Assembly: GCA_964035545.1 (NCBI GenBank)
Contig: OZ037772.1
Location: 2,790,001-2,854,000, forward strand
DNA: 64,000 bases
Direction: 5' to 3'
DNA from: Bugula neritina
Taxonomy: Eukaryota > Animalia > Bryozoa
A program made the position numbers and the translations under genes. Under the pieces are notes generated by a model. The model searched no databases. It was not told the DNA's origin and saw only the letters and a program-made list of their open reading frames with translations. This document shows, one piece after another, positions 1-64,000 of this stretch (its first letter is position 1; every line of letters starts with the position of its first letter).

Positions 1-2481
1 GAGCTACAAACCTGAGGCTAGAAATATATGGATATTTGAAGAGCTGCACACAGATAGTGGATAATTATAGAATAGAGCTGGCCTTGAGTAAGACAATGGG
101 CAGACAGTCTCTGCTGGACACAGTACAACATGCAGTTGATAAGTTCAATGATGCAGGGATTGTGAGAGACTACAAAGAGATGAGTGAGAAGGTGGAAAAG
201 GCTACAGATATTGGTGTAATAGAGAAGTGTGTACTTCCAGACAGCATCTTGGTACCAACATGTAGGTGGAGTCTATAAATAGTAACACTAACTATAAATA
301 ACTTTCTGCTTGTAATCATGTGAGTTGCCTTCACTGAATATTTTAATAGTAGAATAAGTAGATAGAGTTTATTTATTAGAGAATTGAGTTTTGTTCTACT
401 TTAACATTATGAAACATTTCTGCAGTGTTTCAGAGTTTATGATGTATAAGTGAGCTGCTAAACTGTGTCATGCTGACTACCTGCTGTCAGTATTAACAAG
501 ATATTCTCACTTAGACCTGTGCATCACGTAGCAACTTGTAGTAACTACAGACTGATTGTATTTAAAACATCTTTTTATTTCAAGTTTGAAAAGCTGTTTC
601 CCACCTCCTCAGGTGATGAGATTCTCAAGTTATAGAATTGTTATTTTGTTGTTGCAGACAGTGAAGACAGTCTGGGACTGAAGCTGCTGCAGCCACCAGC
701 TTCTCTACAGTCTGATGGACTTCCTGTACGTGACTGGTGTTTCACAGTAAACATCTCAGCTGATGGACATCTGATGTGTGTGATACGAGAAGGTGTAGAA
801 GTAATAAATAGAGAGACTCTGGATACTATCAGCTCAGTGAAACACACCAACACTACAAGGTGGGGGGAGATAATCCAACCTGAAGGGGTGATGGTTGCCA
901 GCTGGTATAATGAAGAGGAGAAAACAGCTGAAGTCGCACTTCTTGATCCGAACTCCTTTGAGAAGACTCGCTCTCTCTACAAGCAGTCAGTAGATGAACC
1001 CACTTACTATAGAATAGCTCAGCACGACTCACTGCTCTGTATTGTAGACTACAGTAAGAAACAGCTGGTAGTCTGTAATCTAGTTGACAATAAAATACAG
1101 AAGTTCCCACTTCCTGAGATGAAGAACCCTCGTCCTGTATACATCCTCCCAGACTCAACTCTCCTCATAGGAGACTGGGCAGATGGTAAAGTGAGAAGAT
1201 ATAAAGTGGAGAACACAACTCTCACTCTAATGTGGGATTTTCCTCACATCTCAGTACCAACTGGTATTTCCTTTGATCCAACATCTGAACTGATTCACAT
1301 CTGTACACTGGGAGGACCTCTCCTCATTCTCTCACTTGAAGGTAAATACTCTGTTTATTATAGTAAGTTTAGTTATTTTATATATAATTATGTTGTAGTA
1401 AATAATATATTTTAATAATTAACAGTAAACAACTTCCACTCATAAGATATATTATGATATTGTTAGTATTTATCAACTCACTGATGTTATTTTTAGCTAA
1501 AAGTTATGTAATAAAGACTGTAACATGCTGATAGTAGATGTTATATTCTTCATCACATGACTTGTAGCTAATAATAATATTAGTGAATAATACTGCCTCC
1601 CTACAATAAGTTTATTTCCAGCTGCAGTAACATGCAGGATGTAAGCACAGGTAAAAGTGTATAATATACTGTATAGGTTTAAGGTGTACTCTGTGTAGTG
1701 TGCAGTGAGCTCTTAGTAAACTCTCTATTCAGTCTTCCTTTCCAAGGGTTCACCTGGTAGAGTAGAGGATAGGGACTCCACACTGCTAAGTGAGTTGGTG
1801 CTGCAAGGGGTTCAAACCCACCTATCAGCATGTATAGTTAGTATACTATGCAAGTGTTTTACAGTAATTTTAGAGGTGCTCAGTCTAACAACTGTACAGA
1901 ATGCCAGCTACATATGAGTTATAAGTTGTAGTTTGACTTCAGTCTAGTGCTGCTATTGTTTTGGTTATCAGATAATTTAAATATAAATAATTTGATACTT
2001 TTTGACTGCCATTACTGAGACTATTGTAATTTGATGATGGCTGGTAGAGCAGTGTTTGCTGGTGGGACTCAGTTGGCTGTGGTTGGTTCTTGTCAAGTAT
2101 TTAATATGTGATAATGTTGGAGTAGCTGCAGTAGTAATAAAAGTACACACGTGGGTGTGTTCTTGTTAAGAGCCACAGGCTAAGTTTGTGAGTCAAGGTC
2201 AATATTGTTGTATAATGAGACACTATTATCTGCTCTATTTGAGTATTTACTTCATGCATGTAACCTGCTTAGTTGCATCTTTAAAGGCAGTCTGTCTGTT
2301 TCTCTCAATACACACTAACTGACACAATATGATGCTATTATTTACAGGTCAACTGGTGCTCACTGTTCCCAGAGAAAGTCTTGGTGTTAGTGACTGGGTG
2401 GGGGACATTGCGGTGTGTAACAGAGACACAGTGTTTCTAGCATGTAGAGATGGTTTGAGGAGATACACAATAAAATACTAA
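1..2481 (+). CDS. TRIM-family E3 ligase with NHL-like beta-propeller, paralog 1 (3' part only; exons <1-261, 658-1341, 2348-2481)
   Basis: GT-AG junctions join in phase 1 into an open frame (coiled coil, propeller, ...GLRRYTIKY*). Near-identical to exons 5-7 of the complete gene at 48070-63139. AATAAA at 2662-2667. Confidence 0.85.
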
Positions 2482-3119
2482 ACTTATCAGCTACAGTCTA
2501 CTAATAATCAGCTCAGTCAGTGAGGTCCTGAGAGATGAATTGGATAATATTTGTCATCAACATAATTATTTCATCACAATTCATCAATACACACACTCTG
2601 TAATTATAGTTAGATAAGAGATGTTTTACTGTATCAAATATGTGTTGTTATTTTACCATCTAATAAAGTTCATTTGCTAGCGAAAATATAGTCTGTTTTC
2701 ATGCCTCATTAGCTTTAGTTCAAGTTGAGTTCACTTACTAAAAAATAATCTTTACTGGAGCAGTAACTGTAAATGACTTGTCTGCAGGAGAATTTATTCA
2801 CTGAATTGACATGCAGGTGCAAGTACCTCCAACATGACTAAGTAAATTTATTCCAACCATTCACAATGTTATACATTCCATTGCTGTGCAAACAATAGCA
2901 TTGAGTAGCCAATCAAATTGTTTCTTGTCATGCAATCAGGAATCTGATAAATAATACATAAGGCAATCAACTAGATATAAACACTGTATTACTCTACACA
3001 TGAGCTGTCTGTGATACAGCTGCTTGGTGAAATGTGTGTAATTTGATGAGTTTAGTTCAATTGGTTGCAGTTTAATTATGACATATTCACCATTATGTAA
3101 TATTAGAGGACAACTCCTA
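1..3119 (+). repeat. Segmental duplication, copy A (pairs with 60756-63795)
   Basis: Collinear high identity across exons, introns and 3' flank, from GAGCTACAAACC to GGACAACTCCTA. Confidence 0.95.
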
Positions 3120-3550
3120 TCCAGTGTGCAGTGGTAGTACACTATTAGTCAAAGGGAGTGCTCAGTATAATATAAATAGCTGACCTCTCCTACACCAACA
3201 CTCCTGAACACCAGGTAGACGACAAGAACTCTTGAACACCACTCAGGTTAAGGGACTCCACCCACCCAGGCACCCCTGAACACCATCCCAGGCAGACGTG
3301 TTCCGGATCACAGTCTTAACTCCTCACAGACTAAGACAGGAGCTGGAGTCATCCTCACAGCCAAGCAACCCATGCCAATATACCAACCCTAGCTAACCTG
3401 AATACTACAACTTATATATTATAGTATAATTCGGAATAACTCCTAAGTAGCATATTTCTGTTAAAATAACATTAATAATAAACAGATAAATTATATATTT
3501 ACTGATTCAATCACTATTTGAGTTTTCAAATTGAAATTCAATAAGAGACA
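3120..3550 (+). mobile_element. Possible solo or truncated LTR at the duplication breakpoint
   Basis: TATAAATAG (~3171), C/A-rich body, AATAAA (~3477), ends ...AAGAGACA. No 5' TG or TSD identified. Confidence 0.25.
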
Positions 3551-4053
3551 TCAGCAAGTAATAATCATATGTTATGTGATAATACATGCAACAAAAAGGC
3601 ATCACTCTAAAATTTAACAAAATGTATTAGCAGTTATCTATACTGAGATTATAACGTAATAATAATGTTGTATAAAGTACTAAACTATCAACCCCTCTCA
3701 TATTATTATTTAACCTTTGACCTACAAACAATGATTTCTTGTTGCTATACTGTCTCTTGTCTAGTTGGCTTATAGAAACAGTTTCAATCTAACAAGGTAG
3801 TGTTGATACAAATCAGAGTATATAAGCTCAACAATAAAACATAAGAAATAAATATCCTCAATATCCTAAGGAATATTCCAGAGAACACTGCAGGCTGAGC
3901 TAAGATATTTTACAACTACATGCAGTTGACATATCTTCATGAATTGTGGACCATTTTGGTGCTTCTGCGTGCACAGACAAGTTGTAATGACTCCAACAGA
4001 AACTTTCTCATTAGGTTTCAGTTCATCTTGAATATAGTACATCTTTTTGTCAT

Positions 4054-4240
4054 TTGGCCTCAATATTATTGATGATACGCCACCTTGTTTGGCCTCAATA
4101 GTATTGATGGTAGACTACCTTGTTTGGCCTCAATAGTATTGATGGTCCACTACCTTGTTTGGCCTCAACAGCATTGATGGTACACTACCTTGTTTGGCCT
4201 CAACAGCATTGATGGTACACTACCTTGTTTGGCCTCATTA
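4054..4240. repeat. 35-bp minisatellite (~5 copies)
   Basis: Unit TTGGCCTCAATAGTATTGATGGTAGACTACCTTGT. Confidence 0.9.
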
Positions 4241-4900
4241 GTCTTGCTAATATAAAATTAAGAGCACAACTTGCAAGATTTAACTAATTTAACTTGGTTC
4301 ATATTATGATGTTAATATGTTGACATTTATAACCTCTGATATATTTCTATGTTTATAACCTATCAATATGCTCTGATCTACAGTCTTTATTGCCATTCAA
4401 GGTGTTGCTCACTGCTGGTCAACCCCATTAACCCCCAACTTACTGTCTACATAGAAAACTGTCTACTCTCCCTCCATGGTACATAGCTCATACAATGTGT
4501 ATAATTATTTGCTTTTGCACATTCATTACATAAAATACCAGCCATTGTGCTAAAAGTAGAGTTTTGTTGTAGTCTCACATATTGGAACATGGCCTTAAGA
4601 TTTGTAGTATCTGAGGCTTTTATTAAGCTAATGCAGGAGAAAATTGCTAAGAATTTACTGCAGTGAATCTTTGTATAAACATTACTTATGAAATGCATAT
4701 CTGTGGAATACTTGATCTACTCTGTATCATGTAAACTAACTTACACACAAGTTATATACAGCTACTACTTGATAAGGAAGTAATAGACTTACACTAACAG
4801 AGTTATTGACATGAAAAAGTAAATAATATTTAATTTGTGATGACTAAGTAAGTGGATGATGAGTCATAAACCAGTCAAAAAATAATTTCTACAAACAAAC

Positions 4901-5865
4901 TTTATTGAGTAAATGTGACTACAGAGTCTTGACAACATAGCAGAGTAAATATGTTACATAATCATTACTAATCAACATCAAATACTGCATATAAACAGTG
5001 CAAGTCCTGTGGAATATATAATATTATACTGTGAGTAGAACACAATATATTATATTTGACATGTACTATTGATGACCTCACTGAGCTGATTATTAGTAAA
5101 CTGTAGCTGATAAGTTTAGTATTTTATTGTGTATCTCCTCAGACCACCTTCACATGCTAGAAACACTGTGTCTCTGTTATACACAGCAATGTCCCACACC
5201 AAGTCACTCACACCAAGACTTTCTCTGGGAATTGTTACCATCAGTTCACCTTTAAAAAATATAATGTCAGATTGAATCAGTTTGAGACAAACAGACAGAC
5301 TACAGTGATATCACAACAGCTGACACAACTACATGCAAGTTTTTACTTTCCAGTATAATATAGTAACTAAAATATATTCGATAATAATACAATAAATTTC
5401 AAATATATTTCTCACTCAGAAAGACTTCCTTTAAAGATGCAAGTAAACAGTCTATGTTGAAGATAATAAAGTTCTACCAGTCAGTATTGAATAATTCACT
5501 GAGCTGCTCTACTGTTTACTTCATAATAAATGACAACATGGAGAGACTCAACATAGAAATTTACCCCCTCAGCAAATATGATTATACAGGAGAGAAGATA
5601 TATAATATAAGTATTACATACATGAAGTAAATATTCTAACAGAAAATAATGTCTCATTATACAACTGTATTGACCTTGACTCACAAACTTAGCCTGTGGC
5701 TCTTATATAGAACACACCCACATGTCTACTTCTAATAATACTGCTACTGCAGCTACTCCAACATCATCACATATTAAATACTTGACAAGAACCAACCGCA
5801 GCAACCTGAGTCCCACCAGCAAACACTGCTCTACCAGCCATCATCAAATTACAATAGTCTCAGCA
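4901..5865 (-). pseudogene. Inverted third TRIM-paralog fragment: part of the last intron, last exon (5249-5116) and 3' UTR
   Basis: Minus strand reads aag|GT GAA CTG... = (G)ELMVTIPRESLGVSDLVWDIAVYNRDTVFLACEGGLRRYTIKY*. Region 5600-5865 matches intron sequence ~2010-2260. Minus-strand AATAAA at 4901-4906. No upstream TRIM exons. Confidence 0.85.
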
Positions 5866-5866
5866 A

Positions 5867-6165
5867 TTATTACATGATATAAGATATATTACATAATATA
5901 AGATATATTACATAATATAAGATATATTACATAATATAAGATATATTACATAATATAAGATATATTACATAATATAAGATATATTACATAATATAAGATA
6001 TATTACATGATTTAAGATATATTACATAATATAAGATATATTACATAATATAAGATATATTACATGATTTAAGATATATTACATAATATAAGATATATTA
6101 CATGATATAAGATATATTACATAATATAAGATATATTACATAATATAAGATATATTACATAATAT
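5867..6165. repeat. 19-bp minisatellite
   Basis: Unit ATATTACATAATATAAGAT, ~15 copies. Confidence 0.95.
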
Positions 6166-6389
6166 TTATATACTCTTTCTATAATGTATAATCTTGCATA
6201 CACATACAGCCATTAAAACCTCTTGCCATTTAGTTTGAGTTTATCAATTTAGACACAGAATGCATTTGATCTTCAGTCCCATGACTGTCAAAACAGCACA
6301 TTTCACATTCATTGGTTATACAAGAGATTGTTTCCCCAATAATAGCAGCGTTACTCTAAATTGAAAAAAAAAACTATAAAGTTATCAGC

Positions 6390-6812
6390 TAATTAAACAG
6401 AGTCATCTAAAGGGTATAGATATAGAATAAGTCAATTGAATAGAGTCATCTAAAGGATATAGATATAGAATAAGTTAACTAAATGGAATCATCTAAAGGG
6501 TATAGATATAGAATAAGTTAATTAAACAGAGTCATCTAAAGGATATAGATATAGAATAAGTTAATTAAATGGAATCATCTAAAGGGTATAGATATAAAAT
6601 AAGTTAATTAAACAGAGTCATCTAAAGGATATAGATATAGAATAAATTAATTGAATAGAGTCATCTAAAGGGTATAGATATAGAATAAGTTAATTGAATA
6701 TAATCATCTAAAGGATATAGATATAGAATAAGTTAATTGAATAGAATCATCTAAAGGGTATAGATATAGAATAAGTTAATAGAATAGAGTCATCTAAAGG
6801 GTATAGATATAG
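6390..6812. repeat. 43-bp minisatellite (~10 copies)
   Basis: Unit ATTAAACAGAGTCATCTAAAGGGTATAGATATAGAATAAGTTA. Confidence 0.95.
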
Positions 6813-7244
6813 AATGGTAACCACAGACATCAGAAGAAGCAGAAGACACTTTCTACCACCAGACGTACCTCTTTGAATGGTAACTCCCCGAGTAGGAATT
6901 GTCCCATCATGACCATGCGGGCCACCCAGAAGAAGAGGATGTCGAGTCTCTAGCAGAGTACCCGGGTAGTAGGCTTGCAGGTCGGGGGTGTTATATGGCC
7001 ACCCCATAGTTGAGAAAGGAAACATTCCGGAACTAAACCAAGTGTCCAGCACATTTTCATCTGTATAAAAGGCAGGAAATGGAACAATGTTCAGAGTTGT
7101 CTTCTCTGACAAACTGAAACTAGGGTTAATTTACTCAAAGGAAATGTCTAGTCCGTGAACAAAAGAAAGTAAATTATCAATAAGTAGTTAGAGAAATGTA
7201 GCTCGCTGCTTTACTATAAAGGAGAAGAGAAAGTTGGAGGTGTG

Positions 7245-7535
7245 TACATACTCAATACATACTCAATATATACTCAATACATACTCAATATATACTCAAT
7301 ACATACTCAATATATACCCAATACATACTCAATATATACTCAATACATACTCAATACGTACTCAATATATACTCAATACATACTCAATATATACTCAATA
7401 CATACTCAATACATACTCAATACATACTCAATATATACTCAATACATACTCAATATATACTCAATACATACTCAATACATACTCAATACATACTCAATGT
7501 ATACTCAATACATACTCAATATATACTTAACATAC
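7245..7535. repeat. 11-bp tandem repeat
   Basis: (ATACTCAATAY)n; source of spurious ORFs 7234 and 7242. Confidence 0.95.
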
Positions 7536-7710
7536 ACTTGAGCTGTCATATGGAATAGACTTACCCTGGCTAAGACTGATGACATCTGGATGTACGTTAA
7601 ACTTCATTGCTGCCTTTGACAGCGCTTCATGATAGGATCTGCCAGTCACCCAGTAGTTGTTGTCACTAAACTATGTAAAATATATAGAGGTTAAAAGGTC
7701 ACTAGACTAT

Positions 7711-8138
7711 CACGGGCTTTCCATGTATCGATCTCAGATCGATCTAAGAAATGTGCTCAGAGTGTCATATCGATCTCACGGAGTTACCTCCTCTTAAGTG
7801 AAAGATACTTTAATAGTATAATTTGCTCACCAATCTGACTGATTGAAGCTACTGCTGTCAAAAACAAGATTGTTGCAGTCTAAATTTAATGCCAGCTATA
7901 AACTATACTATAATTTTATATAATCGAGTTTTCTTAATCATCGTACTGAAAGTCAAAGTTTGGCATCTGAAAATATGACTATCATAATTAATAAGTAATT
8001 TGCTTAGTAATTATCAATAACTTATCATTTTCATTAGCAGACAGCATTTTAGCGAACATTTATTTTTCTACTTCTCAGATCGATCTTTCGTCTTTCCATG
8101 GTCTTATTGACTTGAGATCGATCCATGGAAAGCCGGTG
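7711..8138. mobile_element. MITE with CAC...GTG termini and 3-bp TSD (CMC/EnSpm-Chapaev-like)
   Basis: TIRs CACGGGCTTTCCATGTATCGATCTCA / TGAGATCGATCCATGGAAAGCCGGTG, with TAT on both flanks. Confidence 0.75.
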
Positions 8139-8263
8139 TATGTACAAGATGTAGAGGTAAAGAGGTCACCAGACTATGTACAAAATATAAAGGTCAAGAG
8201 ACTATGTAAAATATACAGATGTCAAGAGGTCACTGAGCTATGATGAACAATGTACAATATGAT

Positions 8264-8361
8264 CACAGGCTTTCCATGGACGACTGAGATCGATCTTTGA
8301 TGTCTTTTCATGGAGCGATCTCACCAATATAGATCTGAGATCGATCCATGGAAAGCCAGTG
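8264..8361. mobile_element. 98-bp internally deleted copy of the same MITE
   Basis: CACAGGCTTTCCATGGA...TCCATGGAAAGCCAGTG; no clear TSD. Confidence 0.65.
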
Positions 8362-8362
8362 A

Positions 8363-8497
8363 AAGGGTCACACCCACTCCAGAAATGGCCACACCCACTC
8401 CGGAAAGAGCCACGCCCACTCCAGAAAGGACCACACCTACTCCAGAAAGGGCCACACCCACTCTAGAAAGGCCACACCTACTCCAGAAAGGGCCACA
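8363..8497. repeat. 21-bp minisatellite
   Basis: Unit GGCCACACCCACTCCAGAAAG, ~6 copies. Confidence 0.9.
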
Positions 8498-8782
8498 TTA
8501 AAGGGAATTCATAGTTTATCAACATAAACAGAGTCTGTGGTGAATATTAGGTCTGTGCTAAACCCGCTTGCTTCCTGTAAATAACACAAGACAAGATAAA
8601 GAATGAGTCATACCTCAGCCTTAGGTTGCCCCTGGATCTGCACAAAGTAGGATGGTATCCTGTGCCCCCACCATAGCTGTCTGGAGATACACCAGTCCCT
8701 GGAGTTCCTCAGCCATTTGTACCAAGTGACTGTGTGATAGTCTGGTATGATCTTTAGCTTGCCTGATTCTACTACCTGCAGT

Positions 8783-9530
<748 letters not shown>

Positions 9531-9990
9531 TATAATACAAGTACCTCTACAGCCTTGGTTGCCATATCGTCACACGCCACATACCACTGTGGTTTGGGTA
9601 TCGGCTCAATGATATCTTTAGATCGACTATAACACAAGAGACCACGGTGTGGAGGTCATTGTTAACAGACAGACTCACATAGTAACAGTTCAACTCAACA
9701 GCATTGTAAAAGATAGTGGATATGTTAATGGAGCTATTCTTTAGGAGAACAAGAGAAGGCAACTTCTATTTCATTGAGATCTGTAACTATGAGTCATTTT
9801 ACTTGATTTAGCACACAGAGCCATATACCTCTAGCTTTTAGCTATTGTTCACAGTTGAGCTGCTAATTCCGTATCTCAGTAAGCTGAGGGACCTGACACC
9901 TCAATTCATGACACAGTAGAATTCTTACCTTAGCAGAATACCATATTTAACACACGGATCTGTTAAATTATTTGGTTCCTACACACAAAA

Positions 9991-10630
9991 GGCTTTGAAT
10001 ATACAGGATAACAGGCTATGAATATACAGGACAACAGGCTATGAATATACAGGACAACAGGCTATGAATATACAAGACAACAGGCTATGAATATACAGGA
10101 CAACAGGCTATGAATATACAGGACAACAGGCTATGAATATACAGGACAACGCGCTATGAATATACAGGACAACAGGCTATGAATATACAGGACAACAGGC
10201 TATGAATATACAGGACAACAGGCTATGAATATACAGGACAACAGGCTATGAATATATAGGACAACAGGCTATGAATATACAGGACAACAGGCTATGAATA
10301 TACAGGACAACAGGCTATAAATATACAGGACAACAGGCTATGAATATACAGGACAACGGGCTATGAATATACAGGACAACAGGCTATGAATATACAGGAC
10401 AACAGGCTATGAATATACAAGACAACAGGCTATGAATATACAGGACAACAGGCTATGAATATACAGGACAACAGGCTATGAATATACAGGACAACAGGCT
10501 ATGAATATACAGGACTACAGGCTATGAATATACAGGACAACAGGCTATGAATATACAGGACAACAGGCTATGAATATACAGGACAACAGGCTATGAATAT
10601 ACAGGACAACAGGCTATGAATATACAGGAA
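9991..10630. repeat. 23-bp minisatellite (~27 copies)
   Basis: Unit GAATATACAGGACAACAGGCTAT, highly homogeneous. Confidence 0.95.
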
Positions 10631-12784
10631 ACAGAGCACCTGTCCCAAACTCCATCTCCACAAAGTCGTCAGCTACAATAGGTATTCTCCTGTCAGCAAA
10701 AAGATGTCTCACAAATTTCCCGTGTAAGTGTTTGTATCGGCCGTCTTCAGGGTGGACAGCCACGGCAGTGTCACCTGCAATAGTTACCAGACTTTATAGT
10801 CTCTCACAGTATTGAGTATTGATATACAATTATATATTTACTGAGTGTTTACCAAATCCAACTTCACAGTCACTATACTCAGAGTACACAACTCCCAGTA
10901 AGTTAGTATCAAGCTAATTAACCACTAACCCCCTATTCACACTTACCGTATCGTACGCCGTAACAGCAAATATCAGCCATTTTTACAAATGTCTGAGCTT
11001 CCTGTACGGTGTTACGGTACGGTAGGATCAAGCACTGCTTGATTCAAATAAGTTGCGGCGGACTCCTATTGGACAGAAAAACTTTTGCGTTAATTCATTG
11101 GATATAAATGTCTAATGAAGCGTCATAGATCGTACCTAATAGCGGACTTTGAAAACTTCAACCCGCACCTTAAACCAGTATGGAATAATAAAATTAAAGA
11201 ACTTAGGCTATCTCAAGTTCTCCACTACTGCTCCTAAGTGAGAAAGTAAGAATAGTTAGAGAGATCTACTGGAGTTACTTCAACTGGCAGCAAGAGTCAG
11301 CCATTATTACGTTGCTAAGCAACAAAGCTATTAGTGACATTGATGTCTACTAACCCAACATAGTTTCTAATCTAGTTGTGGCCACAATGATCTCTTCGTC
11401 AGAGTCTTCTACTTTATATGCAAAGGAAAGGAGAACTCCGAACTCCACCTTCTCCTTGTAGCCCGGCACAGAGAGCATAGTCCTTCCTGTCAACTCTACT
11501 TTGTCTACCTGCAATCAGTGATACAACTCTCTCAGACTATACAGGTCAAAGGTTAAACTGTAGTGTGTGCCTCTGAGTCACTGCGTTCTCATTCTTTTCT
11601 ATTCGTTCATATAATGTACATGAATGCTCGTACGAATGAATATGTGGCTGTGGTCTCATTGATGTATTCATTCGAAGATAGTCATAATGTAATATATCAG
11701 GCTGTGTCTGAATACTACTATTGGGTTAGTTACCACCAACACACAAGTCTCGCAGTGAATAAACAGTTGATGTACACACAGCCGGGAGTCAGACTGATAC
11801 TGTACGATATACCTCAATATCAGAGATAGCAGAGTTGAGAGTACAGGACCAGTTGACCAGTCGGTTAGCTCTGTAGATCACACCTTTCTCGTGCATTCTG
11901 ATAAACGCTTCGTTCACCGCTTTTAAAGATTTCTAATAAACAAGTATATATGAGTCATGTGTCAAGTGTGAGCTGATTGGAGACCAGGCCTCATGATTAA
12001 CCAATCATAGAGAGGATAACACACTGAGTCAGTAAACAGCCGACACGGCATATAGACTCCACTACTCAAACATAATATATGTATAGAGAGGATAACTCCT
12101 CACCTCATCCATAGTGAACGTAGTTCTGTCCCAGTCATAAGACCCGCCCACTTTCCTCAACTGATGGTAGATTCTGTCTCCTTTTCTATAGAAATTATAT
12201 AATAACACTGACCAATCATTGTGCTGCAAAACTTAGTTATATTAGCAACTTAAATAATGAGATCAATGATAGAGTGTGATGAAGTAAACCTATATTTAAC
12301 TTTTTGTATATTCAATTATATATATTAATTTTATCATATTATCATATATATTATATATTATCTTATATCAAACTGTAGCAACTGCACACCAATAAGATAA
12401 AATAAGAACTCAAACCCGAATACTAAGTCGCTATGAAATGCATTTTCAAGATAAAATATTCCCTTACTGGTTCTTCCAGTCCCACACTCGTCTCACAAAC
12501 TCATCTCGTCCCAAATTGTGTCGAGTTTTATTCTCTTCTCTAGTGCGTTTTTTCTCGACGACAACTTGAGTGGCTATTCCTGCGTGGTCCCATCCGGGTA
12601 CAAACAGTGTCACCTTCCCATTCATCCGGTGCCTGACAATACAACAGAACTGACACCTGCAGACACCTGACAACACAAGCATATCAGACACCTGTAGATA
12701 TTCTGGAAAGGTGCTGAGAGAAATATCTGTGGTTGAAACAACATCAATATAATAGATGAATGACTTATGCCAACTGGTACTTAA

Positions 12785-13553
12785 AGGATTGCTCTATCTT
12801 GTCTAATAAATGGCCATTCAGGTCAAACACACATAATATTGTGTTTTTCTAAACATGCATTGACAAAAAGCATTTGATCAAAGGTAGAAAAAGTTAGTTG
12901 AAGTTGAGGGTGTAGATTGGTAACAGCCAAAACGCCGATTTTGAAACGAGCTGGGAAATGTGACGTAACAGCGCCAGCATTCCTGCTGGTCACGTGACTA
13001 TACAAATGAATAACTATAGAAATATGGCTGTGAGATGTGATCTTTCAGCTCGTAATTTGTATATTTATAGAAGTGCAAATGTGAATTATCTCAATCTATA
13101 GTTTTTTGACATTTTAAATAACATGTATGTGATAACATTAGGCCATATTTTGCTTGTAAACATTAGAAAAAAGCATTGCAAAAACATGCATTCTTTAGGA
13201 TGAATACCTGCGATCCATCTAAACTAGGTCAGATTGTGCAATATTACGGGCACACCAAAGCTGACCTATATAGCGCACTGTAACTGCTTGAGCGTTATTG
13301 GTTGATGTTGTGCTCAGCAACCTTGAATACTAGCGTTATAGTTAGCACGTGCAGCATAGTTACTGGCGTTCACACGTCACGTATTAGGCTATTCTTTTTC
13401 ATGGCTGAAAATTTTACCTCCCTCAAAATTGAAATTTTGAAAAGCTGTTTTCTAGGCACATATCCCTTTGCAAAGTCACAATTGTTTGCATACACATTAG
13501 ATTATAGTTCATAATTATAATGTGATTGTAATAAATTAAGATTGAGCAATCCT
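12785..13553. mobile_element. Non-autonomous Kolobok-like DNA transposon in a VARS1 intron
   Basis: TTAA on both sides (12781-12784, 13554-13557). TIR AGGATTGCTC(T/A)ATCTT. No transposase ORF. Confidence 0.75.
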
Positions 13554-14186
13554 TTAACACAAATTTTCTCAGCATTCAAAAAAGAATTAACAGGGAGATG
13601 TTCATAGCCTGTCTGTGGAACATCTCAAAGTGAGTTGGCAAGATGCCGAAATGCCATGTAGTCACCACCAGAGGAATGGTGTCTACTGTTACATGCTATA
13701 AGCTACATACACCACCAGTTTAGTGACTAGGTAAGTACGGAGTTGTCTCATCTATATGAATGAACATCTCACCACCGAACTATCGCATCCTCAACCGCCC
13801 CCGTGAGGGCGTGTCCTAGGTGAAGAGTCCCGGTCGCATTAGGGGGAGGGATCATGATGATAAACTTCTCTTCAGGTGTGAGTTTCAGCACATCTCTACC
13901 TGTTACAAAGCAACCAATCACATCTCTCTCGGTTACAAAGTAAAAAGCAACCAATCACAGTACCTGTTACAACAGAGTAACAAATCACACCTCTACGTGT
14001 TAGAAGTAACCAATCACACATTATAGACTTTACTATGATGAGAAGTGTACCTTTGAGATTATACTCAGGTTTGAAGAATCCTTCCTTCTCCCACCAAGAG
14101 TACCAGGCAGCTTCCACATAGGACGGGGAGTAAGAATCAGGCATGGGACACGTCGTGTCTAGAATAACAGAAAACTATAAAGTATA

Positions 14187-14381
14187 GGGGAGCAGCTGTG
14201 GTCTAGGGGTTAGAGCGTTTGTCTAGTGAACACGAAGCCATTGTTTGACAAAGGCCATTGTGATGTTAGGAAGAGCATCCAGTCATAATTACTCCTGTGC
14301 CACATCTAAATAAGTCCTCAGCCTGTTTTAACAAAAATGCTTTCCACCAGGAGTCTCTCACAAGGTTGGTGACTATACACT
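14187..14381 (+). mobile_element. tRNA-derived SINE copy
   Basis: Head GGGGAGCAGCTGTGGTCTAGGGGTTAGAGCG (A-box), body GTGATGTTAGGAAGAGCATCCAGTCATAA, tail GTGACTATACACT; matches 16573-16775. Confidence 0.75.
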
Positions 14382-14526
14382 GATATCTAGATATACTAAG
14401 TTGAGACTCCGGCACTCATCACACAGCAATTAGGTCACTGCTATTATCAGTAAATGCTATATTAGAAGTATACAAGTAGCAACATGGCTACCAACAACCT
14501 AGCAATGTGCACTTCTTTCAACTCAC

Positions 14527-18295
<3,769 letters not shown>

Positions 18296-19429
18296 TTGAT
18301 CTTGTCTTCAGCTTCTGCCCAGATATGGCAATTTCAACTTGCTAAACCAAAATTGAAAAGTTCATTTCTATCATTATTGCATATGAAATGAGCATTTCGC
18401 AGTTGAACTCATCAGAAATGACAGAATTAATATGAAAAAGAATGAAATACAGTTTAAATTAGATCAAATTTGTTTGCAGTTTTACTGCATTGTCATGGCC
18501 CATGAGCATAATATCAACATGTAGAGCTAATAGCATGATTGTTTTACTACTACTATTATAAGTTTTTACTTTCAGCATAATTGACTATTACACTTACTAT
18601 AGCAATAGGCATGGTCAATGATCATAAATTGAGTGTTAGCATGGCTATCAGTAATAAGTACAGCATAATAGATTATTATTATAAATGTATTTATACAAAT
18701 AGTAATAGTAATTACTAAAAGTAATATTTTTAGCTATAATTGGTATCCACCAGTTTGCACTACAATTTTAAATTACATACAACTTCAACTTAAAAGTAAG
18801 AGTGAAACGCTTAATAGTTATTGCTATAACTATGACTATTAATATTAGTATAATATGGTAAAATGCGAGACTGAGTACCAGTATAAAACTGATATTTAAT
18901 CTATTTGTAGATTCTAAACTTTTAAATTAGACCTAATAGTAACAGTAATACGATTAACTGTAGCAGCAACCTTGCGGTAACTCCTACAGTTAATCGTAGT
19001 TCTATCATCTATCAGTATCACTATGATTATCATTATGATTATTACTATCAGTATCAGTATCACCATCACCATGACTTCAAGTCTAAAACTATGAGTATCA
19101 GTATGACTGACTGTGAGAGTATCACCACCACTATGAGTGGTGACGATAGTGAGTATCACTATCACTACAATACTTAATTAGTTACTTATAGTTATAGTTA
19201 TACTCTGAGTTATACTACTATCACTATCAGTATCACTACGACTATCACTATCAGTATAACTATGACTATCAGTATGAGTATTGTTCTGCGATGCACAATG
19301 TTTATGTGGGCTTCTAGTGAGTTATTGGGATTTAGTCACAAGCAATTCACCGGTAGTTACGTTTGTAAACTTTATTATAAAACTGTCAAATATAATGTAA
19401 AAATCTCTATAAGTATCACCACAATTGCT

Positions 19430-19540
19430 ACTTTACATCGCTGCAAGTGCGCGCTAGCTAACTAATAATTGTTCTGCTTGGCTTAATCCGCGAACAGTCA
19501 CTTGACCGGAACCTTGCTTTCCGGTCCTTCTGATTGGATA
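19430..19540 (-). promoter_or_regulatory. Possible promoter upstream of the ATAT1 fragment
   Basis: Local CpG enrichment, two CCGGAA (ETS-like) motifs and a CCAAT box (GATTGG), ~1.1 kb 5' of the first coding exon. Confidence 0.3.
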
Positions 19541-22500
19541 GTAAAATATAGTTATAAGTTTTCCACACAAAAGGGGACGACTCCATTATTAGACTACGTA
19601 ATCCCATTACAGTATCACTATCAGTATCCGTCTTCTTGGGTTAGGCAAATTTTCAACTTCCGCGCTGCGATGAAAATTCAACTAATTTTATTTTCAAAGC
19701 TCACGTTTAAGGAACTACAGTGCAAGCAAAAATTATCTAATATCGATGCTTAAAAACAAAAAGAAAACCTATCTATTTCAATTCAACTAATGCCTTGGGC
19801 TTGTAGCTTACTCAATGTTGCCTAACAATTCACAACATCCGCTACGTTTTAATTGTTAGCTAGGGAACCAAAGATCCGAACGGCCTACACAGTTAGTTTA
19901 AGGTCATTACTTTCCAGATTCAGGCACTGCTTTATGTTATATATAAACGGTTTCCAGGGGATAGCTCGAACAGTTTTTGTCTCACATTAACAAATTTTAC
20001 ATGAAAAGATAGCTCTTGCATTCCTCTTTCATATACTTTTTTAATTTTTCAATAAACAATTTTCTGAGAAAGTTGTTGCATAATAAGTAAAATTTTACAC
20101 CCTCCATGTTCCACTGCTGTAGCACAGGGGATTCATTTTATAAAGTCTAAAAGTTAAACTTGACATTCCTTGATATGTTTTCTCTAATATACTTTCTTTG
20201 TTTTTTGAAATTCTGTTTATGCTCTTCACAATTTGGTAAAAACATACACCATTTTGCAAGTTTCACTGCAATTTTCTAAATTCTTCATATGGTGGTTCTA
20301 GCTACGCTCCTGTGACTAATTATAACATTCCTAGTACGTTTGCCGCTCTGCGCTATCACAATAACATATAGTACCCTCTCGCACAAATTGGCAATCTATT
20401 GGATTTCTGCCAATATAATGTTCCCTGTTTTACATTAGCACTTAGCTGAATCATCTCACTATGTTACAATAATAATATATTGAAAATGCCTCAGCACAAC
20501 ATAATTCTTTGTTTGTTTGGCAGAGTTAATTTCAGCTAAATCACTTCACTTTGCAGTCTTGTCAGTAAAGGTCTGTCTATAGAGCAGCAGGTGTACTTTC
20601 AGTTTCTCTAATTCACATATGACTATTTTAGGTACATTGTATTCTATAAGATCAATTTAAGGTTTAGTCCAGTGTTCAGTATCTAATTATTATGCATGTA
20701 TGTTGTCTTACTGTTGAACAAAAGTTAAAAAAAACTTTACAATTATAGCCATATTTATTATACATGCGTAGGATTTGCATAAGTTGACAAAAAAAATTGC
20801 AACAAAACAGGATTAAACCATGACCCACCAACTCCTCGCTGACGCCTCTAACCTCTAGACCACGCAGTCATCGTTAATAAGACGCGCACTATATGAGTCA
20901 CTATCATTACATAAATATTTCGCGCGCAAACGGGTTATAATTATTAGGCTGTCAATTCATGTTGATAGCAGTCAACTGTTGCAATAGTCTCGGGTTACTA
21001 GCAAAGCTAATGGTTTTGAACAAATAACCCAAAAGTTTAAAAATAAGTAGCTTGCGTATTGCTAGCTACAAAAACAGGTCTGAAATAGACTGGTAAAGCA
21101 AGCTCTTATTGTAGAGTTTGCAGATGTGCTCTAAAATAAAATTTAAACTGTATGCTATTACATAAGTATTTGTATGTGAGAGATAAATGGACATTACTGA
21201 GTTTTTGGAAAACAACATACTTGAAGTTAACTTTGACAATGGTGTGTTATTTTCATCATACACTAGCACAGATAGGGCCTATAGCATAAATCTCTAATCA
21301 TATGAATCTTTATGAAGCCCACAGCTCATGTAAGGGTGGCAAATGTAATTTGAAACTAAAAATTATGTTGCTGCATTGTGTCTAAGGTATATTAGAGAGC
21401 AGAATTTGGTTTTACTAGCCTACCCCAACGGCATTCTACAATGCAGCTTATATGCTGGCAGTTGTAATAAGTACTGCTAATAGCAAGGTTACTATCACTG
21501 CTAGCTCTGTGCAGTATGTAACCTCTTGAATAATTGCGCCAATTTTAAACTCTTGGAAGTTGGCCAAGTTATCATATCGCAGCCAGCCACCGGAGACAAA
21601 GCATCAGAGCTATTCATATAATATTATACTGATGCACTTGGTAGCAGAGTGGCTAATCTAATATAGTTCATAGTTCAACACCCTTTACTTTGGGAATACA
21701 GCCTCTTTTTTTAGGTTTACCTTACAAAGCATGAAAATATCTAAACTGATATTCTGATAATTTAGAGGTACATTTTGAAAACTAGGTTAATTGCACTTGT
21801 TTGCACAACAACAATAATAAAATAGATATTATGCAGTATAATAAAAACACACATAATACTATATAATATATTATAATGATAATAATATAATATTATAAGT
21901 ACCATTACTGCATTTTATAAATCACATGGTTGCCAAAAAAATGTATCACAAATTTTGTAATTATACATCAAAAATAGAACTAGCTAGGCAGCAGGTTAGA
22001 ATAGAGTAAATTTTTAAAACATGAAATCATGATTTGACTATTGTTTTATTTAGGCCAACCAACCTAGGAATACAAGATTGGGTTTTAGCTGACAGTTTAT
22101 AACATTTAGCTTTTGAGCCAGCAGCACTGGCACTTGTGAAGTATAGGCAAAGTTAGTAAAGCGAGACTAACAAGCACTCAAATACAAGGCATATTGAGAC
22201 GCAATAACAAGCCAGGAGCGTATAAATTGAAAAGAATGTGGAAGGGGACTATGTTTTTCAACAAGCTATAACTTAAACATGAATTGGCTTTTGAAAAAAA
22301 TAAAAAAGTATATTGGAGAACATAAGTTTCTTTATCTTTTCATATTTTTTTTGTTCCTGTGACATTCAACCTGTTCGAGCTATCAGTGGAACATTGTTCA
22401 TATAGAACATAAAGCACCTGGCAAAGAGCCAGAAAATGAAAAGTATGACCTTAAACTAACTGTGTACATAACGTTTTCAGACTAGGGGGCTTGTTTTTTG

Positions 22501-22647
22501 TGTCATGTATTATAATCTTTTCCACCAATCTTCTCAATTTGTTTTTATGACCATGGGCAAGGCCAAGGTTTCTTCGCGGATCTGCAGCAAAAATGAAGAG
22601 GATTGTTGTGAAACAGAAGTTGCATTTGTGTAGTTTATCATTAATAT

Positions 22648-22842
22648 TGTTGATGATATGCTGAATAAGCTTTGTCTTTGTTTGTAAAGGTTTATACTTT
22701 ATACTATGTTATTCGTGTTATTAATAATAGTCAGTTTGTGCTTTTAGATCTATCCAGAGTGGACCTTTAATATCTTGAGCAATAAACTATCTTAAACTCT
22801 TTGACCGGTCTCTGAATCTATAAAGCAAACATAGCATAAACA
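22648..22842 (+). repeat. 5' LTR of the Mag-like element
   Basis: Identical by eye to 27196-27390. Confidence 0.95.
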
Positions 22843-22860
22843 TGGTGCCCCGAGTGAGGA
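22843..22860 (+). promoter_or_regulatory. Primer-binding site, elongator tRNA-Met-like
   Basis: TGGTGCCCCGAGTGAGGA directly after the LTR. Confidence 0.7.
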
Positions 22861-22951
22861 CTTAAAGAAACTAAAAGTAAAGTGTTTGCTGGAAAGAGAG
22901 ACAACAAACAATACAACTAAATCAAAAACAACAAAAAATCACAATATCAAG

Positions 22952-25900
22952 ATGAGTATCAGTGTTGACTTTTTAGCCCCCAAGCCTATTCAAGATGGCT
23001 CTGACTTGTCCAACCAGTGGACGAGATTTAAAGAAGAATTTGAGCTATTCCTCACAGCAGCTGAGAAAGCAAATTCTGATGATAAAGTCAAAGTAGCCAT
23101 TATGTTAAGATGCATAGGCCCAAGAGGCAACGACATATTCAAAACATTCACTTTCTCAGATGGTAAATCAAAAGAAGTCTATGCTGATGTTGTGGAGAAG
23201 TTTGATGCTTTTTGTCAACGAGGCACTAATAAAGTAGTAAAAAGACATCAACTGTTATCAACCAAGCAGAATACCATGAACATTGATGAATATGTCACCT
23301 CGCTTCACAAAATCGCTCGAGAGTGTCAACTGGACACAATGTATGACGATTTCATGCTTCAAGCTTTACTCCTGGGCATCAACGATGCCCAACTAAGAAG
23401 GAAGCTATTTGATGATGCCAGCGGGGATACTGGCTTAGGACTAGAAGAAGCTATAAAGAAATGTCGTATTGCTGAGAATTCAAGGAATGACATGGCTGCA
23501 ATCCAGTCTGAAGAATCAGTGCAGTTCATCGGTTCCAGAAAGAAGCATAATAAGCCAAGCAAAGATGATGATGATAATGCAGTAAGGTCCACTCGAACAG
23601 GAAACTTCTCAAAAGGAAGTTGTGGCAACTGTGGGCAATCTCACCCTCCCAGAAAGTGTCCTGCATACGGTCACCAGTGTCATAACTGCAAAAAGTATAA
23701 CCATTGGAGATCTCAATGTCGCTCAAAGAAGCAAGTAAACATGGTAGAAGAAGACAGTGATGGCTCAAGTGAATCGTTGTTGAGCATACAGGTAGTCAGA
23801 AAGAACAAAAAGTTGATGACAACTATAAGAGCCAGTGTGAATGATAGTCACAAACCGACACAGTTTCAGATTGACACAGGAGCATCCTGTAACATTCTCA
23901 ATCACAAAGATTTTGTTGATCTCGGTAAGCCAAAGCTTGACAACAACCAGACAAGACTAAAGCAGTTTGATGGTTCTATCACTCGAGCATTAGGAGGATG
24001 CGAACTAAAAGTAGCTGGAGAGAAGCTGTATTTTCTGGTGCACAAGACACAAAATCACAGCCTTCTATCTGGTGAGGCCGCTCTTCAGCTCGGTTTGATA
24101 ACCATTAAAGAGGAGTGGGTTAACCTACTAAGCAATGCCAGCCTAGAGGACATTCTCGGAAGCTACCCAGAGGTTTTTGAAGGTATTGGATGTTTGCCTG
24201 GGGAATACCATATTGAAATAGATGATAAGGCTATCCCAAGACAAAGTCACAACAGAAAGACGCCTCTCTCGATGGTAGCTGATCTCAAACAAAAATTGCA
24301 GTCATACACCCAGAAAGGTATCTTAAGTCCAGTAGACTATCCAACAGCTTGGATAAACAATCATGTGGCTGTGAGAAAACCCAATGGCACACTGAGAGTA
24401 TGTTTAGACCCAAGCAACCTAAACCAAGTGATTCAAAGAAATCATTTTCCAATGCCGACGCTGGACGATGTGCTTAGCGAGCTGGATGGTGCTCGAGTAT
24501 TCTCATTGTGTGATGCCAAGGACGGCTTTCTGCAGATAAAGCTCAGCAAAAAGTCCAGTGATTTAACTACATTCTGGACGCCATTTGGCAAATACAAATG
24601 GCTGAGGATGCCTTTTGGGTTGTCCTCAAGTCCTGAAGAGTTCCAGAGGAGACTCTCAGATGCACTTAGCGGTCTCGACGGAGTAACTGTAGTAGCAGAC
24701 GACATCCTAATTTATGGGAAAGGAGCTACTCAAGCGGAAGCAGTGCAAGACCATAACCAAAAGCTCGAAAAACTTTTAGCCAGAGCACGTAGGGTTAATC
24801 TCAAGCTAAACAAAGAAAAATGTAAGTTTCTTCTAGAAGAGCTACCTTATATTGGTCATTTGATAACAAAAGATGGAGTGAAGCCCGATCCTAATAAAAT
24901 CCGAGCCATAACGGACATGAAGCCCCCTGTCAACAGTGAAGAAATACAGAGGTTTCTTGGTCATGTGAACTACCTATCAAAGTTCATACCTCACTGCTCT
25001 GCTGAATGTGAACTACTAAGACGGCTGATTGGTGTAAGCAAGGAAGAGTTTGTCTGGGGCCAAGATCAAAAGAGAGCGTTTGATGAGATTAAAAAACTCA
25101 TCACGAAAACTTCTTCACTCAAATACTTCAACATGAACCAGCCAGTAGTTGTACAGACTGATGCAAGTCTAGAAGGGCTCGGAGCTGTACTTTTACAAGA
25201 GGGGCAACCAGTAAGCTATGGCTCTAGAAGTTTGACAGATAGTGAGAAAAACTACGCACCTATTGAACTAGAACTTCTGGCCATCATCTATGGGATGCAG
25301 AAATACGATCAGTACGTTTTTGGAAACCCAGATGTAACTGTACACACGGATCACCACCCTTTAGAAACAATATTTAAGAAGCCTCTGAACAAAGCGCCTA
25401 AACGCCTGCAATCAATGCTATTAGCTCTGCAAAGATACCAAATTAAAGTGCACTACAAACCTGGTTCTGAACAAGTTACAGCAGACATGCTGTCTCGCGC
25501 TCCTGTTGGTGAACCCCAGAACAATACATTAGAAGAACAGATTTTCACAGTTAATCAATTAAAGTCATTTATGTCTGACCTAAGCGAAACGGGTCTGAAG
25601 CAAGACCTGCCAGTGTCAGAAGCGACCTATAAACTGATCCAACAGCATACGGGTAATGATCCAGTAATGGTGCAGCTGCAATCTCTGATAACCTCAGGAT
25701 GGCCTAACAAATTATTTCAACTTCCAGAAGAGGTGAAGCCGTACTATTCATACAAAGATGAACTTGCAGTACTAGATGGGATTATTTACAAAGGGTCTAG
25801 ACTGGTTGTGCCCATAGCTGCCAGAGGTGAGATACTCAACAAGCTTCACACTAGCCATCAAGGAACAGCTGCCACTATCAGAAGAGCTCGCAATGCGGTA

Positions 25901-26935
25901 TTCTGGCCTCAAATGGCTGAGGACATTCGAATGAAAACTGACAAGTGTGTCACATGTGCAATGGATGCACCTTTACAACAGCATGAGTCTCTGCAAAACC
26001 ATGACATACCAGACTTACCTTGGAGTAAAGTAGGCATGGACATACTAACCTATAAGCATAAGGATTATTTGATGCTGGTAGATTATTACTCTGACTTCTT
26101 TGAATGTGAACCTCTATCTGATACACAATCTAGAGCAGTAATCAAGGCTTGCAAGAAAACTTTCGCAAGGTATGGGATCCCTCACCAGCTTCAATCAGAC
26201 AATGGACCACAATTCACCTCGGCCGACTTTGCTCGATTTAGCACTGAATGGGGTTTCAGCCATACAACCTCATCTCCGGGACATCAGCAGTCGAATGGGA
26301 AGGCAGAAGCAGCAGTTAAAATAATCAAAAGGCTGATGAAGAGAGCAGAAGACCCATATTTGGCTCTGCTAGAGTATCGAAATACCCCGACTGCAGGGAT
26401 GACCTCATCACCAGCTCAGAGGATGTTTGGGCATTCCACGAGGTCTATTCTTCCTACAGGTGACATGCCAAAGAACAATGTCTTACAGCAAAAAGCTAAC
26501 AAGAGAAAAGTGGTACAGAGCAGCTACAATAAATCAGCTAAAGATTTGACAAAGTTGGCTATTGGCTCGCCAGTGCTGCTGAGAGACTTTGTGTCACAAA
26601 AGACTAGATGGCAGCAGGGTAGAGTGGTTGAACAGCTGTCGGACCGATCATACCTTGTCTCAAACAAAGACACAGACATGGCTGTGAGGCGAAACAGGGC
26701 CGATTTGCGCCCTCTGAGTGATGTGGAAGCTAGTCCGCCATTGACTACAGTTGAAATACCAACAGACGCCAATGACCCAGTTTCCAGTCATTCTGTTCCA
26801 GACGCACAGATTCAATCAGCCGCAACAGCAATTCTTACAGAAGCGAATACAAACCCTGATCCAGCCCCAGTTAGATGGCAACGGTCAAGACAAACAAAAA
26901 CCCCAGCTAAATATGAACAATACGAACTATACTAG
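22952..26935 (+). CDS. Gag-Pol polyprotein (Gag, two CCHC-type knuckles, PR, RT, RNase H, IN)
   Basis: CGNCGQSH..C / CHNCKKYNH..C, DTGASCN, MPFGL/VADD, TDAS..ELELLA, HTSH..CVTC, SDNGPQF..SNGKAE. First ATG at 22952. Confidence 0.95.
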   Translation: MSISVDFLAPKPIQDGSDLSNQWTRFKEEFELFLTAAEKANSDDKVKVAIMLRCIGPRGNDIFKTFTFSDGKSKEVYADVVEKFDAFCQRGTNKVVKRHQLLSTKQNTMNIDEYVTSLHKIARECQLDTMYDDFMLQALLLGINDAQLRRKLFDDASGDTGLGLEEAIKKCRIAENSRNDMAAIQSEESVQFIGSRKKHNKPSKDDDDNAVRSTRTGNFSKGSCGNCGQSHPPRKCPAYGHQCHNCKKYNHWRSQCRSKKQVNMVEEDSDGSSESLLSIQVVRKNKKLMTTIRASVNDSHKPTQFQIDTGASCNILNHKDFVDLGKPKLDNNQTRLKQFDGSITRALGGCELKVAGEKLYFLVHKTQNHSLLSGEAALQLGLITIKEEWVNLLSNASLEDILGSYPEVFEGIGCLPGEYHIEIDDKAIPRQSHNRKTPLSMVADLKQKLQSYTQKGILSPVDYPTAWINNHVAVRKPNGTLRVCLDPSNLNQVIQRNHFPMPTLDDVLSELDGARVFSLCDAKDGFLQIKLSKKSSDLTTFWTPFGKYKWLRMPFGLSSSPEEFQRRLSDALSGLDGVTVVADDILIYGKGATQAEAVQDHNQKLEKLLARARRVNLKLNKEKCKFLLEELPYIGHLITKDGVKPDPNKIRAITDMKPPVNSEEIQRFLGHVNYLSKFIPHCSAECELLRRLIGVSKEEFVWGQDQKRAFDEIKKLITKTSSLKYFNMNQPVVVQTDASLEGLGAVLLQEGQPVSYGSRSLTDSEKNYAPIELELLAIIYGMQKYDQYVFGNPDVTVHTDHHPLETIFKKPLNKAPKRLQSMLLALQRYQIKVHYKPGSEQVTADMLSRAPVGEPQNNTLEEQIFTVNQLKSFMSDLSETGLKQDLPVSEATYKLIQQHTGNDPVMVQLQSLITSGWPNKLFQLPEEVKPYYSYKDELAVLDGIIYKGSRLVVPIAARGEILNKLHTSHQGTAATIRRARNAVFWPQMAEDIRMKTDKCVTCAMDAPLQQHESLQNHDIPDLPWSKVGMDILTYKHKDYLMLVDYYSDFFECEPLSDTQSRAVIKACKKTFARYGIPHQLQSDNGPQFTSADFARFSTEWGFSHTTSSPGHQQSNGKAEAAVKIIKRLMKRAEDPYLALLEYRNTPTAGMTSSPAQRMFGHSTRSILPTGDMPKNNVLQQKANKRKVVQSSYNKSAKDLTKLAIGSPVLLRDFVSQKTRWQQGRVVEQLSDRSYLVSNKDTDMAVRRNRADLRPLSDVEASPPLTTVEIPTDANDPVSSHSVPDAQIQSAATAILTEANTNPDPAPVRWQRSRQTKTPAKYEQYELY

Positions 26936-27195
26936 ATAATTATACCTAATCTGACCGAAGACAATTGGATAATAAACTCTTAAAAAAAAAAAAAAAACAG
27001 ATTTAAATAGCCCGAACCCAGAAAATAATATAATATACTTTAAATTAACAAGAGAGACAATCGTGTAATAATATGCTAATCTTCTATAGACTATTAATAA
27101 CAAAATCGTATTACTTGTTCATGTATCAATTCTTAATTTTTGTTTAGTTTTTTTTCGTTTGTTTGTTCAACATTGTCAATTATTTGTAAAGGGGA

Positions 27196-27390
27196 TGTTG
27201 ATGATATGCTGAATAAGCTTTGTCTTTGTTTGTAAAGGTTTATACTTTATACTATGTTATTCGTGTTATTAATAATAGTCAGTTTGTGCTTTTAGATCTA
27301 TCCAGAGTGGACCTTTAATATCTTGAGCAATAAACTATCTTAAACTCTTTGACCGGTCTCTGAATCTATAAAGCAAACATAGCATAAACA
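27196..27390 (+). repeat. 3' LTR of the Mag-like element
   Basis: TGTTGATG...ATAAACA followed by TSD AATAT. Confidence 0.95.
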
Positions 27391-27592
27391 AATATTATTA
27401 TTAATGATAATAATTATTGATAATGAAGTAAATTTGTGTCTGACACCAGGTGTCACTATTGACGGTAAGTAATCTCACTTAACAATGAGGGTCGGAATAA
27501 AATTCCCTTGTGCGGAAAACTGATTAAACTATCTAATACTGTTTGTTGCCAAATTATTTGTTAATGTGATTTTAATATTTTCCAGTGACTAT

Positions 27593-27925
27593 TGATTTCT
27601 GGTGTTCGGTAACAGTGCTGGAGTGTGATAGGGACACGGCTATGGTTCGCCGATTTATATCACAGCAACTGTAGTCAGAGACAGTGACAGAAATCTGATT
27701 CCTGATGTTCGAATCGCAGAGACTCGACAGGAATTTCGCAACGCAAGAGTCACTACAGTGGAAAAATGATTTCTGGTGTTCGGTAACAGTGCTGGAGCGT
27801 GACAGGGACATGGCTATGGTTCGCCGATTTATATCACAGCAGCTGTAGTCAGAGACAGTGACAGAAATCAGATTCCTGGGATTTGAATCACCGAGATTCA
27901 ACAGGAATTGCAGCGCAAGTAATCA
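27593..27925. repeat. Diverged ~174-bp tandem duplication between the two LTR elements
   Basis: TGATTTCTGGTGTTCGGTAACAGTGCTGGAG... at 27593 and 27767. Confidence 0.9.
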
Positions 27926-28107
27926 CCATTGACAAACCTATAGAAACTAACCACCACTATTGCCAACTCAATAGCAACCTAATCAAAGAGCAGAGTATTT
28001 CGCAAAGAATAAAGTTTATTATATTTATAAGAGTCAATTATAAACATTACAACAGGCAACAGTCGACTGACTGCTACTAAAAATTACAACTCTATTTATA
28101 TCAATAT

Positions 28108-28412
28108 TGTGGTGGCTCGTGGAGCTACCAGCAACACAATACGCAAGGTTGCGTATTGACCCGGAGCAATGTATTAGCCAATTAGCTAGGCTGTTTATGA
28201 GTAATAGTAGCAGCTTCGCGCTACTAGCTCAGTTGAGGATAGTGCTGTAAATTAAATAGACGTGCGTATTATTACTGTTGTAAATTAGACTTTATTATGT
28301 ATTCTTGTATTCAAATATAACGATATCTACTCGACTTAACTCGGTGAAGTTTCTCTAGTGATAAATAGACTCTCTTGGTGGCACATCGACCCTAAATCTG
28401 AAAATCATAACA
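28108..28412 (+). repeat. 5' LTR of element 2
   Basis: Matches 35239-35543. Confidence 0.95.
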
Positions 28413-28413
28413 G

Positions 28414-28431
28414 TGGTGGCAGCGGTGGGAT
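28414..28431 (+). promoter_or_regulatory. Primer-binding site, tRNA-Leu
   Basis: TGGTGGCAGCGGTGGGAT is the complement of the tRNA-Leu(AAG/TAG) 3' end. Confidence 0.8.
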
Positions 28432-28445
28432 AGTGTACATCAAAG

Positions 28446-29312
28446 ATGGAGACTGAAAATGCTAGAATGCAACCACCCCCAGTAGAAGGTGAGCGTAGAA
28501 ATGATGTTAATCCTGTGAATCGTGAGGGAGAAGAAGCTTATAGATATTGCTTGAAAGCTCCCACCTTTACTGGGTCGGAAGATGTCGAACAATTTATACA
28601 AGAATTTAGAGAGGTAATGGAGATTGCTCAATGGCCGCATAGAGTGGCCCTTATCCAATTGCGGAGAGCGGTGACGGAACAAGCCAAGCCGTACGGAGTG
28701 GGAACGGACGTAAACGGGATACTGGCTGCGCTGCGGGCCCGTTTTGGCATCTCCGCAATAGACGCTAGGACCAAGCTAGAGAGATTGTGCCGCACCCCGC
28801 GGACCTCGCTGCAAGAACATGCCGCGACGGTGAAGAAGCTGGCGCAGATTGCGTATAGCGATCTGCCAGCACAACACCAAGAGCGTTACACCTATGACGC
28901 CTTTGTCCAGTCACTAAACGACCTGGGCCTACACCATCAACTACGAGCTAAAGGGATAACCAGAATAGAGGATGCCCTGAAGGCTGGAGAAGCTTACCTG
29001 TTGGCGACCCAAATGCATCGAGCACAACGGAACTCACCAGTAGTTGGAGTCAGCGCTGCCAGGGCTACGACAGGTCCCGAAGCCCTTCCGCTGGAAGCCG
29101 AAGTGGACCGTATGGTAGAGATGCTGGGACAACTGGTAACCATTCTGGCCGGTGCTAGCCCCGGTCAGGCCCTGCGGGTGCCCTCAACGCCTGTGGGGCA
29201 GGGCTGGAGTAGTGCTGGTCAGGACCAGGGACAGAAAGGACGACCCCAATACCAGGGGGCGTTAAACTGTCACGGCCCGCGGACACTCTCCCTCCCCGCG
29301 GGCTGCAACTGA
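28446..29312 (+). CDS. Gag of element 2
   Basis: Capsid-like PTFTGSEDVEQFIQEF...ALRARFG...SLQEHAATVKKLAQIAY; follows the PBS; no intact CCHC. Confidence 0.85.
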   Translation: METENARMQPPPVEGERRNDVNPVNREGEEAYRYCLKAPTFTGSEDVEQFIQEFREVMEIAQWPHRVALIQLRRAVTEQAKPYGVGTDVNGILAALRARFGISAIDARTKLERLCRTPRTSLQEHAATVKKLAQIAYSDLPAQHQERYTYDAFVQSLNDLGLHHQLRAKGITRIEDALKAGEAYLLATQMHRAQRNSPVVGVSAARATTGPEALPLEAEVDRMVEMLGQLVTILAGASPGQALRVPSTPVGQGWSSAGQDQGQKGRPQYQGALNCHGPRTLSLPAGCN

Positions 29313-29607
29313 AATAGTATGGTGGGACACGCCGTCGTCTGTTCGTACGGACACGACGGAACACCCCACCCGAGTGGCAGGTACCACGCAGGACTAGTAG
29401 GCCCGCACAACGGCCGAGTACCTTCTCCCTGCCACTCGCCAACCGGTTCCACCGGTTACCTCGGGAAGAGCCCGCCACTGAAATGGAGCCAGAAGGCCCA
29501 GTGGAGAGCCCCAAACCCCGCCGGCACCAACCTCGCCGCCGGAAACCCCGTAAACCACGGGTGAAACCCCCGCCGTCCTACCAATCCAGGACAGCACATG
29601 CGGGGGG

Positions 29608-32600
29608 GTGAAAGTACAACCACATGGAGAGAGCTATTTCCTACCCGGAAAGGTGGCCGGCAACGCCGTCACTTTCCTGCTCGACTCCGGTTGTACTACC
29701 AACCTTCTCAGTCGTAGAGTCTTTGAGGCACTGCCCCGCCGGGACAGGGATAGAGTACGACCGTATACTGGGGAACATGGCACCCTGGCAGACGGGTCAT
29801 GTATTCCCTTTTATGGTATTATCGAGCTCCCTGGGCGTGTCCGAGACCAGGCTGTACAGGAGACCTTTGTCATAAGCCAACTGGAGGAAGACGCTATCCT
29901 CGGAATGCCCTTCTTGAAGCAACACCAGTGCCGAATAGACTTTAGCAAGTCGGTGGTGCTGATGGGCGGGCGAGAACTCGCCTGTGTGGATAAGTTTGGG
30001 CGTCCTCTGGTGAGCGGTGTTCAGGTAGTTCGAAACTGCACCGTGCCCGGACGCTCCAGAGCTACTATCCACTGCCGAGTGAACAGCAACCGGATAGCCA
30101 GGCTCGGGGTCGTTGAAGGCGCGCACGGAAGGATCCAACTCGCCAGTAGTTTAAACCGACTAACTGAGCGAGGGGAGGTCTTAGTGCAGTGTGTCAACCC
30201 CTTTACCGAGCCCATTGAGCTCCCAGCTGGGTCAATGCTGGGCCGGTTCCACTCCGTCCAGGAAGAGGACGTGGGCCCGTCGCTGGGTGACGCGACGGAG
30301 GCACCCCCTCGATACCCTATTCAGGGACGAGGGGCAGTCCCAACACATCTCCGGGAGTTATATGAAACAGCCTGTGGCGGCTGCGCGAGCAACAAGGAAC
30401 GCCAAGCTATGGCGAAGTTGCTACACGACTACGGTGATGTGTTCAGTAGCGGAGATCATGACGTGGGGCTGACTGGAGTTGTCAGACACGAAATACCGCT
30501 GAATGCAGGGACAGTCCCTGTCCGGCAGCCCACATGCAGGCTGGGGCCGGAAAAAGAGAAGGAGGTTAGCCGACAAGTACGGGATCTTCTGGACCGCGGC
30601 CTCATAGAGCCCGCCCATAGTGCGTGGAGCTCACCGGTCGTACTGGTCCGGAAGAAAGACGGCAGTTGGCGGTTCTGTGTGGATTACCGTAAACTCAATA
30701 ACGTAACCATACAGGACGCCTACCCTCTACCTCGTATTGACGAGTCCTTGGACGCCCTAGCCGGCAGCAAATACTTCAGTACATTAGACTTGCTGAGTGG
30801 CTATTGGCAAGTCCCTCTGAGTCCCGACGCCCAGGAGAAAGCGGCGTTTATCACCCGGGACGGGCTGTGGAAGTGGAAGGTGCTGCCCTTCGGGTTAACC
30901 TCCGCCCCAGCCACCTTCCAGAGGCTGATGGAACAAGTCCTTAGCGGACTCCATTGGAAGACACTGCTGGTCTACCTCGATGATGTCATCGTAATCTCTC
31001 CAGACTTCGAGACACATGTCAGTCGTCTGCAGGAGGTTTTCGAGAGACTCCGAGGTGCCGGTCTTAAGCTCAAACCTTCCAAGTGCGCTCTATTGCAGCC
31101 GGAGGTCAAATACCTGGGGCACGTTGTCGGTCGAAACGGCGTGGCAACGGATCCCGAAAAGGTACGGGCGGTAGAAAACTGGGTCACCCCCCAAGACTTG
31201 ACCGGACTCCGGGCTTTCTTGGGGCTGGTAGGGTATTACAGGCAATACATACCGGACTTTGCGGGCATAGCCCAGCCGTTAAACCGGCTCACCGCAAAGG
31301 GAGTGACGTGGCAGTGGACCCCAGTCGAACAAGGAGCGTTCGACCGCCTCAAGGGCTGCCTACTAACGGCGCCCATCTTGGCCTACCCAGACCCCACTCT
31401 GGAGTACATCCTCGACACGGACGCCAGTGACCAAAATGTTGGCGCTGTGCTGTCACAAGTGCAGGAAGGCCGAGAGGTAGTAGTAGCCTACTACAGCAAG
31501 TCTCTCTCACCCGCTGAACAAAATTACTGCACTACCCGCAAGGAGCTGCTGGCAGTAATCAAGTCAGTGAAGCACTTCAAACCATACCTATACGGCAGGA
31601 AGTTCCGGCTGCGTACGGATCATGCCTCGCTGATCTGGTTGTGCAAGAGAGCAGAGCCCTCTAGTCAGGTCGCCCGATGGCTCGAAATCCTAGCTGAATT
31701 CTCATACCGGATCGAACATCGACCGGGCAAGAGACACAGCAATGCGGATGGGTTGAGTCGCCGACCTGACGGAGGTTGCAAACAGTGTCTCAACATCGAG
31801 AGGAGGGATGGAGGTCCCCCGCGATGCGAGTTGGAGACGCTGGCTCACCACGGAGCACCGTTTGACTGGGACCAGGGTCAACTCAGGCAGGGAGTTGATG
31901 AGTCCCCGGAGGGTGTACAAAACCTCCGTGCCAACCCTGTATTGGCCGGTAATGTTCGAGAGCTGACGAAGCTCCAAGAAGAGCTGCCTGGAGTCGTGGC
32001 AGACATATATCGGGCCAAAAGGGAAGGGCGACGACCCAGCGAGGAACGCATACGACAGGGATGCGCCGAGTTCCGGCTATACTGTCAGCGTTGGGACTCG
32101 CTGCGGATCGGGCAGGATGGGTTACTAACCATCTCTCTAGCCGCCAGCGGCAGACACCCGGAGAGGAAGAGGGTAGTCTGTCCCACGGCCATCCGCCGTG
32201 AGTTGATTTGGGATACTCACAAACAGGCCCACGCAGGGGTCAAGATAGTGATATCTAAATTACGACTCCGGTGGTATTGGCCACAAATGGAGCGTGACGT
32301 CCGACTCAGAGTCAAACAGTGTGAAATCTGCCAGGCCAGTAAGCATGGCCGCCCCCCTGGTGAAGCAGGACGGCGGAGGCTATATGCTGGTAGGCCCTGG
32401 CAAGTAGTCGCTGTAGACCTGGTCGGACCCATGCCCCTGACCCCCAGAGGCAATAATTGGATCTTAGTACTAACCGACCACTTTACTAGGTGGGCGGATG
32501 CTCTGGCTATTCCAGATGCGTCAGCCCCAACAGTGGCCAGGGCACTAGACCAACATGTATTCTGTTATTTTGGGCTTCCCGAACAGATACACTCTGATCA

Positions 32601-33882
32601 AGGCGCTCAATTCCAGTCTCAACTGATGAGCGACCTTTGCCACCTCTGGGGAGTAAATCAGAGCCGGACCACCCCCTACCACCCTCAAGGTAATGGAGTG
32701 GTGGAGCGCAACAACCGGATGCTAGGTGATGCGCTCCGGAGTCTCCTCCTTGGACGAGGACAAGAGGAATGGGATACGGTGTTGCCGCAAGTCATGCGGG
32801 CATACCGTAGCACCCCACACACCAGTACTGGTAAGACCCCAAACCTCTTGATGCTCAGGAGAGAGACTCGTGTCCCTGACCATATCACCTACCACGTTCC
32901 AGAGCAAGACAACTCGGTTCACGAGTATGCCAGTGAACTAGTGGAACGGATGAAGGCCGCACACGATATACTGCGCGAACAGCAGTGGAAGGTGCGGCAC
33001 GAAGATTCCGATGAACCACCTCTCTACCAAACGGGAGATAAGGTGTGGATGGTCAATTACCGTAGGCGTCGCGGACAGGCTGATAAACTGAAGCCTAAGT
33101 TCGTAGGACCCTACGTGATCGTCGAGGCTATGCCCAATCATACGTACAAGATTGAGCACTCAGGACAGGTGTCTATCCAGAATGAGTCTTGCTTGAAACC
33201 GTATTGGGCTAGCCCCGACGGAGTGGGAGAAGCCCCCCCGTTGTTGGAGCCCAGGAGGCAGACAACAACGCGCGGGCGACGGCGGCATGGACCTGAATAC
33301 GAAGTGGTCATACCGCGGGAAAAAAACTTGGTGAGAGAGGAGCGGCAGCTTTTGTCAACAGAAGCGTGTCCGCCACCGCCAAGTCTAATTCCATCACTTC
33401 CAGAAACCGAGCCGGTTCCGGAAGTGCAAACCCCCACGGAGGGAGGGGCTCCATCCGGAGAACAAGAAGAGGTGACCGCTAACGGTGAAGTAGAGACGCC
33501 ATTAGAGGCCCCTACTAACGAACCGGCGAGCGTGTCACCCCCCCTAGAGCGGGGACAGCGTACGAGGAAACCCCCACCATATTTAAAAGACTTCGTATGT
33601 GACTGCATTAGAAGCGGCGCGCATGAAAGTCTAGGGGAAAACCGTACGATAAAATGTTGGAGTTGTGAACCCCACGCAAATATCAACTTTTGCGAGGGCG
33701 GAATAGTGGGAGGAATTAATGCGCGTAAAGCAAATAGTTCTGACCTCGTGCCTCAGAAACGATGCTCAGCCTTTTCTTACGCTGACATCGCCAAAGGCAG
33801 ACGTATCTCACAACCAGCTCCAATCTTACCAAGAACGTTGAGTATGGACATTAATACCGAGTTCCCAGGTAAGCCCGTATAA
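29608..33882 (+). CDS. Pol of element 2 (PR, RT, RNase H, IN; no ATG, reached by frameshift)
   Basis: LLDSGC, YLDD, DTDAS..ELLA, HKQAH..CEIC, HSDQG..GNGVVER, KFVGPY, RTRKPPPYLKDF. Confidence 0.93.
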   Translation: MKVQPHGESYFLPGKVAGNAVTFLLDSGCTTNLLSRRVFEALPRRDRDRVRPYTGEHGTLADGSCIPFYGIIELPGRVRDQAVQETFVISQLEEDAILGMPFLKQHQCRIDFSKSVVLMGGRELACVDKFGRPLVSGVQVVRNCTVPGRSRATIHCRVNSNRIARLGVVEGAHGRIQLASSLNRLTERGEVLVQCVNPFTEPIELPAGSMLGRFHSVQEEDVGPSLGDATEAPPRYPIQGRGAVPTHLRELYETACGGCASNKERQAMAKLLHDYGDVFSSGDHDVGLTGVVRHEIPLNAGTVPVRQPTCRLGPEKEKEVSRQVRDLLDRGLIEPAHSAWSSPVVLVRKKDGSWRFCVDYRKLNNVTIQDAYPLPRIDESLDALAGSKYFSTLDLLSGYWQVPLSPDAQEKAAFITRDGLWKWKVLPFGLTSAPATFQRLMEQVLSGLHWKTLLVYLDDVIVISPDFETHVSRLQEVFERLRGAGLKLKPSKCALLQPEVKYLGHVVGRNGVATDPEKVRAVENWVTPQDLTGLRAFLGLVGYYRQYIPDFAGIAQPLNRLTAKGVTWQWTPVEQGAFDRLKGCLLTAPILAYPDPTLEYILDTDASDQNVGAVLSQVQEGREVVVAYYSKSLSPAEQNYCTTRKELLAVIKSVKHFKPYLYGRKFRLRTDHASLIWLCKRAEPSSQVARWLEILAEFSYRIEHRPGKRHSNADGLSRRPDGGCKQCLNIERRDGGPPRCELETLAHHGAPFDWDQGQLRQGVDESPEGVQNLRANPVLAGNVRELTKLQEELPGVVADIYRAKREGRRPSEERIRQGCAEFRLYCQRWDSLRIGQDGLLTISLAASGRHPERKRVVCPTAIRRELIWDTHKQAHAGVKIVISKLRLRWYWPQMERDVRLRVKQCEICQASKHGRPPGEAGRRRLYAGRPWQVVAVDLVGPMPLTPRGNNWILVLTDHFTRWADALAIPDASAPTVARALDQHVFCYFGLPEQIHSDQGAQFQSQLMSDLCHLWGVNQSRTTPYHPQGNGVVERNNRMLGDALRSLLLGRGQEEWDTVLPQVMRAYRSTPHTSTGKTPNLLMLRRETRVPDHITYHVPEQDNSVHEYASELVERMKAAHDILREQQWKVRHEDSDEPPLYQTGDKVWMVNYRRRRGQADKLKPKFVGPYVIVEAMPNHTYKIEHSGQVSIQNESCLKPYWASPDGVGEAPPLLEPRRQTTTRGRRRHGPEYEVVIPREKNLVREERQLLSTEACPPPPSLIPSLPETEPVPEVQTPTEGGAPSGEQEEVTANGEVETPLEAPTNEPASVSPPLERGQRTRKPPPYLKDFVCDCIRSGAHESLGENRTIKCWSCEPHANINFCEGGIVGGINARKANSSDLVPQKRCSAFSYADIAKGRRISQPAPILPRTLSMDINTEFPGKPV

Positions 33883-33899
33883 GTCTTGTATTCCTATTC

Positions 33900-34973
33900 A
33901 TGGAAACGAGCTCGATGCCAGTAAATTCTGAACTAATTCAGCAGATTGAATCAGAATTACTGGGAACCACGTTTCATGTGAATGACGATGAGGACACTGT
34001 AATGGCCGACGGTCTGTTAGACCTGGAGCTAGACACTGTTCTTGGTCAGTCCACACATGATTCATCGGTTCCTCGAGTGCATTCCAAAAGCTGTGACTCT
34101 CAGGCTAGTAACAGTCGACAGTCACTAGAATTATGTTGTAAAGATCCACCGCGATCTAACAATAATTCTACTCTTGTAGACACACTCGCGCCCGTCTCTC
34201 CGGGCATGCCTTCTCTAGAGATGGCGTGGGACCCAGAGCCGGCCCCAACAACTTCTACAACCAGGCAACTGCCACCCCAGTTGGAAGCAACCTCCAACTG
34301 GATAACCCCTGCCACAGAGAGAGAGATTAGGACTCATCAAGGAGGTGATGGTAACCGCGAATGCAACCTCTGCCAGCAGCGATTTACAACCCACCGCAGG
34401 CTGAAAGTACACTTGCCGCAGCATTACATCACCACGTTCTGCCCCTGCGGAGAATATAGTTACAATCGTGATTACCTACTGCGTCATCAACGCACTATGC
34501 AGTGTTATCAAGGACACGTCTATGAAGTAGACGAATCATCCTATCCCGCATTTCTCAACGCCATCAAACCCCTCATCACTGACCCAGCTCGGCTATCTCG
34601 CCTGGAGCAAGGCTTTCCTTCCCCGCGACCCATCATCTCTGGAGCCGCAGATAAACCTATACAGTCAACTAACTCTCCACCTCACAGCCCTCTACGCCAC
34701 CCGCATACCTTTCCCCGTGTCGTACTACAGAGGGTAGACACGAAGGCGTATACACTCCCTCCTCCCCTTCCATCCTCAGAACGGAAAAGACACAGACAGC
34801 AGACTTCCTCTCGTTCGTCCCCCCTGGCCCGCAACCTACGTGAAGTAGAAGCTAGGGCACACGACCTAGAGCAAGAAGTGTACAGACTGGCCCTGCGGGT
34901 GCAGGCTGCATCCAGTGAACTCAAATATCTACAGGAGTCTATTAAACGCATGAAGCGTGCGGCCCGCAGTTAA
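33900..34973 (+). CDS. Retrotransposon ORF3: acidic N-terminus, two C2H2-type zinc fingers, basic patch, C-terminal coiled coil
   Basis: 357-aa open frame inside the element: CNLCQQRFTTHRRLKVHLPQH, CPCGEYSYNRDYLLRHQRTMQC, ERKRHR, LREVEARAHDLEQEVYRLALRVQAASSELKYLQESI. Confidence 0.8.
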   Translation: METSSMPVNSELIQQIESELLGTTFHVNDDEDTVMADGLLDLELDTVLGQSTHDSSVPRVHSKSCDSQASNSRQSLELCCKDPPRSNNNSTLVDTLAPVSPGMPSLEMAWDPEPAPTTSTTRQLPPQLEATSNWITPATEREIRTHQGGDGNRECNLCQQRFTTHRRLKVHLPQHYITTFCPCGEYSYNRDYLLRHQRTMQCYQGHVYEVDESSYPAFLNAIKPLITDPARLSRLEQGFPSPRPIISGAADKPIQSTNSPPHSPLRHPHTFPRVVLQRVDTKAYTLPPPLPSSERKRHRQQTSSRSSPLARNLREVEARAHDLEQEVYRLALRVQAASSELKYLQESIKRMKRAARS

Positions 34974-35238
34974 CATGAGTCTATCTCCAACTCCATACTA
35001 CTCTTTCCCTACCTCTCTGTGGCATTCCCTACCGTTATGGTGGCACGTACTCTACATGTAAATAGGACCTTCTCTTACATATTACACATTGTGCACGTTT
35101 TATATATACCTGTATATTTTATCGGTTGTTTTTTTGTATATACTTTTATACTGTTCTTTCTCTCCACAACGAAGTATACGTTTTTTTTATGTGAATTATA
35201 TTTTTATCAGAAAGAGGGCTTTCTGCTGGAGGGGGCAG

Positions 35239-35543
35239 TGTGGTGGCTCGTGGGGCTACCAGCAACACAATACGCAAGGTTGCGTATTGACCCGCCACAA
35301 TGTATTAGCCAATTAGCTAGGCTGTTTATGAGTAATAGTAGCAGCTTCGCGCTACTAGCTCAGTTGAGGATAGTGCTGTAAATTAAATAGACGTGCGTAT
35401 TATTACTGTTGTAAATTAGACTTTATTATGTATTCTTGTATTCAAATATAACGATATCTACTCGACTTAACTCGGTGAAGTTTCTCTAGTGATAAATAGA
35501 CTCTCTTGGTGGCACATCGACCCTAAATCTGAAAATCATAACA
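35239..35543 (+). repeat. 3' LTR of element 2
   Basis: TGTGGTGG...CATAACA followed by TSD ATAT. Confidence 0.95.
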
Positions 35544-36978
35544 ATATTACGGACGTCTTGGAGCACAAAACAGACGTCTTGGGGTACAACCAATTATTTA
35601 CATACAAAAATTTTATAAAACTCACCACAAATTTAATATAAAATTAGCATTACAACTTCTATCAACCAATCACGATATATCAAAATTAGTTGACCTAGCT
35701 TTGAGTTAGTTAAATTATATTGCCAGAATGATTTAACTTGCAAGTCCGATAAAAATCACCTTGACCTAGTCTCTATATTCACAATATTGTTATTCAGGGC
35801 CGTCAACCTGACGCAACGTGTACTGCTCGATGGCTCTAATAATATTTTTTACCACAATAATATTAATTATTATTAATAATCTCTTGAATTGTATACTCAT
35901 AATGATATGATTATGTCTATTTATTATTATATCCATATAATTACCATAATATCAATTATAATGATAATCATAATCATAATGATAAAATTAAATATAATCA
36001 TTAATGATAATGTCAATCACCAATGATAATCATAATCATAATGATTATTATTTATATTTATAAATTATTAATAATATTAATATTATAATTTAATGTTTAT
36101 ATTTTTGAGTTATACTTTAATAACAATATAACTATAATGATTGTCATATATCATTGAATTTGACATTTGATTTGTCATTTGATCAATTTTGACATCGATA
36201 AGTTGATAATAAATATTATTAACATAATGATAATTTTCTTGTTGGTGTATTTTAAATAATAAAATCCTAATAGTAATAGTTGTAGCAGAAGTATAAGTTT
36301 AAGTTAACGTCTAGGCACGTCTTGAGTTTGTGATGTAACTAAATCAATATCAAGTTCAAGTTGTGATACCCTCATGATTATGATTATAATGATCTTTGTA
36401 CTTTATAGAGCATGATTACTCGATATTTCTTACTCTTATTCTAAAACAAATGTTCATTTTCATACTTGTGTTGTTATTAAACTATATCAATAGCTAAAGG
36501 CCTGATTCTAGTTTTGAATGTTTAAAACGTACTTAACATACTGCACTTGCAGCTCTATTTTTTAAAATTCATCCTTTAGTTAATGATGCTATATTAATAG
36601 TAACTTCAGCTACTTAGTAAAAATTTGCATACCATGCACTAAATCAACTTCATTGCAACTTTGAGCAAAGTAAAGCTACATCTGTTAGACTAATACCTTG
36701 GTGATGTTTTTTGGCATGACATATCACTTTTTTTGCTAAGAAAGTTTCTACGGTCATGTAATTCCCAACTTGTAGAAGGCATGCAGTACTAACTTTTCTC
36801 TTTCATTTATTACAGGAATATTTGACACTATCTTCCTATTGCTTTCAATTTTTTGTATTCATATTTTTTTTGATTTGTAATTACGACTACACTACTGTTG
36901 ATAGGTTTGGATTTTCTCCCACATTTACAATGACAAAAATGGATTTGATTTTCACACGGAGTCTTATATGCTGTTTAG

Positions 36979-38104
36979 CTGTTTAGCTGTGAAGGAACTG
37001 TTAGCTGCGGCACGAAACCACTTGAGGAAATTCTCCTGGCAGATGCACACTCAGGGCAGATGGAAAATCGTCTCGAATCAAACAAGTCGTTGCGAAACGA
37101 CTTGAATTTTTCAAACAAGTGTGGTAACCAAACCTTGCACCTACTCGATGAAGTGTCCAATGGATCCATGTGGGCCTTCAAGGTGAGTTGGCTAATTTAT
37201 TTGATAATTATGTTTATTCATTTGATATCTAGTGAAGCTATTTGCAGTATGATTTGGTCGCCATGTTGCAACTTAGAGTAACTATAACTTTGAGATTGTA
37301 AGCTAAAATTTACACAATATGTTCATTAAAACTGTTCTCTGCTTGTCACCAATTGCAATATTAACTTTCTCTATAACCCTGGATTATATTAGCTCAGTAT
37401 ATTTTTTTAGGCTCAGTTCCTTAGAATATAGTGTTTTATGGTTAATTCAACTTAGCATGTTATGCACCGTCTGCTAATTTTTCGATATATGAGACATTTT
37501 TAGAGGTGTGAGCTATGATCAAAAAGTCAATCTTTTTTTTACTTTGCTCTCTGCCATTCTTTCTCCATATTCTACACTATTTTACCTTATTCTTGCACAC
37601 CATTTTTTACATTACATTACATTTTTATTTTTTACCTACTCTTACACCACATTCTACCTTATTTCACCTTATTCTTGCACCATATTCTACATTATTCTAC
37701 CTTATTCTTGCATCATTTTCTACATTATTCTACCTTATTCTTGCATCATATTCTACATGATTTCACCTTATTCTTGCACTATATTTTATATTATTTTACC
37801 TCATTCTTACACCATATTCTACCTTATTCTTACACCATATTCTACCTTATTCTTGCACCATATTCTACATTATTCTTACACCATATTCTACCTTATTTTT
37901 ACACCATATTCTATTCAAGTGTTGGATGCTTGGGAAAATCCACCGACCGGATTTTTCACTGGAATACTCAACTGGGCTGGTGACTACCAGGAGTGTGTTG
38001 CCATCAGATCTACCTACGGAGAGAATGATGACCCGGGTATGTTGCTCTATCAGGGGAGGTACTGCTCCAAGATACACCCTAGCATGGCGGCCAATGACGG
38101 ATAG
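36979..38104 (+). pseudogene. NRF-6-like (nose resistant to fluoxetine 6) N-terminal domain fragment; exons ~36979-37182 and 37920-38104
   Basis: SNKCGNQT...SMWAFK | VLDAWENPPTGFFTGILNWAGDYQEC...YQGRYC fits the NRF domain pattern. Splice phases mismatch and no acyltransferase exons follow. Confidence 0.75.
37565..37915. repeat. ~23-bp degenerate minisatellite in the NRF intron
   Basis: Unit ACCATATTCTACCTTATTCTTGC. Confidence 0.9.
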
Positions 38105-39719
38105 GTACTAAGTCTATTTTAAGGTCACATCAGGTTTCTAAATCCAATTGTAGCTACAAATTCCTTTTCAACTTTCAGTGTTTACAGGATGATTTGAGTT
38201 TTGGCAGCCTTCGCTGTCGGTATTTTAACCTTGATAAAAATTAGGTGGTGGAAAAATGAATAGCTCCAATATATGAGATGTTTTGTAGCTTCAATATATG
38301 AGATTTTTGTGTGTCATAAATATGAATGGTTAAATCTTACATCAGTAGACTGGATAGTTGATGCTGTCAGATTTTGAAACATAAATAAATAAGCCATGAT
38401 GGTATAAAGCTTATACTATACTAAAATTTATGTTAGGTTTTTAGTTGAGCTTCCAGGCTACGTTACATCCAGAGCTTTTGCAGACACGCTGCCTACAGCT
38501 CAGACACATGCAGACACTTGGCAATAGCTGCCAGTGAACTGATTCACTATTGAAATAATATTGATATATATCCGTGACCATATATGGTATGAACATATCT
38601 TATGACAAACTGCTTCTATGATGCATGTAGCTGTATGCGTTTTATGACTATATTATATAACAGCAATGTGAATAACAGTTGATGAATGTATGCATTTCTA
38701 TGACCATATATATAGCTGTATATTTCTTCATGACTGTATTTAGTAGTAAACTATCTCTATGATCATGATATAATTTCTATTGAGCAAACTTTCTATTACA
38801 CATCAGGTCTACTCTGACAGTAGCCTGTATACGTATTGATATCATTTACTGACTGAATGTTTTTCCTAACATCGCCCATAGCGTTTTTCGTGGCTCGAAC
38901 CTTTTATTTCGTGTTTACTAGGCAAACCCTCGAACCCCTAGACCATGTCTGCCACATGTTATTTATTTATGTGGGTGTCAGTGTGAAGTTCCGGTTTGTA
39001 GGAGAACCTGGTTAAATTGAACCACAGGGACCCAGTGGACGAGACGGAGAAAATGGAGCTCCTGGTTTACAGGTATTTCACAAACTACTCTGAAACTCAT
39101 ACTTTATTGTTCATTGTCTATGTATTCTCCACCATGTTTTTACTAGAAGTAAACTTTAATTCAGTAATAAGTTAAAATAAATTGTTGTTTCGCATTGTAC
39201 AGTTTATTATTGCCTGAATCTTGTAATATAAATATTGACTGGCTTGACAATACCAGTGCAGCGACATGATTGGCTTAACAATACCAGAGCAGGGATTTGA
39301 TTGGCTTGACAGTATCAGAGTAGTGATGTGATTGGCTACTCTGTTCTGTTCTGCAGGGCCATGCCTGCTTGTATTATGTGTTAATCTTGTTTTGCAGTGA
39401 ACAGAAAAGGAGAATGGGTCCCAAAAGACATCCGGAATCTTACAGAACTGATGGAGAGGAAGGGTTCACCCGATGTTGATGGCCTGCCTGGTATATCCGG
39501 CAATCCTGGAGATGCAGGAGAAAGGAGACCACCTTGTTTTGCAGGAGATACCGGAATTTTTGGAGAACCAGGTAATGTTTATGCTCAATTGAGTTCAATC
39601 TGTCAAGTTATGTTGGGATCTTTTTCGTTTTCGTTATTTTATGTTACGTGGAAAAAGGAAAAAACTCTGTCTCGGAGCATTTTTGTTTTTTCAGAGGGCT
39701 TTGGATTATTTGATTATGG

Positions 39720-39960
39720 TCTACACAGGGGTGTAGACAGACTAAACTACACAAGTCTGTAGAAAGACTAAAAAACACAAGGGTGTAAACAGACTAAACT
39801 ACACTGGGTTGTAGACAGACTAAGCTTGACAGGGGTGTAGACAGACTAAACTACACAGGGGTGCAGACAGACTAAACTACACAGGGGTGTAGACAGACTA
39901 AACTAGACAGGGGTGTAGACAGACTAAACTAGACAGGGGTGTAAACAGACTAGACTAACC
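39720..39960. repeat. 26-bp minisatellite
   Basis: Unit AGACAGACTAAACTACACAGGGGTGT. Confidence 0.9.
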
Positions 39961-40284
39961 AGTGGTCTAGATGGACTAAACCTACTACGAACTTACAACT
40001 ACCCTGCGTCATGACGTCTCTATTCTCTCCTATAATTTGACTTTTATTTAGCGAGCAGATTTCTAGTGGGCTATTCTATAGTGGCCAGTCACACTGATTA
40101 TTATAGCAACAGAGAAATCAAGTTGAAAACTAGTGATGCTATCAATGGGTGCTTACAGGTAGAGACAGAGTACCTGGACCTGTTGAGATCGGATATCAGG
40201 GTAAACAAGGAGATCAAGGTCCTGCAGCTAAGAATGAGGAGTTACTCACCCTTGTTTGTGTATTTCTATTCTTTTTAGGTATTC

Positions 40285-40400
40285 TATAATATGCTGGGGT
40301 TTCCCTCACAGCTATGCTATATGCTGGAATTCCCCTCACACTTATACTATATGCTGGGATTTCCCTCACACTTATGCTATATGCTGGAGTTCTCCTCACA
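40285..40400. repeat. 30-bp minisatellite (~4 copies)
   Basis: Unit TATATGCTGGAATTCCCCTCACACTTATAC. Confidence 0.85.
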
Positions 40401-43064
40401 GCTAGTCTGCACTAAGGCAGGGAGTAGGCTAAGTAATCATATTACATCCCAGCAGTGCTTGTTACTTCAACTGACAGGATTACTGTGTATGATAGTTACT
40501 CTGACTGGTTTCCATGGATTATTTTTACCATACTGTTTGCCACATGATGCATTGTCTGAGTAAAAACAAGGAAACAAAGAAATATACCAGAAATGTTAAG
40601 AAATGTGGTGTTCCAGAATTAATAAATGACCACTTGTAATGCATACTGGTGCTGCTTGGCTCATAGGACCTGTTGGACAAGCTGGAGAACCCGGTCTGCA
40701 TGGCAGAAATGGAAAGACAGGAGAAACTGCACGAACTGGTATGCCCGGTCCAACCGGCTCAAGGGGGTCACTGGAAAACCCGGATCTGATGGAAGGTATT
40801 TTTTGTGCTTTACTTCGCCCTATTCAGCTTCTTGGAACTTTTTATTTTATTTAGTTTTTATAATTTGTTGTCAATTTTTTCAGAGACGGTTTACCTGGAG
40901 TGCTGGGTGCTGATGGTAGACCTGGAGAGGAGGGTGATCAAGGACCTCCTGGCCCCATGAGTCCAGTGGGAATCCCCGGTAACCAGAGACCTGAAGGTGC
41001 TCAAGAAGACAAGGGTGATGGGGCAAGAATATCCGTTATTTATTTTTCTCTTTACTTCAGTTCCCTGGTTTTCCACTAGTCAATCCTTTAGTTGTTTATT
41101 TGTTTTAGTTTATTTATGTTAATACTAAAGTTGCTTCAGTGACACCACATCATGTAATATATTACATAACAGTACAGTATAATACACCATAATATAATAT
41201 GTTATACAATACAATATTAGTACAGAAAATATTATTCACTAATATCTCACAGTTAAGTTGTGTCTTCTAAATATATTCATTACTATAGGGGCCAGCTGGG
41301 CCAGAGGGTGCTTCTGGACCAACTGGATTGTCTAGGCCAACCGGTTCTCAGGGCCCCACGGAGCTTCCGGGAATTCCCGGCGAACAAGGACCTAAAGGTA
41401 TGAATTAAGTTGAACCAATCTTTGTCCTTAGTTATTGGCCATCAACAGAATCATGGCTCTAAGAGTTTTCCTACCTGGTAAGAAGATAAGGCAACTCCTA
41501 ACTCATGATAATATGAATGGTGCTGCTGTTGTAGGACCCACTGGTTTCCAGGGACCTCAGGGATTTCCCAGATCTCCCGGTATTTATGATGCAAGGGGAG
41601 ATGTCGGATCACTTGGTATTGCTGAACCACCCGGGCTACTGGGTGCTGATGGCAAACAAGGAATAACTGGTTCTCCTGGTGCTATGGGTCCACGTGGACC
41701 TGATGGTGCTAAGGTAAACACTTACACTGTTAGCAGGTTATTGTTATTCATCTTGTTAGTTTAGTGGTAATAAACCAATAGTGTGTATTTCTAGGGTGAA
41801 CAAGGGAGAGATGGGGAAATGGGTAGTCCCGGCAGACCTGGACCTCCTGGACCACCTGGTGAAGCCCCAGTATTTGGTTAGTTATTAGCAAAACCAAGTT
41901 ATTGTTCATTACTCGTATCTTTTTTATTTTCTCTCAACTGTGTATTGATGATCTTTTAGGAATTCCATCCATAGCCTGTGATTGAAACTTTTATTTTATT
42001 CTACCATGGGTTATGTTAGGTGCGCCCCCTATGATGATGAGTGCAATGATGTCCATCGGTAAAGGTGTACAAGCAGATGATGCAGGCGCCAACAATGAGC
42101 TCTATAATATGTACCTCAGTGAGTAATGGCCATGATGTGCTTTGATGTTGCCCGATTTGTAGTGGAAAGGGCTTTTTGAATGCTTTTTATAATTAACTGC
42201 TAGAAACTATTGCAATAAAAATATAGACAGCTGTTATAATGTATTTCTCCTCCTAGCAGCGATGATTGACATTCTTGTTTGATGAGTCACCTATTTAGTT
42301 TGTTTCTTCAGTTAAATGTTGCTACATTCTGACATATTATATATTGTTGGTTTCGTTGCTGATAGCTTACATCGCTACTTCCACTTTATTTCTCTAGAAA
42401 CATAGGTAAGGGATGGTATTATATACTGTTTGTTATATTGTGAAATAGAGAAGTTGTATTCTCTATTGTTTGTTGTCAGGTGGATCCAGATGGTGGCTCC
42501 ATAACTAATGCTATCCAGGCTTACTGTCGCAAGGAAAGGAAGAGCACTTGCATCATTGTAAAGACCTCCGAGTTTGCTACCAAATCGTACGTCACCCAGC
42601 AGCTAGATAATCAGCCATTTGTTGCTAAACACATGGGAACAACACTCGTAAGTGTTTATCTTGTATCAACCATGACTGTCTTAGTAATAGTCAAGAATAT
42701 TCAAAAGTTTTATGTTGAGAATTGTCGCTATAGTAACATATTTGTTTCCTGTATGGATGTTGATAAGTATTGCTATAGTAACGTGTTGGTTTCCTGTATG
42801 GATGTTGCTAATCACCAGATACTAGTCCTCTACTATGTTGCTAGTCACTTGATAATCTGAACAATCTCTGGCTTCTTCTTAAGCTGAGCGAGTTGTTGGT
42901 ATGACTATTCCTTTTGCTGATTGTAGATGTATAAACTCAGTGGCGGTAGAAGACGCATGTGGTGGGAAGAAAAAGTCAGTCATTTTATATACAGCTGGTG
43001 AAAAAGAACACACAGCAACAGATAGCAGGTCCCAATATCCAGTGCTGCAGGATTTTTACAAGGT

Positions 43065-43190
43065 ATCTGAATCTGACCTATATACTGTAAATCTGACCTA
43101 TATACTGTAAATCTGACCTATATAGTGTAAACCTGACCTATATAATGTAAACCTGACCTATAAAGTGTAAATCTAGCCTATATAGCATAA
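43065..43190. repeat. 20-bp minisatellite
   Basis: Unit TGTAAATCTGACCTATATAC. Confidence 0.85.
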
Positions 43191-44129
43191 ATTCCACCTG
43201 CACTTGAACATGATTGCGATAGTTGCATCTTTTTTTGTATTGATATACAATATAGCTTGCCTTTGAGGCTTTTTAACAACTACTAATGAGTTCAACCCAA
43301 AAGCCACTTTGATTTCTGTGCAAGTTTAGAGTTTAGAGTTTGCCCTCTGCCATTTTGTAGTATTCCAAATACCATCAGAAGCTCTGACAGAGATTGAGAT
43401 TGACACCAAGACCCCCACCCACTTGCCTATTATTGACATTGCTCCTGGTGACATCTGGACCACCCACAAAGAGTTTGGGGTTCAGCTTGGAGAAGTCTGC
43501 TTTTCATAGACTCATATCTAACAACAGTGTTATTTGTCTGATTTGTAAGACTGTCCCTAATTAGATAATTAATGGCCAATCAGAGAATGTAATCAATGTT
43601 GGTTGGCTGAGACCAGCAGTCTGATTTTTATATAACCTAATTTTTAACTAAAATATTTGATTACTCTAAATAAATTTATCTGAGACTTCTGAGGCAGTGA
43701 TGGTGATTTTTGTACATATAAATTTGAAGGAGTTTAGCTATAGGGTTTATGCTGTTTTTTTAATTATTCCACCATAACCTGAGATTGTGAGTAGTAATTC
43801 TAGAATGAGGTAGGGAGGGTATTATGCCCCTCCCTATGACTTTATATATTTAGAAACTGTTGTTAATTTAGTAATTCTGTTGGTGCATTTAACAGACGCT
43901 AGTTAGACATTCCAGCGTAGCGATACACAAATAATGTAAATTTTATTACAAAATCACTCAGCCATACACAACGGCCTGATGCGTAGCTTGCACTACGTGA
44001 AACAGTATTGTAGTCGATAAGATGAATATATAGTTTATTATTATATCCGAAATTGTATCAGTACCAAAAATAAATACTCTATTTTTCCGAAATATTGCGT
44101 CCTTTTGATTCATTGTTAATCATAAAAAC

Positions 44130-44133
44130 ATAT

Positions 44134-44226
<93 letters not shown>

Positions 44227-44560
44227 TATAGGCCTATATTTCTATATATCTATAGTTCTCAAACCAGCATGTCAGTATAAAATATAAAAGTACAATTACA
44301 CATACAACAAATAGACATATGCAGTGATATACATTATAAAGCATATCTTGTTGGTGAAATGTTATACAGTATACTATGTTATACCATATATGATGTTATA
44401 CAGTATACTAGGTTATAGAGTATAGTATGTTATATAGTATATTATGTTATACAGTATATTATGTTATACAGTATATTATGTTATACAGTATATTATGTTA
44501 TACAGTATATTATGTCATATACAATGTACTATGTTATACAGTATATTATGTCATACAGTG
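44130..44560. repeat. (TA)n (44130-44230) and 17-bp TGTTATACAGTATATTA array (44360-44560)
   Basis: Directly visible. Confidence 0.9.
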
Positions 44561-45241
44561 TATAATGCTATACATAGACTGAAGTATGATTTATTAATCC
44601 AATTAGATGCAAGTATCAACTGCGTGTTCATGTAAAGTACAGCCAATCATAATCCTGTGCCAACTTTAGTGTTTCACAGTTAGTCAACTGCAAGAAAACC
44701 AACTCATTCACTACCATGTCAGTCAAAACATATATAAAGTATATTATGCGCAGCAACCGCTGGGCTGAGGTCAAACTCTACCAGTCTATATTCTTACACG
44801 CAGACATGCATATTTTATAAATTTACACATTTTAAAAATTAACTTAAAACTCATGAATTTAAAATATGAAACAAAATAATGTGTCTTAAAAAAATAGCTC
44901 ACAGCTTCTTAGAAGCAAGTATTTTACACTTGAACATGCAGAATTTGTACAGCTTATTATGATGACATTGTTGAATTAATACACACCTCTGATTGGACGA
45001 GTTTTACATAATAAAACAATTGTTCATCACTTTTATTATTAGTCTAAGGTTGACAATAATTTACACTGTTAGTTATTGGTTGTAAACTGATTAGTTCATC
45101 ATTAAGTACCTGTTTGCTGCTGCCTGGTTTATAACTGCTTATCACAATTTTAATGACAAGGAAATTATCTTCTCTTGTTGTCTCCAGGTGCTACTGTATT
45201 TGACAGGTTTCCCTGTTAATAAAGTAATCTTATACTGATAT

Positions 45242-45295
45242 TGATGACATCCACAAATACTAGTGTAAAGGAACAAGTATTTGCGGATGTCATCA
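45242..45295. other. 20-bp stem / 14-nt loop hairpin
   Basis: TGATGACATCCACAAATACT...AGTATTTGCGGATGTCATCA; the one mismatch becomes a G.U pair on the minus strand. Confidence 0.7.
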
Positions 45296-46489
45296 GGAAA
45301 GAAATTGGTAAGACACGTACCAATAATATTACATAGTTTATTTTATCAATTCACTTAGCCTTAACTTTATTGAATAAAAGTTATTCGCATGTAGGCTATT
45401 TTATAAATTGTTCCTAAAACTAATTTGGGTGTGCCTATACAACACTAGGTTTATATGATTGTGAGATATTACTGAGTACACATTAAATCATAGACAGTGT
45501 CAATAATAGTAACTATAGGCTTTGCTCTTGGTAAGTTGATTGGAAGAATTTACAGTCCAGTTCTTCGTGATGGAAAATTTTTATCTGCAGAAGAGCTCTA
45601 GTTGAAAAACTGTTATCTAAAGTTTGTTCTTCAAGTACTATACAAATATTATTAGTAGCTTGACATTTCTTATCATTAAGGAGTGTTTAATATAAATATA
45701 ATACTTGAGATAAACATTCTCATGTGATATAATGTAGCCTGATGTTATATCATATGACTTGACTATTTCTACTAGAGTTAGGGTGGGTCACCAGACAGCC
45801 CACACATACAACTACACTATACATCACATGCTGTAGGAACACTGGCACAACTGAGGCTAGGCTGACTAATAGGTATGGAATAGTTGACCCAGCAGTTATA
45901 TACTTTGTTATAGAAACTCTAACTTTCTAGTATTAGAATATAAATAATTCTCTAAAGAGTTGGTATATCAGAAAGCCAGTCACTCAACACCAATTAACTG
46001 TCTCAATCAGAGCTGGTCTCTGTGTAGTTCAGTGTGTTTTAAAGGTTCTCTGAAGCTTCCCCAGTCATTATATGTGCTCCCTTTAGATATATGCAATAGT
46101 TTTAATACAATACATAGACAATTATTGTTAACACATGTCAAGTAATAGAACAGGAATAAGGCCTCTCTGGTAGTTATTTGAATATCTACAAGAAGTATTT
46201 AACTAGATATACAACAATAACTACATAATTATTTAGAAACATGCAAAATATTATACACGAAGAAATCTCTTGTACCAAACTATTGTTACATAACTGGAAG
46301 ATAGAGAAACTATATTTCTCAATTCAGAACACAGTCTTCAATCAGCATTCAGTACTGAAATTAAGTAAAAGCAATGACAGTATTTATAATTATGAATATA
46401 TAAATTATAATAGCATGAATCATGATATTATATATTCATATAACAACTGTCATTGTAGTTCCCTAAGCCAAGCGTAACTGGTTATTGTA

Positions 46490-46598
46490 TGTCACGTGAT
46501 TCAACAGATACACGCCCCTTCTGCTGTAACATTATAACGTCATTGCACACAGTCATTCACACGTTGACTGAAGAGGGCTACACACTGATAACTCGGAG
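46490..46598 (+). promoter_or_regulatory. Candidate promoter and non-coding first exon of TRIM paralog 2
   Basis: E-box GTCACGTGAT, GC-box-like CACGCCCC, donor GAG|GTTAGT at 46599. The ATG exon has its own acceptor at 48046, so an upstream UTR exon is implied. Confidence 0.35.
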
Positions 46599-48069
46599 GT
46601 TAGTATAACATTTATAGACTTAGTTTATCAATAGTCGGCAATCAGTATAAGTATTACATTTACTACATTGCTATAACTATTAGTATTAGATTTAGTGTTG
46701 CAATCAGTTTTGATACCACCGCCGCTACCATCATCATTAAATTTATTTATAATGATTATCTTAAGAAGTTATACTTATACTTATAGTAGGTTTATTATAA
46801 CCATTGAGTCACTTATCTTTACTTTGTGAATTTATGATTGTAACACTGAATAACATTATCATAATTATAATTATAATTATAATTGCAAATTTTTAAATTC
46901 GTGTTACAGTTACTCAATTTGAATATCAGAATATCTTACCACTGGCACTAGTCAGTTATTAATGACAGTGCATAGTGATCACTGCATGTGATACATTGTC
47001 ATACTCTGCACATTCCAATGCACTGCCCTTCTGTATTCATTGTGAATAACAAATTTAGTTGTCTTATATTATTTTACTCAGTGTTGATTTTACAACTAAT
47101 ATGTACTATGCTGCTCTAATTTATGTAACAACGCTTGCTAGTTGCTGCTATCTTTACTTCTAAATTTATATCATTCAAAAAACTATCATATTTGCATGAT
47201 AGGTACATAATTGGAATTGACTATTCTATAAATTACTGAGAATATAAGGTTAGCCACATTTACATGATCTACCATTGTTGTAGACATAAAGTATGAGGTT
47301 AGTGTTAATAAATCATTTGCTAGGTAAGAGTGTAGAATAAATAATTTGCTAGAGATGAGTGTAGAAGCTGCCAACTCATGAAACAACTACACCTGACCTA
47401 GAAGAAGCACAAACATGTTAAATTAGTATGTTTCACAGCACCATAGTTTCTATTAGATAATTAGAATACCAAACTAGCAGTTGATGGCATGTTTCCTGAC
47501 GGATAGAAGGCTGAATCTAAGTAACATATTAACTAATGCATTACTAACACTGCAGAAATGTTAAAATGAGTTTTGTCATGTAGATTATTGAGAAAACAAA
47601 GAATTTTCAACACCCAACACAAAATATTTCATGAAACTATGTTTTCTCAAACTGCTATGTTTCCCCCTGTTTCTCACTCATGCTATACACTCCTTGCTAT
47701 GTAATAGTTCAAAGTACACCCTGGGAAGGAACAAGGTCTATCCTATGCTCAGGTGTAGACTCTGTCCCAGTAGTGTGTCAAAATATTCAGTTAGAAACAC
47801 ATTATTATTGGGAGTTCATGAAATATCCAGCTTATATAAGCAGCTGAGTCAAATTCTGCTGTTTGTTCATAAAAGTATTACGTAACTCACTGGTATTGAT
47901 GTTTCACTTCTCCTCTACATATTGATGATCTGGTTACGACTTATATAGAACCTGATAGGTCAGTCTATGGTTGGGAAGGTGAAGGACAAATCTTCACAGA
48001 TGCATAGTGTATAATGTTATGCTAGGAGTATGTGTATCTTTTACAGGATTTCCTTATCATATAACCAAG

Positions 48070-51000
48070 ATGGCAGAATCCAGAGTTGTGAAAAAGAGAC
48101 TAAACAATTCGTATCGCTGTGGGTACTGCTCGCAGTACTTCAACAAACTTGAAGATCCCAGAACTCTGCCCTGTCTGCATGTGTACTGCATGAGATGTTT
48201 GAAGACTGACATCGGTGGTAGGAAGGATCATATTAGATGTGCTTATTGTAGGTGAGTTACAGTACATAACACAATATATCATGTCATAGGCTTGCATATG
48301 ATTATCTCACTATCATCTAGGAGTTGTCTGATCTATGTCTATGAAAAGCAAACAATACTTTATATTCTATGTGAACTCTGGTTACTAACTTGTGGAGTGT
48401 GTGGATATCTTCTCATTAGGTAGAGAAAGTAACTGTTATGTAGATTGCATCATCAGCTGTCCTCTCTTGTTGAATTGTGGTGCTGTTGGATGTCATGGGA
48501 TTGGGGTTGTCTCCTCATTATATTATTTTGTTCTCATACAGTACAAGACTTGTTAGAGCAGTGATTCCCAACCTTTTTCATACCATTCCCACTTTCATAA
48601 ATGTTTACTATTAAGTCCCCTCCCTTTTGTCAACCGGAATTTTTTATGAGTGACATAATGATAATATAGATTACAATGCAATATTTTTTCTCTTACATTT
48701 GAATATAATATAATTATTTCTAATAATTATATGTGACCCATCACGAATAACCGGGAACTTGGCGGCACTCATGAAGTGTAGTAAATGAAGGTTAAATTTT
48801 GAAAAATCAAAAATTGAAATTTTTTGCCAGTTTTTAGATTTTAAACTTTTCTGATACAGAAAAACTCAAGGAATTCAAATATCATATTTTCGCAAGCGTT
48901 TGCTAATTCCTTCAACCTCAAAATTGCCTTTAAAGTTGGTAACTATGCATTAAATATTTCTTCAAAATGGCGGATCGTAGCCAAGTTGACTCGGAGTTAT
49001 CATTACTATTACGAAAATTAAATTAGAATATTTCATAGCGCAAAATTCTACAAATAAATCTTTGTTTAATAAAGGTGGTTTACGCATTCTCCTCGCATGA
49101 TAGGAAGCCTACTTCTGAAACTAAGTTTAGTATTAGCTATTTTTGGCGCTGGCTGCAAAGATTAAGTTAGCTTTTAACGCAACTAGTTCCTGAGCTGTAT
49201 TTTAATATTGATCTTTATCTTTGGACTTAATGATTAAATCACTACAAAGCAGGTAATTATACTGAAAATAGCTCATTTATGCTACTAAATAATTATATAA
49301 TTTACTAGTAGTTATTAACTTATACTTATAGTTAAAGTTCTACTTCTACTTTTAATGTTGTAGTTGTTGAATTTAATACTAATCATTTAATGATTATGAT
49401 TAAAATATCAATTCGAATTATTTACTTATTAAGTTATTTGTATTAATAAATAATAATAGTATTACATTTTCATTTTGATTTACTCATTTACTTTAGCCTA
49501 TGTAGGTCAAATGCTTCCTTGACTTTCACCTTTATCTTTAACAGCTGATGCTAAAAAGATGATATTTTTAACTAGAAATTTTTAGTATTGAGTGTTTTAT
49601 TTTTATTCAAAATTAAATGCTCATACTCACATTGATAATACTATTAAATAGGGTTCAGTATTACACTAATACTATTAGTAATTCTTTTAGTTAGTTCTTG
49701 TGATAATCTTATTGAATATTATATTATCATTAACTTGAAGTTCATACTAAATCATAGTATTACTATTAGTATTAGTATTAAATGTTCATTTTCATATTAA
49801 TTATTTATAGAAATTTTAAGTCTGGGCATGTTAAGTGGTCTACAGTCAGTGCGAGTCCCACTTTTGAAGCGCAATTATTTTTTATATTGAATATGAATAT
49901 TTAACATCATCTATACTCATACTGAAATATCGAATGTGATTCAATTTGAATAAGTTCAAGTATAATAATAATATTCATAATAACAGTGATTAAGATCTTT
50001 AAGAGTGAAACAATAAGAATTATAATGATGTCAAAATCAATTCACTTGTTGTCAGCCTAACACTTACAGCTACCCTTAGTTTAAATCTTATAGTTATCTA
50101 TGACTATTAGTATACATCACTTTCATCATGCAAGACTTTCCAGTTTCAAAATAGAATTGGAGTACTACAACTACTTATGCTGATTTATTTGTTATATTTT
50201 TTTATTTTTAAGTAAATAATTGAATTTAAATTGGTTATGCAGTAGCTATATTTAGTAGGTTTTGTTGCTACTTGGCTAGCTCTGTCTACTCACTTTGAAT
50301 TGAATGTTAAATAGTATATTGATTTATTAGTTATTTCATTTTTCAAATCCAAGCTCATTGCTTCAGTACTGCCCATTCAAACATGCTAAATATTTAAATG
50401 ACTTAAATTTTGATGGTAATAGGAAAAAAGATAATTATTATTACTACATCATGATTATTATTCATGAATATAACATTATTTACATTTTAGGAGAGTGGAG
50501 ATGTGAGGGCAACGTGATGAAACTTGTTGAGGTTTTGCTTGATATTTCACCTATACAGCTCAATAGCATGCTGCATATAACCTATCATTCTTACACTTGT
50601 GATCCTGACACCCTGCATTTGGAGAGCTACCGCTTGCAAGCTTATAGCTTCTGCTAATTTTGTTCGTAAAAAGGTGTCTAGTATTTCATTATGCTCAGAA
50701 AGTTTATAAATAACTATTTTGCAAATGTGCCTTCAAACTCGCTATAGACTTAAATGTTGATAAATTTCTCAAAAACTATCAGCTGCTGTAATATAGTAGT
50801 TGAATGGTGTTTCAACAATTATATTTTATAGCCAGATTTAATTTCTAATGCACTATTGTTCTCTTTTATAATCTAAAGAAAAGTTTGATTTTATAATTAC
50901 AGGTCTAAGTGGCAAGATGAGCAGGGTAGATGTCTAGTAGCAGCATCTATCAACTTTGACTACTGGAATATTGCTCTTCTTTTTATGTGCCTATACTCTG

Positions 51001-54000
51001 TAAACTCAGGCTATGAAGAACAAGGACATAGATTCAGAGACGATAAGAATCACCTAAGCAGTCTTTCTGCTATATGAATTAATTTAAGTTTCATTTATGC
51101 TAAATTTCTACACTTTTATTTGTTTATAACAATTAATTTAATATTTTGAATGCAAATATCAATGGATAAATAAAATTTAAAAGAAACTTATACCTTATTT
51201 TCTTGTTTCAATATCTCAACTGATCCCCTTGCTATATGTAACTTTTGATCACTCTACATTGTCAATGTATGACTGAATAAGTTTTGCATAATATCATAAC
51301 AGTTGAATTATTTTCTCATATGATTTGTACTCATGGGAACAATTGATACTATCGAATGGTATGGCTCAATAGCTACGGCTGGACATGTTACATGAGATAT
51401 TATTGACGAGGAAAATAGCCAACGTAAAACAGGAAATGGCTGCCATTTTGTTTCATATGACACCTGGTTAACTTAGTTGGTTCGAATGAATGTCAGTGCA
51501 AAAAGTGCTTAAAGGTCCTTATATGTGCTGAAAGTAGCAAAATTTTCAACTGTTATCACAATTCATTAGCTATTCGGGGAAAATAAAGTTACAACAGGTT
51601 TGGCGGCCATCTTTGACTTATTTTTGTTGTTTAAGAAACGTAAAAACTGGTTGAGCTGAAAGCCCATACTTAAACGAATGTTTTGATGCCAAATTTGTCC
51701 AGTTTGCTAAAATAAAAAGGCCCGTTGCTAAGGCTTGACAAATGTAAACAAATAATCCATAATTTTTTCCTGACATGCTTACTTTAAAAGCAAATTTCTC
51801 AAATACGCGAATTGACTGTTCTAAGAACGCCAAGGCTTTTGAATATCAATATCTCGAGTTCTATTTGTACTAGAGACTTCAAATAAATTGCAAGATGATT
51901 GCAAAGATCTGCTCTATAACTTTATACTAATAACTCAATTTTGAAAAATTGACAAACGTTCCCTGTTTTGTGATGGGAGGTCACATATACTATACAGCTC
52001 TATACAATGGACTGTTTATGTCAGATTAACTATGTGTACTTCAAGTATAATAATGGGTACGCTATACCAACAATTTTATGAGTTACCCGGGAATTTTGCT
52101 AGTCCTAAGAACATCACTGGTTATCACAAGTTTAACATTATGTTGGCACTTCTGAATGGTTTTGATTGAGTTTTTAATTGCAGCTGTAGGCCAGGCACCA
52201 AGTTTTTTATTTATCAATTCATTAGAAACCAGGTTTTCTTAGTTATATGCTGAAGATTATCATATTAGAAAACTAAGAAAATAAAAGATAAGTGTAAAGG
52301 TTACAGGCAATATATAATTATAGTAAGTTTAAATCAATTCTGTTAGCAAAATTGTGTTAATATATTATACTGAATGGATCATCAGAACAATATTTGCTGA
52401 TGCTTTAAGCTAAGTGTTACTGATTAGGCTGTTTTTCTATATTTTTAAATTATTATTCATTTTTATAGAGCACAAAATGTTTATTTATAAACTACAGTTG
52501 CTAGCATACTTTTGCATATAGTGACCTCTAAGACATTGTGAGTAAATCAAATAAGGGTCATTTTACTTAATTTAGTACACACTGGATATCTTCAGTTTTG
52601 GCTATTTTTCACAATTTAGCTGGTAATGAACATGGTCTTTTGGCCAAAACTAGTAAAACACCAATAAATACACTTAAATAATCAAAGTTCTTTTCAACTT
52701 TGCTTTATTTCCTATGTTTTTCCCTAATTATTCAGCTATAGGTTTGGTTACAGACTGTTATACGGTTTTTTCGTAACGGTCCGCACATATGGAATATTAA
52801 GTGCATATGACAATGACCTGTGCTTTAATGTTGGGGAATCCCCTTCCAGCCTTTTCTGTTATGCTTAGTTAAAACCAGCACATAAAAATAGCATGTATAT
52901 ATAGTAAATTTCAATTGATTTTGAGCAAACTTTAATGTTAGGTCATAAGTTGCTGGTGTGTACTAAATAAAGTAAACTGACTCATAACTAGAAGATGTTG
53001 ATGATTGTTTATTTGTATAATATTATGCATGTGTAAAACACAGAGCAGTTCAATTAATGATATTATTATGGCTGCAGCTGATGACAGTGTACCAGCTTGA
53101 TTTCAAACCTCCCACCCCAACCCTTAAACCCCAACCCCAATATTGAAATTAAAACACATTCATGTAGAAGTAAACTGAGATGGCAGAATTGGTTAAATAG
53201 ATAAGCTAAGATGAATGCTTATAGATATACACAGAGAGAAATATTAGTGCAGCGCTTGCACTAAAGTTGTTCAAAGAGCCTTTTATTGTCAGTATAGCCT
53301 GCACCACACCTCTAATAGTTGTTAGACCTGCACTTATTTTGATGAAATTGAAAATTAATCCGATTAGTGTAAGCTGAAAAATATTTTGTAGTAGCTCTGA
53401 AACTACTTAGTAGTTAAGTCAACGCTACTTTTCACAAGTATTACGTAATCATCATCCCTAGGTCTGAATGAAGCTAAACAGTAGTTGATAGGAGCAGAAA
53501 GTGAGATCAATACTACAACTACATATGTTCAAGCAAAATTGTTTTTACATAAGAGTTATGGAACAATTGGCAGTTGTTCATCTAACAACATTATTCGTTC
53601 ACATGTGCACTAATGATGATCACAAACCTTTATAGGAAGCTAGGATAGAGTAGAACCTTACATTTGGGTCATTTCAATTGGTGCTTCCCAGTTAGATGCT
53701 ATTTATACATTTACGTGCAATTTATTTGAATACTATTGAAATATATGTGTATTTAAATAAATTTGAGTCAAGTGCTTTTTATAACTGGCACACAAATAAA
53801 TTTCTTTGCTCTGCATAAACCTATTAATTTTACAATTTCTATATTTTTTGTTTTTTGAAAAAATGTTATTATTAATGCATTTAATGCTTTTTTCAACACA
53901 AATATGGGAAAATTTAAATATTATTGCAAATATATCCTATTAATGGTTATTTTATGTTTAGCAATTGATATGAAAGTTATATAAGGGTATATAGGTATAT

Positions 54001-57000
54001 AATACTTAGTACCAAAACAAAAAATACAACCTAACTGGGGAGCATATAAGTGGAATGAAACTCCTTCAGCCTACTAGCTGTTTATGATTTCGAACTTTTT
54101 TTGAACCCAAGACATTTTCAATTAGCTTGTTACCAGACTACTATTAAACATTGCCCCACTCCACAAGACTTAAGTTGAATTTATCAACAAAAAATTTCAA
54201 CTGCACATATCTCTTGCATGGGTAGTTTAGGCTTCACTAGTCAATTTCATTCATGGAAAGGAAAGCCAACTAATTTAAAATGTGTGTAAAAGAGAGATCA
54301 GGGAGATGCACCATTAAACTCCAATGTACTCAGTTATCAGCAAATGTGTTTCAAACAAGAAGTTTAAAATTAACAATGAAACAAGCTACTGAATAGTCAA
54401 TTGTGGATCAGGTGAACCACTTCAAAAGCCTTGTGTAAACTTGTGTAAACTACCTGGTGGAACAAAAGAAGATGTTGCATAACAGAGCTATAGTAAGGAA
54501 ATATTTAAATTGTAATTCAAAGGCAAGAAACTGGCTTACCAAGCATCGGAAGAGCAAAACAAAGGTTATTACATAACAGCACATAGTTTTCATTCATGGC
54601 TATTGACAGAAGAAATATTCTGCTGGCATAGTGAACACCAGAGGCTCAGACTAAGAGGTTGTGCTTTGAGATTCAGTGAATTTGTGTTTCCAAACAACCT
54701 CACAACATGGAAAACGTTGAATCATTTCATCACATGGGTAAAGATTGCAGCTACCTCTCAGAGATAGAAGATGATCACTTTCTTTCAGAGTTAGGAACTG
54801 AAGTTGTCATTGCAGCAAAAGGTAAGTTCAATCATTTGCTTAACGTTGTCATTTTATATCACAATGACAGTATGACTATTGCTGTAGACAGATAAATAAA
54901 TTTGTGCAACTATAACTTTTAAAAGACCACATTGACGGATATTTCCCAAACTAATCTATTCCTATATCAATTTGATACGAGTTTTCCTGTAACAATCTAT
55001 TTTCAAAAAATTTAGCGTTTTATTCCCACTTCACCTTCTAGCAATTTGTGCTAAATTCATTAATTTGAATCCCCCCCCCCCATTGTAGAAGTATTGTTAA
55101 TAATGCAGTTTAGCAGCCTACAAGTGGTTATTAGCCTTAAACAGCTGCCAAGCTAGCTTCTTGTTTTATAGCTAAGTACCAAAATGCCAATATTAGCGGT
55201 GAGTTGGCAAAGTTGGCAAAATTTTTTATTAACTTCCGTGCTACCAGTTTATTCTTTTATTTATCTTTGCGCAGCACAATTAAATATAAAAACATGTTTA
55301 AGTAGCAATATTTTTCTTGGTAGTACTTTATTTGTTTTTCAATTTATAGACATACTGAAACTTATCAATATCTGTTATCTCGATATGAGGGGTTTATATA
55401 AAAGGCTGACTCTAGCTTAAATTGTGGTTCACTGACATTTTGAGATAATTTTAATGCAGAGAAGCTTCTATTAACTAAACTAATTATGCCCAACAGCTCT
55501 TGCATTTGTAATTAAGAAAGAAGTAAAATAAAATGATGGCCAAAATTGTTAGTAAATTTTGATAAGCTCAAACTAACCCAAACACTACGCAACATAATGA
55601 TCATAAGTTTGCCAAAGCCTGTATGGTTATTCAGAGTCAAACAATTGACATGGTGGCGCTGAAAATATGCTGAAAGATTCATAGCTAACATCATTGATAC
55701 TATTAGTTTTGGCCTTAGACTTCAGCTTCTTCAAAGTTGAACTTAATTTATTTACGCTGCTTGTGATTGTATATCTTAACCAAATGTATACTGCTCATAC
55801 TAATACAGTTTAAATATTACTCAACTTTTATCTTTTGTTGTAGATCCCATAACATTTTTTAAGAATGCTGAATAGGAGCACAAAAAAGAATTTGACCGCT
55901 ACAAAACTTTGAATCATGCTGAGACCTTCAGCCTGCAAGCAGGCGCACTTGCCACTACATTACAAGCGTCACTGGGTGCTCTCGACACTACACCTCACCC
56001 ACTTCTCAAGAACTCAGCTGCTCTTTTTATACTACTCCTTCAGGCTTCCCTGACCACTCAACTCCTCTTTGAGTACTACCACACTTTACTGACCACTGGA
56101 ATTAGTTATAAAACTTCTCCCTCCCCCCTCCCGTACTGGAGTTCCTATCACAGACCTCGGACTTGCACACACCACAACTGCTTGGTTATCGCTACACTAC
56201 AGAGCAAGAATGTAATGACACACACTATGGTCTTAGCAGGTTCTGCTAATATTGAGAAAAGTTAACTGAATTTACAGTCGTAGAAAAATTCTGCAAATGT
56301 TTATTTTCATGTTTTTTTTCTTATTTTAATTTTTAGAAGTTATTTTTTGTTGCATTTCTTATATTCAACTATCATATACAATAAAATCCACATTACTATA
56401 CTCTCATACTGGTTAGAAGTTATGACAAGTTAGTTCAGAGTGATCAGTAATAATTTTTGCAGAAGCTTATTTCCAACAAAAATTAGAGCAGCATGGAACA
56501 TTTATAAGTTCAGCTTTGAATATAACCTAGTTCAGCATTGAGCATATCTAAGATCATCATTGAACAGAAATAAGATCACCATTAAACATATATAATATCA
56601 CTATTGAGCATAAATAAGATCACTATTAAACATATATAATATCACTATTGAGCATAAATAAGATCACTATTAAACATATATAATATCACTATTGAGCATA
56701 AATAAGATCACCATTGAACATAACTTGGCTCATTGTGATAAATACAAAGAATCAACTTCACAACTCTTTATATCAACATTGATCTAACATACTATTCACT
56801 GTGAACAGTACCTGACACTAATTTCTATTCACTGCTGGTCAATTTAGGGATCCAAAAAACGAGCTGTTTTAGTTGTCAGCTAATGTTCACTCTAACACTA
56901 ATATTTCTCTCTGTGTACATGTGCATGTAACTTGCAAAAGCTCAAAAGCCTTCAACAAACTGCTTGAAATTTTTTAATCGAAATCCCAGCTCCCCTTAAA

Positions 57001-60000
57001 AAACCCAAATTCTCTCCTATAGGGGGATTCTCTCAGGTTGGGAATCACTGTGTTGAATTGACTTGTGTTTCTTATCTTCTTTCCTGTGATTATAAACATG
57101 TATGATGTTGTCATGACAACACAGTTGCAGTGGCACAAAGTACAGTTTACTAGTATGTAGTGATTGTGTAGTGAGAGTGGAGTGTCTGGTTATTGTCCAT
57201 GGTTATGTGTAATCTGTAAGGAGTAGAATTATATTATTTTAATATAATGTTGAGAGAGGTACTTTTATAATGGCAGTTTGCTCAATAGCTTTAGTTCTAA
57301 TGCGATAGACTCATAGCTCTAGAGTCTAGCAGCTGCTACTGTTACCACTAGCTGTTCAGAATTCGCCCAACATCCGGGCTGCCAAAGCATAATAGCCATT
57401 GGCAAGGCCAAGCAGTCACTGGGAAATTATTTGACTAAAGAGCAGGTCTTATGACAATTTGTAGCTAGTCAGTCCCTTAGACAGGAAACAGTGATTCTGT
57501 GACCTATTTAGTTAAATCCATTGCTGAACTTTTGATTGACTATTAGATAGCCACCACAATTGTATTTGGTACAATATAATATTATGGGGTGTCAATCAGT
57601 GTCTAATATAATCTGTGAATTGAGTGTCTCCTTTAGCTTTGATGAGCTGATTACTTCTTCTACCACCAGTCAGTTGTATCAAGTGTTACTTTGTATTGAG
57701 TGAATAGTGCTGAGGATTTGGGCCTATATTATGCCAACCCCCCCTCCGACTTAGACTGTGACCCAACCTGCTGCACATACATAGCAGTACTACACTGAAG
57801 ATAGTTAACATGTGTATGTGTCATCCTACTAGTAATGGATTACTAAGTACAAGTTATCCTATGACTCACTCTTCTTATGCTAGCTGCACGAGATAGACAA
57901 CTCACACGTGACACGCACTCACAGTGCACTAGCTCTTGACACATTGCCAAGGATGATGAAATGACAGTTTCGCGCCACTCCTACCAGTTAGAGTGGCAGG
58001 GTATAGTGTTAGGCATGTGACTCGAAGAAACTGATTAATGAGAAGCTAGTATCTCACTATAAATGGAAACTGTTTTGCAGTGACTCTCTCTTAGATTACT
58101 GTGGTACTATAATGTATGGTTCTGATATTATACTTTTGTTCTTTATACTTTCCAACTAAAAGTAAAGAGCTAGGTTTGAGCTCCATGATTGGCAAACCAT
58201 TAATACATGTTGACTGACCGAACACTCTCCCACCTCTCTCTCTCACAATAACAAGGAGGTTATGTTGTAGTATTGGCTCCACAGAATTCACACCTCAGTA
58301 ATTAGTTGCATTGCACAAAGCTGCAACAATAGTGAATAATTATTGACAATATGGCCTCCACTCAGTAGTTGACTAGTAATTTGTCTATCATTTTACAATA
58401 CAAGTTACAGTTGAGTCTATTTGTTGAGTAGCAGTTCTTTGTCATGAGTGACTATTTTCCAGCACATTAAGTACATAATATAGTCAAGTGTGTTTATGTG
58501 GTAGCCTGTGGTCTATATAATGAATGTGTGTTGATGAGTGATGAGTATTAATTTGACTATTTGCCAAGGACCTAGCTGTGTGTGTGGATGGAGTATTTCA
58601 TTACTTGAGATATACTAAACACAGCTAACACAGATAACATACTGATTGCTATATATTGTAGGAAAGATCACTATGACATAACAGATCCCACAACACTACC
58701 AGTAGCTCAGCATGGAGACCCCTTAGAATACAAGTCTCCACCCAAACCTGCACCCATTCCCTGTGATGTGTGTAAAGGTGGAACACAAGCTGCTGTGTTC
58801 TGCCTTGAGAGTCAAAAGAAATTATGTCAGCAGCATCAAGAAGTGAGTCTTTCTTATATAATTTCTCAAGATTAGTTACTAAACCAGTTCTGGATTGTGT
58901 GTAGAATATTATTGAAAAGAAATGTTGAGTCTGTGTGACTTTTTATACTAAACACACAGTTTCACAGTGCAGTGAGTCAGCTATGACAGACTTGTTGGTG
59001 AAAATACAACCAACTAAACTGTTGACCTTTATTATACAGAATCACAGAGAGCTGATGGGAGATAGACATCAGTTTATTGACATTGAGGTCTACAGAGCTT
59101 CTCCCCAAAGATATACTATAGCTGAATGTGAACATCATAAAGAGGAACAGCTGACAGAAGTGTGTTCCAAGTGTCACCAGATATTCTGTATGAGATGTGA
59201 TATGAAGACTGGCTGTAAGGATAAGACAGGTATTTACTTGCTGTTTCTATTTCTGTAGGAAGAAACTGAGAAATGTTACAAGAACCTGTTATTTATTATT
59301 TTATTATTAAAGTGAGTTATGTAACAGTAAAAGAGGAAGTAAGTTTGTCAGCATTAAGGTTTGTGTGAGACAGAAGTGGATAGTGCAGGAGTTTATAATC
59401 TCACTGTTATGTTGAATATTTAGTATATTTCATCCTTCAAGTGTCTGTTCCCTTGATAAGATGGTATAGGCATAGCTTTAACTCATGCAGTGGTGTCCCA
59501 ATTTTTTCATACCATTCCTTTTTTACAAATATTTTTTATTGAGTTTCCCCTTCTGAAAAATTGCAATTTATATTTGTAAAGAAAATCTTGGACAGATTTT
59601 TTTCCTAATAATTTATTGAGTGTAGCAAAAGGCCAGTGTGTTTGACATGGACCAGTGTCTGCCACAACTTGAGTTTTATTATAGTTATACATATACATGT
59701 AACCTGGAAAACAAGGCAAAAGCTCAAAGAGCTGGTAATTTGTGTGAAATTTATAGAAATGAAACCCCTAAAAACTCAAATTTCCTGCAAGGGGAATTCC
59801 CCCAAGGTTGGGAGCCACTGCTTTAACTTTTTCAATTATATTTTTTCAAATGCAGTGAATAATGAGATAACCATGTGACATCTTTCTAGAATGTTTCTTT
59901 GTATGAATCACTGCTGGAGAAGGTTGAGCTACAATCAACTCAGATAGCAATACTTGAGACAGAGTCCAACTGTTTAGTAATCACATAGTATGTGTATAGT

Positions 60001-63000
60001 GATACATCACCAACCTGTAGTTACAGGTAGTAGGTGTAGAATAAGTACAATGTCATATCTAAAAATGCTTTTATAAATAGTGTGATTTTATGTATACAGA
60101 GGAGACAGTAGCATCCCATGACTTGGCATCTTTGAGTGATTTGTCTTGTGAGTTACGAGAAAGTCTGACTGGTGGAATAGAGACTCTGTCTGAGAAAGTT
60201 GCAGAGTTGAATGACATCTCAAAGGATGCCTGGAAAGAACTGAGTAAAATAGAAGATGAAGTGAAGAAGATGGTTGCTAGAGTAAACGCTGTAGCCGACG
60301 CTCAGGTATGCTGACATGGCGATGTCATCTAATGTATTTCTGTTTGGCTGAAATTGGGTTTTGCATTTGGTCTTTGAGTTGTAAATAGAAATGAATTTCA
60401 TTTGCCACTAGAATTAACTGACCATTAGGGCATTATCATTCTGTGTACAAGTAGCAGTAGTCATTCATCACATGTTACTCAGTGCAGAGGAACCTGTCAA
60501 TACAGATGACTCACTCATCCTTCTGCAACTGTCAATCACTCACACAGGGAGGTTGGCTAGGCGAGTGATTGACAGGTGTCAGGAGGAGACTAGTCACGTG
60601 ATGAACTAGCTCTCTGCTGTGTATAGAGTGTCACGTGACTGAGTCATTGTCCACTCAGTGGGTGATCTGTTATTTTCATTTCAAGTGTAGAGGTTGTGAG
60701 GTGCAGATGTGGTTACACTGTGTTACTATTTATTAGATAGAAAAGATTAGAAAGAGAGCTACAAACCTGAGGCTAGAAATATATGGATATTTGAAGAGCT
60801 GCACACAGATAGTGGATAATTATAGAATAGAGCTGGCCTTGAGTAAGACAATGGGCAGACAGTCTCTGCTGGACACAGTACAACATGCAGTTGATAAGTT
60901 CAATGATGCAGGGATTGTGAGAGACTACAGAGAGACGAGTGAGAAGATAGAAAAGGCTACAGATATTGGTGTAATAGAGAAGTGTGTACTTCCAGACAGC
61001 ATCTTGGTACCAACATGTAGGTGGAGTCTATAAATAGTAACACTAACTATAAATAACTTTCTGCTTGTAATCAGTTGAATTGTTTTCACTGAATATTTAA
61101 TAGTAGAATGAGTAGATAGAGTTTATTTATCAGAGAATTGAGTTTTGTTCTACTCTCATATTATGAGACATTTCTGCAGTTTTTCAGAGTTTATGATGTA
61201 TAAGTGAGCTGCTAAACTGTGTCATGCTGACTACCTGCTGTCAGTATTAACAAGATATTCTCACTTAGACCTGTGCATCACGTAGCAAGTTATAGAATTG
61301 TTATTTTGTTGTTGCAGACAGTGAAGACAGTCTGGGACTGAAGCTGCTGCAACCACCAGCTTCTCTACAGTCTGATGGACTTCCTGTACGTGACTTGTGT
61401 TTCTCAGTAAACATCTTAGCTGATGGACATCTGATGTGTCGGACACCAGAAGGTGTAGAAGTAAGAAATAGAGACACTCTGGATACTATCAGCTCAGTGA
61501 AACACACCAACACTACACGGTGGAGGGAGATAATCCAACCTGAAGGGGTGATGGTTGGCAGCTGGTATAATGAAGAGGAGGACACAGTTGAAGTCTCACT
61601 TCTTGATCCGAACTCCTTTGAGAAGACTCGCTCTCTTTTCAAGCAGTCAGTAGATAAACCCACTTACTATAGTATAGCTCAACACCTCTTTCTAGTTTAT
61701 ATTGTAGACTGGAGAGAGAAACAGCTGGTAGTCTGTAACCTAGTTGACAATAAAATACAGAAGTTCCCACTTCCTGAGATAAAGTTCCCTCACTCTGTAT
61801 GCATCCTCCCAGACTCAACTCTCCTCATAGGAGACTTCACTGCAGATGGTGCTGTGAGAAGATATAAAGTGGAGAACACAACTCTCATTATGATGTGGGA
61901 GTTTCCTCACATCTCAGGACCATCTGCTATTTCCTTTGATCCAACATCTGAACTAATTCACATCTGTACAGGGAGAGGACCTCTCCTCATTCTCTCACTT
62001 GAAGGTAAATACTCTGTTTTTTTATAGTAAGTTTAGTTATTTTATATATAATTATGTTGTAGTAAATAATGTATTTTAATAATTGACAGTAAACAACTTC
62101 CACTCATAAGATATATTATGATATTGTTAGTATTTATCAAGTCACTGATGTTATTTTCAGCTAAAAGTCATGTAATAAAGAGTGTAACATGCTGATAGTA
62201 GATGTTATATTCTTCATCACATGACTTGTAGCTAATAATAATATTAGTGAATAATACTGCCTCCCTGCAATAAGTTTATTTCCAGCTGCAGTAACATGCA
62301 GGATGTAAGCACAGGTAAAAGTGTATATTATATTGTATAGGTTTAAGGTGTACTCTGTGTAGTGTGCAGTGAGCTCTTAGTAAACTCTCTATTCAGTCTT
62401 CCTTTCCAAGAGTTCACCTGGTAGTGTAGAGGATAGGGACTCCACACTGCTAAGTGAGTTGGTGCTGCAAGGGGTTCAAACCCACCTATCAGCATGTCTA
62501 GTTAGTATACTATGCAAGTGTTTTGCAGTAATTTTAGAGGTGCTCAGTCTAACAACTGTACAGACTGCCAGCTACGCATGAGTTATGAGTTGTAGTTTGA
62601 CTTCAGTCTAGTGCTGCTATTGTTTTGGTCATCAGACAATTTAAATATAAATAATTTGATACTTTTTGACTGCCATTACTGAGACTATGTAATTTGATGA
62701 TGGCTGGTAGAGAAGTGTTTGCTGGTGGGACTCAGGTGGCTGCGGTTGGTTCTTGTCAAGTATTTTATATGTGATAATGTTGGAGTAGCTGCAGTGGTAT
62801 TAGAAGTAGACATGTGGGTGTGTTCTTGCTCAGAGCCACAGGCTAAGTTTGTTGGCCAAGGTCAATATTGTTGTATAATGAGACACTATTTTCTATTTGA
62901 GTATTTACTTCATGCATGTAACCTGCTTAGTTCCATCTTTAAAGGCAGTCTGTCTGTTTCTCTCAATACACACCAACTGATACAATATAATGCTAATATT

Positions 63001-63139
63001 TACAGGTCAACTGGTGCTTACTGTTCCCAGAGAAAATCTTGGTGCAAGTGGCTGGGTGGTAGACATTGCTGTGTATAACAGAGACACAGTGTTTCTAGCA
63101 TGTGAAGATGGACTGAGGAGATACACAATAAAATACTAA
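48070..63139 (+). CDS. Complete TRIM E3 ligase, RING-Bbox1-Bbox2-coiled coil-NHL-like propeller, 619 aa (exons 48070-48251, 58662-58842, 59040-59229, 60100-60305, 60737-61016, 61318-62004, 63006-63139)
   Basis: RING CGYC..PRTLPCLHVYCMRC..CAYC; B-boxes CDVC..FCLES..LCQQH and CEHH..CSKC..FCMRC. All GT-AG phases agree, giving 1860 nt with no internal stop. Confidence 0.88.
48732..51985. mobile_element. Nested non-autonomous TIR element with TGT...ACA ends
   Basis: TGTGACCCATCACGAATAACCGGGAAC vs GTTCCCTGTTTTGTGATGGGAGGTCACA; TATA on both flanks. Confidence 0.6.
56550..56720. repeat. ~22-bp minisatellite (alternating variants)
   Basis: TAAGATCACTATTAAACATATA / TAATATCACTATTGAGCATAAA. Confidence 0.85.
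59488..59820. mobile_element. hAT-like MITE related to the 48559-57050 element
   Basis: CAGTGGTGTCCCAA...GGTTGGGAGCCACTG; CTTTAACT near both ends; shared subterminal GGGGAATTC. Confidence 0.55.
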
Positions 63140-63795
63140 ATTTATCAGCTACAGTTTACTAATAATCAGCTCAGTGAGGTCCTGAGAGATGAATTGGATA
63201 ATATTTGTCATCAACATAATTATTTCATCACAATTCATCAATACACACACTCTGTAATTATAGTTAGATATGAGATGTTTTACTGTATCAAATATGTGTT
63301 GCTATTTTACCATCTAATAAAGTTTATTTGTTAGTGAAAACATAGTCTGTTTTCATGCCTCATTAGCTTTAGTTCAAGTTGAGTTCGGTTAGTAACAATA
63401 ATCTTTACTGGAGCAGTAACTGTAAATGACTTGTTAGTGAGAGAATTTATACACTGAATTGACATGCAGGTGCAAGTAACTCCAACATGACTAAGTAAAT
63501 TTATTCCAACCACACATGATACCTAATATGCATTCCACTGCTGTGTATACAACAGTATTGAGTAGCCAATCAAATTGTTTCTTGTCATGCTATCAGGGAT
63601 CTGATAAATAATATATAAGGCAATCAACTAGATATAAACACTGTTTTACTCTACACATGAGCTGTCTGTGATGCAGCTGCTTTGTGAAATGTGTGTAATT
63701 TGATGAGTTTAGTTCAGTCGGTTGCAGTTTAATTATGACATATTCCCCATTCACCTGGGAGAAATCCCATGAGGTATAATAGAGGACAACTCCTA
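60756..63795 (+). repeat. Segmental duplication, copy B (pairs with 1-3119)
   Basis: Collinear with 1-3119; lacks ~95 bp present in the copy A intron (~532-627). Confidence 0.95.
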
Positions 63796-64000
63796 AGCAT
63801 GTCTGAAGGCATCCTTTTAGTGAACAATATATTGCAATGCTACCATCTGATTGGACAATTATGTCCTCATAAAACATAAGCTTAGAGCTCTTGAGTAAAT
63901 TGCAACTAGTTGCCAAATGGTGATGGTAACATTTACATGTAAACTCAACTCTTTCAGGTATAGGTATTATAGTAGGGAGTTTTACTGATGGGTTTGTATT

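Follow-up and report, generated by a model that had tools for sequence, protein, structure and literature searches.

The window, that is, the whole 64-kb stretch of Bugula neritina DNA analysed here, contains copy B and the 3' part of copy A, two intact members of a TRIM gene family, and an inverted fragment of a third copy. Their features are as follows.

48070..48251, + strand: copy B exon 1, start codon and C3HC4 RING finger; 60 codons plus 2 bases, GT donor at 48252
58662..58842, + strand: copy B exon 2, linker and first B-box-like Cys/His cluster (CDVC...C...C..H); by tblastx and alignment, in frame in distant paralogs
59040..59229, + strand: copy B exon 3, B-box 2 (CEHH...C..C....C..C); Pfam zf-B_box just under the cut-off
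60100..60305, + strand: copy B exon 4, coiled-coil part 1; AG/GT in 49/49 copies, weak coiled-coil-type Pfam matches
60737..61016, + strand: copy B exon 5, coiled-coil part 2; acceptor and donor set by distant-paralog alignment, AG/GT in 49/51 copies
61318..62004, + strand: copy B exon 6, propeller blades 1-5, with 22 positively selected codons
63006..63139, + strand: copy B exon 7, blade 6 and stop codon (TAA 63137-63139); by translation and variability across 49 copies
1..261, + strand: copy A, 3' part of coiled-coil exon 5; 96.5% identical to 60756-61296
658..1341, + strand: copy A, propeller exon
2348..2481, + strand: copy A, last exon, blade 6 (VSDWVG)
5074..5867, - strand: third copy, inverted fragment with part of intron 6 and the last exon (VSDLVW); 84-89% identity by blastn

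The RING exon of copy B is located 10.4 kb upstream of its B-box exon. A regular-expression search of the 8.7 kb upstream of the B-box exon found no RING exon; it was reached only by tblastn with the RING exon of the related contig L058 (81% identity). The C3HC4 spacing is readable in exon 1, which matches Pfam zf-RING_UBOX at 31.5 bits (cut-off 25.2) and zf-C3HC4 at 23.1 bits (cut-off 21). Because copy B thus begins with the N-terminal RING finger of TRIM/RBCC proteins, the genes are probably true RING/B-box/coiled-coil/propeller TRIMs. B-box 2 scores 23.0 bits against a zf-B_box cut-off of 24.1; an intron interrupts this domain, and each exon was searched separately. B-box 1 has a visible Cys/His pattern and a weak Pfam match only (ANCHR-like_BBOX, E=0.066), and its exon is flanked in the sequence by an AG acceptor and a GT donor. 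The exons of copy B lie on the same strand with compatible phases, and AG/GT is kept in 49-51 of 51 copies. The predicted spliced protein has 619 residues and the order RING, B-box 1, B-box 2, coiled coil and six-bladed NHL-like propeller. An expanded TRIM family, as originally predicted, is upheld, with the RING above the Pfam cut-off, a B-box just under it, and the predicted coiled-coil exons and propeller following. Copy A starts before the window, and its RING and B-box exons were located in contig L037. The last exon of the third copy, at 5074-5301 on the minus strand, is not accompanied by a propeller exon in the inverted fragment, and the 64-kb window has no third propeller-exon match.

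The C-terminal domain is predicted to be a six-bladed NHL-like beta-propeller and not a B30.2 (PRY-SPRY) domain. The AlphaFold2 model of the propeller exon has a pLDDT of 86.9. Its best structural matches are TRIM-NHL domains, with the YWTD propellers of LRP6 tying within 1 Z unit. The nearest folds belong to NHL domains that bind RNA; among them are the RNA complexes of TRIM71 and Lin41 and that of Brat with hunchback RNA. Pfam gave no family for the propeller exon of either copy at E up to 1, so that the NHL repeat (PF01436) was unmatched, and a sequence search of the PDB returned only Pizza6 (E=0.034). Remote profile matches to proteins bearing NHL repeats were found at E of 1e-4 to 1e-10. 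The term NHL-type, used in the original prediction, can thus be kept for the modelled fold and the remote profiles; Pfam and the LRP6 tie do not bear it out.

Copies A and B differ at 39 of 228 residues in the alignment of the propeller exon, with one indel in addition, which matches the earlier hand count of about 39. By the Nei-Gojobori method, there are 47.5 nonsynonymous and 10.5 synonymous differences, so the "handful" of synonymous changes first reported was roughly right. In the coiled-coil overlap (1-261 vs 60756-61016), the three amino-acid differences noted earlier are exact (K/R, M/T and V/I). At the nucleotide level, 40 of 1000 bases differ in intron 5 (4.0%), 58 of 684 in the propeller exon (8.5%) and 13 of 134 in the last exon (9.7%). 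All loop strings quoted earlier (VIR/RTP, DYSKK/DWREK, NPRPVY/FPHSVC, GDW-ADGK/GDFTADGA, VPTG/GPSA and TLGG/TGRG) are present in the alignment, and the last exons do read VSDWVG in copy A, ASGWVV in copy B and VSDLVW in the inverted fragment. The exons compared are 658-1341 in copy A and 61318-62004 in copy B; the end coordinate given earlier was one base short. The A/B pair by itself is no proof of selection, because its dN/dS of 1.39 (dN 0.097, dS 0.070) is not significant (Fisher p=0.33). The whole family is needed.

Copies A and B belong to a lineage-specific TRIM family with 93 or more genes, which encode predicted E3 ubiquitin ligases. There are 96 near-full-length matches to the propeller exon in the genome, 93 of which have no stop, and 63 of the 96 lie within C8:0-4.7 Mb, at the start of one chromosome. 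All 51 copies studied have an open exon 6, and 49-51 of them retain the splice sites. Intact Ty3/gypsy elements are located between gene copies, and envelope-bearing gypsy retroelements fill the TRIM array. The spliced exon 5/exon 6 junction had no match in JGI metagenome contigs or in the own genome, and its absence from the latter indicates that there are no retrocopies. A word search with coiled-coil exon 5 (60737-61015) returned unspliced single-exon open reading frames only. No paper describing the propeller TRIM family was found in a literature search.

Divergence and selection were analysed with 51 of the approximately 96 copies, and regional divergence with 45. Mean pairwise divergence is 1.8-2.1% in the coiled-coil exons, 4.3-5.4% in the introns, 7.3% in the propeller exon and 8.0% in the last exon. 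The Nei-Gojobori omega is 0.42 in coiled-coil exon 4 (divergence 2.1%), 0.51 in exon 5 (1.8%) and 1.19 in the propeller exon. The M7/M8 comparison proposed with the original prediction was run on the 51 copies and gave log likelihoods of -7407.7 and -6835.5 (2dlnL 1144), with M8a at -7376.3; M1a and M2a gave -7387.1 and -6828.2. In these site models, which we implemented ourselves, keeping topologies fixed and taking naive empirical-Bayes posteriors, about 10-11% of propeller codons have an omega of about 11 (2dlnL ~1100), and 22 sites of the exon have a posterior >0.95. The propeller fold is constrained, since 58% of the codons are at omega 0.09. The coiled-coil control, exons 4 and 5 as a concatenated codon alignment, gave a 2dlnL of only 15, so that the signal is about 70 times weaker there. 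Diversifying selection, as originally predicted, thus stands for the family but not for the A/B pair alone.

The four-gamete test is violated by 30% of informative site pairs, so recombination or gene conversion is present and can inflate likelihood-ratio tests; within the propeller exon, no significant dependence of recombination on distance emerged from a PHI-type test (p=0.096). The copy tree is star-like with low support. In a check for an artefact of a single tree, the selection signal persists in four sub-windows with a tree of their own (2dlnL 160-253 apiece). A mutational hotspot was rejected: where two copies share an amino acid, they use different codons in 4.9% of cases at selected sites and in 4.1% at the other sites, and synonymous change is thus not raised at the selected codons. 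Relaxed constraint was rejected on the open exons, the kept splice sites and the codons at omega 0.09. Nonsynonymous divergence at the 22 selected sites is 0.41 versus 0.04-0.05 in introns; dS in the propeller exon (0.067) somewhat exceeds the divergence of the introns. About 22 codons of exon 6 and 3-4 of the last exon, where additional hypervariable positions of copy B are in ASGWVV and at the E of ACEDG, evolve at approximately ten times the neutral rate.

The selected sites recur every ~44 residues. Fifteen of the 22 are in D-A or B-C loops (p=1e-6) and none in A-B or C-D loops; the remaining seven are in strands A and B, mostly at the ends next to the D-A and B-C loops. Since only alternate loops carry selected loop sites, these are on one face of the propeller, an assignment made from strand order and not from measured distances, in an AlphaFold model without blade 6. 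By this placement, the selected codons map to two same-face loops per blade. Sixteen of the 40 differences between copies A and B coincide with the 22 family-wide sites (Fisher p=1.6e-9), as the clustering originally noted implied. The 51 copies have 50 distinct 22-site signatures, and almost every copy therefore would present a different recognition surface. Trp is enriched 12.7-fold, Arg 4-fold and Tyr 3-fold at the selected sites, so the predicted recognition surfaces are rich in these residues. Site models, exon-versus-intron divergence and loop periodicity agree that the propeller is the diversifying part, as had been proposed.

We consider it probable, at roughly 0.6, that this intact TRIM family of predicted E3 ligases with its diversified propeller face is a set of germline-encoded modules for recognition inside the cell. 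The targets would differ from one propeller face to the next and change rapidly; proteins or RNA from viruses, from retroelements or from other parasites within the cell are the most plausible candidates. The constant part with RING and coiled coil would dimerize and then either ubiquitinate what is bound or signal, like TRIM5alpha and the fish finTRIMs, which use B30.2.

Diversifying TRIM repertoires are known from vertebrates, with the B30.2 domain, and TRIM5 is under positive selection in surface loops of its C-terminal recognition domain. The Bugula family resembles TRIM5alpha and finTRIM/btr in that the RING/B-box/coiled-coil scaffold is conserved and surface loops of the recognition domain are positively selected (2dlnL 1144 against 15 in the control; 15/22 sites in loops). 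Large, clustered expansions confined to a lineage are also seen in finTRIMs (PMC3137616), and fast-evolving TRIMs have been classified as "group 2" (PMC2533329). However, the Bugula family has a six-bladed NHL-like propeller in place of B30.2 and approximately 12 variable loops, two per blade, versus 3-4 in B30.2. Its host is a lophotrochozoan, a bryozoan, and it is not known to have antiviral activity.

The domain order is the same in canonical TRIM-NHL proteins (TRIM2, TRIM3, TRIM32/Thin, TRIM71/LIN-41, Brat and Mei-P26), which are regarded as conserved developmental RNA regulators. They bind their RNA ligand on the face made by the D-A and B-C loops: TRIM71 and Brat recognize RNA sequence-specifically through the NHL propeller face, and LIN-41 and Brat bind mRNA on the very face discussed here. 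It is thus conceivable that the variable face binds endogenous targets, either in a diversified set of RNA-binding regulators of the TRIM-NHL type or in a genetic conflict within the organism, for example over the control of germline, gametes or transposons. The closest folds being RNA-binding NHL domains, the Arg/Trp/Tyr enrichment, which suits nucleic-acid contacts, and the Ty3/gypsy elements between copies favor such targets. However, a regulator whose endogenous RNA targets are fixed is normally conserved, whereas an omega of ~11 and 50 faces in 51 copies need a moving target, and we regard this alternative as unlikely. Canonical TRIM-NHL proteins are single-copy, slowly evolving developmental regulators, the TRIM "group 1" (PMC2533329), whereas the Bugula family has more than 90 copies with omega ~11 on the D-A/B-C face. 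Pfam NHL repeats are undetectable in it, and no filamin/Ig domain is evident between coiled coil and propeller. That some 100 propellers form an inherited library, in which the RNA-binding NHL face was diversified against RNAs or capsids of viruses and of envelope-bearing gypsy retroelements, is a speculative and decidedly doubtful proposal. If true, innate defence would here be sequence-specific and coupled to ubiquitin, and would use a fold for which diversification was not known before.

The original prediction also suggested allorecognition receptors. Copies that encode self/non-self labels or receptors governing colony fusion would fit a colonial bryozoan, and the family is large, clustered and diversifying. 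However, the N-terminus reads MAESRVVKKRL and then RING, and no signal peptide, hydrophobic leader or membrane segment was seen by eye in the exon translations, so the predicted protein does not look secreted or membrane-anchored like allorecognition determinants of the Hydractinia Alr or Botryllus fuhc type. A RING-first protein of this kind should be intracellular and should not reach the cell surface, which favors restriction or surveillance like that of TRIM5/finTRIM over surface allorecognition. Moreover, the allorecognition determinants known so far are a small number of loci with extreme polymorphism and not ~100 paralogs, and this role is highly unlikely. Absence of adaptive diversification, that is, decaying duplicates, homogenizing gene conversion of the 5' half only or local hypermutation, could appeal to the non-significant A/B omega, the star-like tree with 30% incompatible site pairs and the slightly raised dS, but it is scarcely tenable and already largely refuted by 93/96 open exons, splice sites in 49-51/51 copies, a constrained fold, unraised synonymous change, a signal surviving separate trees and a 0.41 divergence beyond the reach of neutrality.

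If the propellers are a germline repertoire of recognition modules, a lophotrochozoan family of more than 90 genes with one diversified NHL-like face would be an independent invention of such a repertoire on a different fold. To our knowledge, bryozoan innate immunity is almost unexplored, and the family may be a concrete entry point into it. The putative paratope is geometrically simple, two loops by six blades, and its approximately 25 variable positions lend themselves to grafting, modelling and ligand screens.

In 2006, Thomas reportedly found positive selection in the F-box and MATH-BTB ubiquitin-ligase adaptor families of nematodes and plants, and these families have been proposed to send pathogen proteins to degradation. 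These E3 families too are large, clustered and specific to a lineage, and their diversification is confined to the domain that binds the substrate. However, they have other folds and belong to another E3 class, cullin adaptors as opposed to RING TRIMs, and the periodic one-face pattern on the modelled propeller is specific to the Bugula family.

The two TRIM copies in the window, A and B, are 60.7 kb apart and both on the plus strand; the window opens inside copy A and closes just past copy B. The exons of copy B were set by tblastx and alignment to distant paralogs, and by comparison with the related metagenome contig L058, which shares this gene structure and is 85-91% identical at the nucleotide level. 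Copy B comprises seven exons with compatible phases, encoding a predicted 619 residues.

Exons of copy B, and the other copies in the window
48070-48251, plus strand, exon 1, RING
58662-58842, plus strand, exon 2, B-box 1
59040-59229, plus strand, exon 3, B-box 2
60100-60305, plus strand, exon 4, coiled coil
60737-61016, plus strand, exon 5, coiled coil
61318-62004, plus strand, exon 6, propeller blades 1-5 (AG acceptor, GT donor at 62005, frame from 61320)
63006-63139, plus strand, exon 7, blade 6 and stop
658-1341, plus strand, propeller exon of copy A, partner of exon 6 of copy B
5074-5867, minus strand, orphan inverted piece of a third copy, with part of the last intron and an open last exon (VSDLVW)

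The RING exceeds the Pfam cut-offs, and B-box 2 scores slightly below its own because an intron divides the domain. Intron 1 (48252-58661) is 10.4 kb long, compared with about 2.2 kb in two close paralogs, and insertions at about 53233-56912 and 58012-58259 explain part of the extra length. The inverted fragment at 5074-5867, beside which the propeller exon is absent, is probably a rearrangement remnant.

In the window self-comparison, 626-3094 and 61286-63752 are 93.1% identical, and 1-541 and 60756-61296 are 96.5% identical. The propeller exons of the two copies differ at 39 aligned residues and one indel, of 228, and the coiled-coil exon at only 3 residues; divergence is 4.0% in intron 5, 8.5% in the propeller exon and 9.7% in the last exon. 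The original prediction was right in both residue counts and in finding few synonymous differences, and all the loop strings and the three last-exon strings that it quoted are present. It read selection from this pair. The Nei-Gojobori counts (47.5 nonsynonymous against 10.5 synonymous; dN 0.097, dS 0.070) do give a ratio of 1.39, but the nonsynonymous excess of a single pair is not significant (Fisher p=0.33), so the pair alone does not carry that inference.

We searched the whole genome (216 Mb, 321 contigs), in which the window is C8:2,790,001-2,854,000. The propeller exon has 130 matches, 63 of them within the first 4.7 Mb of contig C8, with smaller clusters on C1, C2, C3 and C4. Ninety-six matches are near full length (52-86% identity), and only 3 of these have an in-frame stop. 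These exons, together with the RING, bear out the predicted expansion of a TRIM family, which is large, intact and clustered. Sequence analyses drew on 51 of the 96 copies; the propeller exon is open in all 51, and the AG/GT sites are kept in 49-51. The orientation of the array at C8:0-4.7 Mb flips blockwise: runs on the minus strand occupy about 0.12-0.21, 2.21-2.54 and 4.36-4.70 Mb, a pattern that points to large inversions inside the cluster. A second cluster, at C8:6.71-7.21 Mb and C2:26.5 Mb, holds at least 12 ORFs that align with the propeller exon from end to end at 23-28% identity. These ORFs may make up a sister array of propeller genes, distantly related to this one.

Mean pairwise divergence by region was computed on 45 complete copies. 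The C-terminal exons outpace their own introns, and the catalytic and oligomerisation half of the family is conserved.

Divergence and Nei-Gojobori omega (dN/dS) by region
Coiled-coil exon 4: 2.1%, omega 0.42
Coiled-coil exon 5: 1.8%, omega 0.51
Introns: 5.4%, 4.3% and 4.3%
Propeller exon: 7.3%, omega 1.19
Last exon: 8.0%, omega 0.78

Site models were fitted to the 51 copies with a self-written codon maximum-likelihood program (F3x4, IQ-TREE topology fixed, one scale factor), and the M7/M8 comparison proposed with the original prediction supports positive selection. The propeller exon has an M0 omega of 1.63; lnL is -7387.1 for M1a versus -6828.2 for M2a, and -7407.7 for M7 versus -6835.5 for M8 (M8a, -7376.3), although the likelihood ratios are not to be relied on as exact values, since 30% of informative site pairs failed the four-gamete test and recombination or recurrent mutation is therefore common. 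Four sub-windows, each with a separate tree, gave likelihood-ratio statistics of 160-253 apiece. While 58% of codons are at omega 0.09, 10-11% are at omega of about 11, and 22 sites have a posterior above 0.95. Nonsynonymous divergence at these sites reaches 0.41, roughly tenfold that of the introns. A mutational hotspot there was rejected: pairs sharing an amino acid use different codons in 4.9% of cases at the 22 codons, versus 4.1% elsewhere. In the coiled-coil control, M0 omega was 0.57 and the likelihood-ratio statistic reached only 15; the control's small class (2% of codons, omega of about 6) in exons 60100-60305 and 60737-61016 and their paralogs reflects either a few adaptive sites or a recombination artefact.

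The selected residues form two groups per blade, with a period of about 44 residues.

Selected residues, by group
26, 28 / 41, 43 / 62, 67, 69 / 82, 85, 88 / 113, 114
127, 131 / 156, 158 / 173, 175 / 200, 202 / 218, 219

In an AlphaFold2 model (31-sequence alignment; pLDDT 86.9, pTM 0.82, 19 strands), 15 of the 22 sites map to the loops before strand 1 or between strands 2 and 3 of the four-stranded blade (p=1e-6), and none to its other two loops; the remaining 7 are in strands 1 and 2, mostly at ends adjoining the selected loops. In an antiparallel sheet, each loop lies on the opposite face from the one before it, and the selected loops are therefore predicted to share one face, an argument from strand order and not from measured distances. 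We take them to be the D-A and B-C loops of the usual convention, i.e. the 'top' face, which is the ligand-binding side of NHL and WD40 propellers. The last exon shows the same site pattern for blade 6. This face is hypervariable and under strong positive selection. The 22-site signature is unique in 50 of the 51 copies, two copies differ on average at 15.7 of the 22 sites, and Trp (12.7-fold), Arg (4.0-fold) and Tyr (3.1-fold) are enriched at these sites.

Foldseek matched the domain to generic propellers. The predicted NHL type is supported by the fold and by remote relatives with NHL repeats, but Pfam NHL was undetected in the exon at the sequence level. Searching 1.84 billion representatives by profile recovered no more than 52 proteins, of which 17 fell below 1e-10; the distant ones among them have NHL repeats or else a RING together with a B-box. 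On this evidence, the family is a very divergent, lineage-restricted TRIM-NHL-like branch. Its only close relatives (53-81% identity) are single-exon ORFs of JGI and Logan assemblies.

We infer that the family probably serves as a germline-encoded repertoire for recognition inside the cell, with ubiquitination coupled to it. Such a repertoire would be analogous to TRIM5alpha and the finTRIMs (PMC3137616, PMC2533329), though on a different fold. Because of the NHL precedent, RNA rather than protein is an attractive candidate for the propeller target. Surface allorecognition, as originally proposed, is unlikely because the RING protein is leaderless: copy B has no leader peptide at its N-terminus, before the RING, so its product should be cytosolic or nuclear.

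The 46-kb spacer between copies A and B holds two Ty3/gypsy elements, each with a long open pol ORF (RT, RNase H, integrase).

22886-26935, plus strand, Ty3/gypsy-type retroelement
28446-34973, plus strand, Ty3/gypsy-type retroelement

The second lies in a GC-rich island (53-57% versus 30-40% background) and carries an additional 357-aa ORF after pol, without a Pfam match. Also in the spacer, a 198-aa ORF (37508-38104, plus strand) hits the N-terminal domain of NRF (nose resistant to fluoxetine) at E=6e-9 and probably represents one exon of some unrelated gene.
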